Of a stretch of 64,000 nucleotides of DNA, positions 1 through 64,000 are shown piece after piece. Source of the DNA: a candidate division WOR-3 bacterium. GTDB taxonomy: Bacteria > Hydrothermota > Hydrothermia > JBDRYB01. Location: positions 23,998 through 87,997 of the forward strand of contig JBDRYB010000001.1 of assembly GCA_039803205.1 (NCBI GenBank), written 5' to 3'. Every line of letters begins with the position of its first letter. Positions within the stretch are counted from its first letter, which is position 1. A program made the translations under genes and the position numbers. The notes under the pieces were generated by a model, which saw nothing but the letters and a program-made list of their open reading frames with translations, did not search any database and was not told the origin of the DNA.

Positions 1-140
1 AAGGATGTGTGGTCTAGTTGCATAGTGCCCATATGGCCGTGGGCCAAAGAAAGAAATAAGGGGCAGAGCACGGGCAGAAAGGGCAGGATCCTGACCACCC
101 ACCAGCGCCTAGCCAAGGGAGCAAAATAGCGAATCCGGAA

Positions 141-2438
141 TCAGCCCCGGCCCTTCCAAACATACCCCTTCTTTCTCAGCCCTGTCATGTCCGCATCGGG
201 GCCAAAGCACTCCTCAAAAAGCTCGTGGAAGCTCCCCGAACCTATCTCGTGGACCAACCTTCTGCCCTCAACCGAAAGCCCCCGAACCTCGCTCAGGGGT
301 TCCAATCCCTCAGGGAGCTCATAGATTATCCCCACTATCTCGCCCCAGGCTGGCCTTCTGCCCTCCTCGCACGAGACCAGGCCAAACCCCTCAGGCAGGT
401 AATCTTCAAGCCTCTCCGAAAGCCCCTCATCCTCGCCTTCAATCTCAATGTAAAACATCTCCGCGTCCGAGGCCACCCCAAGAGGTGCTGGTGGGCCAGA
501 GCTCAGGCTCGGCCTCATCACATAGCCCTTCGTGTAGCACATGAAAAAGCCAGCCCTTGATATGGCTCTCGTGAGGACCCTCATGGTGTCGTTGCCGGAC
601 AAAAACCTCGCGGGGCCGTGCTTTGACAAATTTATTACGAAGCCCTTTTTCGGTCTCTCGCTCCCCGTCCCCCGTTTCCCGGTGGTGGATAAAACTGTGT
701 TCGGCTCCGGAAGCCCAAAGCAATACCTCCATCCCTGAGCTAGATATGGCCCGCAGTTGGCGCAAGAACCGCCCCGGCACGATGGGGTTACCTCAGCGCC
801 TATGGCTTTTGCTCTCTCCGAGAGGAGGAAATCCTCTTTTATGCCAGACTCAATTATATTATAAGGAAGAAATGAACCGGGCTCCTTCGGCTTCATGTAA
901 TCTTCAATCACCCTTCCAAATGATTCAAAGGCTCTGAGCCAGGCGCCAGGCCTCATTCCCTCGGTCCAATCATCAAAAAGCGCGCCCTCCCGATATGCCC
1001 CGAGGATCACCTCGCTCAGCTCCTCCCCTCCCCTGGCCAAAACACCTTCCAAAAGCGAGCCAAAGGGGTCCTTCATGGTGAGGCTCAGGTTCCTGGCCCT
1101 TGCTTCTGATTTAACTATACGGAAACGGGCTCTTGCCTCATCCGGGCCTATTTGGGGTTCCCACTGGAATGGGGTAAATGGCCTTGGGACGAATGTCGCG
1201 AACGAGGCCTTTATGTTGAGGGAAGGAAAAGCTCTCGCTATCTTGCGAAGGAAACGGCCTGTCTCCCTGAGATCCTCCTCGGTCTCTGTGGGGAGGCCTA
1301 TCATGAAATAGAGCTTGACATGCTTAACCCTGAAGCGGCTCGCGGCCTCAAGGCTCCTCAGGACCGACTCAGGGGGCACGGACTTGTTTATTACTCTAGC
1401 CAGCCTTTCGGATGCGGTCTCGGGCGCCAGGGTAAATGATGATGTTCTTGAGCCACCTATCAAGGGGAGGATCCTCTCAAGCGCGTCAGCGGGAAGGGAT
1501 GGGAGTGAGATCCTAACCCAGGGGAGATCCTCCCTTATCCGAGAAATAACCTCTTCAAGCCAGGGATACTCAGAGAGGGAAAAACCCGAAAGCCCTATCT
1601 CATCCCAACCTGTTGACATGAGTCCCTCTTTGGCCAGGGATGTCGCATCCTCCGGGTCCCTCAGCCTCAGGGGCCTTGAACAAAAACCCCCTTGACAGAA
1701 TCTGCATCCAGCTAGACAGCCGCGTGTCAGCTCAATCGTCAGCCTGTCGTGGGTTATGGCGATGTTGGGGACAACTGGCCTCCTAGGGAACCGGGGGAGC
1801 TCAGCGAACCTCCTGGCCGTTCCCCGATTGTATCCCGGAACATAAACCCCCCTGATCTTTGCGAGCTCCTTGAGAACCGCATCCCTATCCATATCCCTTC
1901 TGGCCCAAGCCAACAGGGGGCCCTCCATTTCCAGGATCACATCCTCCCCGTCGCCTATAACGAGAGCATCAAAAAACCGAGAGAGCGGGAGGGGATTCGC
2001 GGTGCAAGGGCCGCCGGCTATAACCAGAGGATGCTGGTTTCCCCTATGTTCTGATAAAATGGGTATCCCAGAGAGCTCAAGAACCTTGAGGGCGTTTGTG
2101 TATGTGAGCTCTGTCTGAAGGGTTATGCCCACGACATCAAAATCCAAAACCGGGCTCTTGGTCTCCAGGCTGAAGAGGGGAATCCGCTCAGCCTCCATCA
2201 ATCCAATGGCATCAACCCACGGAAGAAAAGCCCTCTCAGCGCACACCCCTGGCCTCGCGTTCAGCGCCTCGTAAAGGATGGCAAGGCCGAGATTGCTCAT
2301 GCCTATCTCATATGTGTCCGGATAAACGAGGCACCACCGGAGAAACGCTCCCTCTTTTATGGTTGAGTTGAACTCGCCGCCAGTGTAGCGGCCGGGCTTT
2401 TCTAGACGGAGGAGATGGGGATAAAGGGGGTGGATCAA
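141..2438 (-). CDS. radical SAM domain protein with long conserved C-terminal extension (TIGR03960/TIGR03936-like fusion)
   Basis: 765-aa ORF; CxxxCxxC motif (CLAGCRFC); lies downstream of rplQ on the same strand. Confidence 0.6.
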   Translation of the reverse strand: MIHPLYPHLLRLEKPGRYTGGEFNSTIKEGAFLRWCLVYPDTYEIGMSNLGLAILYEALNARPGVCAERAFLPWVDAIGLMEAERIPLFSLETKSPVLDFDVVGITLQTELTYTNALKVLELSGIPILSEHRGNQHPLVIAGGPCTANPLPLSRFFDALVIGDGEDVILEMEGPLLAWARRDMDRDAVLKELAKIRGVYVPGYNRGTARRFAELPRFPRRPVVPNIAITHDRLTIELTRGCLAGCRFCQGGFCSRPLRLRDPEDATSLAKEGLMSTGWDEIGLSGFSLSEYPWLEEVISRIREDLPWVRISLPSLPADALERILPLIGGSRTSSFTLAPETASERLARVINKSVPPESVLRSLEAASRFRVKHVKLYFMIGLPTETEEDLRETGRFLRKIARAFPSLNIKASFATFVPRPFTPFQWEPQIGPDEARARFRIVKSEARARNLSLTMKDPFGSLLEGVLARGGEELSEVILGAYREGALFDDWTEGMRPGAWLRAFESFGRVIEDYMKPKEPGSFLPYNIIESGIKEDFLLSERAKAIGAEVTPSCRGGSCANCGPYLAQGWRYCFGLPEPNTVLSTTGKRGTGSERPKKGFVINLSKHGPARFLSGNDTMRVLTRAISRAGFFMCYTKGYVMRPSLSSGPPAPLGVASDAEMFYIEIEGEDEGLSERLEDYLPEGFGLVSCEEGRRPAWGEIVGIIYELPEGLEPLSEVRGLSVEGRRLVHEIGSGSFHELFEECFGPDADMTGLRKKGYVWKGRG

Positions 2439-2551
2439 GTTAGAGAATAAAAAAGAACCTCTCTGTAGACAAGGGCAACACCTTTTGTCTCAAAAAGAAA
2501 AATGCACGCAAAATCTGGATTCGCGGGCCAGGTTTTTCAACCCAAGAGCAA

Positions 2552-2923
2552 TCATTTCTTCCCTTCCCCAAACTCAACCAGAGATAGAACCGCCATCTCA
2601 GCGCAGTCCCCGCGCCTGGGGCCCAGTTTGACTATCCGGGTGTAGCCTCCTGGCCTATCCCTGTAGAGAGGGGCTATATCAGTGAAGAGCTTGTTGGTCA
2701 AGACCCTGTCCACCAGAAAACGCCTTACCTCCCTCCTGTTGTGAACTGTGTCCTCTTTTGCCGTAGTTATCAAGCGCTCAGCGATCCGCCCGGCCGCCCG
2801 GGCCCTTGTCAGGGTTGTCTCCACCCTACCGCTCAGGAAAAGCCCCCTAACTATATTTCTCAGAATGGCCTTCCGGTGCTCCGGCTCCCTGTTGAGCTTA
2901 ATAACACGCTTGCGGTGCCTCAA
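2552..2923 (-). CDS. rplQ: 50S ribosomal protein L17
   Basis: 123-aa translation has the typical L17 N-terminus (MRHRKRVIKLNR...); position after rpoA. Confidence 0.95.
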   Translation of the reverse strand: MRHRKRVIKLNREPEHRKAILRNIVRGLFLSGRVETTLTRARAAGRIAERLITTAKEDTVHNRREVRRFLVDRVLTNKLFTDIAPLYRDRPGGYTRIVKLGPRRGDCAEMAVLSLVEFGEGKK

Positions 2924-3939
2924 AGCTCCTCCTCCTTCATAACCTCTGAGAGGTCCATGCCGAAATCGAGTCCAAACTTCTCAAGGACCTCCCTTATCTC
3001 CTTGAGGGACTTCTCGCCAAAGTTTTTCACCTTTAGCATCTCCTTAGCGGTTTTGGCAACAAGGTCCCCTATGGTGACGAAGCCCGCTTCCTTTAGGCAG
3101 GTAAGGGTTCTCTTCTGGAGCTCCAGGGATTCAATCGGCTCCGAGATGATGGCCCTGATGCGTTGGCGCTGTTCAAACCTGAGCCTCCGTTCCTCATATG
3201 AGGGCAGAGGCGGAGCCTCCAGTCTTATCTGTAATTTCTCGGCCAATTTTCCAAATATCTCCAAGGCCTCAGCGAGGACATCGTCCGGACGCCTCGTCCC
3301 ATCAGTCCATATCTCCAGGTTCAGCTTCTCTTTGTCCATCGCGGCCTTCACCCGAACATTCTCCACGGAGTAATTAACCCTCTTTACGGGATTGAAAAGC
3401 CCGTCAAGGAACAAGGTGCCGGCCGGGAAGCTCTCCCTGAGGGAGTCAGGATAGCCTTCAACGGGGACAAAACCGAGACCACGAATAGCCGTTAGCTCAG
3501 CGTATATCTCTTCATCCTTTAGCTGGCCCGTAATGGAAAAAAGGTATTCCTCTGGGTTGACTATCTTCACGCCCGGAGGAAGTTCTATGGCCTCTGCCCT
3601 GACCTCGCCCTTGCCCTTTGCTCTCAGATACAATTCCTGTCTATCATCCGCCTTGGGATCGAAAGCGAGCCGAACGCGCTTGAGGTTGAGAAGGATGATT
3701 GGAATCTCCTCCAAAACGCCTGGGATGGTTGAAAACTCGTGAAATACATCCTTTATCCGGACGGCAACTATAGCGGCTCCACTAATAGAGGAAAGAAGGA
3801 TGCGTCTCAGCGAATTGCCGACCGTATATCCATACCCCCTTTCTAGTGGGGATATGACAAACCTACCGTAACGGTCCTCAACCCTCTCCGCGTGAAAACC
3901 AACGGGCAGGACCAGCTCAAACATCTCTGTTTTTTTCAT
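2920..3939 (-). CDS. rpoA: DNA-directed RNA polymerase subunit alpha
   Basis: 339-aa translation with conserved alpha N-terminal domain and C-terminal domain; sits in the alpha operon. Confidence 0.95.
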   Translation of the reverse strand: MKKTEMFELVLPVGFHAERVEDRYGRFVISPLERGYGYTVGNSLRRILLSSISGAAIVAVRIKDVFHEFSTIPGVLEEIPIILLNLKRVRLAFDPKADDRQELYLRAKGKGEVRAEAIELPPGVKIVNPEEYLFSITGQLKDEEIYAELTAIRGLGFVPVEGYPDSLRESFPAGTLFLDGLFNPVKRVNYSVENVRVKAAMDKEKLNLEIWTDGTRRPDDVLAEALEIFGKLAEKLQIRLEAPPLPSYEERRLRFEQRQRIRAIISEPIESLELQKRTLTCLKEAGFVTIGDLVAKTAKEMLKVKNFGEKSLKEIREVLEKFGLDFGMDLSEVMKEEEL

Positions 3940-4565
3940 CGCGAGTAAAACTCCACTATGTGCCTTTCCGTTATTGGATGGGTAATATCTATCCTGGTGG
4001 GCAGATCTACGAGCGTTCCCGTAAAGGGCTCGGGTTTGCTGAGCCAGGAGGGCAAGGCTGATGATGATACCGAACTCACAGCTGATGCGACCTCCGGATT
4101 GGAAATGAAATCCTCATCAACCGAGACCCTATCCCCTTTCTTTAGGATTAAGGAGGGAATGTTAACCTTTCTGCCATTAACCCGTATGTGGCCGTGAGAA
4201 ACGAATTGCCTGGCCTGGACTCTTGACTTTGCAAAACCCAGACGGAAGACCACATTATCCAGACGCCTTTCAAGGAGAGAAAGAAAATTCTCGCCAGTGT
4301 TGCCTGGCAACCGGGAAGCAACAAGGTAATAGCGCCGGAATTGACGCTCTCCGACCCCATATATTCTCTTTACCTTCTGCTTTTCGCGCAGTTGGATTCC
4401 GTAGATGGACATCTTGCGGCCCTTTCTTCGGAAGCCATGCATTCCCGGTGGATAAGGCCTTTTTTCATACGGACACTTTCCGCCAATGCATTTTTCTCCT
4501 TTCAGAAAGAGCTTCTCTCCCTCTCGTCTGCACAACCTGCATTTTGGTCCAGTATAGCGTGCCAT
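3936..4565 (-). CDS. rpsD: 30S ribosomal protein S4
   Basis: 209 aa, MARYTGPKCRLCRREG N-terminus with zinc-ribbon cysteines. Confidence 0.95.
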   Translation of the reverse strand: MARYTGPKCRLCRREGEKLFLKGEKCIGGKCPYEKRPYPPGMHGFRRKGRKMSIYGIQLREKQKVKRIYGVGERQFRRYYLVASRLPGNTGENFLSLLERRLDNVVFRLGFAKSRVQARQFVSHGHIRVNGRKVNIPSLILKKGDRVSVDEDFISNPEVASAVSSVSSSALPSWLSKPEPFTGTLVDLPTRIDITHPITERHIVEFYSR

Positions 4566-4566
4566 C

Positions 4567-4968
4567 TTACATGCGTCTCCTCTTTGGGGGCCTACAACCG
4601 TTGTGGGGGATAGGTGTTACATCTTTTATGGCAAAAACAGTGAGTCCAGCGGCTCCCACAGCTCTCACTGCGGCTTCCCTTCCAGGCCCAGGGCCCTTAA
4701 CCCTTATCTCTACTTTTTCTATGCCGAGGTTTTTTGCTTCTCGGGCCGCTGATTCCGCGGCCCTGGAAGCGGCAAATGGGGTTCCCTTTCGGGTTCCGGT
4801 GAATCCAAGGGTTCCGGCCGATGACCAAGTTATGACATTTCCGTGGTTGTCGGTGACTGTGACTATGGTGTTGTTGAAGGTTGAGTGTATGTGGACAATA
4901 CCAACATTGTCAGCCCTTTTGGCCTTCCTCCTGTGCGCCGCAGAACGTGCTCTGTCTCTCCTTGCCAC
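4567..4968 (-). CDS. rpsK: 30S ribosomal protein S11
   Basis: 133 aa, conserved S11 core ([17 protein letters not shown]). Confidence 0.95.
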
Positions 4969-4970
4969 GG

Positions 4971-5342
4971 TTACCTCTTTTTGGTTTTCTTGAATATGTT
5001 ACCATGGGGGCCCTTGCGCGTCCGCGCGTTGGACCTCGTTCTCTGACCGCGAACGGGCAAGCCCTGCTTGTGCCTGAGGCCCCTGTAGCACTCAATGTCC
5101 GTCAAACGCTTGATGTTCTGACTGATCTCCGTTCGCAGAGCGCCCTCTATTTTATAAGCTTCTATGGCTCTTCTGAGCGCCTGAACTTCGTCATCCGTGA
5201 GGTCTTTCACCCTCTTGGCTGGGTCTATTCCTTCCCTTGCCAATAACATAAGGGCTCGGGAGCGACCTATTCCAAAGATGTGGGTCAAACCCACATCAAC
5301 TCTTTTGTTCTTCGGCAAATCAACGCCGCCTATCCTCGCCAT
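4971..5342 (-). CDS. rpsM: 30S ribosomal protein S13
   Basis: 123 aa, [11 protein letters not shown]-terminus. Confidence 0.95.
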
Positions 5343-5345
5343 AAG

Positions 5346-5459
5346 CTAACCCTGTCTTTGCTTGTGCTTGGGGTTATTGCAGATAACCCTAACCCTTCCC
5401 CGGCGCCTTATTATTCTGCACCGAGGACACATCTTCTTTACCGAAGCCCTTACCTTCAT
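5346..5459 (-). CDS. rpmJ: 50S ribosomal protein L36
   Basis: Not in the ORF track (below its size cut-off); manual minus-strand translation gives [37 protein letters not shown], a classic L36 zinc ribbon, immediately upstream of rpsM. Confidence 0.85.
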
Positions 5460-5628
5460 AAAATACTCCTATACCCTTTAACTGGGGCCGAAGATTATAA
5501 GGCAAACCCCAGGGAGGGATCAAGTTTTACAGCGCAATCCGTTCACGAGGTCTGGTTGCCCGGAGAAATAAATGGTTGGCCAGAATTGGTTGCCCCAGTT
5601 TGTCCTCCGGCCTTATCCTTTGTTACGC

Positions 5629-6198
5629 ATGAAAAGGATCGTCGTGATGGGTTCTGGAAATGGTAGCAATTTCCAAGCCATAGCGGAGTATATCAGGGAT
5701 AAAGGCCTCCCCATAGAAATATCCGCGATGATAACCGATAACCCCAAGGCATTCATAATAGAGAGGGCCAAAAACCTGGGGATTCAAGCGAAAGTGCTTG
5801 ACTACAAGTCCATAGGTGACAAGGCTCTCTACAACAGAATGCTCCTTGACCTCCTCCTGGAGCTTACGCCTGATCTCGTGGTCTTGGCTGGCTACATGCG
5901 TATCCTTCCACCTGAGATAGTAAAGGCTTTCAGGGGCAAGATCATCAACATACACCCCGCACTCTTGCCGTCTTTCCCTGGGCTTCACGCTATAGAACAG
6001 GCCTGGTCTCACGGGGTAAAGGTAACCGGCGTCACGGTCCACTATGTAGATGAGGGCGTTGACACGGGCCCAATAATAGACCAGGTTCCTGTCAGAATAG
6101 AGCCGGGAGATACCCTTGAGAGCCTTGAAGCAAAGATACACGAGGCAGAACATGAGCTATACCCAAAGGTCATCCAGAGAATCCTCCTGGGCGATTAG
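5629..6198 (+). CDS. purN: phosphoribosylglycinamide formyltransferase
   Basis: MKRIVVMGSGNGSNFQA N-terminus and formyltransferase core; start chosen at internal ATG 5629 rather than the track start. Confidence 0.85.
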   Translation: MKRIVVMGSGNGSNFQAIAEYIRDKGLPIEISAMITDNPKAFIIERAKNLGIQAKVLDYKSIGDKALYNRMLLDLLLELTPDLVVLAGYMRILPPEIVKAFRGKIINIHPALLPSFPGLHAIEQAWSHGVKVTGVTVHYVDEGVDTGPIIDQVPVRIEPGDTLESLEAKIHEAEHELYPKVIQRILLGD

Positions 6199-6676
6199 GG
6201 TCATATCAAGCTCCCCGGACAGAACCCGTGAAATAGGGGGATTGTTGACGGGTTTTGTGGTTCCAGGAACCTTTATTGCGCTCTTTGGCGCCCTGGGCAC
6301 CGGCAAGACGGAGCTCGTTAGGGGTTTTGTGGAGAGCTTGGGCCTTGCGGGAGTAAAAAGCCCTAGTTTCACCATCGCGAACATCTACGAAAAGAACGGG
6401 CTGAAGGTCTATCACTTTGACCTCTACAGGCTTCATGGCCCGGTTGACGCTGAGGAAACAGGGCTTCTGGACGCCCTGGCCCAGAAGGATGGCTTTATCT
6501 TCATGGAGTGGGCGGATAACGCTGATTGGCTCCCGCCTGAGCGGCTTGATGTTGCTCTAACCCACATGAGGGAACGGGAAAGGGCAATAGAGTTGATCAG
6601 CTACCTGGATTGGTTTGATGGGGAGGGCTTTACGGCCGCGCTGAACGAGCGCGGCTTCAGGTATGAGATTTATTGA
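6152..6676 (+). CDS. tsaE: tRNA threonylcarbamoyladenosine biosynthesis protein TsaE (P-loop ATPase)
   Basis: Walker A GALGTGKT, about 170 aa; start uncertain, overlaps the purN end. Confidence 0.75.
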   Translation: MSYTQRSSRESSWAIRVISSSPDRTREIGGLLTGFVVPGTFIALFGALGTGKTELVRGFVESLGLAGVKSPSFTIANIYEKNGLKVYHFDLYRLHGPVDAEETGLLDALAQKDGFIFMEWADNADWLPPERLDVALTHMRERERAIELISYLDWFDGEGFTAALNERGFRYEIY

Positions 6677-8411
6677 TCTGGGCCTCACGATCGTCCTGGG
6701 CCTCACGGGTTGCTTTCTGTCCGGCTCCCCCTCCTTTTCCTCAGCATTCCAGTCAGCTCTCTTCTTTCTTACGGTTCTCGCGGCGCTCAGCCTTGCAAGA
6801 AGCGCAATGAGGGTTCCCGGAAAGCCGAATCCCTTGGCATTGGCGCCCCTTCTGGTTTGGCCCCATCTTTTCGCGGCATCAGGGCATATGAACATCAGCT
6901 GGGCGGGGTTGCTCGCGATCGTGGGGTTTGGCCTAACGGTTTTCCTGGACAGCTCTCGTAGGGGATGGAAAAGGGCCTCCGCGGTTGCGGCTGTTTCATG
7001 CATCATGCCAGCCATTGGTTGGTTCATCTATCACGCGATCCCCCCGGCTGGCCCTAACCTCCTTTCCGACACGGCCGTATTCAGACTAGGGGCGATGGCC
7101 GCAGCGGCAACCATTCTGCTTTTGGTTCAAAAGGACCAAACCGCGTCCTTGTTTGATCCCAGGGGAATATCCCTCGCTGGGGCTGTGGTTCTCGGTTTCT
7201 CTTTGGGGTTCAGGTTCCTCTCCGGCATATACATATCTGTAAACTCGCTGGATTACCTCGCGCTCCTCGTTCCGCTCCTAGCCGCGATCTTCGCTGGGGT
7301 ATTCGCGAGGACGAGAAACCCTGCTCACCTCGCGCTTTCACTTGCTTGGGTTGGAATCATGGGCCCTCTTGGGTTCGCTCTGATGGCAGGGCCGGGCCTC
7401 GCTTTGATGCTCCTGGGAAGGGATAAAAGCGCTCCGGCGGCATTCGCCCTTGGAAGTGGGGCCCTCGTCTACCTGGGAGCGCTTCCTTGGGCAAAGGACG
7501 GGGTTATTGGATTCGTGCCCCCAGGCCTCGCGATCGGCCTCGCCACCTTGTTTTTCGCGGTGGCTTTCGCTAGGGCCCTGGATAACCGCTGGGCAAGAGC
7601 GATCACGAGCGCTCTCGGATACCTGATCCTCGCGGCCTTCATCCGGAGCCTACCCGCATTTACGCTCTCAGCGATCTTTGGGACCTCGGGCTTTCTCGTC
7701 GCGCTTCTCAGGCCCAGGTATATGTGGTGGCTTTTGGGTCTATTCACGCTACTACTCTCCGGACTAAGTTTCGTCTCGCCCTGGAGCCTCAGAGAGAGGC
7801 CGGAGGGCTTAGAAACAGCGCTCAGGGGCCGGGAGCTCTTCAGGGTCCGGGATTATTCGGGGGCGCTTGATGCGCTCTCGCGCTCCGCAATAGGGCCAAC
7901 AGACTGTTTAATGGCCGCAAAAGCCGCTTCTCTGTGCGGACATGACCCATCATTCCTTTATGAAAGCGGCATATCGCGCTTTCCACGGGATAAGGGTCTT
8001 TACCTCTCATACCTGAGGCATCTCTATGCCAAGGGCCACGAGGCAAGGCTGATCCTCTGGGCGAGAAAGGCGCTCACGACGGGAATAGTTGATCCCTTTG
8101 TTCTCAGGGCCCTGGGCAAAGGGCTCCTCATATCAGGGCAATACACCGAGGGAGCGCAGGCGTTCTTCAGTCAGTTCCTCCTGGGCGACCCGGACGGCCT
8201 GCTATATCTCGCTGACATATACCAGAAACCTGAGCTCTTCAAAGAAGCGGAGCTCCGGGGCGCTAACTTCGCTGAGGTCTACCGAGACCTGGTCCAGATA
8301 CACCTTATGAGGGGAGACGAGAATAGGGCTGTTTATTACCTGGATGCTTTGTTGGCCTCGTATCCGGAGGACACGGGGCTCAGATCCCTCAGAGAGAGGC
8401 TGAAGCGTTGA
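6663..8411 (+). CDS. polytopic membrane protein with C-terminal TPR-like region
   Basis: 582 aa; about 10 hydrophobic segments in the first 370 aa, then a helical repeat region; function unknown. Confidence 0.5.
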   Translation: MRFIDLGLTIVLGLTGCFLSGSPSFSSAFQSALFFLTVLAALSLARSAMRVPGKPNPLALAPLLVWPHLFAASGHMNISWAGLLAIVGFGLTVFLDSSRRGWKRASAVAAVSCIMPAIGWFIYHAIPPAGPNLLSDTAVFRLGAMAAAATILLLVQKDQTASLFDPRGISLAGAVVLGFSLGFRFLSGIYISVNSLDYLALLVPLLAAIFAGVFARTRNPAHLALSLAWVGIMGPLGFALMAGPGLALMLLGRDKSAPAAFALGSGALVYLGALPWAKDGVIGFVPPGLAIGLATLFFAVAFARALDNRWARAITSALGYLILAAFIRSLPAFTLSAIFGTSGFLVALLRPRYMWWLLGLFTLLLSGLSFVSPWSLRERPEGLETALRGRELFRVRDYSGALDALSRSAIGPTDCLMAAKAASLCGHDPSFLYESGISRFPRDKGLYLSYLRHLYAKGHEARLILWARKALTTGIVDPFVLRALGKGLLISGQYTEGAQAFFSQFLLGDPDGLLYLADIYQKPELFKEAELRGANFAEVYRDLVQIHLMRGDENRAVYYLDALLASYPEDTGLRSLRERLKR

Positions 8412-8483
8412 TCTGCCCGGAGAAGTTGTGGCGGCCTCTGACCAACCTGGAAAGCCTGTCCTGGGTTGCTTTATAATCTAGAT

Positions 8484-10283
8484 ATGAGAGCCCTCCTGTT
8501 GATCCCTTGGGGTTGTGGGCTTATCCTTGCCCAGGAGAAGATCCTGATCCCCATGGATGCCTCTCAAACAGACCATCTCAGAGCATATGGTGTTGCCTAC
8601 AGGACACTGGCAAGGGGGGTTAATGTTGAGTGGCTTTTGAACTGGGAAGGGGGGAGCTTCATGTGCGATCACAACAAGGCTACAGCGGCCGAGTGCGATT
8701 CCCTCGGGGTTTTATATAGGGTAATATCCCCGTCCGAGGCCTCATCCATACACGCGCGGATAGAGGAGGCGAACGCGAACGCGGTTCTTCTTGAAAAGGC
8801 ACCCAGGGTAGCGGTCTACATCCCGCCATACGAGGAACCATGGGACGATGCAGTTTCCCTTGCTCTTGAATACGCTGGAATACCCTATGACAGGATATGG
8901 GACAGGGAGGTTCTCTCGGGCCAGCTCAGGAAATACGACTGGCTTCACCTTCATCACGAGGACTTCACGGGCCAGTATGGCAAGTTCTATGGTTCATACC
9001 GAAACGCTCCGTGGTATCTTCAACAGGTTGAGATAAACGAGGCGATCGCGAAGGAGCTGGGATACCCCAATGTCCCTGAGGAAAAAAAGGCAGTCGCGAG
9101 GGCAATAAGGGAATATGTATCGGGGGGAGGGTTTCTGTTCGCGATGTGCTCGGGGCCCATTACCATGGACATAGCGCTTGCCGCGGAGGGCATTGACATC
9201 ACCGAGGAGGTGTATGACGGGGATCCGCCTGACCCGGATTTCCAATCAAGGCTTGATTTCAGCAAGGCCATGGCTCTCAAGGACGCGCGGCTCATAACCA
9301 GCCCATACATATACGAGCACTCAGATGTTGATGTAACACGGGAGGCGAGTCTGAGGGGCGAAAATACATATTTCAGCCTCTTTGAGTTCTCAGCGAAATT
9401 TGACCCCGTGCCCACCATGCTCACCCAGGACCACACTGGGGTTGTCAAGGAGTTCATGGGCCAGGATACGGGTTTCCGGAAGGACAAGCTTAAGCCAGAA
9501 GTGGTCGTAATGGGCCAGGTGGAGGGAACCGAGGAGGCAAAATACATATACGGGGCCTACGGAAAGGGCTTCTTCAGCTTTCTCGGAGGCCATGACCCTG
9601 AGGACTACCAGCACATGGTAGGCGACCCCCCGACGGACCTCAGACTCCACAGAAACAGCCCAGGCTACAGGCTCATACTCAACAATGTGCTTTTCCCAGC
9701 GGCCAAAAGGGAAAAATTAAAGACATCGGCGCCCGGATGGGGTTTTGCTCTGGTTGGTGGGCCGAGATACACGACCGCGGCTGGGCATGAATCGCCGGGC
9801 CTGTCCTGGGAAATAAGCGCGCTTGGACTCATGGGAATCTCCGCGGGACTAACGAGCGGCCTTGGTTTCGGATTATCATGGTTTGATAGCAGGTCAGGGG
9901 ATCTTCCGAATGGGGGCTGCGGCGAGGGTTACCTGGGGAAAGGTTTCAACGGAAGGCTCACTCTTATATGGGATCCCATGGCTGAAAGGATCTCGCAAAC
10001 CATCAGGCCACGGCTTACAGCAGAGGCTATCCTTTTCGGCATCCATTACCGCTATGAAGAAAGGGGTGCAGGTGGAACCCGTGTCTCTCCATGCACCTGG
10101 CGCGTTTTGCCTGTCATCCAGATGAGCGCTGGAGCGACCCTGGGGCCTCATCTGCAGATTGATCTTTCTGTTGCGACCGGGGCGGCCGCGCCAGGAGTCC
10201 ATCCCGGTGAAACAATCGGTTATCCGGCATACCCGTGGTCCTTTGCCCTTACCAGCAGGCTCTGGTCCCAAAAACGCGCATGA
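8484..10283 (+). CDS. secreted hypothetical protein (possible amidotransferase-like fold, possible C-terminal beta-rich domain)
   Basis: Signal-peptide-like N-terminus (MRALLLIPWGCGLILA); GGGFLFAMCSGP motif; stop overlaps the start of the next radical SAM gene. Confidence 0.5.
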   Translation: MRALLLIPWGCGLILAQEKILIPMDASQTDHLRAYGVAYRTLARGVNVEWLLNWEGGSFMCDHNKATAAECDSLGVLYRVISPSEASSIHARIEEANANAVLLEKAPRVAVYIPPYEEPWDDAVSLALEYAGIPYDRIWDREVLSGQLRKYDWLHLHHEDFTGQYGKFYGSYRNAPWYLQQVEINEAIAKELGYPNVPEEKKAVARAIREYVSGGGFLFAMCSGPITMDIALAAEGIDITEEVYDGDPPDPDFQSRLDFSKAMALKDARLITSPYIYEHSDVDVTREASLRGENTYFSLFEFSAKFDPVPTMLTQDHTGVVKEFMGQDTGFRKDKLKPEVVVMGQVEGTEEAKYIYGAYGKGFFSFLGGHDPEDYQHMVGDPPTDLRLHRNSPGYRLILNNVLFPAAKREKLKTSAPGWGFALVGGPRYTTAAGHESPGLSWEISALGLMGISAGLTSGLGFGLSWFDSRSGDLPNGGCGEGYLGKGFNGRLTLIWDPMAERISQTIRPRLTAEAILFGIHYRYEERGAGGTRVSPCTWRVLPVIQMSAGATLGPHLQIDLSVATGAAAPGVHPGETIGYPAYPWSFALTSRLWSQKRA

Positions 10284-11626
10284 TAATCGCAGAACCCCAG
10301 CTGATTGAACGCCTCGCTCTTTGGGCAATAAAGGAGCGAATTCCATTTCTGGGGCACTTTGGTCTCACGAGGCACTGCAACCTCATGTGCAGTTTCTGTC
10401 TGTGGGGGAAAAAACTGAAGCCTCGCGGTTTCATGTCACAGTTCCTTTTCAAAAAAGCCCTCTCGGAAATGAAGGAAATGGGCACCTTTGAGATAGAGCT
10501 GACGGGGGGCGATCCTCTTCTTCATCCGCATCTGCCTGATTTCATAAGGATAGCAACCGATCTCAGATTCGTGATAGCGATAACAACCAACGGCCTCAGG
10601 TTAACAGAAAGAAACCTGTCTGCGATAAAGGAGGGCCTGATCGCGCATGTTTCAGTGAGCATTCACGGAGCTAAGCCCGAAACCCACGACAGAATAGTGG
10701 GAAGACCAGGGGCCTGGAATATATCCCTCCGCAACATGGAGAAGCTTCTGGATAGTGGCGTAAGAACTATTGTTTGCTTCGTGATCACCAAGGAAAATCA
10801 CCAGGAAGTCAAAAATGCCAAAGCCCTCTTTGAGAGCATGGGAGCCAGGTTTCAGATGGTCCTGAAGTTGTATAATCCCTTCTGTCTTGAAGAAGTTGAG
10901 GCCTTGAAGCTCAGGGGCCATGCCCTCGCGGATCTGATGGGCCTCTTCCCTGATCCGCCGGTGTGCCCTCATCCTTGCGGCGCTTTCATGAACGCGGTAT
11001 ATATCAACCCCAACGGAGATGTTTGGCCCTGTATATCATTTCCCTTTAACCTGGGCAACATCGGTAAAACTAGCTTCAGGGAAATATGGGAAGGGATAAA
11101 CAAGGAGACCAGGGCGCTCCGGAGAAACCTTGTCCGCGCGAGAGAGAAGGGAGTCTACCGCGGAGTAGAGTATTTTTGCCCATCAATAAGTCGTGGATAT
11201 GACGGTTCTCTGGGAGGCCTTGAACCCCATGTAAAGGAGATAATAGACGCCTGGTTGAATGAGAGAAACGAATCGGCCAAGAGCAATTTTTCCCTGGATG
11301 AAGTAGTGTCCCCGGACAGACAAATCGCTATAAAGCTCGGGGAAAATCATGGATTCGTTCCCGAGGACGATGTTGCCTTCAGGTTACTGAGGGGAAGGGA
11401 AGAGACCTACCTTGTTCTTTGGAAGAGATCCACGAGGAGATATGCGGCTCTGGAGGGTCCCTGGGCGGAAGCGGTGAGCTGTATCCTCTCTGGCCAAAGG
11501 ATCAAGGATGCCCTAAAAATTTTGGAATCATCATTTAAGGGGTTCCGCATGAGCGAGGCCATAGTGGACATGGAAGCTCTTCTCAGCGAAATAGCCGGCA
11601 TGGGTTTCATCAAACTTGCCATTTGA
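10280..11626 (+). CDS. radical SAM/SPASM domain protein with C-terminal PqqD-like (RRE-like) extension
   Basis: CNLMCSFC radical SAM motif; cysteine-rich SPASM region (CPHPCGAF...WPCISFP, CPSIS); about 90-aa C-terminal tail resembling PqqD-type peptide-binding domains. Confidence 0.8.
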   Translation: MIIAEPQLIERLALWAIKERIPFLGHFGLTRHCNLMCSFCLWGKKLKPRGFMSQFLFKKALSEMKEMGTFEIELTGGDPLLHPHLPDFIRIATDLRFVIAITTNGLRLTERNLSAIKEGLIAHVSVSIHGAKPETHDRIVGRPGAWNISLRNMEKLLDSGVRTIVCFVITKENHQEVKNAKALFESMGARFQMVLKLYNPFCLEEVEALKLRGHALADLMGLFPDPPVCPHPCGAFMNAVYINPNGDVWPCISFPFNLGNIGKTSFREIWEGINKETRALRRNLVRAREKGVYRGVEYFCPSISRGYDGSLGGLEPHVKEIIDAWLNERNESAKSNFSLDEVVSPDRQIAIKLGENHGFVPEDDVAFRLLRGREETYLVLWKRSTRRYAALEGPWAEAVSCILSGQRIKDALKILESSFKGFRMSEAIVDMEALLSEIAGMGFIKLAI

Positions 11627-11664
11627 TCCGGATCACTTATCCGGATTCATGGCCCGGTTAAGCG

Positions 11665-11829
11665 CTATTCCTTTTTCGGAGGCGGCGGTGCTGCCTTAGC
11701 GACCCCTGTGAGGCTCAGGACATCAGCATTCCTTTCCGTGGCCAATATCCTCGGTTTCTCGTAAGGCTTTACCACACGGTCCTTTATCCTCGGGACCCTT
11801 CTTCCCTTATCCTCAGAAGATTTTGCCAT
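11665..11829 (-). CDS. candidate small basic protein (54 aa), unannotated
   Basis: Manual translation MAKSSEDKGRRVPRIKDRVVKPYEKPRILATERNADVLSLTGVAKAAPPPPKKE; AAGGA about 10 nt upstream of ATG; could be a chance ORF. Confidence 0.2.
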   Translation of the reverse strand: MAKSSEDKGRRVPRIKDRVVKPYEKPRILATERNADVLSLTGVAKAAPPPPKKE

Positions 11830-11843
11830 AATTATATCCTTCA

Positions 11844-12176
11844 TGGAGGCGGGGGGATTCGAACCCCCGTCCAGAGACCCAACCCGTAAAGCACCTACAC
11901 GCTTAGCTCGCCCTATTAACGCTCTGGAGGCTGGGCGAGCGAGCCCTTCCAGAGGTTTGCCCCTCTGTTTAACCGGACCCGCGGGGCACGAGCCCGGCGA
12001 CCCCGGATCTATGAGGCCCTTCTGGCGCGTCCGGGGAGCGCGGCCAGAGAACCTACGCCCTCAATTAGGCGTATGCGTATGCCTTTTCGGCAGTTATCTT
12101 TGCCGCTTTTTACGGGATGCGGCAACCCGACGTGCGCTTTATCGGGTCTATGGCCCTGTCAAGACCATTCGCCCCC
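11844..12176 (-). ncRNA. ssrA: transfer-messenger RNA (tmRNA, SsrA)
   Basis: 5' GGGGGCG pairs with 3' CGCCUCC acceptor stem including a G3:U70 pair, discriminator A, T-arm GGGGGUUCGAAUCCCCC; internal resume region GUAAAAAGCGGCAAAGAUAACU-GCC...UAA; CCA not encoded; the plus-strand ORF 11843..12184 is its antisense shadow. Confidence 0.85.
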
Positions 12177-12252
12177 AAAGCTAAGGCATATATAATAAAG
12201 GTTTTGCCGTGGAGGATCAAGTGCTTTTATGAGCGGGAATCTCTGGGACCCT

Positions 12253-12807
12253 CTAAATATCAATCAAAATCACCTTTATTGGCACGGCTGGAAAATGCCT
12301 CTTTAACCTCTCAATGTCCTCAATAAGCTGCTCTCCGTAGGAAACGCCGGATGACATTTCCTTGTGTAAGGCATAGGCAGGGACTATTTCTACGCCAGCA
12401 TCACAGTGGCCCTCGTTAAAGAAATACTGGAACTTAGCAAGATCGTAGAACATGAAAGCATACTTGCCCAGCTGAACTTCAACCAGAACCCTATCCTTCT
12501 GGAAATCTATCTGTTTAAACACCTTCACTGAATCAGAAACAAGTCTTTCGTCTTCGTATGGAAACCTCATATCATGATAGCTGCGGAGCTCCTTGAAGCC
12601 TCGCTTTGCAAACGCCCACCTGAACGCTCGGTTCATTTCCTTCGGATCGTAAAGGAGCTTACCTATCTTACCTTTCTCCTTGCTGATCTTGGTCTTCGTA
12701 GCTTGCACTTCTTCTATGATCTCGTCTATTTCGGACTCAATTACAGGGTATCTAACTCTCAATATCTCAAGCCCGCCCAAGTGCGAATACTCATAAACCT
12801 TTCTCAT
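12253..12807 (-). CDS. type II restriction endonuclease, BglII/BamHI-like fold (putative)
   Basis: 184 aa immediately downstream of and overlapping a DNA methyltransferase gene; D-x9-E-V-Q arrangement (IDFQKDRVLVEVQ) resembles the BglII active site; AT-richer than surroundings. Confidence 0.55.
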   Translation of the reverse strand: MRKVYEYSHLGGLEILRVRYPVIESEIDEIIEEVQATKTKISKEKGKIGKLLYDPKEMNRAFRWAFAKRGFKELRSYHDMRFPYEDERLVSDSVKVFKQIDFQKDRVLVEVQLGKYAFMFYDLAKFQYFFNEGHCDAGVEIVPAYALHKEMSSGVSYGEQLIEDIERLKRHFPAVPIKVILIDI

Positions 12808-13766
12808 AAGAGACTATCCTCCCAGGGTTGTTTTTTACCCGGCGGCTCATATATGGGCGTCCCCATCTCCCGAAGTCTAAGCTTGCCGCAGGAGAACAAA
12901 TTCAACCTTTCAAGCCCTATTTTGTAATATCTTTCATTTATCTCTGCTCCGACAAAGCGCCTTCTGTGCTTTATGGCCGCAATCGCGGATGAAGCCACGC
13001 CCATGAATGGATCGAAGACCCACTCGTCCTCGTTTGTTAATGAGAGGACAAGTCTCTCTATCAGCTCAACCGGAAACTGAGCTGGGTGCTCGGTCTTCTC
13101 CGGGTGATTACACTTGACATTCGGTATATCCCAGACATCTGTAGGGTTCTTGCCTAGGGGATTACAGGAAGGCTTACCTTTATTCGGCCCTTTGTGGAAC
13201 TTCTTGCCCGGATACCTCTGAGGAACCCGAACAGCATCAAGGTTAAAGACATAGGGCTCGCCCTTAGTGAACCACATTATAACCTCGTATCTACCAGAAA
13301 ATCTCTTGGACGCGTGAAGCCCGTGCCTGAAGTGCCATACTATCCGGTTGCGCATTACGAGGCCGAGATCCCTGAAAATAGGATAAAGCAGATAATCTAT
13401 TGGGATTATACTGCTGTTTTTAACCCAATTTCCGACCTGCCAGCATATAGAACCCCCGGTCTTTGTCACTCGTAAAGCCTCTTTTATTATCTCTCTGTGC
13501 CACCTTACATATTCATCAAGATCCATCTTTTGCTCGTATTCCTTGCCTATGTTGTATGGAGGAGAGGTTACTGTGAGCTGGACGCTTTCATCCGGTATGA
13601 AACGCACCAGATCAAAAGCTGAGCCCAGATAAAGGCAGGCCTGTGCAGAGCTATCATAGGTGTTCGTTATCCGTATTTCTCTCTGTTGGTGGGGAACATC
13701 CAACAGAACCGAAGCCTTGCCATTCAGAAGATCAGAAAGAATCCCCAAAGAATCTCGCTCTGCCAT
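12804..13766 (-). CDS. DNA methyltransferase, beta-class (N4-cytosine or N6-adenine)
   Basis: TSPPY motif IV near the N-terminus and DPFMGVASS motif I near the C-terminus (order IV then I). Confidence 0.85.
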   Translation of the reverse strand: MAERDSLGILSDLLNGKASVLLDVPHQQREIRITNTYDSSAQACLYLGSAFDLVRFIPDESVQLTVTSPPYNIGKEYEQKMDLDEYVRWHREIIKEALRVTKTGGSICWQVGNWVKNSSIIPIDYLLYPIFRDLGLVMRNRIVWHFRHGLHASKRFSGRYEVIMWFTKGEPYVFNLDAVRVPQRYPGKKFHKGPNKGKPSCNPLGKNPTDVWDIPNVKCNHPEKTEHPAQFPVELIERLVLSLTNEDEWVFDPFMGVASSAIAAIKHRRRFVGAEINERYYKIGLERLNLFSCGKLRLREMGTPIYEPPGKKQPWEDSLL

Positions 13767-13793
13767 GGAAACAAATTATAATCTTTTCGGCCC

Positions 13794-14822
13794 CTACGGT
13801 TCAAACACCCCAGGAACCCTCACTCCGCAATCCGGACACCTCCCCTCCTTTAACCTATTTTCAAGAAGGGAAAACCGCCACCTCCTTATGAGGGTTTTCC
13901 CGCAGGATGGGCAACGGGTATCCTCAAGCCCTCTCATTTCCCTGTTCCCGGGGTATACGAACAGTAAGCCCTCTTCACGGCCTATCTCCATGGCTTTCGT
14001 GATGGAGGAGACAGAAGTCGGGGGGATGCTGTGGACCTTGTAGGCAGGGTAAAAACCGGAGATGTGCCACGGGGTCTCAGGGCCAAGCTCCTGAGCTACG
14101 AACCTGGCCATTTCTCTGATCTCCCCCTCAGAATCGTTCACCCCTGGAACAAGGAGGGTGGTTACCTCAACCCACACCCCCATGCTCTTCATTATTTTCA
14201 ACGCATTCATCACTGGCCTAGGCCTCCCGCCGGTCCATTTCTGCATGGAGGACTTGTTCACAAACTTGAAATCAACATTGGCCGCGTCCAACAATCCCTT
14301 CAACTCACAAAGCGGTTTCGGGTTTATGAACCCATTCGTAACCCAATTGTTCTTTAGGCCTCGCTCCTTCGCCATTCTCATGGTGTCTAAAGCATATTCA
14401 TAGTATATCGTGGGTTCGGTGTATGTGTAGCTTATTGAGGGAACTCCAGCGCTCAGCGCGGCCCTGACTATCTCATTTGGCGGAACCTGTTTTCTCGCAA
14501 GGGCATCCATGGTCCTGGGCTCAAGAACCGGCAGTTGGCTTATCTCCCAGTTTTGGCACCAGAGGCAGGATAGATTACAGCCGGGCGCGGCAACCGAGAG
14601 GCTCGCGGTTCCTGGCAGAAAGTGATAGAGCGGCTTTTTTTCAATGGGGTCTATGTGCGCGGCAATGAGAACGCCGTAATTCAGGCTGATGAGCTCATGG
14701 CCCCGTCTCTCCCTAACCCCGCAGGTGCCGCGCTCGCCTTCTCTGAGCCTACAAGAATGGGGGCACAGGTTGCAGATGATCTCCTGATCCTTCTGGGTGA
14801 AAAAAAGCGCCTTTCTGCTCAT
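13794..14822 (-). CDS. AmmeMemoRadiSam-system radical SAM enzyme (AmrS-like)
   Basis: CNLCPHSC plus CNLSCLWCQNWEIS motifs and HIDPIEKKPLYHFLPG block typical of the AmrS / PFL-activase-like family. Confidence 0.75.
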   Translation of the reverse strand: MSRKALFFTQKDQEIICNLCPHSCRLREGERGTCGVRERRGHELISLNYGVLIAAHIDPIEKKPLYHFLPGTASLSVAAPGCNLSCLWCQNWEISQLPVLEPRTMDALARKQVPPNEIVRAALSAGVPSISYTYTEPTIYYEYALDTMRMAKERGLKNNWVTNGFINPKPLCELKGLLDAANVDFKFVNKSSMQKWTGGRPRPVMNALKIMKSMGVWVEVTTLLVPGVNDSEGEIREMARFVAQELGPETPWHISGFYPAYKVHSIPPTSVSSITKAMEIGREEGLLFVYPGNREMRGLEDTRCPSCGKTLIRRWRFSLLENRLKEGRCPDCGVRVPGVFEP

Positions 14823-14876
14823 CAAAACCCCCATAATAGCGGGAATATCACCTGGGCAACCATGGAGGGATTGCCC

Positions 14877-15998
14877 TTACTTCAGTTCAAAGATGTAATC
14901 AACCTCAAAAACCTCATCCTTCTCCGTGTAATACCTCCAGGACTTCACATTGCTAACAGCCGCGTTGTCCAGGGTCTGACTCCCTGAGCTCACCACAACC
15001 TCAACCCTATCAACCACGCCTTTCTTCTTGAGATATACCCTCAGAGTCGCTGTTCCGGCCTCCCAGTTTTCCTTCGCGGCTTTCGGATAGTCCAGGTTCG
15101 GCTTCTCCTTTATCTCAACCCCTGAGGGCTTCCTTATCTTCGTGGTGACCTGAGCAATGGCGGGGGTTTTTTTCGGTTTTCCGCTTATATCAAGCTCCGG
15201 AGTCGGGGTCTGGAGCCCTCCGGTGTATATTCCTCCAGCCGAGGGAAGCTGGGAACCTATCGTGAACTGGAACGAGATAAACCCCGTGTCAATAACCTCA
15301 GCCTTGGCAAAAACCCACCCCTTGGCGCACTCTATGGCCGCGTCGTCAAGGAGCTTTGAACCGGATGAGCTGTCAATCTTCGCTTGAGCAACAGTTCCTG
15401 ACTTTGAAACCACAACCTGAACCCTCACGGTTCCCTGAACCGACTTATCAAGCGCCTCCTTTGGGTATTCCGTGGAAGGGCTCTTGATCTTCTTCCGGAT
15501 CGCAACCGGGCCTTCTAGGGCTACTTTTACAAAGCCACTCTTCTTTACCCCTTCTGTTCCAAGAGAACCCGCGCCTATATCAATTACAGGGGACGGGGTC
15601 GTGCCAAGGCCGCCTACGCCCGTGGCGCCTATTTCCAGGAGGCCTGATCCCATGATAAACCTGAAAACAGCCACCCCGGTATCAGCCTTATCTCCCTTCG
15701 CGAAAACCCACCCTTTGACACAGTTCAGGGCAGCTGTGTCAAGGAGATTTGAGCCTGATGAGGAATCAACCCTTGACTTTGTCACCGTTCCAGCCTTTGA
15801 GACGACAAACCATATCCTCACTGTCCCCTGAATGGAATCGTCTAGAGCCTCCTGCGGATACTGGGGAGATGGGTTCTTGACCTTCTCCCTGAGAGCCACC
15901 GAGCCCTCCAGGGTAATCTTTACCGTGCCAGCCTTCTGCGCCTCAAGCTCAACTGAGAGCTGAGACAAAATACCCAATATCAAGAAATAAGGCATCAT
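14877..15998 (-). CDS. secreted protein with three tandem TonB C-terminal-like domains
   Basis: Three internal repeats of about 80 aa each with YP..A......G.V.....V...G.V.......SSGS..LD.AA...VK.W.F pattern; hydrophobic N-terminus. Confidence 0.7.
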   Translation of the reverse strand: MMPYFLILGILSQLSVELEAQKAGTVKITLEGSVALREKVKNPSPQYPQEALDDSIQGTVRIWFVVSKAGTVTKSRVDSSSGSNLLDTAALNCVKGWVFAKGDKADTGVAVFRFIMGSGLLEIGATGVGGLGTTPSPVIDIGAGSLGTEGVKKSGFVKVALEGPVAIRKKIKSPSTEYPKEALDKSVQGTVRVQVVVSKSGTVAQAKIDSSSGSKLLDDAAIECAKGWVFAKAEVIDTGFISFQFTIGSQLPSAGGIYTGGLQTPTPELDISGKPKKTPAIAQVTTKIRKPSGVEIKEKPNLDYPKAAKENWEAGTATLRVYLKKKGVVDRVEVVVSSGSQTLDNAAVSNVKSWRYYTEKDEVFEVDYIFELK

Positions 15999-16038
15999 GG
16001 CTTAATTATAAGGTCTAGCTGGGGTCTGAATTCAAGCT

Positions 16039-16947
16039 CTAGTACCCCACCATTTCCAGAAAGCAATAGCCCCTCTTGTTCCCTTTGGTTATCCGACAAG
16101 CGCCCTCCCATATGAGAGGCCCGCGCATCATCCTGAAGAACTGATCCCTCACAATAGCCTCTGTTGTTAATTCAATATCCGGATCCGGAACCGAGATGTG
16201 CCAGGAAAGGGGGCATCTTCCGGTGGAATCACCCGCGATCCAATAGTCTCCAAGGGGTTCGGCCTTGAATTTCTTTATTCGCGAGACCTCGCCATTTCTG
16301 TCAATGTATGTGCCAAAACTGCGATCCTCATCGCGAAACTGCCAAAGCATCATCTCGGTGGTGTCCTCAAAACGGAACGAGAACCAGGCATACCTGCCCC
16401 CGGTTTCGCCCCACTGGTGATCCATCCAAGCGTCTCCCCGGAGAAAGAGGGTCTCGGCTCCCACGATCATCCTGCCGGAGGAGGCCATCCTAGTATAGGA
16501 GTAATACCAAGAGGGTTCCTCTCCAATCAGAAACACAGAGCCCTCATTTCCGTGGCTCGCCGGGGGCTTGAGGGCCCGGACATCAAGGGATATGGAAAAA
16601 CCTGTGTCCATGAGTCCAAACGAGAAGGCATCTTCTCCAATAGCCTTGAGATAACCCTCTTCTGTTTTTATGTCCAGTGCAAGAGAAGGGTTTTCCGGAA
16701 CCAGCATGGGAAACGCTCTCGTTTTTCGGAAAACCGTCTCGCCTGTCCCCAGGTTCACCATGCTGAAAACATGAACTTCGGTCTGACTAGCCGGGAAATG
16801 AAAGATTATGAAGCAATACGAATATGAGTTTCCCTGGCTGTCCGTCAGGATCCCGCTGAAATACCACCATTCCTTGAGGACATCCTCATGGGGCGCGTGA
16901 TCCTGGGGAAAGATGAAGCCCGCGGCCATAAGAAGGGTGACTAGCAT
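16039..16947 (-). CDS. AttH/CrtC-like (hydroxyneurosporene synthase-like, lipocalin-like) secreted protein
   Basis: WWYFSG motif and overall AttH-like pattern; signal-like N-terminus. Confidence 0.6.
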   Translation of the reverse strand: MLVTLLMAAGFIFPQDHAPHEDVLKEWWYFSGILTDSQGNSYSYCFIIFHFPASQTEVHVFSMVNLGTGETVFRKTRAFPMLVPENPSLALDIKTEEGYLKAIGEDAFSFGLMDTGFSISLDVRALKPPASHGNEGSVFLIGEEPSWYYSYTRMASSGRMIVGAETLFLRGDAWMDHQWGETGGRYAWFSFRFEDTTEMMLWQFRDEDRSFGTYIDRNGEVSRIKKFKAEPLGDYWIAGDSTGRCPLSWHISVPDPDIELTTEAIVRDQFFRMMRGPLIWEGACRITKGNKRGYCFLEMVGY

Positions 16948-16950
16948 AGG

Positions 16951-18030
16951 CTATTTGCCAAGCTGACCCCACGACGAGACCACCTTCATCCGGAACCTGA
17001 GGCTGTCAGCCTTCGCCTCCTGACCCCTCTCCTCGTAGAGGTAGGCGGCGCGGCCCAATTCCTCACCCGCCTCAGCGTAGCGCTCGGTCTCCAGGTAAAG
17101 GAAAGCAATGAGCTCGTGGAGCCGAGGGTCATTCCTCATTTTCATGGCCTGCCTGTAGTGTTCCTCGGCCATCCCGAACAGGGTCTCGTCCCCCTTTTCC
17201 CTGGCCATGCTCCAAAGGAGGGATGCATATTCCTCGTGTGTTGTGGGGTTATAAGGGTCCTGTTGAAGGGAAAGTATGTAGCAGTTTTCAGCCTCCTTGT
17301 AGTTCCCCATAGCCCATGAACACCTCGCCATCTCCCTGAGCCCAGAGGGATCAAGCCTGTATGCCTCAAATGCCTGATCAAAGGAAACAGGGGCGTTATC
17401 TCGCGAACAAGCAATGAGCGCGCTTATTGGTTCTGGTTCAACCACATAAGCTACCCCGCTCCTTCCTGTGGCTGTTATCATTCCGACCACAACCCTCTGA
17501 GGACCGTATATGGGATCGCTGATGAGGGGCGAGCCGCTGTATCCGGGAACAGGCCCAGCTGAGATAACGAGGTTTCTCACCCCATCGCTCCAGGTCTCTT
17601 CCCTCAGAAAATCCAAACGCAGGGGCCTGAGGACAAATGAGCCCTGATTCCTGGCTCCCCAGGGATATGGAACGACCACCCCTGAGAGCCTGGCCTGATT
17701 ACTGGTCCCAATGGCAAGAAGGTTTCTCGTCGTATCCTTGACCGAGAGCAGACATATGTCGTTTTTTGGGTCCATTCCGAGAAGGCCCACTACTGGTATG
17801 CTATTTCCATCCCTTTTAAGGATGCGGATCTGCTTGATCCTGTCTTTTGGGCTCTGCGGGAACACTACATGACAACAAGTTGCTACCACGCCCCTGTCCA
17901 CGAAAAACCCGGTTCCGCGGCAGCTCCCGGATGCGAATTCTGCCTCTACGCCGACAACAGCCATGGTATCCACGCTTTCTAAATACCAAGGCACGCTCCC
18001 CACTAAGAGGACGGCGAGAAGCATGCTCAT
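16951..18030 (-). CDS. trypsin-like serine protease with C-terminal TPR repeats
   Basis: GTGFFV...CCHVV (His), DICLL (Asp), GYSGSPL (Ser) triad context; C-terminal helical TPR-like region. Confidence 0.7.
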   Translation of the reverse strand: MSMLLAVLLVGSVPWYLESVDTMAVVGVEAEFASGSCRGTGFFVDRGVVATCCHVVFPQSPKDRIKQIRILKRDGNSIPVVGLLGMDPKNDICLLSVKDTTRNLLAIGTSNQARLSGVVVPYPWGARNQGSFVLRPLRLDFLREETWSDGVRNLVISAGPVPGYSGSPLISDPIYGPQRVVVGMITATGRSGVAYVVEPEPISALIACSRDNAPVSFDQAFEAYRLDPSGLREMARCSWAMGNYKEAENCYILSLQQDPYNPTTHEEYASLLWSMAREKGDETLFGMAEEHYRQAMKMRNDPRLHELIAFLYLETERYAEAGEELGRAAYLYEERGQEAKADSLRFRMKVVSSWGQLGK

Positions 18031-18096
18031 ATTCTAAGGGAAACACTGTCCGCGATCAAGTTGGAATCCCCCTGGGTTCCGGGTTATAATCTCAGC

Positions 18097-18618
18097 ATGC
18101 CACTTATCCTGCCGTTCGAGGGAAAGTCTCCGAGGATCCGGGATGCCATATTCATAGCAGAGACAGCGGTTATCACCGGGGATGTTGAGCTCGGACCCGG
18201 AACATCCGTGTGGTATGGAGCGATCCTGAGGGGCGACACGAACAGCATAAGGATAGGGGAAAACACGAACATCCAGGACCTCTGCGTGCTCCACGGGGAT
18301 GCTGATTGGCCTGTTAAGGTAGGCAAGAGGGTGACGATAGGCCATGGCGCGATAGTCCACGGTTGCGAAATAGGGGATGACTGCCTTATCGGCATGGCCT
18401 CAGTGATAATGAACGGCTGTGTTGTCGGCCCTGAAAGCATAATAGCGGGCGGGACGGTTCTCACCCCAGGGAGCCAGATACCTCCGAGGAGCCTGGTTGC
18501 TGGGGTTCCCGGTAAAGTAAAACGAGAGCTCAGCCAGGAGGAGATTGACGGGCTCATCCGTCACTCCTGGGAGGTGTATGTGGAGCTGGCACACAGGAAC
18601 AGGAAGGGGAGTATTTGA
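18097..18618 (+). CDS. gamma-class carbonic anhydrase family protein (hexapeptide repeat)
   Basis: Left-handed beta-helix hexapeptide repeats; start at ATG 18097. Confidence 0.85.
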   Translation: MPLILPFEGKSPRIRDAIFIAETAVITGDVELGPGTSVWYGAILRGDTNSIRIGENTNIQDLCVLHGDADWPVKVGKRVTIGHGAIVHGCEIGDDCLIGMASVIMNGCVVGPESIIAGGTVLTPGSQIPPRSLVAGVPGKVKRELSQEEIDGLIRHSWEVYVELAHRNRKGSI

Positions 18619-19709
18619 GCGCTTTACTCGCTTTAGGGATCACAGCCGGGGGCGGAAGGATAACCCTCCCTCCTGTGATTGTCATGGTTCCATTATCAGG
18701 AGAGGTAGCCCCCTTAGGTGAGGAGTTCCTGAGGGGATGGAGAATGGCAGTGGGGGATGCCCTGAACTATGAGGTCGTTGACACATATGCATCCCCGGAC
18801 TCCGTGCTCAAGATCCTCAACATTTTGGCTGGTAGCGATGGAGCATCGCTGATCGTGGGGCCGTTGCTCTCGGTGACATCCCTGCCGGCCGCTGATTTCG
18901 CCATGCGCAACCGCATCCCCATACTCCTGCCCACGGCAACTGACCTCAGGTTGGGGACTTTCGGCAGTTATGTCTTTCCCTTCAATTACAATCTGTTCCT
19001 TGAAACCGCATACATAATGGAAGTGATGAGCGAACGCATGAGCAGGTCCGATTGGCTAATACTTTACACGGACATGGCCGAGGACAGGGCGATAACAGGA
19101 TGGTTCATCTCCCAATCAACGGAGTTCGGCATAGGCATCATGGATACCCTCGTGTATTCGGAAACCGAGATGGTGTATGATGGGCTTTCAAAGGCAGTGG
19201 TTGGGAAGAATCCAAAGGTAGTCTTCGCCCCTAGGGGCTCAAGGGCCTCCGCCCTGTTATTTCTTTCCCTGAGGAAGCGCGGCCTAAAGTGCCCTGTTGT
19301 GGGCCTTGATGGATGGCTTTCTCCGGATGTGGCGGAGATAGTTTCTGGCGCTATGGGAGGGCTTTATGTGGTTGGGCCAGAAAGGGGGGATTTCATGGCC
19401 AGGGCCCTTGCCCAGGCGCACAGGGAGGACTTTGAGGAAAGATACAGGGCTGAGTCTGGTTCGCCTCCCTCAGAGGTTGCGGGGAGGGGCTACGATGCTG
19501 GCTGTATAGCAAAGGAGGTCTGCTTTGACAATCCGGACAGGGAAACCGTGAAAAGGAGGCTTTTGCTCATGGGAGTCTACAAGGGGGTCACGGGGGACAT
19601 AATGCTCTCAAAGGACCCCAGGCTCCTGGCTGTATATACCCTGAAAAAGGGTGGATTCAAAAAGGAAGAAAGCTATGGCAAAGAAGAAGAAAAAAAAGGA
19701 AAGCCTTGA
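18615..19709 (+). CDS. periplasmic substrate-binding protein (type I PBP-like)
   Basis: 364 aa with PBP-like alternating pattern; weakly supported; start is TTG in the track. Confidence 0.5.
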   Translation: MSALLALGITAGGGRITLPPVIVMVPLSGEVAPLGEEFLRGWRMAVGDALNYEVVDTYASPDSVLKILNILAGSDGASLIVGPLLSVTSLPAADFAMRNRIPILLPTATDLRLGTFGSYVFPFNYNLFLETAYIMEVMSERMSRSDWLILYTDMAEDRAITGWFISQSTEFGIGIMDTLVYSETEMVYDGLSKAVVGKNPKVVFAPRGSRASALLFLSLRKRGLKCPVVGLDGWLSPDVAEIVSGAMGGLYVVGPERGDFMARALAQAHREDFEERYRAESGSPPSEVAGRGYDAGCIAKEVCFDNPDRETVKRRLLLMGVYKGVTGDIMLSKDPRLLAVYTLKKGGFKKEESYGKEEEKKGKP

Positions 19710-20097
19710 GGAGAGGCTGAGAAGGGCCGCGGCCAAGGAGAAGACCGAGGAACCAAAGCTAAAGGTGCCATCCAAGGTCGCTGAGGAAAGGGCCGCGATG
19801 GGCGGCGTGAAGCTCAGACGGCCAACGAGGTTATCCCAGGAACCCGTCGTGAAGACCGAGACGCCCTTTGGGCCCCTGAATTGGTGGCTCCTCGCCGGAG
19901 GCGTGATCCTGGCCGCTGTCGGGTTCGTGTTCCTGTATCTCGGTGATACCATAATCTCAACGACCCTGCTGGTCATGGGCTACTGCGTTGTTATACCCGT
20001 AGCGCTCTTAATCAGTCCCAATATACTCAAGAGGAAGCCGAAGGAAGAAGGCGAGACCGCCCAAGGGCCTGAGACACAAGAGGGGGACAAGGGCTAG
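19675..20097 (+). CDS. small membrane protein with lysine-rich N-terminus
   Basis: AAGGAAG RBS before ATG 19675; two predicted TM helices; overlaps the previous gene end across an A-rich tract. Confidence 0.4.
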   Translation: MAKKKKKKESLEERLRRAAAKEKTEEPKLKVPSKVAEERAAMGGVKLRRPTRLSQEPVVKTETPFGPLNWWLLAGGVILAAVGFVFLYLGDTIISTTLLVMGYCVVIPVALLISPNILKRKPKEEGETAQGPETQEGDKG

Positions 20098-20196
20098 CGC
20101 GAACCGGACGAGGCTGTTTGGGGTTTCTGGGTATTAACTATGGCCTAATCAACTGATGGCCTGGCTCTTGAAAGAGTGGCCGCGGGACTCGTAAAG

Positions 20197-21006
20197 TCAT
20201 TTCCTTATAAGCTTATTCAACAATTCTTCGCCTCTGGTAGTTCCAACCTCACGAAATACATCCAAAACAGCTTCGTAAGAACCTTCACCACCAATAAAAT
20301 CCCAGAATTCTTTGCCAATTAATATCTCATTATTCAGATCAAATAAAGAGAGGGTAAATCCCCACTTATAATTCACCTTTTCTTCGCCCCAGGGATTATA
20401 GGGGAAGCAAAATTTATAAACTCCATTCGGACCAATACCTGCTATAAAATAAAGGAACTTTTCTTTAGTTTGTGAACAAACATCCTTATTTGGCTCCGGA
20501 CTTTTTATCTCAAAAAAGTATTTTTTATCATTTTTATCCTCCAAATAAAGATCAGCTCTCAACAGAATCTCTTGACCTTCACTAGAAGAAGGCTCCAACC
20601 GAGGCAAGGGGGGTGGCGGATAGGGTCTCTCCTTCTTCCTTTTTACATTTTCTATAAAGGTAGCAATTGATTCCTTTATCCTATTATTTGTAGGAATTGC
20701 AAGGGTATAGTTTCGTTCCACCTTAACCCAAAAAGTATTATCGCTAGCTATAAGTTGTGCAATGTACTCAAATACCCCTTGCCCCAATGAAGTGTCAAAC
20801 GATCTGAAAAAGCTATGAAGTCTAAGAAAGTGGGGAGGAAGCAAAGCGGTGTGGAATGGCTTATATTTTCCTTTTTTAGGATCTAACCATACCTGTTTTA
20901 TAACAGCATTTTTCACAACATCCGGATCATACTTATTGACCAGACCTTGCAAAAATCCTTCTAGATATCCGATTATATTCTTTCGCGTAGTATCTTTTAG
21001 TTTCAT
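20197..21006 (-). CDS. putative type II restriction endonuclease
   Basis: 269-aa ORF directly downstream of and overlapping a DNA methyltransferase gene in a markedly AT-rich segment; assignment by context only. Confidence 0.4.
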   Translation of the reverse strand: MKLKDTTRKNIIGYLEGFLQGLVNKYDPDVVKNAVIKQVWLDPKKGKYKPFHTALLPPHFLRLHSFFRSFDTSLGQGVFEYIAQLIASDNTFWVKVERNYTLAIPTNNRIKESIATFIENVKRKKERPYPPPPLPRLEPSSSEGQEILLRADLYLEDKNDKKYFFEIKSPEPNKDVCSQTKEKFLYFIAGIGPNGVYKFCFPYNPWGEEKVNYKWGFTLSLFDLNNEILIGKEFWDFIGGEGSYEAVLDVFREVGTTRGEELLNKLIRK

Positions 21007-22373
21007 TCTTTGTATCCTTTCTGTAGAAATAAAACATATTCATATCTAAGTTTCGCAAACCCCCCCAGAATTGGCCTTCTCATAGCATAGACATCAGAAA
21101 AGCCTATTTCTGGAGCCCAGCTCTCTATCTTTTGACAAAAGTCGGTTCTTTTCCCGTCCACCACTACATCTCCCAATACTATGGCGGCCCATGCTCCTGG
21201 TTTCAGAACCCGGTGCATCTCTTCAACGCTTTTTCTAATGTCCTCCTCGTAGAACAATAATTTTTTATCTTTACCCCCCCTTAGACCCACCATTTGCTCT
21301 CTTAGCGGCGAGGTATCTATGCCCAAATAAGTAAGCAAGTGAAAGTCATTCTTCACATAGTCCAGGGCAATACTGTAAGGTGGGGAGGTTATTATTCCCG
21401 TTATGCTGTTGTCAGTGACCGGAAGGGCCATGGCCGAAGCAAGCTTTATCTCCGGTGCTTTAGGTTCCAGATTTAATTTCTTTAGAGTGAAATAGGTTCC
21501 CTTTATTGTCTGAAGGTATTCCGAAAGATTGATCAGGAAGAACTTTTCAAAAGACTTTTCTTTGGCTGTGCCCTTTAGATAAGTATAATCGGACAGGGCA
21601 TGTAGATATGCTAACAGCAGGAAATTCCTTATCTCAAAAGGTAGTTCTTTGATTTGAGAAGAGGGAAAACGAAATTCCCAGACATAATCAAGAATTTCTT
21701 TGGCATCAACCGGTTCGCTTTCGGGTAAGAATTTCTTGGTTTCAAGCTTTGCCGTCTTAAAGTATTCAAATATTCGTAACGGGGAACCTATCTGGTTTAT
21801 CGCGCTGTTCAGCTCATCATAGTTAATTCTCAGAGAATCTGTTTTTATTTGGGACACAATGCAAAGCGCAGGATTAATGTCTATCCCCAGTCCACCGGTT
21901 CTGAGGAGCGCTGTTTCCACAAGGGTGGTTCCTGATCCCAAAAACGGATCAAGGATGATATCCTCCTCGCCGGCGCCCATGAAGTTTATTATAGCCTTGA
22001 TCATCTGGCCGTGAAACTTGCCCTTGTAAGGGTAGAACCAGTGGGTCATGTATTGATTGCTATTTCCTATCTGACCCTTACCCCTTACTTTGGCTATTGA
22101 GGAGTGATAGCTGGGTTTCCCATCTACTATTTCAAAGTATGCTGACCTTTTCCGGAAGAGATCAAGGTCCTTCCCTAAGGTGGAGAACTCCATCCTTGCC
22201 AATTGAAGCTCATAAATCTGGCCAGCATCATCAAAGAGTTTGAAGCCGTTTCCGGGAAGGATGCCGCCAGTAGCCCAGGAAACAGGATCTATGGATTCTC
22301 CAAGAACACTCCGTAGAGAGACGGCATTCTCTTCTGTTTTTACTGGAAACAAGGCCTTTGCCTTCACCTTCAT
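21003..22373 (-). CDS. DNA methyltransferase (motif I DPFLGSGTT, motif IV TSPPY)
   Basis: Both MTase motifs present; start set at ATG 22373 preceded by GGAGG, just downstream of the purS stop. Confidence 0.8.
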   Translation of the reverse strand: MKVKAKALFPVKTEENAVSLRSVLGESIDPVSWATGGILPGNGFKLFDDAGQIYELQLARMEFSTLGKDLDLFRKRSAYFEIVDGKPSYHSSIAKVRGKGQIGNSNQYMTHWFYPYKGKFHGQMIKAIINFMGAGEEDIILDPFLGSGTTLVETALLRTGGLGIDINPALCIVSQIKTDSLRINYDELNSAINQIGSPLRIFEYFKTAKLETKKFLPESEPVDAKEILDYVWEFRFPSSQIKELPFEIRNFLLLAYLHALSDYTYLKGTAKEKSFEKFFLINLSEYLQTIKGTYFTLKKLNLEPKAPEIKLASAMALPVTDNSITGIITSPPYSIALDYVKNDFHLLTYLGIDTSPLREQMVGLRGGKDKKLLFYEEDIRKSVEEMHRVLKPGAWAAIVLGDVVVDGKRTDFCQKIESWAPEIGFSDVYAMRRPILGGFAKLRYEYVLFLQKGYKE

Positions 22374-22389
22374 ATTATACACCTCCCCT

Positions 22390-22641
22390 TCATTCCCTCT
22401 CCTCCATCTCATACCAGAACCTCTCTATTACCGGATTGGTGAGGAGTCTGCGGGACACATCCTCTATCTGAGCGCGCGCTGAGGCCTCGTCCGGAGCCTC
22501 AAGCGAAAACCGAACTATCTTTCCAACGCGCCCCTCTGAGACCGAAAGCCCAAGCCGCCTCATCGCGGCCTCAACAGCCATGCCCTGTGGATCTCTGAGA
22601 TCGTCGTGGGGCAGAATGAAGACATGAACCAGGTATCTCAT
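22390..22641 (-). CDS. purS: phosphoribosylformylglycinamidine synthase subunit PurS
   Basis: 83 aa with typical PurS sequence; adjacent to purC. Confidence 0.85.
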   Translation of the reverse strand: MRYLVHVFILPHDDLRDPQGMAVEAAMRRLGLSVSEGRVGKIVRFSLEAPDEASARAQIEDVSRRLLTNPVIERFWYEMEERE

Positions 22642-23330
22642 TCCAATCTCCTAGCGACCTCTCTGTAGGTCTCAAGCACATCCCCCTTGTCCTCCCTGAA
22701 GACATCCTTGTCCAGGCTCTCACCATCAGGCGTCCATAAGCGCATGGTATCAGGGCTTATCTCATCAGCAAGATAAAGCTTTCCATCATCGCCCACACCG
22801 AACTCAAACTTCATGTCCACGAGCTCAAGCCCTTTCTGAGCGAAAAGCCCCTTGAGGGCTATCCCTGCATCCAAGGCAATCTTCTGCATCTCCTGCACTT
22901 GCTCCTCGTCAGCGATGCCGAGAGCGAGAACGGTCATTGGGCATATCAGTGGGTCATGGAGGGAATCGTCCTTCAGGGTAAATTCCACGAGGGGGATCTC
23001 CAAGCGTCTCCCCCTTTCAATCCCATAACGCTTGCAGAGGGAGCCAGCGGCCCTGAAGCGAACCAGAACCTCAAGGGGTATTATCCTCACTCGGCGTGCC
23101 AGGAAGCTGGTGGCTGATAGTTGACCGAGGAAATGCGTCCTTATGCCCTTGCTCTCCAAGAACTGGAAGAGTTTGACGGATATTCCGCAATTCAAGGCTC
23201 CCTTTCCCTCAACGGTTGCCCTTTTCAGGGCGTCAAAAGCGGTTAAAGAATCCTTGAAATGGATTATAACCCTGCCTGGCTCATCAGCCTCGTATACCTG
23301 TTTTGCTTTGCCCTCGTGGAGGAGCTTCAT
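22638..23330 (-). CDS. purC: phosphoribosylaminoimidazole-succinocarboxamide synthase
   Basis: SAICAR synthetase pattern from MKLLHEGKAKQVYEAD; start trimmed to the internal ATG. Confidence 0.9.
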   Translation of the reverse strand: MKLLHEGKAKQVYEADEPGRVIIHFKDSLTAFDALKRATVEGKGALNCGISVKLFQFLESKGIRTHFLGQLSATSFLARRVRIIPLEVLVRFRAAGSLCKRYGIERGRRLEIPLVEFTLKDDSLHDPLICPMTVLALGIADEEQVQEMQKIALDAGIALKGLFAQKGLELVDMKFEFGVGDDGKLYLADEISPDTMRLWTPDGESLDKDVFREDKGDVLETYREVARRLE

Positions 23331-23344
23331 GCTGAGATTATAAC

Positions 23345-23372
23345 GGTTGCCGGTTGCCGGTTGCCAGTTGCC
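23345..23372. repeat. tandem heptamer repeat (GGTTGCC x3 plus AGTTGCC)
   Basis: Read directly: ggttgcc ggttgcc ggttgcc agttgcc, in the intergenic region between purC and the divergent PhaR-like gene. Confidence 0.9.
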
Positions 23373-23486
23373 GGTCAACTTGAAACAAGTAGGTATTGGC
23401 CGGCTCTTTAACTCAATCGGAGGTAAGGTTTTGGCGCGAAGGCGCGCGATTGATCCTTCTTTGACCCTTGCCTTATAATTTACGCA

Positions 23487-23822
23487 ATGCGTAAAAAAAT
23501 CAGGCTCATCCACAGGTATTCAAACAGGAAGATGTATGACACGGCAGGGAAAGCCTTCATAACCCTGGGACAGGTCCTGAGGATGATCGCCCAGGGCATA
23601 AGGGTCAAGGTCATAGACAAGGTCTCGGGGATTGATGTGACCAACCTAATAAGGATAAGGGCAATAGCCAATGAGGCAGAGCGTATCGCCAGAAGGATGT
23701 CATCGGCGGCCTCCAGGGACGCGATAAAGCTCCAGGAATTAGCCGTGGAGCTCGGAAACCTCATGAGAGAGATGGCGAGGCTCAGTAGAATAGTGAAAAA
23801 GGAGGCGCAGAATGGAAGTTAA
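23487..23822 (+). CDS. PhaR-like regulator (PHB/PHA accumulation regulator N-terminal DNA-binding domain)
   Basis: HRYSNRKMYDTAGKAFITLGQV matches the PHB_acc_N signature (KkYpNRRLYDT); C-terminal coiled coil. Confidence 0.6.
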   Translation: MRKKIRLIHRYSNRKMYDTAGKAFITLGQVLRMIAQGIRVKVIDKVSGIDVTNLIRIRAIANEAERIARRMSSAASRDAIKLQELAVELGNLMREMARLSRIVKKEAQNGS

Positions 23823-25290
23823 GGCACTATCCCCCAACATATCAAAGCTTCTCAAAGGCGCCAGCGGCCGAGAGATAATAACTAGGCTTTCGGCCCCTGC
23901 CTTCAAAAACAGGGCCGTGAGGAAGGGGCTTCTGCTATACATTAAGTCCCAGATAAACCGAGGGAACTACTCCGCGATCGTTGCGGGGAATAGGCCGCCC
24001 GGAGTCAAAAGGGATGTAGCGTGGGCCGCGTGGGCCTTGTTGAGATCACTAGATAGGGCCATAGAGGACAAAAGGCTCTCTCACAGGTTCGCGGGGAGGC
24101 TGGTTGAGGTTTTTCTGAACAACATGGTGGCAAGCTGGGCCGATAGGGGAGAAATAAGCGGGTTTTTCAAAAACAAGGGGGAGAAAGGCCCGCCCGGTTT
24201 CCTGGTCATCAGCCCCGCTAAGGCGTGCAACCTCAGGTGTCCGGATTGCTACGCGGCCTCAGGCGCAAACCCTGAGAAGCTCAGCGCGCGCGAGTTCCGG
24301 AGGATAATCACGGAGGCAAAGGAGCTCTGGGGGGTCCGTTTCTTCGTGATCTCCGGCGGAGAACCTTTTCTATGGAGGGACGGGGATACCCGGTTCCTTG
24401 ATGTGGTTGAGGAAAACCCCGATTGCTTTTTCATGGTTTATACGAACGGAACCCTGATAGAGGATGAGGTCGCTGACAGGCTCTCAGAGCTCGCTAATCT
24501 TACCCCGGCAATATCCCTGGAGGGCTTTGAGGAGGAGACGGACAGCAGAAGGGGAAAGGGCACATACGAGAAGGTCCTCGGCGCAATGGCAAGGCTCAGA
24601 AAGAGGGGTATACCCTTCGGAATATCCCTCACTGCTACCAAGAGAAATTACAGGCTTCTGCTTTCTGATGGGTTCCTCAGCGAGTTCTTTGAGCGTCAGG
24701 GCGCGACATACGGTTGGATATTCCAGTATATGCCCATAGGCAGGGATCTGGATCTCTCGCTGATGCCAAGCCCGGAAGAAAGGCTATGGATGTGGAGGCG
24801 CGGGTGGGATGTGATAAGGAAGAAGGGTTATTTCCTGATGGACTTCTGGAACCAGGGAACGGTCTCAGCCGGGTGCATATCTGGCGGAAGGCACACGGGA
24901 TACCTTTACATAGACTGGAACGCTAATGTGTATCCGTGCGTCTTTGTTCCCTATGCCGGCGCGAACCTCAGGGAGATATACGCCAGGGGAGGGACGATAA
25001 CCGAGGCTTACGATTCGCCGCTTTTCAGGGCAATAAGGCGATGGCACGACGCTTACGGGTATGGTAAAACAGAGCCCAATAAGCACAAGAACTGGCTCGC
25101 GCCGTGCCTCATAAGGGATCACTTCCGCGTGCTCAAGAGGCTTGTGGAAAGACACGGGGCAAGGCCGGCGGATACGGTGGCCGCTGAGCTCATAAAAAAC
25201 CCCGAACACGGGGCATTCATGGAGGAATACGATAGGGTTTTCTCTGAGCTCACTCAACCGATATGGAAAAAGGAATATCTAGGGCCGTAG
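23812..25290 (+). CDS. radical SAM protein with about 130-aa N-terminal extension and C-terminal auxiliary Cys cluster
   Basis: CNLRCPDC motif; GGEPF; downstream cysteines (GCISGG...YPCVFVP, APCLI) suggest an auxiliary Fe-S (SPASM/twitch-like) region. Confidence 0.75.
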   Translation: MEVKALSPNISKLLKGASGREIITRLSAPAFKNRAVRKGLLLYIKSQINRGNYSAIVAGNRPPGVKRDVAWAAWALLRSLDRAIEDKRLSHRFAGRLVEVFLNNMVASWADRGEISGFFKNKGEKGPPGFLVISPAKACNLRCPDCYAASGANPEKLSAREFRRIITEAKELWGVRFFVISGGEPFLWRDGDTRFLDVVEENPDCFFMVYTNGTLIEDEVADRLSELANLTPAISLEGFEEETDSRRGKGTYEKVLGAMARLRKRGIPFGISLTATKRNYRLLLSDGFLSEFFERQGATYGWIFQYMPIGRDLDLSLMPSPEERLWMWRRGWDVIRKKGYFLMDFWNQGTVSAGCISGGRHTGYLYIDWNANVYPCVFVPYAGANLREIYARGGTITEAYDSPLFRAIRRWHDAYGYGKTEPNKHKNWLAPCLIRDHFRVLKRLVERHGARPADTVAAELIKNPEHGAFMEEYDRVFSELTQPIWKKEYLGP

Positions 25291-25934
25291 GCCTCGGGGT
25301 CTTCGCAGTAGCAATGGCATACCTTGAGTCCGCCGTAGTTATTTATCTGAGAAGGCTTTATTACCCTGAGGGCTTCTCCTTCCCAATGAAGCTGGCAGAT
25401 CCGTTTGTTGCCGCGGTTGAGGTGGGTCGCGAGCTGGCTACCATAATCATGCTCGGGGCCCTTGGTTTTCTCTCAGAAAGAACTCACGCGAGGCGTTTTC
25501 TGGCGTTTCTCTTTGTTTTCGGAATATGGGATATGTTCTATTACCTATGGCTCAAGGTCTTTCTCGGTTGGCCATCTGGTTGGCTTGACTGGGATGTCCT
25601 CTTTCTCTTTCCGGTTCCATGGTTCGCTCCCTGGATAACACCGACCCTCGTTGCTCTCGTCCTCTCATTTGTATCTGGAACCCTGCTGTTGATGGCTCGG
25701 AACGGCCGGGAAATAAGGATCGGCCTCCCTGAAATCGCCCTTGGGGTCCTCGGGTCCCTCGCATGCCTGTTCTCCTTCACATTTGACGGGTTCAGGCTCG
25801 CTCTCCGCGGCGTTGATGCGATCAGGGCCTTCGTGCCGGTCAGGTTCCTGTGGGAGGCCTATTTGCCGGGGCTCACGCTCATCACGGTAGCTGGTGGGAT
25901 TGTCGTTGAGCGAAACCGGGGCTCTGGTGTATAA
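25263..25934 (+). CDS. integral membrane protein, function unknown
   Basis: 223 aa with 5-6 hydrophobic helices. Confidence 0.5.
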   Translation: MEKGISRAVGLGVFAVAMAYLESAVVIYLRRLYYPEGFSFPMKLADPFVAAVEVGRELATIIMLGALGFLSERTHARRFLAFLFVFGIWDMFYYLWLKVFLGWPSGWLDWDVLFLFPVPWFAPWITPTLVALVLSFVSGTLLLMARNGREIRIGLPEIALGVLGSLACLFSFTFDGFRLALRGVDAIRAFVPVRFLWEAYLPGLTLITVAGGIVVERNRGSGV

Positions 25935-25942
25935 TATGAGGT

Positions 25943-26476
25943 ATGGCCAAAATAAGACAAAATGTGCTTTCCGGAATAGGCAAGCTCTTTCTGAGAGCCG
26001 CGAAACGAGGCCTCATGCCAAAGAGGATCGCTTATACACTCGTCGGTCTCGCCACATCCCTTACAGGCGCGTCAAAAGGCCCCTGCGCTGTGATGTGCTA
26101 TGAGGTTCCACCAACAGAACCGTGGATCTCTAGGGTTCTGATCACCAAGAATCCGCTGAGGGGCAAATTCAGGCTAACAGCCACCATAAAAAGCAACGAG
26201 AGGCCTGTGGGCGGTGCTGATGTCAATTTTTGGGTATGGAAGGATGGCCAGGCAGAGGTGTTTCGCGTTGTCCCCATGAACCCGGCTGATGGGGCGTTTG
26301 ATTCTCTAACGGAGGAGGCATATGCCGATCTGGCCCTATGGGGATGGCCCCAAGGAACGAAGATGAACATTTCCGCTTACGACAAGGATGGGAATCACGG
26401 CACCCCACTCAGGATTGGCGTTGAGGTGATGTTCGGGATCCTTTCATTTGAATGCGAGGAGATAGTGGGCTATTGA
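25943..26476 (+). CDS. hypothetical protein
   Basis: 177-aa ORF whose end overlaps the start of the downstream radical SAM/SPASM gene. Confidence 0.35.
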   Translation: MAKIRQNVLSGIGKLFLRAAKRGLMPKRIAYTLVGLATSLTGASKGPCAVMCYEVPPTEPWISRVLITKNPLRGKFRLTATIKSNERPVGGADVNFWVWKDGQAEVFRVVPMNPADGAFDSLTEEAYADLALWGWPQGTKMNISAYDKDGNHGTPLRIGVEVMFGILSFECEEIVGY

Positions 26477-27498
26477 GCGACAAACCAGTTCTCGCGGCCG
26501 CTTTTGAGACAACTCCCAGGTGCAACGCCAACTGTTTGTATTGTTATAATGTCTGGAAGGCTCATCCGGACTATCCAAGGGGGGAACCGGACGCGGAGGG
26601 TCTCCTCCGGGTCCTTGATGCCATCCTTAAGAGCGAGCGGGTGACCATCGTGAGCCTAACCGGCGGAGAGCCACTGCTTCTGGGCGATCTCATCCTTGAG
26701 ATGGGCGCTATGGCGAGGCTTTCAGGAAAATCCGTGAACCTCGTCACCAACGGTTCTCTTATCAGCAAAGGCTTTGCCAAGAACCTCAAGAGGCTCAGCA
26801 TAAGGCCCGTAGAGATAACCCTCCTATCAGCAAGGGAGGAGTTGCACGATTCCTTGCAAAGAGCGAGGACATTCCGGAGCGCAGTTAGCGCCATAAGGAC
26901 AGTGGCTGATGTCGGCGGGGAAGCAATAGTTGGCATAGTCGGAACGAAAGCAAACATTCCCTTTCTCTCCGAGACCCTTGAATTCGCAAAGACCCTCGGA
27001 GCCAAGGGCGCCATGTTCACCAGGTTCAACCCCGGCGGCCAGGGGCTTAGGCACTGGCGGGAGCTCGGGCCTTCCAAGGAGGAACTCAGGTCAGCCATAA
27101 AAACCCTTATGAAATTTGCCGACGAAAACCCAAACCTGACTATAACCTGCGGCGTTCCTATTCCCCCATGCGTTCTAGGTTTCACTGACTACGGAAGGGT
27201 AAAGATGGGTTATTGCAACGCTGGGGGCGATCTCATAGCCATAGATTGGCTCGGAAACCTCCGTCCGTGCAACCATTCCTCCCTTATAGTGGGGAACATA
27301 CTCAAGGTGCCCCTTGATGAGCTTCTGGAATCAAAGCGGTTAAAGGATTTCATGCTCCCTGTGCCTAAGATGTGCGTCGGTTGCCAGTTCTACGATCTAT
27401 GCAAGGGGGGTTGCCGGGCCGCGGCATTTGAGATGGCTTGGTGGCTCAGGAAGGAAAGGTCTGCTGGGTCCATCCGGTTTTCCGGACACACCATCTAG
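26452..27498 (+). CDS. radical SAM/SPASM domain protein
   Basis: CNANCLYC radical SAM motif; SPASM cysteines (CNAGGD...LRPC, CVGCQFYDLCKGGC). Confidence 0.8.
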   Translation: MRGDSGLLSDKPVLAAAFETTPRCNANCLYCYNVWKAHPDYPRGEPDAEGLLRVLDAILKSERVTIVSLTGGEPLLLGDLILEMGAMARLSGKSVNLVTNGSLISKGFAKNLKRLSIRPVEITLLSAREELHDSLQRARTFRSAVSAIRTVADVGGEAIVGIVGTKANIPFLSETLEFAKTLGAKGAMFTRFNPGGQGLRHWRELGPSKEELRSAIKTLMKFADENPNLTITCGVPIPPCVLGFTDYGRVKMGYCNAGGDLIAIDWLGNLRPCNHSSLIVGNILKVPLDELLESKRLKDFMLPVPKMCVGCQFYDLCKGGCRAAAFEMAWWLRKERSAGSIRFSGHTI

Positions 27499-27559
27499 GG
27501 AAGCGTAAAGACCTCCGCTAACCACGAGAAAATGATTTCGGGGAGGGACCCATCTGAGT

Positions 27560-27565
27560 TATAAT
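27560..27565 (+). promoter_or_regulatory. candidate -10 box (TATAAT) for tRNA-Leu
   Basis: TATAAT 10 nt upstream of the mature tRNA 5' end; no clear -35 element. Confidence 0.3.
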
Positions 27566-27575
27566 TTGGGGCTAA

Positions 27576-27657
27576 GCGAGGGTGGCGGAAAGGCAGACGC
27601 GCCAGATTTAGGATCTGGTGGGCTAATCCCGTGCGGGTTCAAGTCCCGCCCCTCGCA
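27576..27657 (+). tRNA. tRNA-Leu (anticodon UAG), type II with long variable arm
   Basis: Manual fold: acceptor GCGAGGG/CCCUCGC, anticodon stem CCAGA/UCUGG with loop UUUAGGA, T-arm GCGGG-UUCAAGU-CCCGC, discriminator A; the track ORF 27566.. runs through it. Confidence 0.85.
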
Positions 27658-27694
27658 TATCCATTCCAGTTCAGAGAAACATTTTGGAATAAAA

Positions 27695-28651
27695 ATGAAG
27701 GTTGCTGTTGTCGGAGCGGCTGGCCTGGTTGGAAGGACCATGCTTCGCGTCCTTGAGAAGAGGGGCTTTCCGGTCTCGGAGCTGGCGGCTTATGACAAGC
27801 TATCGGGAGAAAGTCTGCTCTTCCGCGGCAATAAGCACCTGTGCATCAGGTTAACTCCAACATCCGTCAGGGGTTTTGACCTCGCGCTTTTTTCGGCAGG
27901 TGCGGATGTCTCCCTGAAATACGCGCCCCTGTTTGCCAAAAAGGGCGCGCTAGTGGTTGACAATTCCTCCGCCTGGCGCATGCATCCCAAGGTTCCACTT
28001 GTCGTCCCAGAGGTGAACCCAGAGGCGCTCATGGATATTCCAATGGGCATCGTGGCCAATCCAAATTGTTCAACGATCCAGATGGTCGTGGCTCTCAAGC
28101 CCCTGGTTCGCTTCGGCATAAAGGAGGTCTTCGTGGCGACATATCAGGCGGTCTCAGGGGCTGGAAAGGACGGGATTGACGCGCTCATATCGGAAGAGAA
28201 GGGCAAGAGGTCGTCAAATTCCCCTCACCTCGGCCCAATTCACAGGAATGTCTTGCCCGGAATAGGAAACTTTGAGGAGGGTTTCTACGAGGAGGAGACG
28301 AAGCTCATCCGTGAGACAAAGAAAATAATGGGCCTTGATGTTCCCGTTCATCCGACCGCGGTGAGGGTTCCTGTGATAGCTGGCCACTCCGAGGCCGTTG
28401 CGGTAAGGCTAAAGAAGAAGGTAAGCCTTGAGGAAATAAAAGCTTCTATGGGAGAGCAGGAGGGCCTCGTCCTCAGCGATGGTTTTGTCACCCCGAAGGA
28501 GGCCGAGGGCAAGGATGAGGTCTTTGTCTCCAGGCTCAGATTTTCGCCTGATGATCCGAGGGTTCTCCTGATGTGGGTTGTCTCAGATAACCTTCTGAAG
28601 GGAGCCGCTCTCAACGCGGTTCAAATAGCAGAGAGGGCCCTATTGCGGTGA
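27695..28651 (+). CDS. asd: aspartate-semialdehyde dehydrogenase
   Basis: MKVAVVGAAGLVGRTML Rossmann N-terminus and Asd core; start at internal ATG 27695. Confidence 0.9.
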   Translation: MKVAVVGAAGLVGRTMLRVLEKRGFPVSELAAYDKLSGESLLFRGNKHLCIRLTPTSVRGFDLALFSAGADVSLKYAPLFAKKGALVVDNSSAWRMHPKVPLVVPEVNPEALMDIPMGIVANPNCSTIQMVVALKPLVRFGIKEVFVATYQAVSGAGKDGIDALISEEKGKRSSNSPHLGPIHRNVLPGIGNFEEGFYEEETKLIRETKKIMGLDVPVHPTAVRVPVIAGHSEAVAVRLKKKVSLEEIKASMGEQEGLVLSDGFVTPKEAEGKDEVFVSRLRFSPDDPRVLLMWVVSDNLLKGAALNAVQIAERALLR

Positions 28652-30277
28652 AAGAGGAGCGTCCCCGAACAGCCTCTTCCTCAGCCTGTTATAGTATTGC
28701 CTGTATTCGTCAATGTGGCGGTCATAGGGGAATTCGGGAAGGAGCTCTCCTTTCGCCAGCTCGCGGGCCCGGGCGAGGAGTTCCTCTTTCTCGGCGGGAT
28801 CCCGGGTCGCGTCAGCGAGCCTCATCAGGTTCTCAAGCTCGCCAAGGTCTGTCCAGACATCCTCAAGCTGGTAATAATCCCCCTTTTTGATGAGGAGATC
28901 AGGCCTACCTAAGTTCCGTCTGGCGACCACCATAGCTGTGTAGAGCAACTCCCTGGATCTTTCGTTGTATTTTCTTCTCGGCCATATCAGATAAAAAAGG
29001 TGATCGTAGGGCAATCTGTGTTTTGGTGAAAGGAGCAGATAGACGAATGCTCTGGCTGATTTCTTGTTCCGCCACTCGCTCAAATGAACCTCTCTTCGGT
29101 CGACAAATATCCTCATCTCACCGATCAAATGTGCCCTTATACCGGATTGTCTCCTCTGATCAACCCCATAGGTAAGAAGGGGATAAATTGCCTCAAGAAA
29201 CGGGCCTAAAATGGGATCACGACTCATAGCCCGGTAAGAAGGGGCAAGGGGAACCAAGAATCTCATGGCCTCATGGAAGACCGTACCGCCGTGCTTCCAT
29301 GCCAAAAACGCGGAGGAGAGACCTGTCACGAAAGCCTCTACTGGTTGATAAGCGTTAAGATAATCTCTGGCGGCCTTCAAAAGCTCATGAGGAAGGTCCG
29401 CTTTGTCCTCAGATAATAGGGCCTCTATCTCTCTTAGGGCCGCGAGCTCACCCAGTCCACCTTTTTTAGCAAAGTCCATGCACCTATCCACCATTTCCCT
29501 TGGAGGAGGCTCCAGACCAGCAAATCTAGCGATTTCAAGGGCTTTCGCACAAGGAAACGCTGAGTATGCTGAGCCTATTTCCAGATATCCCAGGGCTGAC
29601 TTCGTGTATAACTTCACCGCTCCTCCTAGATCCCCTAGCATCCTGAGAGCAAAACCCTTGACCTCCAGCAAGGCAGAGAGATGGCGCTTATCCTTTTCCG
29701 TTTTGATCAAGGATCTGAGCATATCAAGAGCCCTTTCCGGCTTGCCAGTTATTATGCTCAGAAGGGCCAGCAGATACCTGGCTCTGGGACTCTTTGACGA
29801 GGTTAGCGTGGGAAGAACTCCTTTTATATCCATGTAAAGGGTGTCGTATTCGGCTCTGAAAAACTTCAGGGAAAGGAGGTTCACTTTGGCAAATGACCAC
29901 AACTCCCTATCCTCAGCGTGCTCAGCTATGTCCAGGGCCTTTAAATAACAGTTCTCAGCAACCTCCATCTCCCCTGTTTGTCTGTAAACTAGCCCAAGCA
30001 TGCCATATATCCTTCCGGTCATCTCCGGTTCGCCGCGAACACGAGCGAGAAGCCTTCTCCCCTTTTTGATGGCTTCTGGAGCACGGGAACCCAGAACTGC
30101 GGCGCAGAAGTCCAAGAACGCAAAACCCAAAGGGTCCTCAGATTTCAGCTTTTCGACATAATTAGCAAAGGCTCCGGGGGAGCCTGTCTTCAGGATCTCT
30201 AGCCCTCTTTCAACCCTTTCTAAGAGCTTCACCCCGATATGATAAAATTCAGAATGGAGCAAATTCAAGTCGCGCAA
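28640..30277 (-). CDS. transcriptional regulator: N-terminal TPR-like domain plus C-terminal SARP/OmpR-like winged helix and short BTAD-like tail
   Basis: C-terminal WRNKKSARAFVYLLLSPKHRLPYDHLFYLIWP resembles winged-helix DNA-binding domains; paralog of 33844..35442; start is TTG, uncertain. Confidence 0.6.
   Translation of the reverse strand: MRDLNLLHSEFYHIGVKLLERVERGLEILKTGSPGAFANYVEKLKSEDPLGFAFLDFCAAVLGSRAPEAIKKGRRLLARVRGEPEMTGRIYGMLGLVYRQTGEMEVAENCYLKALDIAEHAEDRELWSFAKVNLLSLKFFRAEYDTLYMDIKGVLPTLTSSKSPRARYLLALLSIITGKPERALDMLRSLIKTEKDKRHLSALLEVKGFALRMLGDLGGAVKLYTKSALGYLEIGSAYSAFPCAKALEIARFAGLEPPPREMVDRCMDFAKKGGLGELAALREIEALLSEDKADLPHELLKAARDYLNAYQPVEAFVTGLSSAFLAWKHGGTVFHEAMRFLVPLAPSYRAMSRDPILGPFLEAIYPLLTYGVDQRRQSGIRAHLIGEMRIFVDRREVHLSEWRNKKSARAFVYLLLSPKHRLPYDHLFYLIWPRRKYNERSRELLYTAMVVARRNLGRPDLLIKKGDYYQLEDVWTDLGELENLMRLADATRDPAEKEELLARARELAKGELLPEFPYDRHIDEYRQYYNRLRKRLFGDAPLSPQ
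28665..28873. repeat. about 209-bp near-identical duplicated segment (copy A), 3' end of the regulator gene
   Basis: Direct comparison with 33860..34068 shows a constant offset of 5195 and about 6 mismatches. Confidence 0.9.
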
Positions 30278-30295
30278 GATGATAATATCATTTTG

Positions 30296-30327
30296 TTTCG
30301 GAACTTTTTCGGAGGATCGCTTATAAT
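30296..30327 (+). promoter_or_regulatory. direct repeats TTTCGGA at 11-bp spacing followed by a TATAAT -10 box
   Basis: TTTCGGA at 30296-30302 and 30307-30313, TATAAT at 30322-30327; AAAGGAG RBS and ATG 30356 downstream; divergent from the regulator gene. Confidence 0.5.
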
Positions 30328-30355
30328 ATGGGCATGTTAAAAAGGAGTGAGCATC

Positions 30356-31882
30356 ATGACAGAAGCATACACGCTAATAGGCCTTTTGGTGTCCCAGGTC
30401 TCTTTTGCTAGATCCTATGGAGGGCCTGATACTGAGAGCGTTCGTGGAATAGTCCAAACAACCGATGGAGGCTTCATTGTTGCGGGAGAGACAAAGAGCT
30501 TTGGGGCAGGGAGCTATGATTTTATGGCCATGAGGCTTCTGAGCACGGGGGATCCCTTCTGGGTAAAGACTCTCGGAGGGACCGGTGACGACAGGGCCTT
30601 CTCAGTAGCTCTGGCTATTGACGGTGGATGCGTCATCGTAGGAGAAACAAAGAGCTATGGCGTAGGGGACTATGATGTTTTGGTTATGAAGCTTGGCCCT
30701 GCTGGGGGATTCCGGTGGGCAAAAACCTATGGAGGGTTATTGCGAGAAAGAGGCACCTGCATCAAGCCAACCAGCGATACGGGATACATCCTCGCGGGAT
30801 GGACGGTTAGCTCAGGCCAGGGGTCCGCGGATCTCCTCGTGATGAAAATGGATTCAGCGGGCAATCGCGTCTGGACCAGGACATTTGGAGGTGACACCTC
30901 TGATTACGCGCATCAAGTGATACAGACCCAGGATGGAGGCTTCTTGGTTGCGGGAACGAGTAGGAGCTTTGGGGCAGGCGACTTTGATTTTCTCGTGCTC
31001 AAGCTCAACAGCTCTGGCACGCTGAGCTGGGCCAGAGCAATTGGTGGCCCGGGCATAGAAGACGCCAGGATCCTGAGCCAGACTACGGATAATGGCTACA
31101 TAGTCGGTGGGTGGACGAACAGCTTTGGCAGTGGAGACTACGATGTTCTCCTTGTGAAGTTGAATTCATCCGGAGGTTTTCAGTGGGCAAAAACCTATGG
31201 GGGTGCCAGCCTTGATTGGGGGACATCCGGCATCCTCCTCCCGGACGGGGGTTTCCTCGTTGTAGGAGTCACTTTGACTTACGATCCCGAAGGCGATCTA
31301 TTTCTTCTCAGGCTGGACCCGGCAGGGAATCCTGATTGGCTTAAGGTTCTCAAGGAGGAGGGAGATGGGGTAAGTGGCGCGACTACTGTGATACAAACTG
31401 GAGATGGTGGTTTCGCGGTTGGAGGTTGGAAGGGTGACTCGTGGGATTTTCTGGTCATAAAGACCGACCAAGACGGAAACTATGACGAAGACTCCAATTG
31501 CATGAAGCCCGACATCCTTACAAGCCTGACCATTATGCCCAATCTTGAAACTCTGACGCTCGGGGCAAGCTGGGTTCCTCTAGTATCCAACCCAAACCCA
31601 TCCCAGAATACGCCCTCCTTGACGATGACAAACGTGACCTGTGAACCTGTTTATGAGGAAGTTGGGGAATCTCTGGTTGAGCCGAATGACATAGTCTGCT
31701 ATCCGATTCCAAGGGCCATTGCGTTTATTTCTTCCTGTGCCGCGGAGATAAGTATCTACTCATCTGACGGGTGCGTGGCCTATTCGGGCACTCTAGAGAA
31801 GGGCAAAAATATGATACCCATTGACCGAGGCATTTACTTTTGGCAGGCAGGAGCTTATAAAGGAAAAGCCGTTGTGAGGTAA
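30356..31882 (+). CDS. secreted beta-propeller repeat protein (SBBP-like repeats) with C-terminal sorting-domain-like tail
   Basis: Multiple repeats of about 50 aa (T.DGGF.VAG.T.SFG.G..D.L..KL...G...W.KTYGG); signal-like N-terminus; C-terminal beta-sandwich-like tail resembling T9SS-type CTDs. Confidence 0.6.
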   Translation: MTEAYTLIGLLVSQVSFARSYGGPDTESVRGIVQTTDGGFIVAGETKSFGAGSYDFMAMRLLSTGDPFWVKTLGGTGDDRAFSVALAIDGGCVIVGETKSYGVGDYDVLVMKLGPAGGFRWAKTYGGLLRERGTCIKPTSDTGYILAGWTVSSGQGSADLLVMKMDSAGNRVWTRTFGGDTSDYAHQVIQTQDGGFLVAGTSRSFGAGDFDFLVLKLNSSGTLSWARAIGGPGIEDARILSQTTDNGYIVGGWTNSFGSGDYDVLLVKLNSSGGFQWAKTYGGASLDWGTSGILLPDGGFLVVGVTLTYDPEGDLFLLRLDPAGNPDWLKVLKEEGDGVSGATTVIQTGDGGFAVGGWKGDSWDFLVIKTDQDGNYDEDSNCMKPDILTSLTIMPNLETLTLGASWVPLVSNPNPSQNTPSLTMTNVTCEPVYEEVGESLVEPNDIVCYPIPRAIAFISSCAAEISIYSSDGCVAYSGTLEKGKNMIPIDRGIYFWQAGAYKGKAVVR

Positions 31883-31900
31883 CCCACTTGTAGTCACTAG

Positions 31901-31948
31901 CCCCGGCCGGTAAAATCATTGCACCTCCCGTCCCGGCCGGGGGTTTTT
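31901..31948. terminator. hairpin terminator element, copy 1 (10-bp GC stem, 22-nt loop, T5)
   Basis: CCCCGGCCGG - taaaatcattgcacctcccgtc - CCGGCCGGGG g TTTTT between convergent genes. Confidence 0.65.
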
Positions 31949-31968
31949 ATTTCCCAGATGAGAAGCCC

Positions 31969-33804
31969 TTATTGCCTATCCCAACCCAAACCCCACATTC
32001 CCCTGGTCCAAGCCCTGCCGTTCCTGCAGGGGGTTCCTGCTGGATAGTTGTCCTTGCCTGATAGGTCAAGGAATATGCCAACGCCTCCAGCGTCCCGGGC
32101 CCTGTTCGCATCGCCGAGGCCTATGTCCTCCCTGGCGGAATATGTGTCATCCCCATCAGAATCCACGAAGATCCCAACGGAATTCGTCAAACCTATACCG
32201 AGGCCGCCGGAGACCTGGTAGTTGTCGTTGCCGCGCTTGTCAATTAGCCAGCCAACAGCGAGGTCGTGGCCCTCGCCCTGGGATGGGCCGTATCTTGAAT
32301 AATAGTGATCCGAGCCGGAGTAATCCCCGAGAAGTCCGACCGAGAGGTGGATTCCGGAGCCCTGCGCGTATTGCACAGCGGAATAGAAGTCGTCGCCAGA
32401 CAGATCGAGGAGAATGCCTGCCGAATACCAGTATGAACAGCCCTGCGCGTATACCTCGCCCTGATACAGGTCGTTGCCCTCGCGGTCCAAAAGAACTGAG
32501 ATCCCCCCAGAAGCGCGTGGTCTAATTCCGATTGAATAGCCTTGCGCGAACGCCCTGTAGTTGTGTTCAAGGAGGGGTTTGTGCAGGTATTCTCCTCCAG
32601 CGTAATAGACATCATCTCCCCCCACCTCGTCCAAGATAGCGCAGCCCTTGACCGATGAGAAGGCCTGAGCGCAAGAGAATGCCCTCATAACATCATCCCC
32701 TCCGCCCTCGTGCATGTAGGAGACCCCGAACATGGCCGCGGATTGTGCGAAAAAGCCGGAGTAATAGAGATCGTCTCCGGCCTTATCCGAGAGAAAACCC
32801 GCGCCGAAAAGCCCCATACCCATTGTGTAATGAGGGGCCCGATACAGGTCATCCCCTGAGAGGTCAACCAGGGCACCGTAGCCCATGAGGCCAGCGCCAA
32901 GGGAGACGAAATCTTCAGCCAGATAAGCGTCATTGCCGCAAAGATCAATCACGGCCGAGAGGGGCCTCCCCAGAAACCCAACCGATCCCCCAGGCCTCCC
33001 GTAGTAGGCGTCTGAGCCACCCTTGTCCAGTATAAGGTGATATAGGGCTGTGGTCTCGGCCGGATGAACATCATCCCCTTCTCCTTTGACCAAAACCCTC
33101 CACTGGCCAGCGGAATAGCTGCCCTCAGGAATTCCCTGTGAGAACATCGTGATCTCCTCTACCCCCATTGAGAACGCTAGGGCTCCGAGGGCTAGCTCAC
33201 GCCAATCAACCAGAGCCGCCAACTCCAGTATCCTTGAAGAGTCATCGCACCAGGCTGTGTCCACCGGAAACCCAAATTCCCTGAGCAGACAGCCCCGCAG
33301 AGTGTCCAGAAGGGTATCACCCTCGTCCGCCCAAAGGGAAAGGGAGTAGTAGAGGAGGGTATCAATCTGGGGCCTGCTCAGCCGCGAAAAGGCTTTTTGC
33401 CTGTGAGCATCAGCCTCGTCCCAGGAGGCTCTGAGGTATGCGAGGCCAGCTTCCCATCCCTTTTTGCCCGCCATGGCCTTTTCAAATCTCTTTCGCATCT
33501 CGTTCGTATCCTTGGGAGAGAGCCCGACATCGAGAAGGGAAAAGCCGAGGAACATGGTGGATGTCGGATTACCGGTTGATCTTGCTATTTCGGCCCTGCA
33601 GGAGTCAGCAAAATGAGGCACATCCATGGGCTTCGCCATCAATCTGTCAACCGTCTTGAGCCTGAATGAGTCGCGGTCGGCCCAGTCCTTGTTGTATGAG
33701 AGGTCCTCTGGGGCCAGATTAATGTAAGCTAGGGCCTGGATGATGGCACTTGTTTCGGCTGTATCAAGGAGAAACTGCGAGAGAAGCAAAAGCGTCATGT
33801 TCAA
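31969..33804 (-). CDS. secreted repeat protein (short G/D-rich repeats, possible beta-helix)
   Basis: Repeated pattern of about 22 aa (G.D.Y....Y.QG.G....G.L.D.SG.D.Y); hydrophobic N-terminus. Confidence 0.5.
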   Translation of the reverse strand: MNMTLLLLSQFLLDTAETSAIIQALAYINLAPEDLSYNKDWADRDSFRLKTVDRLMAKPMDVPHFADSCRAEIARSTGNPTSTMFLGFSLLDVGLSPKDTNEMRKRFEKAMAGKKGWEAGLAYLRASWDEADAHRQKAFSRLSRPQIDTLLYYSLSLWADEGDTLLDTLRGCLLREFGFPVDTAWCDDSSRILELAALVDWRELALGALAFSMGVEEITMFSQGIPEGSYSAGQWRVLVKGEGDDVHPAETTALYHLILDKGGSDAYYGRPGGSVGFLGRPLSAVIDLCGNDAYLAEDFVSLGAGLMGYGALVDLSGDDLYRAPHYTMGMGLFGAGFLSDKAGDDLYYSGFFAQSAAMFGVSYMHEGGGDDVMRAFSCAQAFSSVKGCAILDEVGGDDVYYAGGEYLHKPLLEHNYRAFAQGYSIGIRPRASGGISVLLDREGNDLYQGEVYAQGCSYWYSAGILLDLSGDDFYSAVQYAQGSGIHLSVGLLGDYSGSDHYYSRYGPSQGEGHDLAVGWLIDKRGNDNYQVSGGLGIGLTNSVGIFVDSDGDDTYSAREDIGLGDANRARDAGGVGIFLDLSGKDNYPAGTPCRNGRAWTRGMWGLGWDRQ

Positions 33805-33843
33805 AGGTTAAACCAGAAGGAGGCTGGAAGGCAAGGACGGCTT

Positions 33844-35442
33844 TCAGGTCTGATTATCTCCGAACAGCCTCTTCCTCAGCCTGTTATAGTATTGCCTGTA
33901 TTCGTCAATGTGGCTGTCATAGGGGAATTCGGGAAGGAGCTCGCCTTTCGCCAGCTCGCGGGCCCGGGCGAGGAGTTCCTCTTTCTCGGCGGGATCGCGG
34001 GTCGCGTCAGCGAGCCTCATGAGGTTCTCAATCTCTCCAAGGTCTGTCCAGACATCCTCAAGCTGGTAGAAGTCGCCTCGTTTGGTGAGCAATTGTGGTT
34101 TGCCCAGATTCCTGCGGATAGTGTAAATAGCAGTATAAAGCCACTTCCTCGTCCTGGCGTCGTATCTCCTCCTGGGCCACAGCAGATACGCAAGGTGATC
34201 CTGGGATATTCTGTGTTTAGGCGAGAGCAAGAGGTAGAGCAGAGCCATCAACGCCCTTGAGTTTCGCCACGCCCTAAGGGAAACCTCTTCCCCATCCACC
34301 TGGAGCATGAACTCACCAAGCAGGCTCGCCCTCACGCCCTGCACTGTCCTTTCGCCCTTCCCATATCTAAGCAGGGGTTCCACGCTGATCATGAATTCTC
34401 CTAGCAAAGGGTCGCGCCTGAACCCTGGGTGAAGAGGCAAGAGGGGCGCGAGTAACTTGAGGATCTTCGGGAAAACCGGGTGGTCGTCTTGCCATGCAAA
34501 AAGGGCTGCTGTGAGGCCTGTAAGGATGACCTCTATGTTCTGGTTGACCCTATAGTATCCGAGTGCGGCGTCAAAAAGGAGCTCGGTGGATCTTTTGGGG
34601 TCCTCACACAGGAGTGCTTCGATCTCCTGGGCCCCTGCCTTCTCTCCTGACGAACCCCTCCTGGCAAGTGCCAGACATCTCCTTACAAGCTTCTTGGGAG
34701 GAGGCTCCAGCCCAGCGAGTCGCGTGAGCTCAAGAGCCTTGGCACAAGGGAAGGTCGCGTAGGCAGAACCGAATTCAATGGCGATGTTCATGGACTCCAC
34801 ATATAGATCCCTCGCCTCCTGTAGTTTCCCCATCATCCTGCTGGCCAATCCCTTCATCTCTGTAGCACCCAAAAGGACTATACTGCCGCCCTCGCTGATG
34901 ATGGAATCCAAGAGTTTCAATGCCTTCTCTGGGTTTCCACGGATTATCTCAAGTGCGGCCACTAGGTACTTGGCACCCCCGGTGATCTCTGGACTCCTCA
35001 CCCGCGCGAGGAATCCCCTTGCTTCGTTGTAAAGCGGTTCGTATTCAGCTCTAAAGAATCTGTTGGTCAGAAGTCTCAATCTTGCAATGGAGGCCAGGGT
35101 CAGGTCTCCCGCCTGTCCGGCCATATCCTCTGCTCTAACAAAGTATCCATCGGCTGCATCCAGTTCTCCTATTAGTTCGTAAGCGGTGCCAAGGCAGTTG
35201 AAAAGAAAACTCGCAAGCCTGGGCTTGCCCGAAACTCTTGAAATGAGCCTGGTTCCTTTCCTTATGGCGCTAGAATTGTGATTGTAGACCGCCAGGCGAA
35301 CCTCCAGTAGTTCCGCGGCCAGAAGGTCTTCAAGCTTAAGGCAACGAATGTATCTCATTAAGTCATCCAACTGGCCTGACTTCATCATTGTTAGGCCGCG
35401 TTCAATCCTATCCAAAGTATCCACGTCTAGAGTATAAACCAA
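33844..35442 (-). CDS. transcriptional regulator paralog (TPR-like plus SARP/OmpR-like winged helix)
   Basis: Same architecture as 28640..30277; last 70 aa almost identical; start is TTG, uncertain. Confidence 0.6.
   Translation of the reverse strand: MVYTLDVDTLDRIERGLTMMKSGQLDDLMRYIRCLKLEDLLAAELLEVRLAVYNHNSSAIRKGTRLISRVSGKPRLASFLFNCLGTAYELIGELDAADGYFVRAEDMAGQAGDLTLASIARLRLLTNRFFRAEYEPLYNEARGFLARVRSPEITGGAKYLVAALEIIRGNPEKALKLLDSIISEGGSIVLLGATEMKGLASRMMGKLQEARDLYVESMNIAIEFGSAYATFPCAKALELTRLAGLEPPPKKLVRRCLALARRGSSGEKAGAQEIEALLCEDPKRSTELLFDAALGYYRVNQNIEVILTGLTAALFAWQDDHPVFPKILKLLAPLLPLHPGFRRDPLLGEFMISVEPLLRYGKGERTVQGVRASLLGEFMLQVDGEEVSLRAWRNSRALMALLYLLLSPKHRISQDHLAYLLWPRRRYDARTRKWLYTAIYTIRRNLGKPQLLTKRGDFYQLEDVWTDLGEIENLMRLADATRDPAEKEELLARARELAKGELLPEFPYDSHIDEYRQYYNRLRKRLFGDNQT
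33860..34068. repeat. about 209-bp near-identical duplicated segment (copy B)
   Basis: Matches 28665..28873. Confidence 0.9.
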
Positions 35443-35479
35443 TTGGGGAATCCACTGCTATATGCGCATTTGTCCTAAC

Positions 35480-35514
35480 TTGCTAGAGTTTTGCTAGAAA
35501 ACCCTACTTATAAT
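35480..35514 (+). promoter_or_regulatory. direct repeats TTGCTAGA at 11-bp spacing followed by a TATAAT -10 box
   Basis: TTGCTAGA at 35480-35487 and 35491-35498, TATAAT at 35509-35514, then GGAGG RBS and ATG 35551. Confidence 0.5.
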
Positions 35515-35550
35515 TTAGGGCCTTATGAAAAAGAGACACGGAGGTGTCAG

Positions 35551-37155
35551 ATGATAGGGATGATAGGAATCTTTATCGGTGCAACCACGGTCAACTGGCC
35601 CTGCTGGGGCGGAGACCCGGAGCGCCAGGGATTGCAGACCACTCCAGGAGCGTTCATAAGCGCTCCTTCAACAAAGTGGAAAGTCCAGACCTACCAACTC
35701 GTCAGGTGGGAATTCTCAGCGATAGCCGATGTTGACGGCGACGGCCAGATGGAGGTCCTCGTAGGATGCTACAACGGATACCCCGGCTTCTTTTGCATCA
35801 ATGGCTCCACGGGCACAGTTGAGTGGTCGGTTAACACATACCTAAGCGGAGTGCTTGCGGGTCCGGCCGTAGCTGATGTGGACAACGATGGCCAGAATGA
35901 GGTGATCTTCGCTAGCAGTGGTTCTGGTGCGGGAGACGATACGGTCTATTGTTACAGCGGAATGGGCTCTCGGAAGTGGGCCTTTTGTAATCCTTCTTCT
36001 GGGAGATACTGGTCCTCGCCGGCCATCGTTGATCTAGATGGAGACGGCAATATGGAGGTGTTAATAGGCAATTCTGACGGGGGGACAGACACTCTGAGCA
36101 GAAGAAGCCTCTATTGCCTGAATGGCTCTAATGGCACCCAGAAGTGGTCATACATTTCAGGCAACTCGGTGGACTGTGCATCCCCATCTGCGGCTGATGT
36201 TGATGGCGATGGCAAGCTAGAAGTGCTCTTCGTGAACTGGGCTAATAGGCTCTTCTGCATCAGCGATACCGTGGTGGCCGGCAACGACACATGCAGGGTG
36301 GAGTGGACATACCCATTCGGTGCTAGCGGTGGGATACAGTGCACCCCGGTTCTTCTCGATCTTGATGGCGACGGTAAGATGGAGATAGTTACTGCCAACG
36401 CGAATTTTAACTCTAATAACCTCTACTGCTTGAACACAGCCACCATCTCAGGCAACGATACAGCGGTTGTCAAGTGGACCTTCTCTGCTGGAAGATATAT
36501 ATACTCCTCTCTATCCGCCGCAGACGCTGACGGAAATGGTATCATAGATGTTTTCGTTGGTAGTTGGGACTCCCTATTATACTGCCTGGACGGAGCAACT
36601 GGCGCCAAGAAGTGGCAATTCGGAAAGGTGCCGGAGATACTCTATACACCTATATCAGTGATGGACGCGGACGGCGCTCATCCCAGCGGCGACCCTGGGC
36701 TTGAGGTTCTTCTTACAGCCAAGGACACCCTATACTGTGTGAACGCGGAGGATGGCTCTCTGCTTTGGAAAGCGAGGGTGGCGCCCCGTGTCAACACACC
36801 GTTCTCAGGGGACATAGACGGAGATGGGGCTTCTGAGATAATAGTCGGTGCAGACAGCGCGTTGTACGCGCTTGATACAGCAAGTCCGGTTTACGAGGGC
36901 ATAGGTGACAATAACAACAACGGAGACCTCGTCCTGTTCCGGTTCACAAACAACCGCTTTTATCTTTATCTGCCAGAAGAGGATGGGATCTCAATCGCTC
37001 TTTACGACGCTGGAGGGCGATTCGTTAAAAGTATCTTTGAAGGCCATCTGAGCTCTGGTAGCCACAACTTTGAGCTGAGTTCGGAGGCCAAGGGGGTCTA
37101 CATCGCTGTTCTCAGGCACAACGAGGGCATAAAGACCCTGAAGATAGCGAGGTAA
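35551..37155 (+). CDS. secreted FG-GAP/PQQ-like beta-propeller protein with C-terminal sorting-domain-like tail
   Basis: Repeated D(V/L)DGDG..E(V/I) and LYC(L/I)...G motifs; hydrophobic N-terminus; C-terminal tail similar to that of 37245..38753; start at ATG 35551 after GGAGG. Confidence 0.6.
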   Translation: MIGMIGIFIGATTVNWPCWGGDPERQGLQTTPGAFISAPSTKWKVQTYQLVRWEFSAIADVDGDGQMEVLVGCYNGYPGFFCINGSTGTVEWSVNTYLSGVLAGPAVADVDNDGQNEVIFASSGSGAGDDTVYCYSGMGSRKWAFCNPSSGRYWSSPAIVDLDGDGNMEVLIGNSDGGTDTLSRRSLYCLNGSNGTQKWSYISGNSVDCASPSAADVDGDGKLEVLFVNWANRLFCISDTVVAGNDTCRVEWTYPFGASGGIQCTPVLLDLDGDGKMEIVTANANFNSNNLYCLNTATISGNDTAVVKWTFSAGRYIYSSLSAADADGNGIIDVFVGSWDSLLYCLDGATGAKKWQFGKVPEILYTPISVMDADGAHPSGDPGLEVLLTAKDTLYCVNAEDGSLLWKARVAPRVNTPFSGDIDGDGASEIIVGADSALYALDTASPVYEGIGDNNNNGDLVLFRFTNNRFYLYLPEEDGISIALYDAGGRFVKSIFEGHLSSGSHNFELSSEAKGVYIAVLRHNEGIKTLKIAR

Positions 37156-37161
37156 AAACAT

Positions 37162-37224
37162 GACCGGCCGCGGAAACTTCGCACCCCCGGCACCTCCCGG
37201 ATGGACCGCGGCCGGTCCGGTTTT
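37162..37224 (+). terminator. hairpin terminator-like element (12-bp GC stem, 32-nt loop, T-rich tail)
   Basis: GACCGGCCGCGG ... CCGCGGCCGGTC perfect inverted repeat followed by cggTTTTg; loop contains gcacctcccgg as in the two other hairpin elements. Confidence 0.5.
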
Positions 37225-37244
37225 GTGAAAACAAGGAGATTACA

Positions 37245-38753
37245 ATGTCTGACATGTATATCATAGGAATGCTGGCCTCCCAAATCCTTGGGACCTGGCC
37301 TATGTGGGGCTATAACCCAGCACACTGGGCTGTCCAACCGGTGCCTGGCACTCATACAACTGCTCCGGTTATGAAGTGGAGTATCTCAACTGGTGATCAG
37401 GTTCAGTGGCTCTTTTCTGCCACAGGTGATGTTGATCGTGATGGCAGAAATGAGGTTCTGGCTGGCTCTTTTTCTGGAACTTTTTACTGCTTGGACGGAA
37501 CCACCGGGGCAACCAAATGGAGCTTTAACGTCGAATCCGAATCACCGATAGAAACCTGCCCGGCTCTTGCGGACATGGCTGGAAATGGTTCAGTAGAGGT
37601 AGTCTTCGCCACTTGGGGCGGAGAAGTCTATTGCCTTGATGGGACGGACGGGAGCGTAAAATGGCAATACGTAACCACCTACTACGATCAATACCACCAC
37701 GGCCCGGTTGTCGTTGATTGCGATGCTGATGGTGATCTGGATGTTGTTATCGGAAACATATATGGAAGTCTATACTGCTTCGATGGTGAGACGGGAACGC
37801 TGATCTGGAACGCTAACATGAGCTCCACAGAAAACTCTTCTCCTGCCGCCGGTGATATAGATGGAGATGGCAAGATAGAGATAGTTATAGGAGGCTCATC
37901 GGGGACCTATTCTTTGAACGGTTCAAACGGAGCCTTGGAGTGGTTGGCTTCAACGGGTATCTGTGCTAATTCATCTCCAGGAATAGCTGACTGCGATGGA
38001 GATGGTCTCGCTGAGGTGATTATAGGTTCTGAGGATTATAATATCTACTGTCTTGATGGTCAAACCGGAGCCGAGAAGTGGCGTTATTCTACCGGAAACA
38101 GGGTTTGGTCTTCTCCTGTGATCCTTGATGCTGACGGAGACGGGCTTCTTGAGATAATAATAGGGAGCTTTGACGGCTACGCTTACTGTCTGAGCGGGGA
38201 ATCCGGAACCCTCCAGTGGAGAACGCAGGTCGGCGACATCCGCGTGGGCATCCCTGCTGGGGATGTGGACGGCGATAACAGATATGAGGTGATCATAGGG
38301 AATACTAGTGGATACACATGCCTCAACGGTGAGGACGGCTCTGTTCTTTGGAGATCAGCACCATCTAGCGGCGGTAGGTCCGTTTACCTCGCGGATGTTG
38401 ACATGGACGGGTGTGTTGAAATTGTGGGTGGGTCAACCGGTTATGATATATATGTGCTTGATGATCCCGGAAACTCGTCGGGTTGTATGAGTATGGGAAA
38501 GGATGAAGAGGGGTATGGCCCAGATTCTCCTGAATTCAAGCCCATGGGTAAAAGTTTATATCTTTTTCTCCCCGAGGATGAGCAGGTTTCTCTGAGCCTA
38601 TACGATGCCTCAGGTAAGCTCGTTCAAAAGGTATATGATGGGGTCCTGAGGCAGGGAAGTCACACCTTCAGCCCCAACATAAACGCTAAAGGTATCTACT
38701 TCGCGGTTATGAGGTATCAGAAAGGGATGAAAACCCTGAAGATTGTGCGATAA
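37245..38753 (+). CDS. secreted FG-GAP/PQQ-like beta-propeller protein with C-terminal sorting-domain-like tail
   Basis: Paralog of 35551..37155; repeated D.DGDG and YCLDG motifs; C-terminal ...KGMKTLKIVR tail. Confidence 0.6.
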   Translation: MSDMYIIGMLASQILGTWPMWGYNPAHWAVQPVPGTHTTAPVMKWSISTGDQVQWLFSATGDVDRDGRNEVLAGSFSGTFYCLDGTTGATKWSFNVESESPIETCPALADMAGNGSVEVVFATWGGEVYCLDGTDGSVKWQYVTTYYDQYHHGPVVVDCDADGDLDVVIGNIYGSLYCFDGETGTLIWNANMSSTENSSPAAGDIDGDGKIEIVIGGSSGTYSLNGSNGALEWLASTGICANSSPGIADCDGDGLAEVIIGSEDYNIYCLDGQTGAEKWRYSTGNRVWSSPVILDADGDGLLEIIIGSFDGYAYCLSGESGTLQWRTQVGDIRVGIPAGDVDGDNRYEVIIGNTSGYTCLNGEDGSVLWRSAPSSGGRSVYLADVDMDGCVEIVGGSTGYDIYVLDDPGNSSGCMSMGKDEEGYGPDSPEFKPMGKSLYLFLPEDEQVSLSLYDASGKLVQKVYDGVLRQGSHTFSPNINAKGIYFAVMRYQKGMKTLKIVR

Positions 38754-38769
38754 TTCGCCAAATTAAAAA

Positions 38770-38816
38770 GCCCCGGCCGGTAAAATCATCGCACCTCCCG
38801 TTCCGGCCGGGGTTTT
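38770..38816. terminator. hairpin terminator element, copy 2 (near-identical to 31901..31948)
   Basis: CCCCGGCCGG - taaaatcatcgcacctcccgtt - CCGGCCGGGG TTTTT; 2 loop mismatches versus copy 1; between convergent genes. Confidence 0.65.
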
Positions 38817-39772
38817 TACACCTCCTCAGCCCAGGCCTCCCAGCACCAACTGTTCTCCGCGAACCAGGAAACGGTCTCCGAGAGCGCCTGATCAAAACTG
38901 AGCAAGGGCTCCCAGCCGAGCGCCTTTATCTTCCCCGAATCCATAAAATACCGGACATCGTGCCCAGGCCTATCCTCTACATGCTGAATGAGAGCATGGC
39001 TTTTCCCTAGGAGATCAAGTATCCTCTCCGCAACCGAGATGTTTTCTTCCTCGTGACCAGAGCCTATGTTGTAGACCTCGCCAGGGGATCCCTTCTCAAG
39101 AACAAGTAAAATAGCCCTCGCTATATCATCTGCCCAGAGCCACTCCCTCCGCTGTTTCCCCGTGCCGTAGACCGGCAGGGGTTTGTCCAGGATGGCCCTC
39201 AAGGTCATCCTCGGGATGAACTTCTCCGGATGCTGGAAGGGACCAAGGCCGTTGCACGGCCGGACGACTATTGCCTCGATGCCGTAAGTTTTCTGGTATG
39301 CCCTGACGAACGCCTCAGCCCCGACCTTGCTCGCTGAGTATGGCGAGGAGGGCAAAAGGGGCCAGTCCTCCCTTGCCGAGCCTTTCTCAACCGGGCCATA
39401 GACCTCATCCGTTGAGATGTGAAGGAAAAGCCCCTTCTTTTCCCACGCGAGCCTTGCGGCCTCCAAGAGGGTCTGGGTTCCTAGGACATTCGTCCTTATA
39501 AAGCCTCCGGGCCTCGCTATTGACTTATCAACATGGGTCTCAGCGGCAAAGTGCACGATAGCATCGTGATCAACGAGGAGGCCAACGGCAAGGTTTTGGT
39601 CCAGGATGTCGCCGTGGACGAAGTGAAAATGGACACCCTTGAGCCTCCTCATATCCCCAGCGTATGTGAGCTTGTCCAAGACGGTTATCTCCCAACCAGG
39701 TCGCTCGCGCGCGGCAAGTCGCACGAAAGCTGAACCGAGAAAACCAGCGCCGCCAGTGACTATAACGCGCAC
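38816..39772 (-). CDS. rfbB: dTDP-glucose 4,6-dehydratase
   Basis: MRVIVTGGAGFLGS Rossmann N-terminus, YSASK catalytic motif, RmlB-like length. Confidence 0.85.
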   Translation of the reverse strand: MRVIVTGGAGFLGSAFVRLAARERPGWEITVLDKLTYAGDMRRLKGVHFHFVHGDILDQNLAVGLLVDHDAIVHFAAETHVDKSIARPGGFIRTNVLGTQTLLEAARLAWEKKGLFLHISTDEVYGPVEKGSAREDWPLLPSSPYSASKVGAEAFVRAYQKTYGIEAIVVRPCNGLGPFQHPEKFIPRMTLRAILDKPLPVYGTGKQRREWLWADDIARAILLVLEKGSPGEVYNIGSGHEEENISVAERILDLLGKSHALIQHVEDRPGHDVRYFMDSGKIKALGWEPLLSFDQALSETVSWFAENSWCWEAWAEEV

Positions 39773-39817
39773 CCTGATATTATAATGTCTTCCGGATTAT
39801 CAGTGCTGGTTTTGGAG

Positions 39818-40240
39818 CTATCTTTTTCTAGGGGGTAGCCTCCTTGAGGCTCGGAGCTGGTTCTTTATGATCCGGCCTACCAGGAGTCCAACCCCAACCG
39901 GAAAACCCCTCCACCGGATTATCACTTGGCCATCCGGCCAGGGGAAATCCCCCTCTATGTTCTGGCCGTAAAGAAAGCCCTTGGCCTCGTTCTCCTCCAG
40001 ATCAAGGGCGCGCAGGGTCGCACTTTTCCCTATGGCCATCGCCCCCTCGGCGGTGAGCTTCCAGCCATCTGAGGTTCTCTGTGCTAGCTTTATCCCAGTT
40101 CTCAGGATAGGCCCTTTGATCTCGTGGGCTTCCGGCGTTGAAATCCAGGCCTCCTTGCCCTGGACCCTTATCGCCAATCCCTCCCAGAATCCCCCGGGAA
40201 TTCCGAATCTCTCTGAGAGGGGTCTCGTTATCTCTTTCAA
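39818..40240 (-). CDS. hypothetical protein
   Basis: 140-aa ORF with no recognised motif. Confidence 0.35.
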   Translation of the reverse strand: MKEITRPLSERFGIPGGFWEGLAIRVQGKEAWISTPEAHEIKGPILRTGIKLAQRTSDGWKLTAEGAMAIGKSATLRALDLEENEAKGFLYGQNIEGDFPWPDGQVIIRWRGFPVGVGLLVGRIIKNQLRASRRLPPRKR

Positions 40241-40509
40241 TATGCTACCGAACCACCGCTCTGCCTATAGGGCCGTATCCATCGGCTGTTACTTCCTCGG
40301 CTTGCAGGGAGAGTGAAGTTACCCTTTAGCACATATCTCGCATACTGGGCAAATGGGGTCGCGCGGACATCAGCCTCCTTATGATCGGTCCATCCGAGGC
40401 CAGTTTTCATTCCCGTGTCCGTAAGAGGGATCAGAGCAAAAAGATATACCATCAAAAACCTCCCGTCTGTCCAAGGGTAATTAATTATGGAGCTTTGGAA
40501 ATAGGCCAC
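40237..40509 (-). CDS. hypothetical small protein
   Basis: 90-aa ORF with a 4-nt overlap to the downstream ORF; could be spurious. Confidence 0.2.
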   Translation of the reverse strand: MAYFQSSIINYPWTDGRFLMVYLFALIPLTDTGMKTGLGWTDHKEADVRATPFAQYARYVLKGNFTLPASRGSNSRWIRPYRQSGGSVAY

Positions 40510-40680
40510 GCAAATTGTTGTATCCCGTAAGGAAGGGTTTCGGATTCACGAAGGACCCAAACAGCCGTGGGGCCGGGAACAAATTCTGGAAACCGGAGTC
40601 AAATGGAGAAAGGGGTTGATCCTTGACAGAGGATATACTTTATACTTTGGGTCTAAACCTAAACCGAAAGGAGGAACAGG

Positions 40681-42468
40681 ATGTTGTATAACATAGCTTT
40701 GGCCGTGGCCGTGGCTTACCCATCGGCTTTCGGGCCATCAGGATACTACGATGTGATATCGCCCTCAGTGATGGAAAGGTTTGAGAACCGGGCCTCTCTG
40801 ACGGTCGGCGGCTACTTCGGGTACATAGGAGGAACCTTCTGGGAGTATGAGAACTACGGAGGCGCTTCTGAGGAAGAGGTCATTTACCTCGGGAGGGCTG
40901 GCGTCTGCTACACTCCGTCGGACTGGTTTGAGATATTCTCCTTGCTCAGAGCTATTGAGTGGTATCCTGGCGCTGGATCGGATGGCATAGGAGGCTTCTC
41001 CGACGCGGATCTCGGAATGAAGATAAGGCTCTTCAAGGCAGGCATGCTCACGACCGGAATAATGGGCGTTCTCACCTTGCCCACGGGCGAAACCCAGACA
41101 TCTCCAATAGTTGTAGGCGGGAACAACCTCGGGACCTTCGTGATAACCGACAACGAACTGATATACGGTGGTTCTGTCTTGGCTGAGTTGGATTTCGGCA
41201 AGATCCACGATCTCACTGCTTTCCGCATAGCCCTGAACGCTGGATATTACACCGGAGGCGGATATGTCCCTGCTGGTGGAAAAGATACCATGGCTGATCC
41301 CCTGAGGCTCGGGGGGGCATTCATCCTCTCATCTCGCTACTTGGACTACATCGTGGAGGCCAAGTATTACGGAAGAACGAGCATGAAGGATAAGGCCTTC
41401 GTGACGCCAGCGCTCAGACTCAGGCCTTTTGAGGGAATTGGGCTTTCAGTCCTGGGCGGCGTCAACCTCAACACCACATACTATGTGCCCGAGAATCACT
41501 ACGAGTGGAACTACGATGTGGTAATGGGCATAGGCCTCATCACCCCTCTCTTCAAGACAGAGGAGCTGGCGCCTGGCGGCGGCGTGATGGGCAAGGTGTT
41601 TGATTCAAGGACAAAGGAACCCCTGAAAGCCAAGGTAAAGGTCGTTGAGGCAAACATGACCCTGGAGTCCGACACCAACGGCATCGTCCGGATAAAGCAC
41701 CTGCCTGAGGGCGTCTACACCCTCGTGGCTGAGAAGGATGGATACCGCAAGACCTACTCCCTGGTCAACATCAAGCGCAGGTCCCAGAACATGGTTGAGC
41801 TTCCCATGGACCCCGCGGCCGTCCTGGTTAAGGGAATAGTGATAGACTCCCTGACATCCGGAGTGGTTGAGGGAGCGAAGGTGGCTTTTGCTGGACCGGA
41901 GTCCAAGGAGGTGACATCCGGTGCCGCGGAGTTTGAGGTCTCGCTCAAGCCCGGAGCCTATTGGGTCTCTGCTTCAAAGGAGGGCTACTTCACGAAATAC
42001 ATGGATGTTGCCCTTTACGAGCCGAAGTTCGTGAAGATAGTCATTGGAAGGCCCATGATCCGCGAGCCAAAGCTCATAGAGACCGTCAACTTCGCGACCG
42101 CCTCCGCGGTCCTCTCGTCCAGCGACAAGGCCAAGCTGGACAAGGTTGGCAAGATGCTTCAGGAGGACCCAGCGGCCATAATCGTGATAACGGGCCACAC
42201 GGACAGGCACGGCTCAGTGTTCTACAACGAGCTCCTCTCAGAGAAGCGCGCCAAGGCTGTCAAGGATTACCTGGCTTCAAAGTATGACATACCTGATGAA
42301 AGGATGAGGATTGACTGGTATTCCGAGTTCCAAAAGGCCGGGAGCTCTGACTCCGGAAACCGCAGGGTTGAGATATACCTGCTCAAGCCCATAGAGGCTG
42401 AAAAGGCCAAACCCGAGGAGAAACCAAAAGAGGGCGGCAAGGAGCAACCCAAGGAAGGCGGCAAGTAG
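40681..42468 (+). CDS. OmpA family outer-membrane protein (N-terminal beta-rich domain, carboxypeptidase-regulatory-like middle, C-terminal OmpA-like domain)
   Basis: C-terminal peptidoglycan-binding OmpA-like block (NFATASAVL...ITGHTDRHGSVFYNELLSEKRAKAV); GGAGG RBS; Lys/Glu-rich tail. Confidence 0.75.
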   Translation: MLYNIALAVAVAYPSAFGPSGYYDVISPSVMERFENRASLTVGGYFGYIGGTFWEYENYGGASEEEVIYLGRAGVCYTPSDWFEIFSLLRAIEWYPGAGSDGIGGFSDADLGMKIRLFKAGMLTTGIMGVLTLPTGETQTSPIVVGGNNLGTFVITDNELIYGGSVLAELDFGKIHDLTAFRIALNAGYYTGGGYVPAGGKDTMADPLRLGGAFILSSRYLDYIVEAKYYGRTSMKDKAFVTPALRLRPFEGIGLSVLGGVNLNTTYYVPENHYEWNYDVVMGIGLITPLFKTEELAPGGGVMGKVFDSRTKEPLKAKVKVVEANMTLESDTNGIVRIKHLPEGVYTLVAEKDGYRKTYSLVNIKRRSQNMVELPMDPAAVLVKGIVIDSLTSGVVEGAKVAFAGPESKEVTSGAAEFEVSLKPGAYWVSASKEGYFTKYMDVALYEPKFVKIVIGRPMIREPKLIETVNFATASAVLSSSDKAKLDKVGKMLQEDPAAIIVITGHTDRHGSVFYNELLSEKRAKAVKDYLASKYDIPDERMRIDWYSEFQKAGSSDSGNRRVEIYLLKPIEAEKAKPEEKPKEGGKEQPKEGGK

Positions 42469-42490
42469 CTGAAAACATTTTGAAAAATAG

Positions 42491-42515
42491 GGCCGGCCGA
42501 AAGGTCGGCCTTTTT
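42491..42515 (+). terminator. Rho-independent terminator
   Basis: GGCCGA-aagg-TCGGCC hairpin followed by TTTTT, 22 nt after the OmpA-family stop. Confidence 0.6.
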
Positions 42516-42583
42516 ATTATACCCGGAAGTATCCCTCGCTGACGCGGGGTTGAACCGGGTTTCCTCTCCGGTTTACCATTTCG

Positions 42584-43693
42584 GTGTTGCGCATTCTGGT
42601 TGTCTCCATGGCCTACGGGTCTGGCCACACGATGGCCGCGCGAGCAATAGCCGACGCGCTTGAGGAAATGGACCCCGGGCTTGAAGTCATCCAGTTTGAT
42701 GGGATACTTGAGAGCAGTTCACGCATTGAAAGGTTTCCCCCTTCGTTCTACATATTCACCAACAAACACGCTCATTGGCTCTGGCACGCCTTCTACTACT
42801 GGCCGATATTTCGGACCCGGCTCTCCGAACAGCTCACCGAATACCTGTTCTCTCGCGGGATCATTGAGAAGATAAGGAATTTTGGCCCGGACGCGGTGAT
42901 CTCAACCCACCTCTCCGCAACCAGGGCCTCTGTGAGGCTTGGTATCCCGACATTCGTGGTTATAACCGACTATGTGTTTCACCCGTTCGTTTTTTCCGAC
43001 AAAGCGCGGGCATATTTTATTGCTTCCGAGGAGATAGAAAACGCTCTTATAGCCCGCGGTTTCCCCAGGGAAAGGATACACCTGACAGGCATCCCCATAA
43101 GGAGGATGTTTTGGAAAATGCCATCTCAGACGGCATCAAGGGCGAAGTTTGGGCTTCCGGCTGAGGACAAGATCGTTCTCCTCATGTCGGGCAATCAGGG
43201 CGTCACCCCTGTGGGTAGGATAGCTCGTGCGCTCAGGGATTCGGGCGCGTTCCTCCTCGTTGTAACTGGGAAAAACGAGCGCATGAGGAGGAGGATGAAA
43301 GCCCTTTTTGAGAAAAAGAAGATCAGAGGAAAGGCTATTGGCCATGTTGAGGACATGGCCAGCCTGTTGTCTGCTTGCGATGTGATCGTGACGAAGGGCG
43401 GCGGAATAATAAGCTCCGAGTGCTTGGCCGCGGGCCTACCCATGGTTTTCTATGACTGCATACCAGGCCAAGAAGAGGGGAACGCCAGGGTCATCTCTGA
43501 GTGGGGGGCTGGGGCGAGAGCCAGGAGCGCGGCAGAGGCCGCGGCGCTCATTAGGGAGATGATCACCGATCAGGCCAAGCTGGATCGGATAAAGGAGGCC
43601 GCAAGAGCCAGAGCAAAACCCCACGCGGCCCTGGATGTAGCGAAACGGGTTTTGGAATACTTGGGCTACCCCAAAACCCAGAATCAACCCTGA
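42584..43693 (+). CDS. glycosyltransferase family 28 (MGDG synthase / UgtP-like)
   Basis: N-terminal GSGH motif and C-terminal GT-B fold pattern similar to monoglycosyldiacylglycerol synthases; GTG start. Confidence 0.6.
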   Translation: MLRILVVSMAYGSGHTMAARAIADALEEMDPGLEVIQFDGILESSSRIERFPPSFYIFTNKHAHWLWHAFYYWPIFRTRLSEQLTEYLFSRGIIEKIRNFGPDAVISTHLSATRASVRLGIPTFVVITDYVFHPFVFSDKARAYFIASEEIENALIARGFPRERIHLTGIPIRRMFWKMPSQTASRAKFGLPAEDKIVLLMSGNQGVTPVGRIARALRDSGAFLLVVTGKNERMRRRMKALFEKKKIRGKAIGHVEDMASLLSACDVIVTKGGGIISSECLAAGLPMVFYDCIPGQEEGNARVISEWGAGARARSAAEAAALIREMITDQAKLDRIKEAARARAKPHAALDVAKRVLEYLGYPKTQNQP

Positions 43694-43709
43694 GCTATCG
43701 TATGATAGC

Positions 43710-44246
43710 CTACTTCACGATATTGAACCTCATCCCTCCGCGGAAGAATACGGTTATATAGGTATCCGAACCACCATCCGAACCCGATATGGAGAAGCCG
43801 TCAATCAACGCGCCTCCCTCCCCGAAAAACCTCATGGGAGATTTCTTCCCAAGGGGGAAGGATGCCCCTGCGCCTGCCTTGAGGCCATAGTTAAGGTCTC
43901 CGGCTAGGCTAATGAAATAGAGGCCTCCGAGCACATAAGGACTCATCTTGTATTTACCGGTCTTCTGCTTCGTGAAGTAATATAGGGCATCGCAGGACGC
44001 GCCTTCGAATCCGCTAACCCCTGAGCCAAAGCCTATACGGTTAGGTCCATCTTTGTCCCTAATGAAATAAAGTATGCCCATTCTCATGTAGAGCTGATCC
44101 TGCATGAGGTGCGCGAGGAACTTGGCCTCCGCGCCGTAGTATTTGGGCTGAGGGTCCTCAAGACCCATGTAGAAAACAGGGCCTACCTCTATGTCCATGG
44201 GCGTCGCAACGCCCGCTATCAGTGCTATAAGTATTTCTGACATCAT
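43710..44246 (-). CDS. hypothetical outer-membrane beta-barrel-like protein
   Basis: Signal-like N-terminus; alternating G/aromatic-rich pattern. Confidence 0.4.
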   Translation of the reverse strand: MMSEILIALIAGVATPMDIEVGPVFYMGLEDPQPKYYGAEAKFLAHLMQDQLYMRMGILYFIRDKDGPNRIGFGSGVSGFEGASCDALYYFTKQKTGKYKMSPYVLGGLYFISLAGDLNYGLKAGAGASFPLGKKSPMRFFGEGGALIDGFSISGSDGGSDTYITVFFRGGMRFNIVK

Positions 44247-44321
44247 AACCTCCAAAAAGGTTTGTAGCTCGCTCATTGATTAGACACCACGGGCCTGAAA
44301 ATTGTTTCCAGGCTCCCTTAT

Positions 44322-45431
44322 TCATCCTTCCTCCAAGATGCCCCTTAGCCATCTCTCGGTCTCCTCCGCGGCTCTTTCCCAGGAGAACTGAGATGCCCAG
44401 GCCCTCGCCTCAGAGGACATCCGGGCCCGAAGGTCTTGGTCCAGGAGCAAGTCCCGGAGGGCTTTCGCCAGGCCATTGAGGTCTCCAAAGGGAACGAGGA
44501 ACCCTGTTTTTCCAGGGGCAAGGGATTCCCTTATTCCCGGCACATCAAAAGCAACGACAGGGGTTCCGGAGGCCTGGGCCTCCGTGTTGACCAGGCCCCA
44601 ACCCTCCTTCACCGATGTGTTTATCAGCACCCACGCGCCGGAAAGGAGCTTGGACTTATCTTCCTGGGGTATGAACCCGTGGAATGTGGTGTATGCACTC
44701 ATCCCTCTCCTTCTGGCAAAGGCCTCAAGCGCTGGCCTGTATTCCCCATCGCCTATTATGTGAAATCTCAGGGGAACGCTCTCAGCAACCCGAGCAACCG
44801 CCTCCATTGACAGCTCTATCTTCTTGTATTTCTTCAGCCTGCCCACATATACAACGGTTGGCTCCGGAAACTTCTCTGTTGGCCTATACCTTTCGGTGTC
44901 CACCCCTGAATATATTATCTTTATATCATCCCTCCGAAATCCCCATCTCACCAGGTCCTCCCTCGTGCTCTCGGAGATCACGGCGAAAGGCAAGCCCTTG
45001 TAGCAATATCTAATGCTTATCTCGTAAAGATAAACATAGAGCGCTAAGGGGAAGGGCAGCTCCTGGAATATGGTTTTGCCGAAGAAATGCATGGCCATGC
45101 AGGCTATCTTCGGCCCTCTGACGAACCTCCTCGCGTAGAACGGCAGTTTGTTGAGGTCCTCAATTACCAGATCGAAGCCCTCGCGGGCGAATTCCTTCTT
45201 GTAAATGCCGGGGAGCTGATAGTTAAAGATGTTCCGGGAGCCGCGCCTGTGAACCATTATCCCATCCATCTCCTCGTCCCCAGGGAGACCCGGCACCCCG
45301 CATACTACGAGGTGGACATCGTGCCCCTTCCTGGCGATCCTGCCAAATACCTCGTGGAGATAAACCTCAGCCCCCCCTCCAAAGGGATTTTTTATGTCCT
45401 GCCAGTTTATAACCAGAACCTTCAAGCACAA
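44322..45431 (-). CDS. glycosyltransferase family 4 (GT-B, retaining)
   Basis: C-terminal EGWGLVNTEAQASGTPVVA signature of GT4 enzymes. Confidence 0.8.
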   Translation of the reverse strand: MCLKVLVINWQDIKNPFGGGAEVYLHEVFGRIARKGHDVHLVVCGVPGLPGDEEMDGIMVHRRGSRNIFNYQLPGIYKKEFAREGFDLVIEDLNKLPFYARRFVRGPKIACMAMHFFGKTIFQELPFPLALYVYLYEISIRYCYKGLPFAVISESTREDLVRWGFRRDDIKIIYSGVDTERYRPTEKFPEPTVVYVGRLKKYKKIELSMEAVARVAESVPLRFHIIGDGEYRPALEAFARRRGMSAYTTFHGFIPQEDKSKLLSGAWVLINTSVKEGWGLVNTEAQASGTPVVAFDVPGIRESLAPGKTGFLVPFGDLNGLAKALRDLLLDQDLRARMSSEARAWASQFSWERAAEETERWLRGILEEG

Positions 45432-45466
45432 AGCATATCGCAGGGAAGCGTCCTAAAACAAGCTGG

Positions 45467-46108
45467 TTATTGATACCGTCCGCCCTTCTTCTCAGCCTTC
45501 GCCTTCAGTAGTTTGAGCCTGAATGTATCCTCCCTCCCCCTGTCCTCAAGAACCTGCCTTATGAAGGCGATCTCACCATCAAGGTCCGGAATTATCTTCT
45601 GTTCAAGAGCGTTGACGCGCCGGGTCGTCTTCTTTATCTCCAGGCCCATCTTCTTGAGCTTGATCTCCGTTGGGACCAGGGCCAAAACAGCCTCAAGTAG
45701 CCTCTCAAACTCCTCTGCTGTCCAATCTATCCTGCTCGTTATGGAAAATGGGGAGTATCCCCTGGCGAGAAGCCCCTTGGTCGCGGCGCCCGGCTCAAGG
45801 GATGGAAGATGAACCCCCCAGACCTTCCTATCCTTGATTTCAACGGATAGATCCGCGCCAGAAGCCATGCCTGCCGAGGCGAGAGCCTCCGGACCATCAA
45901 TGCCCATGGCCACAGCCAGGGCCGAAAGGGCCTTTCTGGTTCTCTCGCTCAGGTCCCTCCGCTGAGCGAGAAGCGGTTTTATCAGGGCCATGAACTCCGC
46001 CAGAAGTGCCTCGCGTTTGTTCCTCAGGAGGCTCGCGCCATCTGTCGCGAGCTTGCGCTGGCGTTTTTTAGCCAGGAGGACCATCCTCGTTGGGGTTATC
46101 CTTGCCAC
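45467..46108 (-). CDS. V-type (A/V) ATP synthase subunit D homolog
   Basis: MARITPTRMVLLAKKRQRKLA N-terminus and TRRVNALE block characteristic of V/A-ATPase subunit D; no other V-ATPase subunits in the window. Confidence 0.75.
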   Translation of the reverse strand: MARITPTRMVLLAKKRQRKLATDGASLLRNKREALLAEFMALIKPLLAQRRDLSERTRKALSALAVAMGIDGPEALASAGMASGADLSVEIKDRKVWGVHLPSLEPGAATKGLLARGYSPFSITSRIDWTAEEFERLLEAVLALVPTEIKLKKMGLEIKKTTRRVNALEQKIIPDLDGEIAFIRQVLEDRGREDTFRLKLLKAKAEKKGGRYQ

Positions 46109-46161
46109 AGGCCGAAAAATCTAATGCAAGGTGGCAATAAGTTGCAAGGCCGGGGTTATAA

Positions 46162-47457
<1,296 letters not shown>

Positions 47458-47796
47458 TTGGCGAGAAAGGGAAGGACAAGGGCGGTTCTCAGGTGGTTTC
47501 TCATCCTGGGCGGGTTTATCTTTGTTTACTACATTGGAACAACCCTCTATGGCCTCATCCGGGTGAAGATTGAACACGCCAAAACCCAAAAAGAATTGCT
47601 TCACCTCAGGGCAAGGACCCTTGCTCTTGAAGCACGAAGGGAGGCCCTAAAGGACCCTGAAGTAATAAAAATGATAGCTGAGAGAAGGCTCGGGATGAGG
47701 CTCAGAAACCCCGTGAACCCAGTGGACAGCCTGAGGGGTGATAGCGCGGCTGGACATGGCCCGGATTCGGAGAAATCTCCAGCGCCAAAGCCGTGA
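47458..47796 (+). CDS. septum formation initiator (FtsB/DivIC-like)
   Basis: Single N-terminal TM helix followed by a coiled coil; position after eno; TTG start. Confidence 0.5.
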   Translation: MARKGRTRAVLRWFLILGGFIFVYYIGTTLYGLIRVKIEHAKTQKELLHLRARTLALEARREALKDPEVIKMIAERRLGMRLRNPVNPVDSLRGDSAAGHGPDSEKSPAPKP

Positions 47797-47797
47797 A

Positions 47798-48487
47798 CTA
47801 CTGAGCCAATCTCAGGCCCCAGGCCGCTATCTCAGTATCACCAGCTAGGATCGCGCCCAAAACCCCATCTTGGCCCTTTATAGCCTCCATGGCCTCGCGA
47901 ACAGGAACCCCGGGGCCCAGCTCGTTTCCGAGCCTCGTTGCCCACGCATCTGCCAGAGCACCTGATTCCGCGACAACGGTAGCGGCCCAGGCATTGCCCA
48001 GGCTGAGAGAGGGGCCTAATCTGCCTGAGGATGTCGCTATTCCCCACCTCCCTGGGGGGATAACGAGCCTCAGGCTGGGGAGCTTCGGGTTGCCGATGAA
48101 TGCCTCAGCGACCCTTTCCTCTCCTGTCCTAATGAAGACATCTCCACCGTTTTCTATGGCCATATCGCCTTCGTAGGCCTGGCATATCTCCTCAGCAAAG
48201 GCCCCAGCGACCCCTGCCATTGGGCCGACCCCAGCGGCTTCAGCCGCGCTACACATCTTTGCCACTATATCAGGAACAGGTGGAGATGGATCAACCGGCT
48301 CAAGGCTCATCTTGAATATGGGATGCCTAGCGATATACCCCTCTAGCTCAGACCAGAGCTCCTTCAATCTCTCGCAAGCTGGTCCAGAGGGGATGGGCTC
48401 CTCCGATAAAAGGAGGATATCGGAGTGTCTGTAGACTATCCTGATGGCATGCCGCCAACCGGAGACCCTTCCCCTGTATGGTTTCAT
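47798..48487 (-). CDS. UPF0280 (ApbE-like) family protein
   Basis: Sequence pattern typical of archaeal-type UPF0280 proteins; third gene of the DUF39 / NIL-ferredoxin operon. Confidence 0.55.
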   Translation of the reverse strand: MKPYRGRVSGWRHAIRIVYRHSDILLLSEEPIPSGPACERLKELWSELEGYIARHPIFKMSLEPVDPSPPVPDIVAKMCSAAEAAGVGPMAGVAGAFAEEICQAYEGDMAIENGGDVFIRTGEERVAEAFIGNPKLPSLRLVIPPGRWGIATSSGRLGPSLSLGNAWAATVVAESGALADAWATRLGNELGPGVPVREAMEAIKGQDGVLGAILAGDTEIAAWGLRLAQ

Positions 48488-48867
48488 TCAAGCGCCTCAA
48501 GAGCCTGAGTGGGGCAGGAATCTATGCAGAATAGGCAAAAAAAGCAGGCATCCGGGTCAAATTGAAGCGCGTCGTTCTTCATGTGGAGGGCACCAGATAG
48601 GCAAACACCAACGCAACTCCCGCAGTCAACGCATCGCTCCTCATGCCGAACTATCTTTTCAGCCAGGGGGATAACCGAGACCCCCGCGGCCTCCAGCCAC
48701 TCAATTGCTGGGCCCGCGTCCTCAGGTATATCTACTACCATCTCACCGATCTCCCGAGGGCTAACGCTCGCCCGCAGGATGTTTATCTCAACGCCCTTCT
48801 CCCTTATCAGGGCTGAGATTATTGGCTTGTCCAAAAGCTGGCTTGGAAACCTGAGAAATAGTTTCAT
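48484..48867 (-). CDS. NIL domain / 4Fe-4S ferredoxin protein
   Basis: N-terminal NIL-like segment and two CxxCxxCxxxCP ferredoxin motifs (CVDCGSCVGVC, CFFCLFCIDSCP); start set at Met-11. Confidence 0.75.
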   Translation of the reverse strand: MKLFLRFPSQLLDKPIISALIREKGVEINILRASVSPREIGEMVVDIPEDAGPAIEWLEAAGVSVIPLAEKIVRHEERCVDCGSCVGVCLSGALHMKNDALQFDPDACFFCLFCIDSCPTQALEALE

Positions 48868-48868
48868 T

Positions 48869-50014
48869 TCACGCCTCCAGGTTCCTGATCTGGCCATCCA
48901 CCGGAAGGGGAGCTGTTCGCTCGGATAGCCTGAACACGCCTCTCCTGATCCACTCCCTGAGGGTTTCCGCGACCTTCCTTGAGAGCCTCATGCTCGTCCG
49001 AGAGCCTGTTTTTACCGGTTTTCCCATTATCTCAACATAGCCGGATCTGAGCTCTCGGTATGAGACGAGTTTTACCCGGGGCCTTGCCCTTCTCGGGATT
49101 CCGTAGTCAAGAATGGCTGTCTTGATGAGGCTATCGGGCCTTGAGGCGGACTCAGCTATATCCTCGTCAAGTATGGGTATTGCGGTTCCTATGCCAAGAA
49201 AAAGGCTAATTCCGTATCCCGGGATGTAGGCGGCCCTCAGGAACTCAGCGCTCATCTCCTTCAGATTGCCAACAAGGGCAAGGGTCGCGCCGGGTGTGAG
49301 TGGCAGGCCGGACTCGTCCCTCATGGGGGATGCGTTGAACTGGGTTCCCTCCCAGGCAACATAGCCTATTGCTCCCCCGAGGAACACTCGCGTCCCTATG
49401 CCTATGGTCCTCAGATCAGGGTCCTTCAGGAGGGGTGAGAGCTCCCCTGATGTGGCATACATGACATTCCCGTAGCCGGGGAGGAGTTTCCCCATGTATG
49501 TGTATAGAACCCTCTCAGAGGAATTTGTGGCCGCTGGATAGTTCTGATACAGGTTTCTCGGGTTAAAGAGGAACGCCTGATTGATATCCTTCAGGGTTAT
49601 CTCCGCCTCAACATGCTCCCTTGGATAGCAATCCGTGCGGGCCCCTCTTGCTGAGAGCCTAACCCTCTCGCCCCTCAAAAGGGCCTCTATCACATGCGCG
49701 CCGCCATACCGAGGGTCGCTCTCAGAGGCCTGGGTTGCTCCCATGTAAAGGTCAACCGCGGCAAGGCCGCCGTGCGCCTCAACCCCGTTCAGGAAAACCC
49801 TCTGGAGCTTAGCTGGAGGGTCGGTGTGGCCAGTGTTCAGGAAAAGGCCAGAACTGCACATCATTCCAAAAGTCCCTGTTGTCACAACATCAACCCTTTG
49901 GGCTATTGCCTTTGTCCCCTCTGATTCTCGGAGCCTCGCGGCCTCCTCGGCCGTGAGAACGACAACATCGCCTCTTGCTATTTTTTCGTTTATCTGCTCT
50001 ATGGTTCTTCGCAT
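48869..50014 (-). CDS. DUF39 homocysteine biosynthesis protein (COG1900-like, aspartate-semialdehyde sulfurtransferase-type)
   Basis: 381-aa protein with DUF39-like conserved blocks, followed by NIL-ferredoxin as in the methanogen-type homocysteine locus. Confidence 0.7.
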   Translation of the reverse strand: MRRTIEQINEKIARGDVVVLTAEEAARLRESEGTKAIAQRVDVVTTGTFGMMCSSGLFLNTGHTDPPAKLQRVFLNGVEAHGGLAAVDLYMGATQASESDPRYGGAHVIEALLRGERVRLSARGARTDCYPREHVEAEITLKDINQAFLFNPRNLYQNYPAATNSSERVLYTYMGKLLPGYGNVMYATSGELSPLLKDPDLRTIGIGTRVFLGGAIGYVAWEGTQFNASPMRDESGLPLTPGATLALVGNLKEMSAEFLRAAYIPGYGISLFLGIGTAIPILDEDIAESASRPDSLIKTAILDYGIPRRARPRVKLVSYRELRSGYVEIMGKPVKTGSRTSMRLSRKVAETLREWIRRGVFRLSERTAPLPVDGQIRNLEA

Positions 50015-50257
50015 AAAAACATCTCCTTTTGTCTTGGGTTTCTCAGGGGAGAGCGCAGTGTAGCTCGCGCCAGATCACGCGCCTGTCTGCGAAGCAGACC
50101 CATGCCCCCGGCCCGGGGGCCGGAGAATGGCGCGCATGTCATAGGATCTCATTCGGTTGGGAGCAAATTATGGATCAAGCGGAGGGAGAGATTCAACCTG
50201 AAGCAACAAGCTTTCTCTACTGGCAAAATGAGGACTCCAACCATTATAATATTCAGG

Positions 50258-50605
50258 ATGACTTCCCTTGATGTGCTTTGGGTGGCGGTAGCTTTCTCAG
50301 TGATCCTTATTGCCGTTGGCCTTTTTATTGCCCTCTTGGAACTACGGAACCTACTCAGGGACGCCAGGAACACAGTTAGAATAACCAACGCGGAGCTTCC
50401 CGACATTCTGAAAAGCCTGTCGGGAGCTGTGGAAGAAATAAGGGGGGCCGCGTCAAACCTAAACCTTATCACGGGCGGACTGGCCTCGGTCTCCGGGGCC
50501 ATATCTTCGGTATCAGAGAAATTGAAGGGTGGTTGGTTCGGGACAGGCTTGGCCGCAGGCATAGACCTCATTAGAAACCTATTCAGAAGGAGGAAAGAGA
50601 AATGA
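50258..50605 (+). CDS. DUF948-like membrane-anchored protein
   Basis: N-terminal TM helix then coiled coil; paired with a YtxH-like gene; start uncertain. Confidence 0.45.
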   Translation: MTSLDVLWVAVAFSVILIAVGLFIALLELRNLLRDARNTVRITNAELPDILKSLSGAVEEIRGAASNLNLITGGLASVSGAISSVSEKLKGGWFGTGLAAGIDLIRNLFRRRKEK

Positions 50606-50817
50606 GCGATAGAGGCAGTTCAACCGGATGGGCCCTGGCGGGTTTTGCCCTGGGGGTCATAGTTGGGGCCGCTATAGGCGTGCTTCTAGCCCCGGCCTCC
50701 GGAGAAGAAACCAGGGAACGCCTGAAGGAGACCCTTGAAAAAGCAAAGGAGAAAGGCAAAGAGCTCGTTGAGAAGGCCAGGGAAAAGCTCTTTGAACAAG
50801 AAGAGGAAGAGGTATAG
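50602..50817 (+). CDS. YtxH-like small protein
   Basis: Gly-zipper hydrophobic N-terminus then charged helix; 4-nt overlap with the upstream gene. Confidence 0.45.
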   Translation: MSDRGSSTGWALAGFALGVIVGAAIGVLLAPASGEETRERLKETLEKAKEKGKELVEKAREKLFEQEEEEV

Positions 50818-50863
50818 GCCACGGAGGCAGGCCATCGCTTTGTCTCCATAAGGAGAGTCTACC

Positions 50864-51853
50864 ATGCTCATAGGTATAAATGGTTTCGGCCGGGTTGGCC
50901 GGCAGGTGTTTAAGATAGCCCTAGAGAGAGGGCACAAGGTCGTTGGCATAAACGACCTTTTTGACGCAAGCGTGCTCGCGCATCTTCTCAAGTATGACTC
51001 GGTCTACGGCAAATATGAGAAGAGGGTTGAGGCCGGAGAGGGCTTCATAGCCGTGGATGGCCTCAGGATCCCTGTCACCGCGCACAAGGACCCGAAGGAT
51101 ATACCGTGGGGAGACTGGAAGGCTGAGATCGTAATTGAGGCATCCGGAGCCTTCAGGTCAAAGGACAAGGCCTCCGCGCACCTAAGGGATACGGTTAAGA
51201 AGGTCATAATAACCGCACCGGCCAAAGGCGAGATAGACGCGACCTTCGTTATGGGCTGTAATGAGAACACATACGATCCCCAGAAGCACCATATCGTGTC
51301 CAACGCTTCCTGCACGACCAACGCCTTCGCGCACATGGTTCGGGTGATAAAGGAACGCTTCGGGATAAAGAGGGGCCTAATGACCACGGTCCACGCCTAC
51401 ACAAACGATCAACGCATACTTGACTCGCCCCACAAGGACCTGAGAAGGGCCAGGTCCGCTGGCATATCCATAATCCCCACATCAACCGGAGCGGCAAAGG
51501 CGATAACCATAATATACCCAGAGCTCAAAGGAAAGCTTGACGCTGTCGCCCTGAGGGTCCCAACCCAGGACGCTTCCCTCGTTGATTTCGCGGTTGAGGT
51601 TGAGAGGCCAACCACACCTGAGGAGGTCAATGAGGCATTCCGGGCCTACGCAGATGCAAATCCAAAATACATGGGGATAGCCGAGGACGAGCTCGTCTCC
51701 ATAGACATAGTTGGGGAGCGCAGGTCCGTAATATTTGACCCGTTCCTCACCCAGGTGGTTGACGGAACGCTCGTGAAGGTATTCGGCTGGTATGACAACG
51801 AGTGGGGCTATTCCGAGAGGGTCGTTGATCTGGCCGAGCACATGCTGAAATAA
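50864..51853 (+). CDS. gap: glyceraldehyde-3-phosphate dehydrogenase (type I)
   Basis: INGFGRVGR N-terminus, catalytic SNASCTTN motif. Confidence 0.95.
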   Translation: MLIGINGFGRVGRQVFKIALERGHKVVGINDLFDASVLAHLLKYDSVYGKYEKRVEAGEGFIAVDGLRIPVTAHKDPKDIPWGDWKAEIVIEASGAFRSKDKASAHLRDTVKKVIITAPAKGEIDATFVMGCNENTYDPQKHHIVSNASCTTNAFAHMVRVIKERFGIKRGLMTTVHAYTNDQRILDSPHKDLRRARSAGISIIPTSTGAAKAITIIYPELKGKLDAVALRVPTQDASLVDFAVEVERPTTPEEVNEAFRAYADANPKYMGIAEDELVSIDIVGERRSVIFDPFLTQVVDGTLVKVFGWYDNEWGYSERVVDLAEHMLK

Positions 51854-51855
51854 CC

Positions 51856-53202
51856 TTGATAGCTTCTTGGAAACCAGGGAGGGATGTTCGTTATCATCCC
51901 TCCCTTTCTCACGCCTTGGGGTCTGGAGCACCCCTCATACTTTCCCTGGACGGAGGCGCTTCCCTCTTCAAGGGTTCGCTTGACCGATTTCTCGTTGAGC
52001 TTCAGAAGCCAGGCGTCTCACTCGCTTACTCCTCATACGAAACGGATTCCGGCGCGGTTGAGGCAATGCCCTTTAATCGCGACATAACCGAGCGCTTCCC
52101 ATTTGGGCCGGTAAGGGCTTACCTCTCGGAAAAACTCATGGGAACCGGGGCAGAGGGGTTCACATATGCGTGGGAATACCACGCGAGGCTGGTTCTTGAG
52201 GAGCGAGGGCTTTTGCCATCAGCGATCCCGGAGCCCCTCTACTTTTACGAGCCGGATCTGAGACCGAGGCCGGACCTCAGGGAGTATTGGGACAAGGGTG
52301 AAAGGGGTTCTCATGACCTCTGGGAACCCTTCTCTTACCTGAATTATCCCCCGGAGGCGGACTCGGAGATCCGCGAAGTCTTCTACGCTATGCTCAGGAG
52401 GCGAGAGGCCTTCCTTGAGGATTTTGAGCCTGAGAGAAGATTTCCGCCCGGCAAAGGGGACTACAAACTCATGGCTTCTGTGGTGATCCCCGTCAGAAAC
52501 AGGGAGCAGTTTATTGGCCGAGCAATTGAATCCGCTCTCGCTCAGGACTTCTCAGACTACGAGGTTATCGTTGTTGACAACGCATCGGAGGACAAAACAA
52601 GGGATGTCGTGAGGAATTTTGACGATCCCAGGCTCCGGTTGATAGAGAACCCAAATGGCTCAATTGCTTTTGCTCTGAACACTGGCCTCAGGGCCGCGAG
52701 GGGAAAATACATTCTGCAGCTTGACTCGGATGACGCGTATGCCCCGGAGACCGTGCGCATCATGGTTGGTTTCATGGAGGCGCACCCGGAGTGCGGCCTT
52801 GCCATATCCTATTATCAGATAACCGACGAAAACCTAAATCCCCTGCCGGGCGGCATAGTTAGGCATCTGGAATACGACAGGAACAACATACTGAGGTGCG
52901 AGGGCGCTGGTGCTGTTCGCTGTTGGAGAAAGGAAGTATTGCTTGAGATAGGTGGTTTTGACGAGGAGTTCGGGATGTATGGTGAGGATTACGATGCTGT
53001 CATAAAGGTCTCTGAGAGATACGATGTCTGCCGCGTTCACGAGGTCCTTTACTTCTACAGGAGACACAAGGGCTCTCAGGATGTTGTCCAGTCCAGGTCC
53101 CATAGGCTTGATGCTAAGACCAGAATAAGGTTAAGAGCCATAGAAAGAAGAAGGGCGCTGGTCAAGAGCCGTGAAGCTAGAGGATATTCCAAAGATACTT
53201 GA
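51856..53202 (+). CDS. glycosyltransferase family 2 with N-terminal extension
   Basis: GT2 signature in the C-terminal half (VVIPVRNREQFIGRAIESALAQDF...VIVVDNASEDKT); start uncertain. Confidence 0.7.
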   Translation: MIASWKPGRDVRYHPSLSHALGSGAPLILSLDGGASLFKGSLDRFLVELQKPGVSLAYSSYETDSGAVEAMPFNRDITERFPFGPVRAYLSEKLMGTGAEGFTYAWEYHARLVLEERGLLPSAIPEPLYFYEPDLRPRPDLREYWDKGERGSHDLWEPFSYLNYPPEADSEIREVFYAMLRRREAFLEDFEPERRFPPGKGDYKLMASVVIPVRNREQFIGRAIESALAQDFSDYEVIVVDNASEDKTRDVVRNFDDPRLRLIENPNGSIAFALNTGLRAARGKYILQLDSDDAYAPETVRIMVGFMEAHPECGLAISYYQITDENLNPLPGGIVRHLEYDRNNILRCEGAGAVRCWRKEVLLEIGGFDEEFGMYGEDYDAVIKVSERYDVCRVHEVLYFYRRHKGSQDVVQSRSHRLDAKTRIRLRAIERRRALVKSREARGYSKDT

Positions 53203-53824
53203 GGCCAGATACGGAAGGCCTAAGAGAAAGCCAAAGCCCCTCCTTGATTGTCTGGTGAGGACCATACTTTCTCAGAACACAAACGATAAGCTCAGGGATG
53301 AGGCGTATTCCCAGCTCCTCAAGAGGTTCGGCTCCTGGAAAGAGGCGCGCGAGGCCACGGTTTCGGAAATAGCGCGCGCCATAAGGGTAGCAGGACTACA
53401 CAAACAAAAGGCCAGGGCCATAAAGGCTCTCATTGAACTGGCCTCAGCCTACGGATACGATCTCTCTTTCGTGAGCGAAATGGATCCGGACCAAGCTTAT
53501 GCCTTCCTCAGAAAGATCAGGGGTATAGGTGACAAGACCGCGAAGGTTTGCCTTCTTTTCTCTTTCGGAATGCCATTTTTCCCCGTTGATACGCACATAA
53601 ACCGCGTCGCTAAAAGGATAGGCTTGGCCCATAAAAACTGGACGAGGGAAAGGGTTTCCGAACGCCTTGAGAGGCTCTTTGAGCCGAGAGATTACTATTC
53701 TCTGCATCTAAACCTGATAGAACTGGGGCGCGATCTCTGCAAGCCGCGCGAGCCGAGGTGCGGGGAGTGCCCGATTAGGGCGGTCTGCTCTTTTGGGAAA
53801 CGCTCTTCAGGGTCCCCAGTTTGA
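53171..53824 (+). CDS. nth: endonuclease III family DNA glycosylase (HhH-GPD, 4Fe-4S)
   Basis: HhH motif, GIGDKTA, C-terminal C-x6-C-x2-C-x5-C cluster. Confidence 0.85.
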   Translation: MKLEDIPKILEARYGRPKRKPKPLLDCLVRTILSQNTNDKLRDEAYSQLLKRFGSWKEAREATVSEIARAIRVAGLHKQKARAIKALIELASAYGYDLSFVSEMDPDQAYAFLRKIRGIGDKTAKVCLLFSFGMPFFPVDTHINRVAKRIGLAHKNWTRERVSERLERLFEPRDYYSLHLNLIELGRDLCKPREPRCGECPIRAVCSFGKRSSGSPV

Positions 53825-53832
53825 GGGCCCGG

Positions 53833-54810
53833 TTAATGTCCCGCAAAATGGTCATAACCCGAGGATGCTAGGCTCTTCTCAGTCCCGTTAACTATTATTC
53901 TGGAGTCCGGCCTCCCCTCCCTCGCTGAACCCACCACAGTCGCGGGGAAATTCAGCTTTGAGAGCCAGGCCTCGTCCTTCGGGCTTATGGCAAGAAGAAC
54001 CTCGTATTCCTCCCCAGACTCTAAGGCGAGCTCCCACGGAGGCTTCTTCGCCCTCTCGGCTATAACCTTCACGGAATCATCTATGGGAAGACGATTGATG
54101 TCTATGACAACCTCAACCTCTGAGGCAATAGCGAGCCTCCAGGAATCAACTCCGAGGCCATCGGATATATCTATTGCCGCGTGGAGCTCCACATCCATGG
54201 CAAGGCGCTGTATCTGCCTTATGGCTGGCCATGGACGGGCAAACTTCTCCCGAAGGCGCCTGAGCCACGGTTCGTATCCTCGCGTTACTCCCATCTCCTC
54301 AGCAAGGAGCCAACCCCTAACCCTTCCTATGTCCCCCGTGATGACCAGGAGGTCTCCGGGCTGGACGCCTCTCCTGGTTATTGCCTTGCCTTTCGCTATC
54401 TCGCCTATGACCACAACGGAGAGCCCAAGCTTCTCCCCCCTAGAGAGATTTCCGCCGCACGGCGAGATGCAGAACGCTGACATCAACTCCTCCATTCCCT
54501 CGTATATCTCGGATGCCCTGCCCGCGAGCCTCTTCGGAAGCTGGATGTCAACCAGGAATGTGATGGGTTCCGCGCCCACTGCCGCGAGGTCGCTGAGAGC
54601 ACCAGCCAGGGCCCTGTGTCCTATCTCCCTGAGGGTCAGGACATCAAGGGTAAAGTGCACATCCTCATGCGATGAATCAACGGAAACAGCCAGCTCCTTG
54701 CCCGGTATTTCAAGGATAATGGCGGTGTCGTCTCCTGGCCCCAGGGAAACCCTCGGATGCTCCCTGAAGAATGTTGCGAGACTGGTTACTATCTCATCTT
54801 CTCTGATCAT
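53833..54810 (-). CDS. thiL: thiamine-monophosphate kinase
   Basis: PurM-like fold with ThiL N-terminal pattern (GPGDDTAI). Confidence 0.8.
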   Translation of the reverse strand: MIREDEIVTSLATFFREHPRVSLGPGDDTAIILEIPGKELAVSVDSSHEDVHFTLDVLTLREIGHRALAGALSDLAAVGAEPITFLVDIQLPKRLAGRASEIYEGMEELMSAFCISPCGGNLSRGEKLGLSVVVIGEIAKGKAITRRGVQPGDLLVITGDIGRVRGWLLAEEMGVTRGYEPWLRRLREKFARPWPAIRQIQRLAMDVELHAAIDISDGLGVDSWRLAIASEVEVVIDINRLPIDDSVKVIAERAKKPPWELALESGEEYEVLLAISPKDEAWLSKLNFPATVVGSAREGRPDSRIIVNGTEKSLASSGYDHFAGH

Positions 54811-55634
54811 AGCTCTTTCAAGGCCTTATCTAGCTGTTCCTTACTTGGTGCTATCCCGTGCCAGCTGGGGTCGTCCTCCATGAATGAGACACCCTTGCCC
54901 TTTACGGTCCTAGCCCTTACGAACACGGGCCCAAGACCGTAATCCCTCGCCCAGGCCAGCGTTTCTATGAGCTCGCGAAGGTCGTGCCCATCAACAGAAC
55001 GGGTCTCCCAGCCGAATGCCCTGAACTTCTCCTCTATTGGCTCCATGCAAAGCACATCCGAACACCTTCCCTCTATCTGAAGCCCATTATGGTCAAGTAT
55101 GGCGATGATGTTCCCTAGGCGGTAATGAGAGGCCGAGGCCGCTGCCTCCCAGACCTGGCCCTCGCCCAGCTCCCCATCTCCCAAAAGCACGAAAACCTTA
55201 GCCGGATTTCTGTCCAGGCGCAATGCCAGCGCCATCCCGACCGCGAAAGAGAAGCCCTGGCCCAGAGACCCTGTGGATGCCTCCACCCCCGGAACCGACC
55301 GGAAGTGCGGATGGCCCTGCAATAGGGAACCGGGTTTCCTCAGAGTCGCCAGGAGCTCGCGAGGGAAATAGCCACACCTCGCCAAGACCGCGTATAACCC
55401 GGGAACAGCGTGGCCCTTTGAGAGGATGAACCTGTCCCTCTCCGACCACCAGGGTTCATGAGGCCTGTGGTTCATGACGGCCCTGTAGAGAGCGAGGAGT
55501 ATCTCAACCTCAGAGAGCGAGCCACCCGGATGGCCAGAACCAGCCTCAGCGAGCATAACGAGGATGTCCCGGCGTATGAGCCTCGCCTCCTCCTGGAGCT
55601 CTTCAATGGATGGCGAGAGGTTTCCCTTTTTCAC
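54807..55634 (-). CDS. transketolase, N-terminal subunit (split type)
   Basis: SGHPGGSLS TPP-binding motif and GDGELGEG block; 275 aa as in split transketolase N-subunits. Confidence 0.8.
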   Translation of the reverse strand: MKKGNLSPSIEELQEEARLIRRDILVMLAEAGSGHPGGSLSEVEILLALYRAVMNHRPHEPWWSERDRFILSKGHAVPGLYAVLARCGYFPRELLATLRKPGSLLQGHPHFRSVPGVEASTGSLGQGFSFAVGMALALRLDRNPAKVFVLLGDGELGEGQVWEAAASASHYRLGNIIAILDHNGLQIEGRCSDVLCMEPIEEKFRAFGWETRSVDGHDLRELIETLAWARDYGLGPVFVRARTVKGKGVSFMEDDPSWHGIAPSKEQLDKALKEL

Positions 55635-55651
55635 GAGCGGATGGCGAGCAC

Positions 55652-57019
55652 TTAGAACTCCGTGGAGCTTGTGAACCTGAATCTCCTGAGCTTCACCGAA
55701 GGGAGGGTGTCCCCTGAGGGGAAGTGAAGATCATACCAGGATGTTCCACCAACTAGGACCTGATCAGAGCCCGGCTCCGCGTCCGAGAGGGCCTCAAGCA
55801 TGTTCTGGGTGAAGCGCATGTTCCTGAGCGCCTTCGTTATCTTGCCGTCTTCTATGAGGAAAAGCCCATCCCTCGTCATCCCCGTTAGGGTAAAGCTCAT
55901 GGGTTCAGCGACATTCACATACCACAGCTTTGTTATCAGTATTCCCCTCTCGGTCTCGGATATGAGCTCATCCCTGGTTTTGGTTCCGGGTTTCACAACG
56001 ATGTTCATGGCATACGGGTAGTTTCCAAAAGGAATAACGCCGTTTCCGGTTGATTCCTTGCCCTCTGCGGCCGCGCACTTGAGGTCATAAAGTAGGTTAA
56101 CGGGAACGCCCCTCTCAACGAGAGGGAATGGTTTTCTGGCAACCCCTTCCATGTCAAATGGGTATGGGAATCCCTGGGTTGGGTCCTCCCATATCTCTAT
56201 ATGCTCCGAGAATATACGCTTCCCCATCTTGTCCTTGAGGAAGCTCCTTCCTTCCTGAAAGGCCCTCGCAGAGAAACCCATCCAATTGGCGAATGCGATG
56301 ATCTCCGAGACGGCCAAGGGCTCCAGCACAACCTCATACTCGCCCGGGGAGATGTCCTCAGGGTTCTCGGTCATCTCAGCCCTCATCCTGGCTTTTTCAG
56401 CAACCCTCCTCGGTTCAACATCCCGGATCCTCACCGAAGATTCCTGACCCCAGGAGGATGCGAGACCCCTCATTGGGTTTATTGAGAAGTGAGCATCAGT
56501 CATCCTGTGATAAAGCCGAAGCCCTCTGGAATTGGCGATAACTATCTCCACCGAGCCCTTTGAGAATGAGCCGTATCCCTCGTATGGGCCGAGCACCCTA
56601 ACGGCATCTGAGACCTTCTGGCCCATGTATTCAGGGGGAGTCTCAGCGGTTTCCTCGTCAAACGCCCAAGGAACCCGATCCGGCTCCGAATGGCTAAGCG
56701 GCTCCGGAAGGTCCTGCTCAGGGCTATGGGACGCCACATCTCTTGCGCTAGAGATGAGCCTACTCAGAGCCTCATGCTCATCCGAGTTTATCCAAGCGAC
56801 CCCTACCCGTTTTCCGTATCTCACTCTGAGACCAATGCTCAGGTTCCTGATGGCGACATTCTGGTGAACCCTGGAACCCGAAAACCTCGTCAGGATGCTA
56901 TCCTCGCTCAGGATAACGATCTCAGAGGTATCCGCATCCGAAAGCCTAAGAACAGCATCAGCCAGCCCAAACAGCCTGTCAGGCCCGTAAAGACTGTTCA
57001 AAACCCTTTTCATTTCCAT
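55652..57019 (-). CDS. TldD/PmbA family metalloprotease
   Basis: 455 aa with PmbA/TldD-like conserved C-terminal region. Confidence 0.75.
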   Translation of the reverse strand: MEMKRVLNSLYGPDRLFGLADAVLRLSDADTSEIVILSEDSILTRFSGSRVHQNVAIRNLSIGLRVRYGKRVGVAWINSDEHEALSRLISSARDVASHSPEQDLPEPLSHSEPDRVPWAFDEETAETPPEYMGQKVSDAVRVLGPYEGYGSFSKGSVEIVIANSRGLRLYHRMTDAHFSINPMRGLASSWGQESSVRIRDVEPRRVAEKARMRAEMTENPEDISPGEYEVVLEPLAVSEIIAFANWMGFSARAFQEGRSFLKDKMGKRIFSEHIEIWEDPTQGFPYPFDMEGVARKPFPLVERGVPVNLLYDLKCAAAEGKESTGNGVIPFGNYPYAMNIVVKPGTKTRDELISETERGILITKLWYVNVAEPMSFTLTGMTRDGLFLIEDGKITKALRNMRFTQNMLEALSDAEPGSDQVLVGGTSWYDLHFPSGDTLPSVKLRRFRFTSSTEF

Positions 57020-58262
57020 CTATCCATACCCTCTTTGGTTTTGCTTTAAGCGTTTTCCCCAAAAACGGGGTGTTCCTTGAACGGGAAGCGAGATCCCTCA
57101 CCTCCCACTCCTCGTTCAGATCCCACGCTACGAGATCAGCCAGCGCGCCCTCTCTGATGTGCCCGATATCCTCAATGCCGAGAACCCTTGCCGGGCCAAC
57201 CGTGAGCGCCTCAACGAGGCGCTCCAGGGTTATGCGTCCTGGTATAACGAGGTCAGTATAAAGCGCGGAAAAGGCCAGCTCAAGCCAGATCATCCCCGGA
57301 GCCGCGAGTGGAAACTCATATTCCTTGTCCAAGGGGGAATGCGGCGCGTGATCCGTTGCGATGGCGTCTAGGGTCCCATCGCAAAGCGCTTCTATGAGCG
57401 CGGAGCGGTCCCGCTCCTCCCTGAGGGGCGGGTTCACCTTATAGACGGTATCATATGTTTCCAAAAGCTCGTATGTGAAGAGGAGATGGTGGGGCGTAAC
57501 CTCAGCGGAAACAGGAAGCCCCACATCCTTTGCCCTCCTTACGAGCTCAACTGACCCAACGGATGATATGTGTTGCAAGTGAAGCCTCGCACCAGTGAGC
57601 CCGCAGAGAAAGAGATCCCTTGAGACCGCTATGTCCTCGGCCTCCCGAGGAGCTGTCTCAAAACCGAGCTTCAGGGTAATGGGTCCCTCGTGCGCGCAAG
57701 CGTCCCCCGAGAGGGTTTTGTCCTCAGGGTGGGATGCTATTACCCCCCCGATACCCGAGGCGTATTCAAGGGCTCTTCGCATCACGGAGGAGGACGAAAC
57801 CCAGCTCCCGTCGTCAGTGAACATTAGGGCCCCCTCCATGGCCATGAGGCCCATCTCCGCCAGCTCCTTCCCTTCCCTGGCCTTGGTTATTGCGCCTGCT
57901 GGGAGAACCCTCGCTAGATCAGCCTCCCTTGCTCTCTTGATTATGAACTTTACCCCCTCAGGGCCGTCAATTGGCGGCTGGGTGTTTGGCATTGAAACTA
58001 TTGTTGTGTAACCTCCGCGAACAGCAGACAAGGCTCCTGTCTCTATGGTCTCCTTGTATTCTTCTCCCGGCTCCCTCAGGTGCGCGTGCAGGTCAACGAA
58101 ACCAGGCATTAGGGTCAGGCCAGAGAGATCAACGACCTCGTGGCCTCCAGGGTTAATCTCCCCTATCTGAGATATCCTCCCGTTCTCCACGAGGACATCG
58201 CCCTTCCGGTCAACTCCATCGCCCGGAGAAAAAAGCCTCGCTCCTTTAAGCAGAAGACCCAT
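56979..58262 (-). CDS. pyrC: dihydroorotase
   Basis: DLHAHLREPG metal-binding motif, amidohydrolase fold, adjacent to pyrB; start set at Met-9 (track start 58286). Confidence 0.85.
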   Translation of the reverse strand: MGLLLKGARLFSPGDGVDRKGDVLVENGRISQIGEINPGGHEVVDLSGLTLMPGFVDLHAHLREPGEEYKETIETGALSAVRGGYTTIVSMPNTQPPIDGPEGVKFIIKRAREADLARVLPAGAITKAREGKELAEMGLMAMEGALMFTDDGSWVSSSSVMRRALEYASGIGGVIASHPEDKTLSGDACAHEGPITLKLGFETAPREAEDIAVSRDLFLCGLTGARLHLQHISSVGSVELVRRAKDVGLPVSAEVTPHHLLFTYELLETYDTVYKVNPPLREERDRSALIEALCDGTLDAIATDHAPHSPLDKEYEFPLAAPGMIWLELAFSALYTDLVIPGRITLERLVEALTVGPARVLGIEDIGHIREGALADLVAWDLNEEWEVRDLASRSRNTPFLGKTLKAKPKRVWIDGNEKGFEQSLRA

Positions 58263-59196
58263 TTGATTCCTCCTTTGAACCTGCAAGAAGAAGGTAAAGA
58301 ATTGCCATTCTTATCGCTACCCCGTTTGTTACCTGGTCAAGTATGACGGTCTTAACCATCTCCGGAACCCTTGGATCAAGCTCAACCTCCCAATTAACCG
58401 GCCCTGGATGCATGAGTATCACGCCCTCTTTTGCTCTCGCTATCCTTTCCGCGGTTATCCCGAAAAGCCTCCTGTATTCCCGGACCGAGGGGAAGAAGCT
58501 CGCAGAGAGCCTTTCTCGTTGTATCCTCAAGGCCATTATCACATCGGCTTTAGGTATCTCAGCATCTATGTCCCACGAGACCTCAGCGCCCAAACCCCTG
58601 AACTCCTCAGGAACCAGGGGCCTCGGCCCGCAGAGGACGACATTCGCTCCCCAAGCCCTCATCCCAAAAATGTTGCTCCTGGCAACCCGGGAATGGAGTA
58701 TATCGCCCACAATGAGGACCCTCTTGCCGGAGAAATCGCCCATCTCCCTCATCAGGGTGAACATATCAAGGAGGGCTTGGGTTGGGTGCTCGTGAAGCCC
58801 ATCTCCGGCGTTTATCACGGATGCCTGGGTGTGCCTCGCGAGGAAGTGAGGAGCGCCCGGCGCGGAGTGTCTTATCACCACAGCGTCTATCTTCATCGCG
58901 TCTATGTTTCTCAGCGTATCAAGGAGGGTTTCGCCCTTCTCAACGGATGAGCCCTTTTTTGAGACAGAAACCGTGTCAGCTGAGAGCCTTTTTGCCGCGA
59001 GGTCAAAAGAGGCCTGGGTTCTCGTTGATGCCTCAAAGAACATGTTCAATATGGTCTTTCCCCTCAGGGTCGGGAGTTTTCTGATTGGCCTATCGAGGAA
59101 CTCCCTGAAGGTCTCAGCGGTTGAGAAGATGAGCTCCAGCTCTGGTTTCGTTATTCCTTCCAGTCCAACTAGGTCCTTGGAAAAGAGGGTCTCCAT
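58246..59196 (-). CDS. pyrB: aspartate carbamoyltransferase catalytic subunit
   Basis: STRTQ carbamoyl-phosphate binding motif, HPTQ and HPGP motifs; start set at Met-14. Confidence 0.9.
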   Translation of the reverse strand: METLFSKDLVGLEGITKPELELIFSTAETFREFLDRPIRKLPTLRGKTILNMFFEASTRTQASFDLAAKRLSADTVSVSKKGSSVEKGETLLDTLRNIDAMKIDAVVIRHSAPGAPHFLARHTQASVINAGDGLHEHPTQALLDMFTLMREMGDFSGKRVLIVGDILHSRVARSNIFGMRAWGANVVLCGPRPLVPEEFRGLGAEVSWDIDAEIPKADVIMALRIQRERLSASFFPSVREYRRLFGITAERIARAKEGVILMHPGPVNWEVELDPRVPEMVKTVILDQVTNGVAIRMAILYLLLAGSKEESNGSSA

Positions 59197-59270
59197 CAAA
59201 AGCAAATGATAACCCAGACGCAGGCGGCCGTTCAAGTTTATTGCGCCAGAGCCTGCCGAGGGATTAGAAT

Positions 59271-61691
59271 ATGGCGCGGATGGATTGGCTTTTGCCCCTC
59301 CTATACATACTCATTCTGATCGCGGTTCCTTGGGTCCTTCTCGCCGGCAAAAGGGAGCGCATATATCACCTTGTTGCGACGCTCTACATTCTCGTCGGGA
59401 TATTCCTGTTAATAAGCCTCATCTCATACAGGCCGTCTGCCCAGCCCTATCAGAACTGGGGAGGGTTTGTTGGCCACTACTCAGGCGCCGCACTCTACGG
59501 TTCGGTCGGGCTTATAACTGGCCTCGCCCTCGTGTGCCTCTCGTTCGTCGTTGGCGGCCTCCATTTTGCGAAGAGGCTCAGCCTGGGAAACCTTCTGAGA
59601 GGTTTCGGGGTGCTCGCGGCCTTCATATGCATAACATCCATGTTTCCTTCAACCGGCGGAACCGTCCAAAAGGGGTTATCGGGGTGGTTGGCTGGGCTTT
59701 TGGGCTGGGGAAGGTTCCTCCTACTTGGTTTCCTTTTCTTCGCTTTTCTATGGCCATTCTGGTGGCTAGTGAGGCCGGTCAAGGAGGGAATGGCAAGATT
59801 ATTCAGCCGGATCAGGTGGCCGAATACCAGAAATAGAAGGGGATCAACCACAGAGATTTTTGAGATCAAGCCAAGGCCATCCGATAGGATAGAGAGCAGA
59901 ATAGTGAAGGCCGAAAAGCCCGCGGATGCCCCTCAAAACGAACCGGAGGAGGAAACCGAAACCATTCTCGGGACAGTCTGGGATGCACCGCCAGAGGAAA
60001 AGCCTGAGCAGACAGAACCCTCTTATTACTCAGGCCAGAATCTAGACCCAATAACCCTTCTCTCCCTTTTCAACGAGCCTCCGGCCGTAAAAGAGATGGA
60101 CGACTCAGAGGCCAAAAGGATAGCAGGCCTGATAACCGAGCGCCTGAAGGAGTTCGGGGTTGAGGGGAAGATCGTTGATTACAAGAAGGGCCCGGTCGTA
60201 ACCAGATACGAGTATGAGCCAGCCCCAGGGATAAAGCTCTCAAGGGTCGTTGGGCTCGCGGATGACCTCGCTCTGAGGATAAAGGCGCTCTCCGTGAGGA
60301 TGGTCGCCCCTTTGCCCGGAAAGGGGCTTATCGGCATAGAGGTCCCGAACCCAAAGAGGAGGGTTGTTTATTTTAGGGAGCTAGCTGAGAGGGAGGAGTT
60401 TCTCAGGGCATCAGATCCCCTGACATTCGCTCTCGGGGTTGACCCAGGGGGAGAGCCCAAATACGAATCCCTCTCAAGGATGCCCCACCTACTCATAGCC
60501 GGGACAACTGGTTCAGGCAAGTCCGTCTGCATAAACACCATACTCTCCTGCTTCCTCATGGCTTACAGGCACAGGGATATGAGGCTTATACTCGTTGACC
60601 CGAAGAGGGTTGAGCTCTCCTTCTACGAAGGGGTCCCGCACCTCCTCATGCCAGTGATAAAGGACAGAAAGCAGGCAGGAGAAGCCCTGAAAAAGGCCGT
60701 GGCCTGGATGGAGATAAGATACAGGCACTTTGCCAGGGAAGGGGTAAGGGACATAGAGAGCCACAACAGGACAGCCCCATCAAGGGGGGACGACCCTATC
60801 CCATACATAGTCATAGTCATAGACGAGTTCTCCGACCTCATGCTCACGATGGGGAAGGAGGTTGAGGAACCGCTTGCCAGGCTCGCGCAGATGGCAAGGG
60901 CTGTTGGGATCCACCTAGTTGTAGCTACCCAGCGCCCATCAGTTGATGTGATAACAGGAATAATAAAGGCGAACTTTCCCGTCAGAATAGCGTTCAAGGT
61001 CCCATCAAGGGTTGACTCAAGGACAATACTTGATGAGATGGGCGCTGAGAAACTGCTGGGCAAAGGGGACATGCTGTTTATTCCTCCTGGATCAGCAGAA
61101 CCAACGAGACTCCACGGCCCATTTGTCTCCGAAGAGGAAACCACCCGTCTCGCGTCAGCTCTCACCCTTGACTACCTTAACCACAGGCTCGGCGAGGCAT
61201 TCGGAAAGATCAGCGAGGTCTACGATTGGGCCGCCTGGATAGTGAACGAGGGGCTTACGCCGGCTCTGACGAGGGAGGATGAGCCCGGAGCAGAGGACAG
61301 GCTCTCTATGATCGCGGAACGCGGGGCCAGGGTTTTGGGCAAGAATCAGGAGGATATAACCGAAGAGCTCCTCAACATAAGAAACACATATTACATGCCC
61401 ATAGAGGAGATGGAGGAGGCGCCAATAGAGACCCTCTCTGAGGAAGGCGTCACCATCTCGGGCGAGCTAGATCCTCTATTGCCGGAAGCGGCTCGTCTCA
61501 TTGTCTCCAGGGGCCAGGGGAGCGCGACAATGCTCCAGAGGAAAATAAAGGTGGGTTTCGCGAGGGCCGCGCGCATAATGGATCAGCTGGAGGAGCTCGG
61601 GATAGTTGAGCCGGGCGAGGGAACCAAGTCCCGAAGGCCCATCATCTCCCTGGAGGAATTAGAGGCAAAGCTCAGGAGCTTGGGCCTATAG
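59271..61691 (+). CDS. ftsK: DNA translocase FtsK/SpoIIIE
   Basis: N-terminal TM helices, linker, motor domain with Walker A (GTTGSGKS) and C-terminal gamma domain. Confidence 0.9.
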   Translation: MARMDWLLPLLYILILIAVPWVLLAGKRERIYHLVATLYILVGIFLLISLISYRPSAQPYQNWGGFVGHYSGAALYGSVGLITGLALVCLSFVVGGLHFAKRLSLGNLLRGFGVLAAFICITSMFPSTGGTVQKGLSGWLAGLLGWGRFLLLGFLFFAFLWPFWWLVRPVKEGMARLFSRIRWPNTRNRRGSTTEIFEIKPRPSDRIESRIVKAEKPADAPQNEPEEETETILGTVWDAPPEEKPEQTEPSYYSGQNLDPITLLSLFNEPPAVKEMDDSEAKRIAGLITERLKEFGVEGKIVDYKKGPVVTRYEYEPAPGIKLSRVVGLADDLALRIKALSVRMVAPLPGKGLIGIEVPNPKRRVVYFRELAEREEFLRASDPLTFALGVDPGGEPKYESLSRMPHLLIAGTTGSGKSVCINTILSCFLMAYRHRDMRLILVDPKRVELSFYEGVPHLLMPVIKDRKQAGEALKKAVAWMEIRYRHFAREGVRDIESHNRTAPSRGDDPIPYIVIVIDEFSDLMLTMGKEVEEPLARLAQMARAVGIHLVVATQRPSVDVITGIIKANFPVRIAFKVPSRVDSRTILDEMGAEKLLGKGDMLFIPPGSAEPTRLHGPFVSEEETTRLASALTLDYLNHRLGEAFGKISEVYDWAAWIVNEGLTPALTREDEPGAEDRLSMIAERGARVLGKNQEDITEELLNIRNTYYMPIEEMEEAPIETLSEEGVTISGELDPLLPEAARLIVSRGQGSATMLQRKIKVGFARAARIMDQLEELGIVEPGEGTKSRRPIISLEELEAKLRSLGL

Positions 61692-61755
61692 GGTGCATCT
61701 CACGAAAGGTTGGGGAGCTTGATCCGCGCCGGCGTCCGGGCTATAATTATGGCCT

Positions 61756-62493
61756 ATGAGAAGGTTTTTGTTTGCTTTGTCCGCTTTTTTGCTCTCTTGC
61801 TCCCCAAAAGAGGAACCGCCTGAGCCCCAGAGGTATTTCAACCTCACGAAGGGAAACTGGTGGGAGTATGAGACAGCGAAGGGTTTTAAACTGGACACAT
61901 CGTCATGGACCCTGGACTCGGTCACCGAGACCTACCACGAGACCCTTACGATAACAGACGAGGCAGATGGGGTCTATACCTGGGTGATAACCTACTCCTC
62001 AGATACCTTTGCTGATACCATGCAGGCCTTCATCTCCGGGGATACCCTCATGCTCTCAGTGGTAAAAACATTCGCCAACCCTCTGGATCCCACAGATACG
62101 ATAACTGTCTCGGACACGGTTCCCTACGCTCCTTGTCCTCTCGTGGTTGGCATGGCGTGGGGCTCCGAGGAGAAATTCGTCCTCGCCATGGACCTAGATG
62201 GGGACCTCTTGGAAGATTCAGTCTTCTATCACCTAGAGGCAAGGGTTGAGACACAAGCCGATGTCTCTGTTCCAAAGGGCACCTTCAACGCCTTCAGAAC
62301 CCTATACATTCACAAGTTCAGGATAAAATCCACATCCATGGGCCCACTGACCATTGATCTCATCCAGAGGATATGGTGGGTGGAGAGCGTTGGGCCTGTT
62401 CGCTGGATTGACAGGGACTACAGGGAGAACCCAAGCCCTCTTGACGCGCCCTGGCTGGTCAAGAACCTCTATGACATGGGAGGAGGCCAATGA
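61756..62493 (+). CDS. hypothetical lipoprotein
   Basis: Signal peptide with lipobox (LLSC). Confidence 0.5.
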   Translation: MRRFLFALSAFLLSCSPKEEPPEPQRYFNLTKGNWWEYETAKGFKLDTSSWTLDSVTETYHETLTITDEADGVYTWVITYSSDTFADTMQAFISGDTLMLSVVKTFANPLDPTDTITVSDTVPYAPCPLVVGMAWGSEEKFVLAMDLDGDLLEDSVFYHLEARVETQADVSVPKGTFNAFRTLYIHKFRIKSTSMGPLTIDLIQRIWWVESVGPVRWIDRDYRENPSPLDAPWLVKNLYDMGGGQ

Positions 62494-63260
62494 GAGGGAT
62501 TGTTCGTTTCCTGGGATTTGCCGGGGCCACAGCCGTTTCCCTGATCTCGTCCTGCGATTGCGACAAAGAAAAGGCTTTCAGCTATGAGTTCTACCCGTCT
62601 GTAGGAGACACCTGGTATTACAGAGAGGTTGAGGATGAGGCCGCTTCTTATTACCTTGATACCGTTATATGCGTTGGAACAACTGAATATCACGGGATTC
62701 CCGCTTGGCTACTGTTTTCAACCCACAAGAAGGACTCCTCTCAGCACGAGACGACCGTCGTCTTTTTCAGGCAAGACACATTCTACCATTACTCAAGGAC
62801 CACGGGTTTCTTCCCGGAGAGCATAACATACCAGGGAGAAAGGTATGTCTGCACATTCGATCATCCGTTCATAGAGATAGCCTGGCTTCCACGGTATATT
62901 GATATGGGGGATCAGTGGGAGGTCGCTACGGATGAGGGCAAGATAAAGAGGCTCTCTGATGGGCGCACATACGAGCTTACCGCGACCGTGACAGCTGTCT
63001 TTGACTCGGTGCAGAACCTTTCCTTCACGGATACCATATACGACACCCTATTCGGGTCCGATCCCCACACATACAACGAGTGCATCAGGGTGGTTTATAC
63101 GGGGAAATTGGAGTTTGAGGGCATACCCATAGAGCTCATCATAGGCAAAACCTGGTGGATGTCCGGCCCCGGCATGGTAAAGCAATACGCTTACGCTACG
63201 GATAGCTCGGGGAATTACGATCCCCTGGACATGTATCTCCTATATTACTCAGGGGATTAA
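62490..63260 (+). CDS. hypothetical lipoprotein
   Basis: Signal peptide with lipobox (ISSC); 4-nt overlap with the upstream lipoprotein gene. Confidence 0.5.
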   Translation: MRGIVRFLGFAGATAVSLISSCDCDKEKAFSYEFYPSVGDTWYYREVEDEAASYYLDTVICVGTTEYHGIPAWLLFSTHKKDSSQHETTVVFFRQDTFYHYSRTTGFFPESITYQGERYVCTFDHPFIEIAWLPRYIDMGDQWEVATDEGKIKRLSDGRTYELTATVTAVFDSVQNLSFTDTIYDTLFGSDPHTYNECIRVVYTGKLEFEGIPIELIIGKTWWMSGPGMVKQYAYATDSSGNYDPLDMYLLYYSGD

Positions 63261-63269
63261 TAAAGGGCT

Positions 63270-63689
63270 TTGAAGACCCTCTGGCCTCACAGAGGAACGA
63301 TATACTCGGTCGGTCATTCCAACCGGAAAATTGATGAATTCATCGCTATTCTCGTGAAAAACGGGGTGGAGCTGGTCGCTGATGTGAGGCGGTTTCCAGG
63401 CTCAAGAAAGCACCCATGGTTCTGCCGTGAGAACCTTGAGGCCTTTCTGAAAGAGCATGGGATCCGATACATCTGGCTTGGGGAATCGCTTGGCGGGTTC
63501 CGGAAAGGAGGATACGAGAAATACGCTAAGACGGAGGAATTTGAGAAGGGCTTGAAAGATCTTGAGAACCTAGCGGAGGAACACCGGGTCGCGTTCATGT
63601 GCGCGGAGGCTTTTGAGGGCAAATGCCACAGAAAGCACATAGCGCGCGAGCTGGAGGCCAGGGGATGGGAGGTTATACGAATAGGCTGA
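63270..63689 (+). CDS. DUF488 family protein
   Basis: IYSVGHSNR N-terminus and conserved pattern of DUF488. Confidence 0.5.
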   Translation: MKTLWPHRGTIYSVGHSNRKIDEFIAILVKNGVELVADVRRFPGSRKHPWFCRENLEAFLKEHGIRYIWLGESLGGFRKGGYEKYAKTEEFEKGLKDLENLAEEHRVAFMCAEAFEGKCHRKHIARELEARGWEVIRIG

Positions 63690-63730
63690 TGTTGTTGAAG
63701 CCATATCCCAGCATAATTTATAATTAGAAC

Positions 63731-64000
63731 ATGCTCTTCTGGAGGAAGAAGAAAAAGCCCCTGGAGGCCAAGAAGACGGAAGCCCCTGAGGATGCTTGGG
63801 TAAAGTGCTCGTGCGGAGAGGTTCACTACAGGGCCCAGCTTGACAGGAACTGGTGGGTTTGCCCAAAATGCGGCGCTCACATGCGCATTCCCGCTAGGAA
63901 GTTCGTTGAATACCTCCTGGATGGCGGAGGGTTCAGCGCGGAGATAGCGCCGAACCTGGTTCCAACCGATCCACTTGATTTCCCCGAATACAAGGAAAAG
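63731..64000 (+). CDS. accD: acetyl-CoA carboxylase carboxyltransferase subunit beta, N-terminal part (truncated by window end)
   Basis: Manual translation MLFWRKKKKP...CSCGEVHY...WVCPKCGAHMRIPARKFVEYLLDGG with the AccD zinc-finger. Confidence 0.8.
   Translation, partial: MLFWRKKKKPLEAKKTEAPEDAWVKCSCGEVHYRAQLDRNWWVCPKCGAHMRIPARKFVEYLLDGGGFSAEIAPNLVPTDPLDFPEYKEK

Follow-up and report, generated by a model that had tools for sequence, protein, structure and literature searches.

Direct repeats at 11-bp spacing between divergent regulator and beta-propeller genes in a candidate division WOR-3 bacterium: probable operators of SARP-type regulators

Two divergent regulator-target loci

The window analyzed here is a single 64-kb stretch (64,000 nucleotides) from a member of candidate division WOR-3, an uncultured lineage. 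It contains two loci in which the gene for a TPR-containing regulator is divergent from a gene for a beta-propeller protein. The features of the two loci, with positions counted from the first letter of the window, are as follows.

28640..30232, minus strand: regulator 1 (TPR plus C-terminal SARP domain); starts at GTG 30232, likely without a leader; the mechanical ORF runs on to a TTG at 30277
28910..28963, minus strand: recognition helix alpha-3 of regulator 1 (ERSRELLYTAMVVARRNL)
30239..30268, minus strand: regulator 1's own promoter; -35 TTGAAT (30268-30263), 18-nt spacer, -10 TATCAT (30244-30239), 6 nt to the GTG
30296..30306, plus strand: promoter 1, distal 11-bp unit; core TTTCGGA, 30296-30302
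30307..30317, plus strand: promoter 1, proximal 11-bp unit; core TTTCGGA, 30307-30313; 8 bp from core to -10
30322..30327, plus strand: promoter 1, -10 hexamer TATAAT
30343-30347, plus strand: ribosome binding site AGGAG of target gene 1
30356..31882, plus strand: target gene 1; the product, a beta-propeller with DUF5122 / delta-60 / SBBP repeats, is probably secreted; ATG at 30356
31925-31943: terminator-like hairpin past target gene 1
33844..35424, minus strand: regulator 2 (TPR plus C-terminal SARP domain); starts at GTG 35424; nucleotides 33844-34371 encode the SARP domain
34105..34158, minus strand: recognition helix alpha-3 of regulator 2 (ARTRKWLYTAIYTIRRNL)
35431..35436, minus strand: regulator 2's own -10, TATACT; 6 nt before the GTG, a leaderless layout
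35480..35490, plus strand: promoter 2, distal 11-bp unit; core TTGCTAGA, 35480-35487
35491..35501, plus strand: promoter 2, proximal 11-bp unit; core TTGCTAGA, 35491-35498; 10 bp from exact repeat to -10
35509..35514, plus strand: promoter 2, -10 hexamer TATAAT
35540-35544, plus strand: ribosome binding site GGAGG of target gene 2
35551..37155, plus strand: target gene 2; the product is a beta-propeller of the FG-GAP/PQQ-like kind that carries a T9SS type A sorting domain; ATG at 35551
37245..38753, plus strand: second FG-GAP/PQQ-like T9SS cargo gene; terminator-like hairpin at 38796-38812

The sorting domain TIGR04183 scores 26.2 bits in the product of target gene 2 and 28.2 bits in that of the second cargo gene (cutoff 23); it was not detected at E<=0.01 in the product of target gene 1. 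The second cargo gene is probably co-transcribed with target gene 2; a hairpin at 37202-37219 lies between them, and the 25 nt that follow it leave no room for a promoter. The preliminary description of this DNA had started the regulators at the TTG codons of the longest ORFs (30277 and 35442). The starts are most likely the GTG codons at 30232 and 35424, the latter being also the start of the NCBI protein P0001 (526 aa), and the regulator mRNAs look leaderless.

Promoter architecture

Both repeat sites lie within the 123-126 bp that separate the regulator start codon from the divergent gene. Read directly from the sequence, the offset between the two copies is exactly 11 bp in both promoters, and the pairs that had been described, TTTCGGA heptamers in one promoter and TTGCTAGA octamers in the other, each followed by TATAAT, are borne out. 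A third copy 11 bp further upstream is absent from both promoters of the window; such a copy was found in the paralog locus L075. Neither promoter has a TTGACA-like hexamer at 16-18 bp from the -10. The idea that one of the repeat copies itself serves as the -35 was rejected on this ground and, for promoter 2, on the 12 and 23 bp that separate the copies from the -10.

The placement of these repeats is far from random. Among the 39 TATAAT hexamers on both strands of the window, only two, those of promoters 1 and 2, are preceded by an offset-11 repeat of at least 7 nt ending 5-12 nt upstream, and no such TATAAT-associated site appeared in 200 Markov shuffles of the window. Exact repeats of at least 7 nt are not commoner at offset 11 (5 in the window) than at other offsets (2-10); what is non-random about the offset-11 repeats is their placement and not their window-wide abundance. 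A search for further copies, which the preliminary description had proposed for the genome, was made in the 64-kb window and gave no other two-copy pattern of either box at 0 mismatches. The sole match at 2 mismatches (21509), a number expected by chance, is inside an ORF and has no -10. These results give no support to a larger local regulon.

Fold and domain identity of the regulators

Sequence and profile searches say little about the C-terminal domain. Neither Trans_reg_C nor BTAD passes the Pfam threshold in either regulator of the window; with the C-terminal domain as a single sequence, regulator 2 matches Trans_reg_C at E 0.005 and regulator 1 matches nothing. A PDB sequence search with this domain gave no match, the full-length profile finds only TPR proteins in the PDB, and the C-terminal profile finds one weak OmpR-type match, CarR, at E 0.69. 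A comparison of folds was thus needed. In the AF2 model of the C-terminal 175 aa (pLDDT 90.3), a winged helix of the OmpR type precedes a BTAD-like bundle of helices. AfsR and EmbR take the first six places among the Foldseek matches of this model (E 2e-6 to 8e-5), ahead of a match at E 0.08, and the SARP domains of these two proteins are the only whole-domain structural matches in the PDB. The alignments span 157-160 of the 175 residues, including three helices past the wing. The family profile also reaches proteins with Pfam-verified Trans_reg_C+BTAD, i.e. SARPs, at E of about 1e-12 to 1e-24. The earlier assignment of the regulators to SARP/OmpR-type winged-helix proteins is supported by the fold, the structural matches and the profile.

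The full-length AF2 model is an all-alpha TPR solenoid at residues 9-360, followed by the SARP domain at ~368-530 of 532; a fold search with this model gives only generic TPR matches. The winged helix-turn-helix is of the OmpR type, as in the SARP family, and the SARP domain stands at the C-terminus, not at the N-terminus as in that family. The central NB-ARC/NOD ATPase is missing: no AAA, NB-ARC or P-loop match was found with Pfam or NCBIfam. Nor do the regulators have an N-terminal receiver (REC) domain with its phospho-acceptor Asp, the first 360 residues being the TPR solenoid. Trans_reg_C is matched by 13 of 26 family members and Pfam BTAD by only one (E 0.019). The BTAD-like part comprises three helices and only ~60 aa, whereas the Pfam BTAD model runs to 146 positions. 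Mean pairwise identity is 0.40 in the TPR domain. Within the DNA-binding domain it is lowest, at 0.44, in the loop and N-terminal half of alpha-3; the BTAD-like part, at 0.66, is the most conserved.

Conservation of the layout across the family

The family was sampled in genomes and metagenomes of candidate division WOR-3, which gave ~55 homologous loci; all the named homologues come from MAGs of this division, and close orthologues of the two window loci do not exist in databases. From these, 31 non-redundant divergent promoters were aligned, anchored on the -10 alone and without reference to the repeat. In 81-94% of them, the base at each position from -16 to -10 is the same as the base 11 bp upstream. 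Copy-to-copy identity is at background at offsets 9, 10, 12 and 13, and it is also at background in the regulators' own promoters. The repeats thus hold a fixed register to the -10 of the target gene, not to that of the regulator. Where the region upstream of the regulator has any exact direct repeat of at least 6 nt (48 loci; offsets 5-25 tested), the longest one is at offset exactly 11 in 38. The arrangement noted earlier at two promoters, a repeat next to the -10, is therefore the rule across the regulator family and not a coincidence. Some 50 related loci share the layout.

Agreement with TTGACA is limited to 1-3 of the 6 positions in target promoters; in regulator promoters it extends to 4-5 of the 6 in 39 of 48 cases. 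The hallmarks of SARP promoters, direct repeats at 11 or 22 bp, ~8 bp to the -10 and a weak -35, are all present. Within orthologous groups the box core is conserved while the flanks diverge. A subgroup of loci (L005, L006, L027, L028, L033 and L046) has neither a divergent gene nor a clear -10, and within it clear 11-bp-spaced repeats are found only in L027, L028 and L046. The box may, then, also or instead serve the regulator's own promoter.

Diversity of boxes and recognition helices

Six paralogs of the source genome have six different boxes: TTTCGGA, TTGCTAGA, CTCAGATATG (in three copies), TGTTCTAG, GTCCGAG and GTGAGCT. At least 25 distinct boxes occur overall. The preliminary description had proposed that the repeats differ as the recognition regions of the regulators differ. 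The paralog boxes do differ, and loci with a common box core also have common variable residues in alpha-3. A candidate residue-base rule pairs Asp in the alpha-3 stretch ..A[IM]D[TM]IR with cores that end in AA and not in AG. Box similarity correlates with recognition-helix identity when the rest of the protein is controlled (partial Mantel r 0.15, p 0.03), and with the rest of the protein when the helix is controlled (r 0.18, p 0.004), so that the covariation of helix and box is inseparable from orthology and shared ancestry and does not count as independent proof. L049 and L055 have an identical box and different alpha-3 helices; both regulator ORFs are frame-shifted.

A model for activation, and the alternatives

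The repeat pair is probably, at about three chances in four, the SARP-type operator of the adjacent divergent regulator, through which the secreted beta-propeller gene would be activated. The regulators would be made from canonical -35/-10 promoters as leaderless mRNAs. The TPR solenoid of ~350 residues, presumed to sense a signal or a partner, would be connected by a short linker to the C-terminal SARP domain, i.e. the OmpR-type winged helix and the short BTAD-like bundle of three helices. The two repeats, separated by one helical turn, would hold two adjacent SARP domains, with the alpha-3 of each inserted in a major groove. The box, at about -41 to -17 from the inferred start site, would take the place of the missing -35, and the BTAD-like part would give RNA polymerase another surface on which to dock, by way of sigma region 4 and core. 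Docking of this kind, the "sigma adaptation" demonstrated for AfsR, would turn on the divergent beta-propeller gene. Distinct alpha-3 residues together with distinct boxes would insulate the paralogs from one another within one cell.

The same box could instead mainly serve autoregulation. Bound ~45-70 bp ahead of the leaderless start, a dimer would then activate or repress the regulator's promoter and would control the divergent gene only in passing. The -35 of the regulator is only ~12 bp from the distal repeat, and at least the three loci named above, which have no divergent gene, still have 11-bp repeats ahead of the regulator promoter. However, the register of the repeats is fixed to the -10 of the target, the regulator promoters already have a good -35 and -10 whereas the target promoters lack a -35, and the orientation and 8-bp gap fit SARP activation geometry on the target side. 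Autoregulation as the main role is unlikely; it and activation of the target are not mutually exclusive. There is also a small chance that the adjacent regulator is a repressor which occludes the -35 region and spacer until its TPR domain releases it on a signal. The box does overlap the core promoter, and many winged-helix proteins repress from such positions. But the target promoters, having no recognizable -35, are unlikely to fire unaided; the activator-type BTAD extension is present and is the most conserved part of the protein; and the position of the box fits the AfsR activation complexes.

Another factor, such as an OmpR/PhoB response regulator or a different paralog, might bind the repeats, the adjacency being coincidental. 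Proteins of the OmpR/PhoB family likewise use direct repeats, with a spacing of ~10-11 bp. This is very improbable given that the layout is tied to the regulator family in ~45 loci from several genomes, that the boxes shift across genomes together with the recognition-helix type of the adjacent regulator, and that such repeats accompany none of the remaining TATAAT hexamers of the 64-kb window. As for chance matches or functionless duplications by replication slippage, exact 7-mers at offset 11 do occur window-wide at a roughly random rate. The empty shuffles and the fixed -10 register at offset 11 specifically in the 31 promoters effectively refute this reading, and the conservation of cores between diverging flanks also speaks against it.

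A further proposal, which looks beyond the single locus, is broader and more tentative. WOR-3 bacteria may possess a large set of insulated switches, each made up of one sensor-regulator, its private operator and a surface protein, which use a re-wired SARP scaffold for a signal-dependent choice among T9SS-exported beta-propellers. The source genome has at least six regulator/box pairs. The scaffold begins with a TPR sensor; its recognition helix varies, and its activation module, of three helices, is minimal and does not vary. If the proposal is true, the switches would constitute a natural library for the winged-helix recognition code and for orthogonal activator/promoter pairs.

Relationship to known systems

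SARP activators are the textbook regulators of antibiotic clusters. A 2024 review describes SARPs as exclusive to actinobacteria (PMC10972967), and nothing relevant on regulators like SARPs in WOR-3, or elsewhere outside actinobacteria, was found in the literature collection that was searched. The present loci place the promoter grammar of SARPs (11-bp repeats, ~8 bp to the -10, no -35) in an uncultured, deeply branching lineage, where it appears to be attached to a re-ordered protein with the TPR domain first and a minimal activation domain, to many paralogs with putatively private operators, and to predicted exported surface proteins. For WOR-3, they also offer an initial look at how genes are regulated and surface proteins chosen. 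Were binding confirmed, SARP sigma adaptation would extend beyond actinobacteria and the smallest activation module that still works would be defined. One scaffold would then supply dozens of regulator/operator pairs from nature, for deriving alpha-3-to-base rules and for orthogonal gene control.

The RRNPP proteins (Rap, NprR, PlcR) resemble the WOR-3 regulators in combining one TPR sensor, a solenoid of similar size, with one DNA-binding domain; Rap and NprR matches have the best target-normalized TM-scores in the full-length Foldseek search (TMt 0.55-0.64), a similarity that is generic to TPR folds. The DNA-binding domain of RRNPP proteins is an N-terminal HTH of a different type, and no peptide gene was identified at the WOR-3 loci. 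Unlike the OmpR/PhoB response regulators (PhoB, KdpE, PmrA), the WOR-3 regulators have no receiver domain or sign of phosphorylation control; they carry the BTAD-like extension, and their box lies nearer the -10 than typical pho boxes. The large SARPs or STAND proteins (AfsR and PolY, with the order SARP-NB-ARC-TPR) also combine SARP and TPR domains, and in AfsR the TPR domain modulates SARP activity. They have an NB-ARC/NOD ATPase, which the WOR-3 regulators lack, and the domain order is reversed. The database proteins P0106 and P0115 have the order AAA-TPR-Trans_reg_C-BTAD; the WOR-3 family is thus not alone in carrying its SARP domain at the C-terminus.

The closest likeness is to the SARP domain itself, as found in the small SARPs (ActII-ORF4, DnrI, RedD), in AfsR of Streptomyces and in EmbR of Mycobacterium, all of which have an OmpR-type winged helix and, behind it, a helical activation domain. 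In SARP boxes the direct repeats are spaced by 11 or 22 bp, and 8 bp lie between the 3' repeat and the -10. Within each 11-bp repeat it is the first 8 bp that AfsR touches, over -40 to -19, and sigma R4 lies atop the SARP dimer in the AfsR complex (PMC10936776). Sites with three repeats are also known (PMC10972967). The WOR-3 promoters share the 11-bp direct repeats in two or three copies, the core of ~7-8 bp, the distance of ~8 bp to the -10 and the poor -35 that is overlapped or replaced, and the WOR-3 regulators are predicted to be, like SARPs, locus-specific activators encoded beside their targets. The SARP domain is N-terminal in SARPs and C-terminal, after the TPR domain, in the WOR-3 family, where the full BTAD is cut to three helices. 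Finally, SARPs belong to Actinobacteria and to biosynthetic or secondary-metabolite clusters, whereas the WOR-3 regulators, with many paralogs in a genome and a separate box for each, stand beside single secreted or T9SS beta-propeller genes.

The repeats at two promoters

Upstream of the target genes divergent from regulators 1 and 2 the sequence reads as the preliminary description had it: a pair of direct repeats exactly 11 bp apart (the box), followed by TATAAT. The features are:

28640..30277, - strand: regulator 1 gene, divergent ORF
30239-30268, - strand: regulator 1 own promoter (TTGAAT, 18 nt, TATCAT, 6 nt, GTG 30232)
30296-30302 and 30307-30313, + strand: distal and proximal repeat core TTTCGGA, promoter 1; offset 11 bp, read from the sequence
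30322-30327, + strand: TATAAT of promoter 1, 8 bp gap from the repeat
30356, + strand: start codon ATG of target 1, RBS AGGAG
After 31882, + strand: terminator-like hairpin
33844..35442, - strand: regulator 2 gene, divergent ORF
35431-35436, - strand: regulator 2 own -10, TATACT; 6 nt, then GTG 35424, also NCBI's start
35480-35487 and 35491-35498, + strand: distal and proximal repeat core TTGCTAGA, promoter 2; offset 11 bp, read from the sequence
35509-35514, + strand: TATAAT of promoter 2, 10 bp gap from the repeat
35551, + strand: start codon ATG of target 2, RBS GGAGG
37202-37219, + strand: GC-rich hairpin TGGACCGCGGCCGGTCCG with a weak T-tail, between the FG-GAP genes, 25 nt before the second ATG
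After 38753, + strand: terminator-like hairpin

With an inferred start site ~7 nt past TATAAT, the box spans about -38 to -17 in promoter 1 and -41 to -20 in promoter 2. Exact 7-mers at offset 11 number five in the window, similar to other offsets and without window-wide enrichment. Only 2 of the 39 TATAAT hexamers (both strands, window), those of promoters 1 and 2, have an offset-11 repeat of at least 7 nt that ends 5-12 nt upstream; no such site arose in 200 Markov shuffles. The non-random signal is placement, not abundance. The proposed motif search, run on the window, found no second occurrence of either two-copy pattern; the sole match at 2 mismatches, at 21509, lies inside an ORF. A local GC dip at 20001-22000 (0.416 vs about 0.54 elsewhere; ORFs 20197..21006(-) and 21003..22412(-)) is possibly acquired DNA.

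Regulator fold and family

The two regulators are 51% identical, and their last ~70 residues are nearly identical. Pfam detects only TPR repeats in the N-terminal part of both; for its Trans_reg_C domain regulator 2 stays below threshold and regulator 1 gives no match, and searching the PDB by sequence found nothing. From a 26-sequence alignment, AF2 modelled the C-terminal 175 residues (pLDDT 90.3) as a beta-sheet, three helices, a wing and another three helices. The top six Foldseek matches in the PDB are SARP domains (OmpR-type winged helix plus BTAD) of the actinobacterial proteins AfsR (8k60, 8hvr) and EmbR (2ff4, 2fez), at E 2e-6 to 8e-5; the next match has E 0.08. An exhaustive profile search yielded 28 representative clusters that form the tight family at E<=1e-30; relaxing the cutoff to E<=1e-3 added 4892 relatives further away. 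Pfam confirmed Trans_reg_C+BTAD in those of the distant relatives that were tested; classical SARPs, both small and large, are among them, and some are ordered AAA-TPR-Trans_reg_C-BTAD. Fold and profile thus bear out the earlier assignment to SARP/OmpR-type winged-helix proteins.

The full-length model (pLDDT 93) shows a TPR solenoid (9-360), a short low-confidence linker (363-366), then the SARP domain, with no ATPase domain; its fold matches are generic TPR proteins, Rap and NprR included. Mean pairwise identity is lowest in the TPR domain (0.40) and highest in the BTAD-like part (0.66). Within the DNA-binding domain, the N-terminal half of the recognition helix, alpha-3, and the loop before it vary most (0.44). 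The pattern fits a putative constant polymerase interface with variable DNA and signal specificity.

A hypothetical protein in a MAG of candidate division WOR-3, ABIM74_04225, has the same sequence as regulator 2. The search turned up 69 homologues, every one from WOR-3 or from an unnamed metagenome contig; two carry the NCBI label 'AfsR/SARP family', and several paralogs reside in the same genome. Adjoining one paralog, P0004, locus L075 encodes at 1-916 (+) a 617-aa TPR protein with a C-terminal Pfam BTAD on record. A winged-helix-like segment is visible in its translation; this longer relative has the same TPR-then-SARP order and possibly resembles the ancestor of the short-BTAD family.

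Promoter layout across the family

The loci compared were 16 from two other WOR-3 MAGs, 58 from metagenomes and four paralog loci of this genome. Where any exact direct repeat of at least 6 nt occurs within 200 bp upstream of the regulator (offsets 5-25), the longest has an offset of exactly 11 in 38 of 48 loci. Target promoters aligned on the -10 fall into one register. To guard against circularity, 31 non-redundant promoters were re-anchored by RBS/start codon and best -10, ignoring the repeat. At positions -16 to -10, counted from where the -10 hexamer begins, 0.81-0.94 of them carry the same base as 11 bp further upstream; identity at offsets 9, 10, 12 and 13 is at background, as is offset-11 identity in the regulators' own promoters. 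The conserved core therefore measures 7-8 bp per 11-bp unit, leaving 8-9 bp between its end and the -10. The units share a loose consensus, TTTnYTTYAG, with variable positions interspersed. Against TTGACA, no more than 1-3 of 6 positions agree in target promoters, compared with 4-5 in 39 of 48 of the regulators' own promoters.

In the published SARP layout the spacing of the direct repeats is 11 or 22 bp, and 8 bp separate the 3' repeat from the -10; in its box at -40 to -19, AfsR touches the leading 8 bp of every 11-bp repeat (PMC10936776). The conserved core and -10 spacing of the WOR-3 boxes are the same, in agreement with the earlier remark that direct repeats near the -10 are a known SARP arrangement. 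The inference drawn there is well supported. In most target promoters the -10 reads on to TATAATAT at +6/+7 after its start, with AG(G/C)CC often coming next, a conserved putative discriminator/start-site context. The P0004 locus (L075 2425-2460, -) carries three tandem 11-bp units (CCTCAGATATG, CCTCAGATATG, TCTCAGATATG), not two; DnrI and ActII-ORF4 are known to have sites with three repeats (PMC10972967).

In nearly all of about 50 loci the regulator gene itself is preceded by a TTGAnn -35 and a TAAAAT/TATAAT-type -10 with 17-18 nt between them, and GTG/ATG comes just 6-7 nt past the -10. Regulator genes thus appear leaderless, and the longest-ORF starts TTG 30277 and TTG 35442 are probably wrong.

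Box diversity and the recognition helix

Box cores vary widely among paralogs, with six in this one genome. Loci of different genomes with the same core have the same variable alpha-3 residues.

Box cores in this genome, and alpha-3 variable residues by core
Regulator 1: TTTCGGA
Regulator 2: TTGCTAGA
P0004: CTCAGATATG, three copies
P0048: TGTTCTAG
P0009: GTCCGAG
P0034: GTGAGCT
Core TCTTTCAG: N[KR]ELLYVA[IV]YNIRK
Core GTGAGCT: [TS]RRWLYNL, P0034 included
TTAAA-type core: SRFLLYTA[IM]D
Core CCGTTAGCT: N[KR]YGLYTAINTIR

Box differences had been said to match the recognition regions. The boxes do differ and the match within cores holds, but in a partial Mantel test helix-box covariation is inseparable from common descent. 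Loci L049 and L055, 87% identical, have a box in common and different alpha-3 residues (NRWGLYSAINTIRK vs SRFLLYTAIDVIRR). Both regulator ORFs are frame-shifted at the same place, about residue 155, and these loci may be pseudogenes, recombinants within the DNA-binding domain or chimeric metagenome assemblies. Frame changes also occur in L013 and L057. Asp at one alpha-3 position (..A[IM]D[TM]IR) accompanies a core ending in AA, the family-typical ending being AG, in 6/6 listed loci (L003, L013, L020, L030, L037, L047), a candidate residue-base rule inseparable here from phylogeny.

Target genes and neighbours

The divergent gene encodes a DUF5122/delta-60/SBBP-type beta-propeller like 30356..31882 in about 24 loci, an FG-GAP/PQQ-like beta-propeller like 35551..37155 and 37245..38753 in about 12, a third family in four and other proteins in a few. 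In both FG-GAP proteins of the window, a type A sorting domain of the T9SS scores above the curated cutoff. The hairpin between their genes leaves no space for a promoter of the second, and may be a partial terminator or attenuator inside a presumed operon.

A 611-aa protein with GDD-rich repeats (31969-33804, -) is encoded 39 bp downstream of regulator 2; Pfam and NCBIfam searches of it gave no match. In other WOR-3 genomes (L002, L011, L030, L040), orthologues 84-87% identical lie directly 3' of various regulator paralogs whose boxes differ, so that a well-conserved gene adjoins a fast-changing or swapped regulator/target cassette.

Mechanism

By analogy with AfsR, we favor a model (probability about 0.75) in which two SARP-domain copies of the adjacent regulator would sit side by side on both repeats, the bound dimer standing in for the missing -35 of the target promoter. 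The invariant three-helix module would recruit RNA polymerase, as in AfsR, and the TPR domain would gate SARP activity.

Since just ~12 bp separate the regulator's -35 from the distal repeat, that promoter too could come under the influence of a bound dimer. That autoregulation is the main role of the box seems unlikely, though a subgroup with no divergent gene keeps clear repeats in L027, L028 and L046. This subgroup (alpha-3 SR[ED]GLY; also L005, L006 and L033) has GTCAGA-type 11-bp repeats upstream; in L046 (1428-1500) the repeats and a GAAAAT hexamer point antisense into co-oriented feoA, with feoB upstream. The arrangement may reflect autoregulation, an antisense transcript, or what is left once a target gene was lost. 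Repression of the target by occlusion, which the overlap of box and core promoter would allow, is rather less probable. Binding of the box by some other protein is quite improbable; it draws on the link between box and adjacent regulator being a predicted one. Chance is effectively refuted by the offset-11 identity in 31 promoters and the empty shuffles.

Comparison with known SARPs

A literature search found no description of such regulators in WOR-3, and SARPs are described in a 2024 review as exclusive to actinobacteria (PMC10972967). The wider finding is a predicted set of many paralogous private activator/operator pairs over exported beta-propeller proteins in an uncultured lineage, moderately surprising and open to experiment. 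By fold, profile and promoter grammar the WOR-3 regulator/box pairs would work like SARPs. Customary SARPs carry the domain at the N-terminus, have a full-length BTAD, and control biosynthetic clusters in an actinobacterial host; the WOR-3 regulators depart from all three.

Follow-up and report, generated by a model that had tools for sequence, protein, structure and literature searches.

A duplicated cassette of predicted SARP-like regulators and exported beta-propeller proteins in candidate division WOR-3

Genes for large, apparently secreted proteins lie among genes for two related regulators in DNA from candidate division WOR-3, and this arrangement raises the question of whether each regulator acts on its neighbor and, if so, through which sequences. 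The window that we analyzed, a 64-kb stretch of a candidate division WOR-3 MAG, carried six ORFs of interest at or near the coordinates given in the initial annotation: two paralogous regulators, one SBBP/DUF5122 propeller, two FG-GAP/PQQ propellers, and one G/D-rich repeat protein. The proposal that these genes form a duplicated regulator-plus-effector cassette was correct, and the divergent pairing of regulator and propeller genes was seen again in all related WOR-3 loci that offered enough sequence. We think it likely that a cassette confined to a single WOR-3 lineage is present twice in the region, a reading that takes in the activator, its box, export, a surface role, and the G/D-rich protein as a passenger. 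In each cassette, a private SARP-like activator gene adjoins and diverges from one or two propeller genes whose products are predicted to be exported.

As claimed in the initial annotation, the two regulators were paralogues (51% identity, E 1e-170). Regulator 1 (28640..30232, minus strand) had 530 aa from a GTG at 30232; the longest ORF reached 30277, and the start was set by the family alignment and by a -10 element located 6 nt upstream. Regulator 2 (33844..35424, minus strand) had 526 aa from a GTG at 35424 and was identical to NCBI ABIM74_04225, a protein of a WOR-3 MAG. A promoter scan identified the likely regulator 1 promoter (30239..30268, minus strand), which had a -35 TTGAAT, an 18-nt spacer, and a -10 TATCAT, with 6 nt between its end and the GTG. 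In the case of regulator 2, the -10 element TATACT (35431-35436, minus strand) was 6 nt ahead of the start, and most members of the regulator family had a -10 element followed by 6 to 7 nt and the start codon, without an SD. Because the -10 ended 6 nt before the GTG, a leaderless regulator mRNA was suggested, and leaderless mRNA is apparently the form from which the regulators are made.

The full-length AlphaFold2 model of the regulator (pLDDT 90) contained a TPR region, then a wHTH, and then three helices, with the TPR in residues 9-360 and the SARP-like domain in residues 370-527. TPR matches were also found when regulator 1 was searched against Pfam. When the C-terminal model was compared with the PDB, the sole significant match was the AfsR SARP domain in a transcription complex (8hvr_I; E 4.4e-4, TMq 0.64, 170 columns). 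The signal at the sequence level was weak (Trans_reg_C, E 0.005; BTAD, E 0.019). Specifically, the main regulator family passed neither Pfam cutoff, weak Trans_reg_C matches were present in six of 12 family members, and a PDB sequence-profile search with the regulator yielded only a weak OmpR-type match. A sister-subfamily member, which was 31 to 32% identical over the full length, passed the Pfam BTAD cutoff (45.9 bits versus 22.1). The OmpR-type wHTH and BTAD that characterize SARPs were thus found in the predicted fold, with a weak sequence signal, and the models supported the idea that the regulators are SARP-like activators.

The resemblance to the SARP family of Actinobacteria (AfsR, ActII-ORF4, DnrI, and EmbR) extended from the winged helix followed by BTAD helices to the putative target promoters, which had two 11-bp direct repeats with the 3' copy ending 8 bp from the -10 and no good -35, and to the placement of the activator gene next to its own target genes. 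Described SARPs have an N-terminal SARP domain with the extra domains C-terminal to it (PMC10936776), whereas this order was inverted in the WOR-3 regulators, in which the TPR preceded the SARP-like domain. The WOR-3 proteins also differed in that they had no NB-ARC/NOD ATPase, and in the main family the BTAD was reduced to about 60 residues with similarity below the Pfam cutoffs. Their presumed targets were secreted propeller genes in an uncultured lineage, not antibiotic clusters, and up to ten or more paralogues were present per genome, each with a private operator.

The best TM-score superposition of the TPR superhelix was on the sensor domains of Rap and NprR (TMt 0.56-0.65, 12 to 17% identity). 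RRNPP regulators (Rap, NprR, and PlcR), which sense peptides and occur in Firmicutes and their phages, begin with an HTH, three-helix-bundle, or phosphatase domain, followed by a peptide-binding TPR, and have a gene for a cognate secreted peptide nearby. They share the TPR superhelix fold with the WOR-3 proteins, which would likewise be one-component cytoplasmic regulators, but the likeness was confined to the fold. Membership in the RRNPP group was rejected because the domain order and the class of DNA-binding domain differed, with that domain at the opposite end of the WOR-3 proteins. In ORF lists with a minimum length of 80 aa, no small peptide gene was noticed beside regulator 1 or 2.

Promoters targeted by SARPs follow a published rule, in which the direct repeats are spaced 11 (or 22) bp apart and 8 bp separate the 3' repeat from the -10 (PMC10936776). 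Both promoters in the window and those of most related cassettes fit this rule. Upstream of each effector gene adjoining a regulator, a pair of 11-bp direct repeats was separated by 8 bp from a TATAAT. In the SBBP gene promoter (30292..30327, plus strand), the upstream repeat was TTTGTTTCGGA, the downstream repeat was ACTTTTTCGGA, and the spacer was GGATCGCT; in the FG-GAP operon promoter (35479..35514, plus strand), the corresponding sequences were CTTGCTAGAGT, TTTGCTAGAAA, and ACCCTACT. The composite pattern of two 11-bp repeats, 8 bp, and a -10 had two plus-strand matches in the 64-kb window, both of which were the effector promoters, compared to 0.5 per window in shuffled sequences. An automated count detected exact direct repeats of at least 7 nt at an offset of 11 in 10 of the 14 regulator-effector intergenic regions. 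The propeller A box was an eleventh case, which was lost from the count due to the ORF boundary used. At offset 22 there was one repeat in the same regions, and at all other offsets from 4 to 30 there were none (shuffle mean, 0.08).

The repeat cores differed between cassettes, and promoters of one cluster shared a core: TGGAGA was found three times in L002, and T(C/G)TTTCAG was found twice in L015. Two similar FG-GAP cassettes (L004 and L017) had GTTGGAT in common, and their recognition helices began almost identically (TREWLYVA). The population to which the window belongs also contained a third cassette with a box of its own, TGTTCTAG. These promoter sequences supported the assignment of the boxes as putative SARP-type operators of the effector genes.

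In the mechanism that we propose, each regulator would be a cytoplasmic one-component activator, with the TPR superhelix of about 360 residues as the presumed sensor or partner-binding domain and a C-terminal SARP-type domain composed of an OmpR-like winged helix and a short BTAD. Two SARP domains would bind side by side on the 22-bp box formed by the two direct repeats, which stops 8 bp short of the -10 of the divergent effector gene. The bound dimer would stand in for the missing -35 contact and recruit RNA polymerase, as shown for AfsR. Each paralogue would read its own repeat: regulator 1 would recognize TTTCGGA and activate the SBBP propeller gene, and regulator 2 would recognize TTGCTAGA and activate propeller A, with propeller B expressed via read-through of an internal hairpin. 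The analysis showed the homologies, the fold, the architecture of the promoters, the conserved pairing, and the narrow distribution of a family with many copies per genome; binding, activation, the signal sensed by the TPR, the route of secretion, and the role at the surface are inferred.

The same boxes might instead be bound by the adjacent regulators acting as repressors or autoregulators, or they might serve another factor. Autoregulation is possible because the box is located in the region separating the divergent promoters, at a distance of about 65-70 bp upstream of the start site of the regulator itself, and the near-consensus TATAAT of the effector promoters makes basal transcription without an activator conceivable. 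However, the box overlaps the -35 region, and direct repeats one helical turn apart that end 8 bp from the -10 are the geometry of SARP activation, not that of typical operator occlusion. The effector promoters also had no recognizable -35 hexamer and were not called by the sigma-70 scan. Furthermore, the C-terminal helices of the regulators were near-invariant across paralogues, and this would be consistent with a polymerase contact common to all of them, like that made by the SARP domain of AfsR (PMC10936776). We consider repression or another factor very improbable, and activation is the reading that we carry forward.

The presumed targets are propellers of two types, and the assignment of SBBP and FG-GAP/PQQ repeats in the initial annotation was borne out by repeat models that scored above their cutoffs (DUF5122, FG-GAP_3, and FG-GAP). 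Effector 1 (30356..31882, plus strand), an SBBP/DUF5122 ("delta-60") beta-propeller of 508 aa with a short hydrophobic N-terminus and a divergent CTD-like tail at about 31613-31879, matched Pfam DUF5122 with 34.9 bits (cutoff, 27). Partial matches below the cutoffs were obtained with TIGR02608 (delta-60 repeat; E 6e-16) and with the SBBP lipoprotein model of Leptospira (E 1.5e-12). Effector 2, or propeller A (35551..37155, plus strand; 534 aa), and effector 3, or propeller B (37245..38753, plus strand; 502 aa), were FG-GAP/PQQ-like beta-propellers that were 35% identical (E 1e-98), with TIGR04183 tails at about 36886-37152 and 38484-38750, respectively. Propellers A and B scored 113 and 93 bits with FG-GAP_3 and 75 and 59 bits with FG-GAP, and PQQ_2 and related propeller models also matched. 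The effector starts at 30356 and 35551 were right, as GGAG was found 6 to 8 nt upstream of each and longer ORFs overran the promoter elements.

No operator box or promoter was found ahead of propeller B, which probably belongs to the propeller A operon as its second gene. Co-transcription of the two genes is an assumption, since propeller B sits after a terminator-like hairpin with a T-run (37156..37224, plus strand; -35.3 kcal/mol, z -3.1) whose loop carries the motif GCACCTCCCG. A GC-rich hairpin with a T-run also followed the SBBP gene (31899..31950; -23.1 kcal/mol), where the SBBP and G/D-rich genes converge; its stem was CCCCGGCCGG, and its 22-nt loop contained the same motif. The terminal hairpin with a T-run after propeller B (38766..38822; -28.6 kcal/mol, z -4.9) likewise lay between convergent genes and was 94% identical to the SBBP-gene hairpin (repeat pair D7, with the match at 38769-38817). 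The hairpin loop motif CACCUCC resembled an anti-Shine-Dalgarno sequence.

The initial annotation had also held that the three effectors end in similar tails resembling type IX secretion (T9SS) C-terminal domains. The last ~89 residues of propellers A and B scored 29.8 and 32.2 bits with TIGR04183, the NCBI model for the T9SS type A sorting domain (cutoff, 23), and the claim stood for these two tails with this model. With Pfam PF18962, no tail reached the cutoff of 27 (19 bits each for propellers A and B), and the SBBP tail fell short on both models (TIGR04183, 15.2 bits, E 0.016). The similarity of all three tails held at the profile level and not as close identity, since the SBBP tail was 24 to 25% identical to both FG-GAP tails but an hhalign comparison of eight SBBP-family tails with ten FG-GAP-family tails gave a probability of 94% (E 1.3e-7). 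When tail HMMs were searched against a six-frame translation of the window, only the SBBP protein and propellers A and B matched. The matches to the sorting-domain model extended to the final residue, or to the one before it, in the three effectors and in all aligned relatives. The tails appear to be type A T9SS-like sorting domains, two of them above the NCBI cutoff and the third homologous.

A hydrophobic stretch (9-residue Kyte-Doolittle mean, 1.8-2.6) was present at the N-terminus of all three effectors and was kept in relatives, but there was no basic n-region, and these N-termini were unusually short and uncharged. An OmpA-family protein of the window had the same type of N-terminus. The propellers would be exported by a short Sec-type signal and the C-terminal type A sorting domain would then direct their passage through, or attachment to, the outer membrane via a T9SS-like route; at the surface they would serve as ligand-binding or coat proteins. 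Like the type A cargo of Bacteroidota (TIGR04183/PF18962), in which a beta-sandwich tail of ~70-90 residues ends otherwise unrelated secreted proteins, the WOR-3 proteins had a tail that was modular across propeller types and passed TIGR04183 in two cases. They differed from that cargo in their subthreshold Pfam scores, in the divergent subtype of the SBBP tail, and in their N-terminal signals. We infer, rather than conclude, that the propellers are displayed on the cell surface via a T9SS, because the 64-kb window had no T9SS core gene (SprA/Sov, PorV, PorU, or GldK/L/M/N) and the N-termini were short and uncharged. The only T9SS hint in the window was a PorE-like match of the OmpA protein (40681-42468), which was far below threshold (55 bits versus a cutoff of 600).

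Instead of being T9SS signals, the tails could be Ig-like beta-sandwiches of the FlgD-Ig/CTD fold that form a stalk or an anchor, or that mark the protein for another outer membrane pathway, in a phylum without a canonical T9SS. The low Por_Secre_tail scores, the equally weak FlgD_ig matches, the position of the SBBP tail under both curated cutoffs, and the absence of T9SS genes from the window would all agree with this explanation. T9SS has been described only for the FCB superphylum (PMC11205867), NCBI taxonomy places WOR-3 (Caldifarciminota) in a separate phylum outside that superphylum, and we found no paper linking WOR-3 with T9SS. Against this stand the two tails above the curated TIGR04183 cutoff, as well as the location of the domain at the extreme C-terminus of every family member, with an ending of K-x-hydrophobic-hydrophobic-R/K. 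In addition, many homologues in other phyla have PF18962, and one protein (L005:13440-15050) combined SBBP repeats with an FG-GAP-type tail, as expected for a modular sorting signal. The Ig-like explanation seems rather doubtful to us, and a T9SS-like sorting domain is the reading that we favor.

The remaining protein, the G/D-rich repeat protein (31969..33798, minus strand; 609 aa from an ATG at 33798), had a hydrophobic N-terminus, a helical region of ~230 aa, and GxDxY-type repeats. It was present where the initial annotation had placed it, but it was not tail-bearing cargo, as it had no sorting-domain match and belonged to a widespread separate family; it also had no Pfam or NCBIfam match. 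A working role in the module, as the initial annotation implied, such as that of a fourth co-regulated surface or periplasmic component (e.g., a propeller scaffold or chaperone), might be suspected because the gene followed regulator 2 at a distance of 45 nt, in the same orientation and with no other gene in between, and the N-terminus was hydrophobic like those of the other exported proteins. The same order was kept in two other WOR-3 MAGs (L009 and L018), in which orthologues that were 84 to 86% identical were located directly downstream of a regulator paralogue. However, the regulators upstream of the gene in the three genomes had different boxes and effectors, the gene was missing from eight other cassette loci, and no operator box was found upstream of it. 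Its 661 relatives, most of them fused to HEAT repeats, were found in WOR-3, Latescibacteria, Cloacimonetes, and other phyla without this regulator family, in mostly unrelated contexts. A working role is unlikely; the G/D-rich protein is a separately conserved protein with predicted export that is merely carried downstream of one regulator.

The 69 close relatives were all from WOR-3, with several per MAG. The family was found in two of 185,579 species genomes, which had 10 and 4 loci, and it formed about 40 full-length clusters among 1.84 billion representative proteins. A regulator gene was divergent from an FG-GAP or SBBP propeller gene in L002, L004, L005 (three times), L007, L014, L015, and L025, and N-terminal sequences indicated the same pairing in L008, L010, and L020; two loci of the family (L011 and L013) had no box and no obvious divergent effector. 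The cassette design, with a different repeat in each cassette, recurred in most of the related WOR-3 cassettes examined. Surface-protein and glycan loci of Bacteroidota follow the same logic, with many paralogous loci per genome and a dedicated adjacent regulator for each. There, the regulators are of an entirely different class (hybrid two-component systems, SusR, or an ECF sigma/anti-sigma pair per PUL), as is the mechanism at the promoter, and the WOR-3 cassettes contained no SusC/SusD-like genes or enzymes.

The 3' ends of the two regulator genes were unusually alike. The 3' end of regulator 1 contained a 256-nt direct repeat (28662..28917, minus strand) that was 90% identical to its partner copy in the 3' end of regulator 2 (33857..34112, minus strand) and encoded the near-invariant C-terminal helices. 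In the last 210 nt of the two genes, 96% of the bases and 93% of the same-residue codons were identical, whereas the median was 51% when other pairs from the family were compared. This difference pointed to gene conversion between the regulator 3' ends.

We offer as a tentative idea, one that we would not yet bet on, that the WOR-3 clade maintains a library of orthogonal SARP-like activators, each with a private 11-bp repeat and one alternative tail-bearing propeller to switch on. Such a library could provide programmable remodeling or variation of the surface, perhaps one coat protein at a time, with cassette ends (the regulator 3' ends, and the sorting tail plus conserved hairpin) exchangeable by gene conversion and with the CACCUCC loop perhaps adding post-transcriptional control. 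Nearly all work on SARPs and on the way they substitute for the -35 contact has been done in actinomycetes, and the same operator geometry and fold are now seen in a distant uncultured phylum. Here the domain order is inverted, and the likely targets are secreted surface proteins. The proposed assignments of regulators to 22-bp boxes amount to a testable regulatory code for an organism that has not been grown, and for synthetic biology they represent naturally occurring pairs of activator and operator that seem to be orthogonal. If the secretion machinery is confirmed, T9SS-type sorting would reach beyond the FCB superphylum. The findings also point to how a large family of tail-bearing propellers may be controlled in WOR-3.

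The ORF map of the window showed six genes between 28.6 and 38.8 kb: regulator 1 (28640..30232, minus strand), an SBBP-type propeller (30356..31882, plus strand), a G/D-rich repeat protein (31969..33798, minus strand), regulator 2 (33844..35424, minus strand), and two FG-GAP/PQQ-type propellers, propeller A (35551..37155) and propeller B (37245..38753), both on the plus strand. This gene order and the SBBP and FG-GAP/PQQ repeat classes had been stated in the initial annotation, and the ORF map and the Pfam and NCBIfam scans confirmed them. The two regulators were 51% identical to each other and the two FG-GAP proteins were 35% identical. Regulator 2 was identical to ABIM74_04225, which is encoded on a 441.9-kb contig of a MAG from candidate division WOR-3; the WOR-3 phylum is presently named Caldifarciminota by NCBI. 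We refer to the three propellers as effectors and to a regulator with its divergent effector gene or genes as a cassette.

The promoters of the SBBP gene (30292-30327) and the propeller A gene (35479-35514) had an identical layout, with 22-bp boxes at 30292-30313 and 35479-35500. In the former, TTTGTTTCGGA and ACTTTTTCGGA were followed by 8 bp and TATAAT; in the latter, CTTGCTAGAGT and TTTGCTAGAAA were followed by 8 bp and TATAAT. An automated count in the window and related WOR-3 loci found an exact direct repeat of at least 7 nt at an offset of 11 in 10 of the 14 regulator-effector intergenic regions, and the propeller A box was an eleventh case that the count missed because the ORF boundary used had cut it off. 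Across the remaining offsets from 4 to 30, the only repeat was one at 22, and the mean for shuffled sequences was 0.08. We also scanned both strands of all sequences for pairs of 11-mers that agreed in at least 8 of 11 positions and were followed by 8 bp and a -10-like hexamer. The only plus-strand matches in the 64-kb window were the two effector promoters, compared to 0.5 matches per window in shuffled sequences. In promoters regulated by SARPs, repeats are separated by 11 or 22 bp and the 3' repeat is located 8 bp from the -10 element; the AfsR box is 22 bp long, consists of two 11-bp repeats, and overlaps the -35 region (PMC10936776). The repeats and spacing of the effector promoters followed this published rule, and we infer that the regulators bind to the boxes and activate the effector genes.

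No promoter of its own was found for propeller B, and no box was found before the second genes in tandem, propeller B included. In the related loci, no box was seen in L011 or L013. A footprinting alignment of the L004 and L017 intergenic regions showed 86% identity throughout and was therefore uninformative about the box itself. An invertible, phase-variable promoter was considered because a serine recombinase adjoins the regulator in L002. This was rejected for the window, which contained no recombinase and in which the promoters had no flanking inverted repeats. An upstream ORF of nine codons (MKKRHGGVR) was present at 35525-35554; it started a few bases past the predicted start site of propeller A, and its TGA overlapped the propeller A ATG (ATGA). 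No such ORF was seen in the other cassettes examined.

The sequence of the repeat varied from cassette to cassette. The three promoters of the L002 cluster had a common TGGAGA core, the two promoters of the L015 cluster had a common T(C/G)TTTCAG core, and a third cassette from the window's population carried a further box, TGTTCTAG. GTTGGAT was common to L004 and L017, which are similar FG-GAP cassettes whose recognition helices begin almost identically (TREWLYVA). When recognition helices were compared with repeats, similar helices were paired with similar repeats, but the pairs were too few to claim a code. The gene pairing itself was conserved. A regulator was divergent from a tail-bearing FG-GAP or SBBP propeller in L002, L004, L005 (three cassettes), L007, L014, L015, and L025, and N-terminal sequences indicated the same pairing in L008, L010, and L020. 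Exceptions were L018, in which the effector was an unknown lipoprotein, and the two loci in which no box was seen, L011 and L013. Most of the family-bearing contigs of MAG QZM1.Bin.61 (L008-L021) were very short (1.5-6.4 kb) and often ended inside or beside regulator or effector genes, which fits assembly breaks caused by conserved cassette ends.

The regulator family was small and had a narrow distribution. WOR-3 was the source of all 69 close homologues, with several per MAG. In a scan of 185,579 species (one genome each), only two MAGs, both from WOR-3, carried the family, at 10 and 4 loci. When 1.84 billion cluster representatives were searched exhaustively with an HMM, about 40 full-length members were retrieved, and the lower-ranking matches were generic TPR proteins plus a few that had only the C-terminal domain in common. 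The AlphaFold2 model of the regulator (pLDDT 90) consisted of a TPR superhelix (residues 9-360), a beta-sheet/winged-helix unit, and three helices. A full-length fold search returned mostly TPR proteins, among which the peptide-sensor domains of Rap and NprR had the top TM-scores. This similarity raised the idea of RRNPP membership, which was rejected since the domain order and the DNA-binding domain were wrong and no peptide gene was seen in the ORF lists (80-aa minimum). The TPR domain presumably senses a signal.

Because TPR proteins dominated the full-length search, the 172-residue C-terminal region was modeled separately. Its sole significant PDB match was the SARP domain of AfsR in a transcription initiation complex (8hvr_I; E 4.4e-4, TMq 0.64, 170 aligned columns). 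Sequence-based matches of the C terminus were weaker: a PDB profile search yielded only a weak OmpR-type match (CarR, E 0.047), and among 12 main-family regulators there were weak matches to Trans_reg_C in six (E 0.005) and to BTAD in one (E 0.019). A 593-aa member of a sister subfamily, which had 31-32% identity over its full length, passed the Pfam BTAD model with 45.9 bits, and two regulator-family members already carried the NCBI label "AfsR/SARP family." The SARP domain of AfsR makes extensive contacts with RNA polymerase (PMC10936776), and by analogy the near-invariant C-terminal helices of the regulators could form an equivalent contact surface.

A 256-nt repeat was common to the 3' ends of both regulator genes. 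Over the final 210 nt, codons for the same residue were identical in 93% of cases, whereas the median of other pairs in the family was 51%. This difference points to gene conversion in addition to strong conservation of the protein. At the 5' ends, most regulator members examined (window, L002-L020) had a -10-like hexamer (TAAAAT, TATAAT, TATACT, or TATCAT) 6-7 nt before the consensus ATG or GTG and no Shine-Dalgarno sequence, which suggests that the regulators may be made from leaderless mRNAs. The corresponding regions in the window were located at 30232-30268 and 35424-35436. For regulator 1, a mirror-image scan match had placed the -10 element at TATTAT beside the box; this was rejected because alignment of the family, together with the conserved 6-nt distance between the -10 element and the start codon, gave TATCAT at 30239-30244.

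The initial annotation had also claimed that all three propellers end in a similar sorting-like tail. TIGR04183, a model of the T9SS type A sorting domain, is accepted as defining type A signals (PMC11205867). The C-terminal ~89 residues of propellers A and B scored 29.8 and 32.2 bits, above its cutoff of 23, and the SBBP tail scored 15.2 bits. The profile of SBBP-family tails (n = 8) matched that of FG-GAP-family tails (n = 10) with 94% probability (E 1.3e-7), and six of the eight SBBP-family tails had weak TIGR04183 matches. With the Pfam model PF18962, the propeller A and B tails reached only 19 bits (cutoff 27). The protein at L005:13440-15050 joined SBBP repeats to an FG-GAP-type tail; therefore, the tail behaves as a module. 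Tail HMMs matched only the three effectors within the window.

No T9SS core genes were found within the 64-kb window, and searches of the literature on this phylum under either name, WOR-3 or Caldifarciminota, found nothing on T9SS or secretion. A gene 1.9 kb downstream of the module (40681-42468) encodes an OmpA-family protein that combines CarboxypepD_reg domains with a C-terminal OmpA domain; the protein scored 55 bits with the T9SS PorE model, far below the cutoff of 600. Use of T9SS by the propellers is plausible but unproven, and the secretion route, like propeller function, is something that we infer. The effector N termini were short hydrophobic segments without basic residues. Very short, uncharged hydrophobic starts were seen in several envelope proteins (30356, 35551, 37245, 33798, 40681, and 14877-15998), some with a hydrophobic-Ser-Gln motif (LLVSQ, MLASQ, LLLSQ, or ILSQ), and two lipoproteins, at 61756 and 62490, had ordinary MRR/MRG signals.

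Each effector gene in the window was followed by a GC-rich hairpin and a T-run (31899-31950, 37156-37224, and 38766-38822). The 22-nt loop contained GCACCTCCCG, a 10-mer that occurred exactly three times in the window, each time in one of these loops. Effectors in L002, L004, L005, L007, and L014 also had the hairpin, and the loop motif was kept across genomes in which the coding regions were only 35-45% identical. The loop includes CACCUCC, which we take to be an anti-Shine-Dalgarno sequence, and the hairpin could terminate transcription, affect RNA stability, or control translation.

The G/D-rich protein had no family match in the Pfam and NCBIfam scans and no sorting tail according to the tail HMMs, and it was ruled out as cargo because of the missing tail match. 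In two other WOR-3 MAGs, a regulator paralogue was immediately followed by the gene for an orthologue with 84-86% identity, but the boxes and effectors of those regulators differed from those in the window. The 661 relatives in the family came from WOR-3, Latescibacteria, Cloacimonetes, Edwardsbacteria, and other groups; the majority were 820-1020 aa long with C-terminal HEAT repeats and were found in unrelated gene contexts. We treated the protein as a separate conserved exported protein, whose gene is possibly cotranscribed with regulator 2; with respect to the cassette, it is a bystander or at most a passenger. Members of the family occur widely among FCB-type candidate phyla and usually carry the C-terminal HEAT repeats as a fusion; in this WOR-3 clade, the protein lacked the HEAT part and always followed a regulator paralogue (window 31969-33798, L009:1534-3369, and L018:3038-4870). 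In L022, the G/D-rich gene adjoined a Peptidase_M6 gene.

Other features of the window were observed outside the module. Upstream there were three radical-SAM genes (10235-11626, 23812-25290, and 26452-27498), of which two encode SPASM domains, and small genes without a family match lay between two of the three (25263-26476); together, these could be a peptide-maturation cluster. A low-GC patch (20001-22000; 0.416 versus about 0.54 elsewhere) covered two minus-strand genes (20197-22412) and may have been acquired horizontally. A tmRNA gene with the tag peptide AEKAYAYA was present at 11841-12176. A tRNA-Leu gene (27576-27657) overlapped the start of the longest aspartate-semialdehyde dehydrogenase ORF, and the true start is therefore probably further downstream.

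The proposal that the module is a duplicated regulator-plus-effector cassette was supported by these analyses and was refined to a SARP-like activator with a private 22-bp direct-repeat operator and tail-bearing propeller genes.

Follow-up and report, generated by a model that had tools for sequence, protein, structure and literature searches.

The window, a 64-kb stretch of WOR-3 DNA from a single MAG, carries three hairpins just past stop codons, and the question was whether these are independent transcription terminators or members of one family of structured elements. The loops of terminator hairpins are normally treated as unconstrained. For the first two hairpins (el1 and el2) the original prediction gave an identical 10-bp stem, a 22-nt loop with two differences and a T-run, all of which were confirmed in the sequence (loops TAAAATCATTGCACCTCCCGTC and TAAAATCATCGCACCTCCCGTT; T-runs GTTTTTATTT after el1 and TTTTTAC after el2). 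The third hairpin (el3) was likewise found to have a different stem and the shared loop motif, its loop reading GCACCCCCG, then GCACCTCCCGG. Coordinates are collected in Table 1.

Table 1. Hairpin elements, associated propeller genes and TPR-like neighbours in the 64-kb window
Feature	Position	Strand	Details
el1 hairpin	31901-31942	+	10-bp stem CCCCGGCCGG/CCGGCCGGGG (31901-31910, 31933-31942), 22-nt loop
el1 loop motif GCACCTCCCG	31921-31930	+	
el1 T-run	31944-31952	+	element as a whole 31901..31952
el2 hairpin	38771-38812	+	stem of el1, CCCCGGCCGG/CCGGCCGGGG (38771-38780, 38803-38812), 22-nt loop
el2 whole element	38766..38822	+	stem lengthened by AAAAG/TTTTT to 15 pairs
el3 hairpin	37162-37217	+	12-bp stem GACCGGCCGCGG/CCGCGGCCGGTC, 32-nt loop
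el3 loop motif GCACCTCCCG	37190-37199	+	3' of GCACCCCCG
el3 whole element	37162..37228	+	T-run CGGTTTTGTG, weak
Beta-propeller gene, delta-60 / DUF5122-type repeats, 508 aa	30356..31882	+	el1 downstream
FG-GAP/PQQ-like beta-propeller gene, 534 aa	35551..37155	+	SD GGAGGTG; el3 downstream
FG-GAP/PQQ-like beta-propeller gene, 502 aa	37245..38753	+	el2 downstream
TPR-like protein, about 530 aa	33844..35442	-	divergent from propeller genes
Second TPR-like paralog	28640..30277	-	divergent from propeller gene 30356; same module architecture

A covariance model scored el1, el2 and el3 at 67.7, 65.2 and 46.8 bits (E = 1.8e-19, 1.1e-18 and 7.6e-13 for the 64-kb window), and el3 is a diverged relative of the other two. 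Run unfiltered over all 64 kb, the model found no further copy; its next-best match (20 bits, 42486-42521) was an ordinary short-loop terminator. RNA folding predicted stable hairpins of -23.1, -28.6 and -37.2 kcal/mol for el1, el2 and el3 (z-scores -2.3, -5.3 and -2.7), with the motif unpaired. The structured pattern of stem plus loop had two matches in the window and none in 100 shuffles, and the 10-mer GCACCTCCCG by itself, at up to one mismatch, was not enriched there (8 matches, 6.2 expected); the significance resides in the motif within the hairpin, not in the bare word. Only tmRNA and one tRNA reached the Rfam 15 gathering score in the window, and over 31800-38900 the elements had no Rfam 15 match at E <= 10.

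The hairpins begin 6-18 nt past the stop codons of three beta-propeller genes, el1 18 nt past that of 30356-31882, el3 6 nt past that of 35551-37155 and el2 17 nt past that of 37245-38753. By tblastn the window holds exactly three propeller paralogs, each with an element after it. The strands of the flanking ORFs bore out the placement of el1 and el2 between convergent genes (30356-31882 (+) and 31969-33804 (-); 37245-38753 (+) and 38816-39772 (-)), while el3 lies between two tandem plus-strand genes and ends about 27 nt upstream of the 37245 start codon. Gene 30356-31882 has its own TATAAT-like box and a strong Shine-Dalgarno sequence (SD; AAAGGAGTGA), and the C-terminus of its product is ...GIYFWQAGAYKGKAVVR. 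The products of the other two genes each carry a T9SS type A sorting domain (TIGR04183, 26.2 bits, for 35551-37155; 28.2 bits for 37245-38753; cutoff 23) and are 35% identical to each other. Identity between the proteins adjoining el1 and el2 is only about 20%. The 502-aa protein had no exact match on record.

The 532-aa TPR-like protein encoded at 33844-35442 is 100% identical to ABIM74_04225 (WOR-3 MAG GCA_039803185.1, locus-tag prefix ABIM74) and is a conserved partner of propeller gene and hairpin at other loci. The hairpin marks one recurring module made up of propeller genes and the TPR-like genes divergent from them. The TPR-like neighbour is sometimes annotated as a SARP-type regulator, and at least 7 TPR-like paralogs were counted. 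The 611-aa ORF at 31969-33804 was considered as a homologue of a 617-aa BTAD protein of locus L146 and was rejected on comparison.

Six further copies occur in the same MAG (loci L146 and L147), and a propeller gene stands immediately 5' of every one; this brings the MAG to nine copies in about 107 kb (window, L146 and L147), all 3' of propeller genes. SRR27730023 and SRR27730025 carry the same proteins as this MAG. About eleven copies were found in five other contig sets from related genomes, beside homologous genes at L015/L016, L017 (two in tandem), L018, L145, L096 and L064. Every copy found adjoins a propeller-family gene or gene remnant, nearly always directly 3' and in fixed orientation, and the flanking proteins are only 35-45% identical between genomes. 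The sample is biased in that most loci were fetched for carrying these genes, the unbiased background being their other genes plus the window; no other gene of the fetched loci, including L146, L147 and the related loci, was accompanied by a copy. The L015 array adjoins a serine recombinase gene, a neighbour seen at that locus only.

Wider searches returned mostly chance matches. The loop word AAAATCATNGCACCTCCCG had 13 matches in 185,579 representative genomes, none with a hairpin and none an element copy; each was a chance match to a gene start (SD+ATG) in reverse complement. A metagenome scan with the pattern CCGGCYGN{3,20}GCACCTCCCN{0,12}CGGCYGG, which is too permissive for GC-rich soil metagenomes, gave at least 120 matches; only L096 and L064 were real among the matches listed, and nearly all others listed arose by chance in coding DNA of high GC content. 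Viral contigs held no real copy and two high-GC chance matches. The hairpins are a lineage-restricted family of RNA stem-loops in WOR-3, tied to one beta-propeller gene family. The proposal of a small repeated structured element in place of three independent terminators stands as to homology and further copies; free dispersal of the element does not.

Stem variation indicates that the element is an RNA in the same sense as the upstream gene. In the stem alignment 91% of cells were paired, compensatory changes occurred at four stem positions, and the covariation score was reached by none of 500 shuffles; the central CCGGCC was invariant. Six cells of the aligned 10-pair core were G.U and one was A.C, and a hand count over the main helices of 20 elements gave about 22 G.U on the sense strand and at most one A.C (included are the four G.U pairs and one U-A swap of the L147b stem). 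These compensatory changes, with the excess of G.U over A.C on the sense strand, point to RNA that shares the polarity of that gene. Total folding energy was uninformative as a strand measure, favouring the sense strand in 12 of the 20 (mean -0.8 kcal/mol); the useful measure is the comparison of G.U with A.C counts. Pair statistics were taken from alignments A3 and A4 and from the hand count because the MAFFT alignment of the 20 elements (A5) has register slips in the palindromic 5' arm.

Like intrinsic terminators, the elements have a GC-rich stem, a T-rich tail and a position just past a stop codon; like bidirectional terminators, el2 and L146d show A-run/T-run symmetry at convergent junctions, and together these features fit an intrinsic terminator. 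The stems of el1-el3 combine 10-15 pairs (-23 to -37 kcal/mol) and GC richness with a T-tract, and the AAAAG/TTTTT extension suggests a bidirectional terminator shape for el2. A T-rich tail follows most copies, with T-runs after el1, el2, L015a and L146b-d and weak ones after el3, L015b, L096a, L064a, L146a and L147b. The tandem paralogs of L015 and L017 each have their own TATAAT-like box and SD 3' of the hairpin. Several copies begin just 3-8 nt past the stop codon, where a ribosome finishing translation would sit on the 5' arm, and this counts against termination. Typical intrinsic terminators have loops of 3-8 nt; those of the elements span 15-32 nt, atypical of an efficient terminator and overlong for a simple one as had been pointed out, and a terminator consensus scan matched only sub-hairpins inside them. 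Unlike ordinary terminators, too, the elements conserve the loop and part of the stem sequence across genomes within one gene family. Family and terminator, opposed in the original prediction, are not alternatives, since terminator features are present and the conserved loop is an added feature. The elements are probably terminators that also have a regulatory role.

That role was sought in the loop. Of 15 aligned elements 14 kept CACCTCC, as did 18 of the 20 in A5; 17 of these 20 retained the complete core GCACCTCCC / GCACCUCCCGU. In the RNA, CACCUCC was unpaired in nearly all MFE folds of the 20; the L147b loop is a variant, CACCCUCC. Since the core is intact in so many elements despite 35-45% protein identity, the loop motif is, judged by this conservation, under selection. 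The heptamer was equated with the anti-SD on the basis of the canonical 16S 3' end, the host's own 16S lying outside the window. All propeller genes carry strong SDs, GGAGG(UG), complementary to the CACCUCC loop. SD complementarity of this kind is generic. Among 54 initiation regions, duplex prediction ranked that of gene 35551 first or second for the el1 and el2 loops (-21 kcal/mol) and those of the elements' own genes just 26-45; loop variants showed no consistent covariation with neighbouring SDs. Two other uses of the loop were rejected. A minus-strand mini-ORF (GGGAGGTGCRATGATTTTACC, read as SD plus ATG) would have a spacer of only 2 nt, and its ATG is absent in L018, L096, L017b and L064; pairing with the stop-codon region (GTGAGGTAA) is not conserved, el2 carrying GTGCGATAA.

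On balance we favour a terminator-type hairpin at the mRNA 3' end whose conserved C-rich loop most likely pairs with SD regions. The hairpin would be transcribed as the 3' end of propeller mRNAs, several of which encode type IX secretion cargo. Its GC-only stem around CCGGCCG and its U-rich tail would end or attenuate the transcription unit and protect the 3' end, and at convergent junctions the A-run upstream and T-run downstream would make termination possible on both strands. The long loop would display the selected (Y)GCACCUCCCGU, with the canonical anti-SD as its core, and the exposed C-rich seed would pair with GGAGG-type SD regions. Possible targets are the paralog next downstream in a shared transcript and the mRNA's own 5' end, or strong-SD mRNAs in general if the hairpin persists as a stable decay fragment. 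Such pairing would tune the translation or stability of a highly paralogous gene family. Membership in one family, association with the propeller genes, RNA structure on the sense strand and selection on the loop are shown; termination activity and loop-SD pairing are inferred, and the loop would serve either SD pairing or protein binding.

Protein binding, which we rate as a serious though rather unlikely explanation, would make the loop a sequence-specific site for a C-rich-RNA binder (KH-type or other), an RNase or a factor for 3'-end processing or localisation, with no SD pairing and the hairpin still a 3' end or terminator. The block (Y)GCACCUCCCGU, about 11 nt and nearly invariant between genomes, is longer and stricter than the 5-7 nt that generic SD pairing requires, so a protein or other specific partner fits it at least equally well; the duplex predictions lack own-gene specificity, and the invariant CCGGCC of the stem suggests that sequence is read as well as shape. 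However, no candidate binding protein consistently adjoins the elements, the conserved neighbour being TPR-like, and an exact anti-SD heptamer as the core would be a coincidence.

The elements might also be ordinary terminators, alike through common descent with duplicated genes or through gene conversion, with a functionless loop. They do accompany a family of paralogous genes; L015b and L015c owe their identity to a recent tandem duplication in which about 130 nt of downstream sequence was copied too, and degenerate copies and a 3'-half remnant occur (L145b, L096b, L020 5850-5875). We nevertheless consider this improbable. The core persists while the el1/el2 paralogs are about 20% and orthologs 35-45% identical, a distance at which neutral sequence would be randomised. 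The flanking DNA, from stop codon to hairpin and past the T-run, cannot be aligned and retains no similarity. The window's other terminators, moreover, have short, unrelated loops (e.g. GAAA at 42489-42512).

An extension of SD pairing, in which the loop would go beyond an SD-pairing seed and functionally mimic the 3' tail of 16S rRNA, is very improbable on present indications. WOR-3 is a member of the FCB group. Within Bacteroidia, bS21, bS18 and bS6 sequester the anti-SD on the 30S platform, leaving ribosomes blind to the SD (PMC7797042). As a mimic, an abundant, nuclease-resistant CACCUCC hairpin could sponge SD regions or decoy anti-SD-sequestering proteins. If true, this would imply cross-regulation among strong-SD propeller paralogs, such as mutual exclusion of variant surface proteins, and a system of translational control that spans the gene family and is encoded in the loops of its terminators.

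The least probable reading, a REP/MITE-like mobile or DNA-level palindromic repeat or an attC-like recombination site, would account for GC-rich, imperfect, intergenic palindromes in several near-identical copies (two differences between el1 and el2), for the 3'-half remnant in L020 and for the recombinase gene beside the L015 array, but it is contradicted by the constant orientation to one gene family with no copies elsewhere in the examined sequence, by one-sided stem changes that yield G.U on the sense strand but would leave A.C mismatches in DNA or the opposite strand, by the lack of real viral matches and of a visible GTTRRRY-type attC core in the element sequences, by the confinement of the recombinase neighbour to one locus, and by CCGGCCG, which was rejected as an over-represented, uptake-sequence-like word (13 matches outside the elements, 11 expected).

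An anti-SD-identical loop motif stays nearly unchanged across diverged genomes while being confined to one expanded family of secreted beta-propellers. The hairpin family is undescribed and offers a candidate 3'-end regulatory RNA motif without an Rfam counterpart, together with a mutable target of 7-11 nt for probing cross-talk between 3' ends and SDs outside Firmicutes. We know of no study of RNA regulation in this uncultured phylum.

Among known systems, integron attC sites have RYYYAAC ... GTTRRRY core sites at the palindrome ends and an adjacent integron integrase. The elements, by reading, end in CCCCGG.../...CCGGGG with A/T runs and have no GTTRRRY core, and no adjacent integrase was present in the annotated part of the window (28.6-42.5 kb). 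REP/BIME sequences resemble the elements as short, GC-rich, imperfect palindromes in 3' intergenic positions with several copies per genome, and they can serve as terminators or mRNA stabilisers. REPs, however, are dispersed over many unrelated operons, whereas the elements are confined to one gene family (none followed other genes in about 107 kb of the MAG and the related loci) and have a long, conserved, asymmetric loop and RNA-type (G.U) stem variation; no RAYT gene stood out in the Pfam annotation of the fetched loci. An unpaired anti-SD-like motif in a hairpin loop is shared with C-rich loop RNAs that target SDs: UCCC/CUCCC loop motifs of S. aureus RNAIII and Rsa RNAs pair with SD regions (PMC2790875), M. 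tuberculosis 6C pairs with SDs through a C-rich loop motif (PMC6486639), and in Listeria LhrC a CUCCC in the terminator loop binds the SD region of a surface adhesin mRNA (PMC4132741). These are independent small-RNA genes of Firmicutes and Actinobacteria with experimentally shown targets, whereas the elements form the 3' end of protein-coding WOR-3 mRNAs and their pairing is predicted. A model of cis regulation with an anti-SD-like motif at the mRNA 3' end is provided by S. aureus icaR, in which a UCCCCUG motif of the 3'-UTR pairs with the icaR SD (PMC3868564). There the motif lies upstream of the terminator in a single long 3'-UTR (>100 nt); in the elements, for which own-gene pairing is not favoured in the predictions, it lies inside a terminator-like loop and is repeated over a paralog family.

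The family of three hairpins in the window was confirmed. As originally predicted, the elements el1 and el2 share an identical stem, have 22-nt loops differing at two positions with a T-run behind each, and lie at convergent gene junctions. The third, el3, has a different stem and a related loop motif, with GCACCCCCG followed by GCACCTCCCG in the loop. The structured el1/el2 pattern gave two matches in the window and none in 100 shuffles. The predicted RNA folds of el1, el2 and el3 were stable (−23.1, −28.6 and −37.2 kcal/mol), with the motif left unpaired. Each element starts 6–18 nt past the stop codon of a plus-strand beta-propeller gene. Short loops are also in use in the window, as in a comparison terminator with a GAAA loop (42489-42512). 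The extra CACCTCC just past el2 is probably coincidental.

Coordinates of the hairpin elements, associated genes and neighboring features (elements and genes at other loci, named L015 to L147, are numbered within each locus).
Locus	Position	Strand	Feature
Window, el1	31901-31942	+	stem CCCCGGCCGG/CCGGCCGGGG, 22-nt loop, T-run
Window, el2	38771-38812	+	stem CCCCGGCCGG/CCGGCCGGGG, as el1, 22-nt loop, T-run
Window, el3	37162-37217	+	12-bp stem GACCGGCCGCGG/CCGCGGCCGGTC, 32-nt loop
Window	30356-31882	+	beta-propeller gene, delta-60/DUF5122-type repeats, upstream of el1
Window	35551-37155	+	FG-GAP/PQQ-like propeller gene, upstream of el3; type IX secretion system (T9SS) type A sorting domain above NCBIfam cutoff
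Window	37245-38753	+	FG-GAP/PQQ-like propeller gene, upstream of el2; T9SS type A sorting domain above NCBIfam cutoff
Window	28640-30277; 33844-35442	−	TPR-like genes
Window	38819-38825		CACCTCC, 7 nt past el2, within 3' end of convergent epimerase gene
Window	31969-33804	−	611-aa ORF, convergent with el1
Window	11841-12176	−	tmRNA gene, tag peptide AEKAYAYA, 153 bits
Window	27576-27657	+	tRNA-Leu(TAG) gene
Window	25185-25252		18-nt inverted repeat TGAGCTCATAAAAAACCC / GGGTTTTCTCTGAGCTCA, 32-nt spacer, near 3' end of ORF 23812-25290
Window	25199-25214	−	terminator-like hairpin within this repeat, GCCCCGTGTTCGGGGT + TTTTTT
L015			three elements
L015	8293-9867		TPR-like gene
L015	7181-8062	−	serine recombinase gene (Resolvase/Recombinase domains)
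L016			two elements
L016	174-1742		TPR-like gene
L017	1611-1657; 1688-1732		two tandem elements, 30 nt between, behind one propeller gene
L018			one element
L018	4293-5894		TPR-like gene
L020	5850-5875		3'-half remnant only, GTACCTCCCATTCCGGCCGGGGCTTTTT
L064, L096			two elements each, past genes ending ...GVYLW...KGKAVVR* (metagenome pattern scan, among the matches listed)
L096	1734-1784		decayed copy, 5' arm damaged
L145			two elements, one degenerate
L145	6148-6199		decayed copy, AGCTCC replacing ACCTCC
L145	2361-3947		TPR-like gene
L146	10001-11566		TPR-like gene
L147	10001-11575		TPR-like gene
L147	13618-16341	−	peptidase S8 T9SS cargo gene
L147	1-227		Cas6 gene fragment at end of locus

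The complete 64 kb were scanned, filters off, with the covariance model of the family (R1). El1, el2 and el3 scored 67.7, 65.2 and 46.8 bits, and no further element was found; the next scores came from the elements' own reverse strands (29.8 and 24.1 bits), and the top unrelated match was an ordinary terminator at 42486 (20 bits, stem similarity alone). No other propeller family member was detected in the window using tblastn. The loop word occurred as a hairpin in none of 185,579 representative genomes (13 matches, all chance) and in none of the viral contigs searched, and no Rfam family matched the elements even at E ≤ 10. The window is bacterial chromosome, with tmRNA and tRNA-Leu genes; a mechanically listed ORF (27566-28651) contains the latter and is thus probably not a gene from end to end.

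The closest homologs of the propeller protein were from candidate division WOR-3 (at most 44% identity), and further elements were found by reading the contigs encoding them, nearly all immediately behind a propeller paralog's stop codon. Copy L015a lies behind the C-terminal remnant of a truncated propeller paralog, and L145a behind a 142-aa ORF just upstream of a propeller gene. The window TPR-like protein encoded at 33844-35442 matched ABIM74_04225 at 100% identity; this entry belongs to the MAG of an uncultured WOR-3 bacterium, the source MAG, which encodes five or more additional paralogs (at least seven in all). Two of these are on GCA_039803185.1 contigs (L146, L147), where the covariance model located six more elements, all of them immediately 3' of propeller genes. 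Further genomic copies, whose absence would have counted against the proposal, were thus found: at least nine elements in ~107 kb of the source MAG. The proposed small repeated element, as opposed to independent terminators, held as a real family but not as a dispersed repeat: it is a gene-linked 3'-end RNA hairpin whose copies are tied to one gene family.

At L146 and L147, propeller genes only 10–60 nt from the next gene were without an element. The non-propeller peptidase S8 gene has instead an unrelated hairpin in its 3' flank (12-bp stem, 26-nt loop, AACCCTGATCTT...AAGATCAGGGTT), so long-loop 3' hairpins may be common in the source organism. The TPR-like protein (~525 aa; 43–53% identity between genomes) is repeatedly encoded divergently from hairpin-bearing propeller genes, and some database copies are labelled AfsR/SARP or winged-helix regulators, which suggests a recurring module of regulator, propeller cargo and hairpin. 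Propeller homologs at L014, L019, L143 and L144 had neither an element nor a TPR-like neighbor at these loci; these absences suggest that only a sub-clade carries the family. Decayed copies (L020, L145, L096) indicate that elements are sometimes lost. The serine recombinase gene adjoins the propeller array of one related genome, L015, and was seen at no other locus. The 611-aa ORF had no Pfam or NCBIfam match, and comparison ruled out a relationship to the 617-aa BTAD/TPR protein in the equivalent convergent position at L146.

In a 15-sequence alignment, 91% of stem cells were paired and compensatory changes occurred at four stem positions; none of 500 shuffles reached the covariation score, and slid registers lowered paired cells to 27–57%. 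One-sided changes were nearly all G.U on the upstream gene's strand (6 G.U versus 1 A.C in the aligned core; ~22 versus at most one when the main helices in 20 elements were counted by hand; four G.U and one U-A swap in L147b alone). This bias argues that the hairpin structure is under selection as sense-orientation RNA. The central CCGGCC is invariant, and stem sequence as well as shape may thus matter.

CACCTCC, which equals the canonical anti-Shine-Dalgarno (anti-SD) sequence, occurred in all but one of the 15 aligned elements (14) and in 18/20 of the larger alignment (A5), and the full GCACCTCCC core was intact in 17/20. The G(C)ACCTCC(C)G columns were invariant or at least 90% conserved, the remaining loop being merely A/U-rich. 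The tandem L017 elements have unlike stems (GGCCGGCCGGA versus AACCCGGCCGGA) and the same loop core. Since flanking proteins are 35–45% identical and flanking DNA is unalignable, this conservation reflects purifying selection on the loop. The two FG-GAP genes of the window are 35% identical to each other and, in a three-way alignment, 27% and 20% identical to the el1 propeller gene; DNA alignment outside the window hairpins found no similarity, which means that recent gene duplication does not explain why el1 and el2 are almost identical.

The elements are best described as putative terminator-type hairpins with a selected anti-SD-like loop. We infer termination from the T-tail that follows the stem, the placement immediately behind a stop codon, the symmetric A-run and T-run flanking the hairpin at convergent junctions (el2 and L146d), and, in L015 and L017, a TATAAT-like box plus SD that serve the following paralog and lie past the hairpins. 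Two forms appear to exist within the source MAG. The first, with the CCCCGGCCGG stem and a good T-run, occupies convergent junctions (el1, el2, L146b, L146c, L146d). The second has only a weak T-run and a 12–13-bp GGGCCGGCCGYGG-type stem; its members lie between tandem paralogs (el3, L146a, L147a, L147b) with scant space for a promoter and look like leaky terminators or processing/stability sites.

The best-supported idea for the loop is that it would pair with SD regions. Strong SDs precede every propeller gene and ~13/54 window genes, the latter count being inflated by a heuristic that takes the best SD among candidate starts. The el1/el2 loop was predicted to pair with the SD and AUGAU of the gene at 35551 (−21 kcal/mol, rank 1–2 of 54). 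The initiation regions of the genes that el1 and el2 themselves follow ranked just 26–45 of 54, indicating that the complementarity is generic, and a protein as loop partner is a serious rival. Both geometries have experimental precedents: pairing of the icaR 3'-UTR with an SD (PMC3868564), and an adhesin mRNA whose SD region is bound by the CUCCC terminator loop of LhrC (PMC4132741). A plain terminator needs no selected loop, whereas the loop of this hairpin family is under selection.
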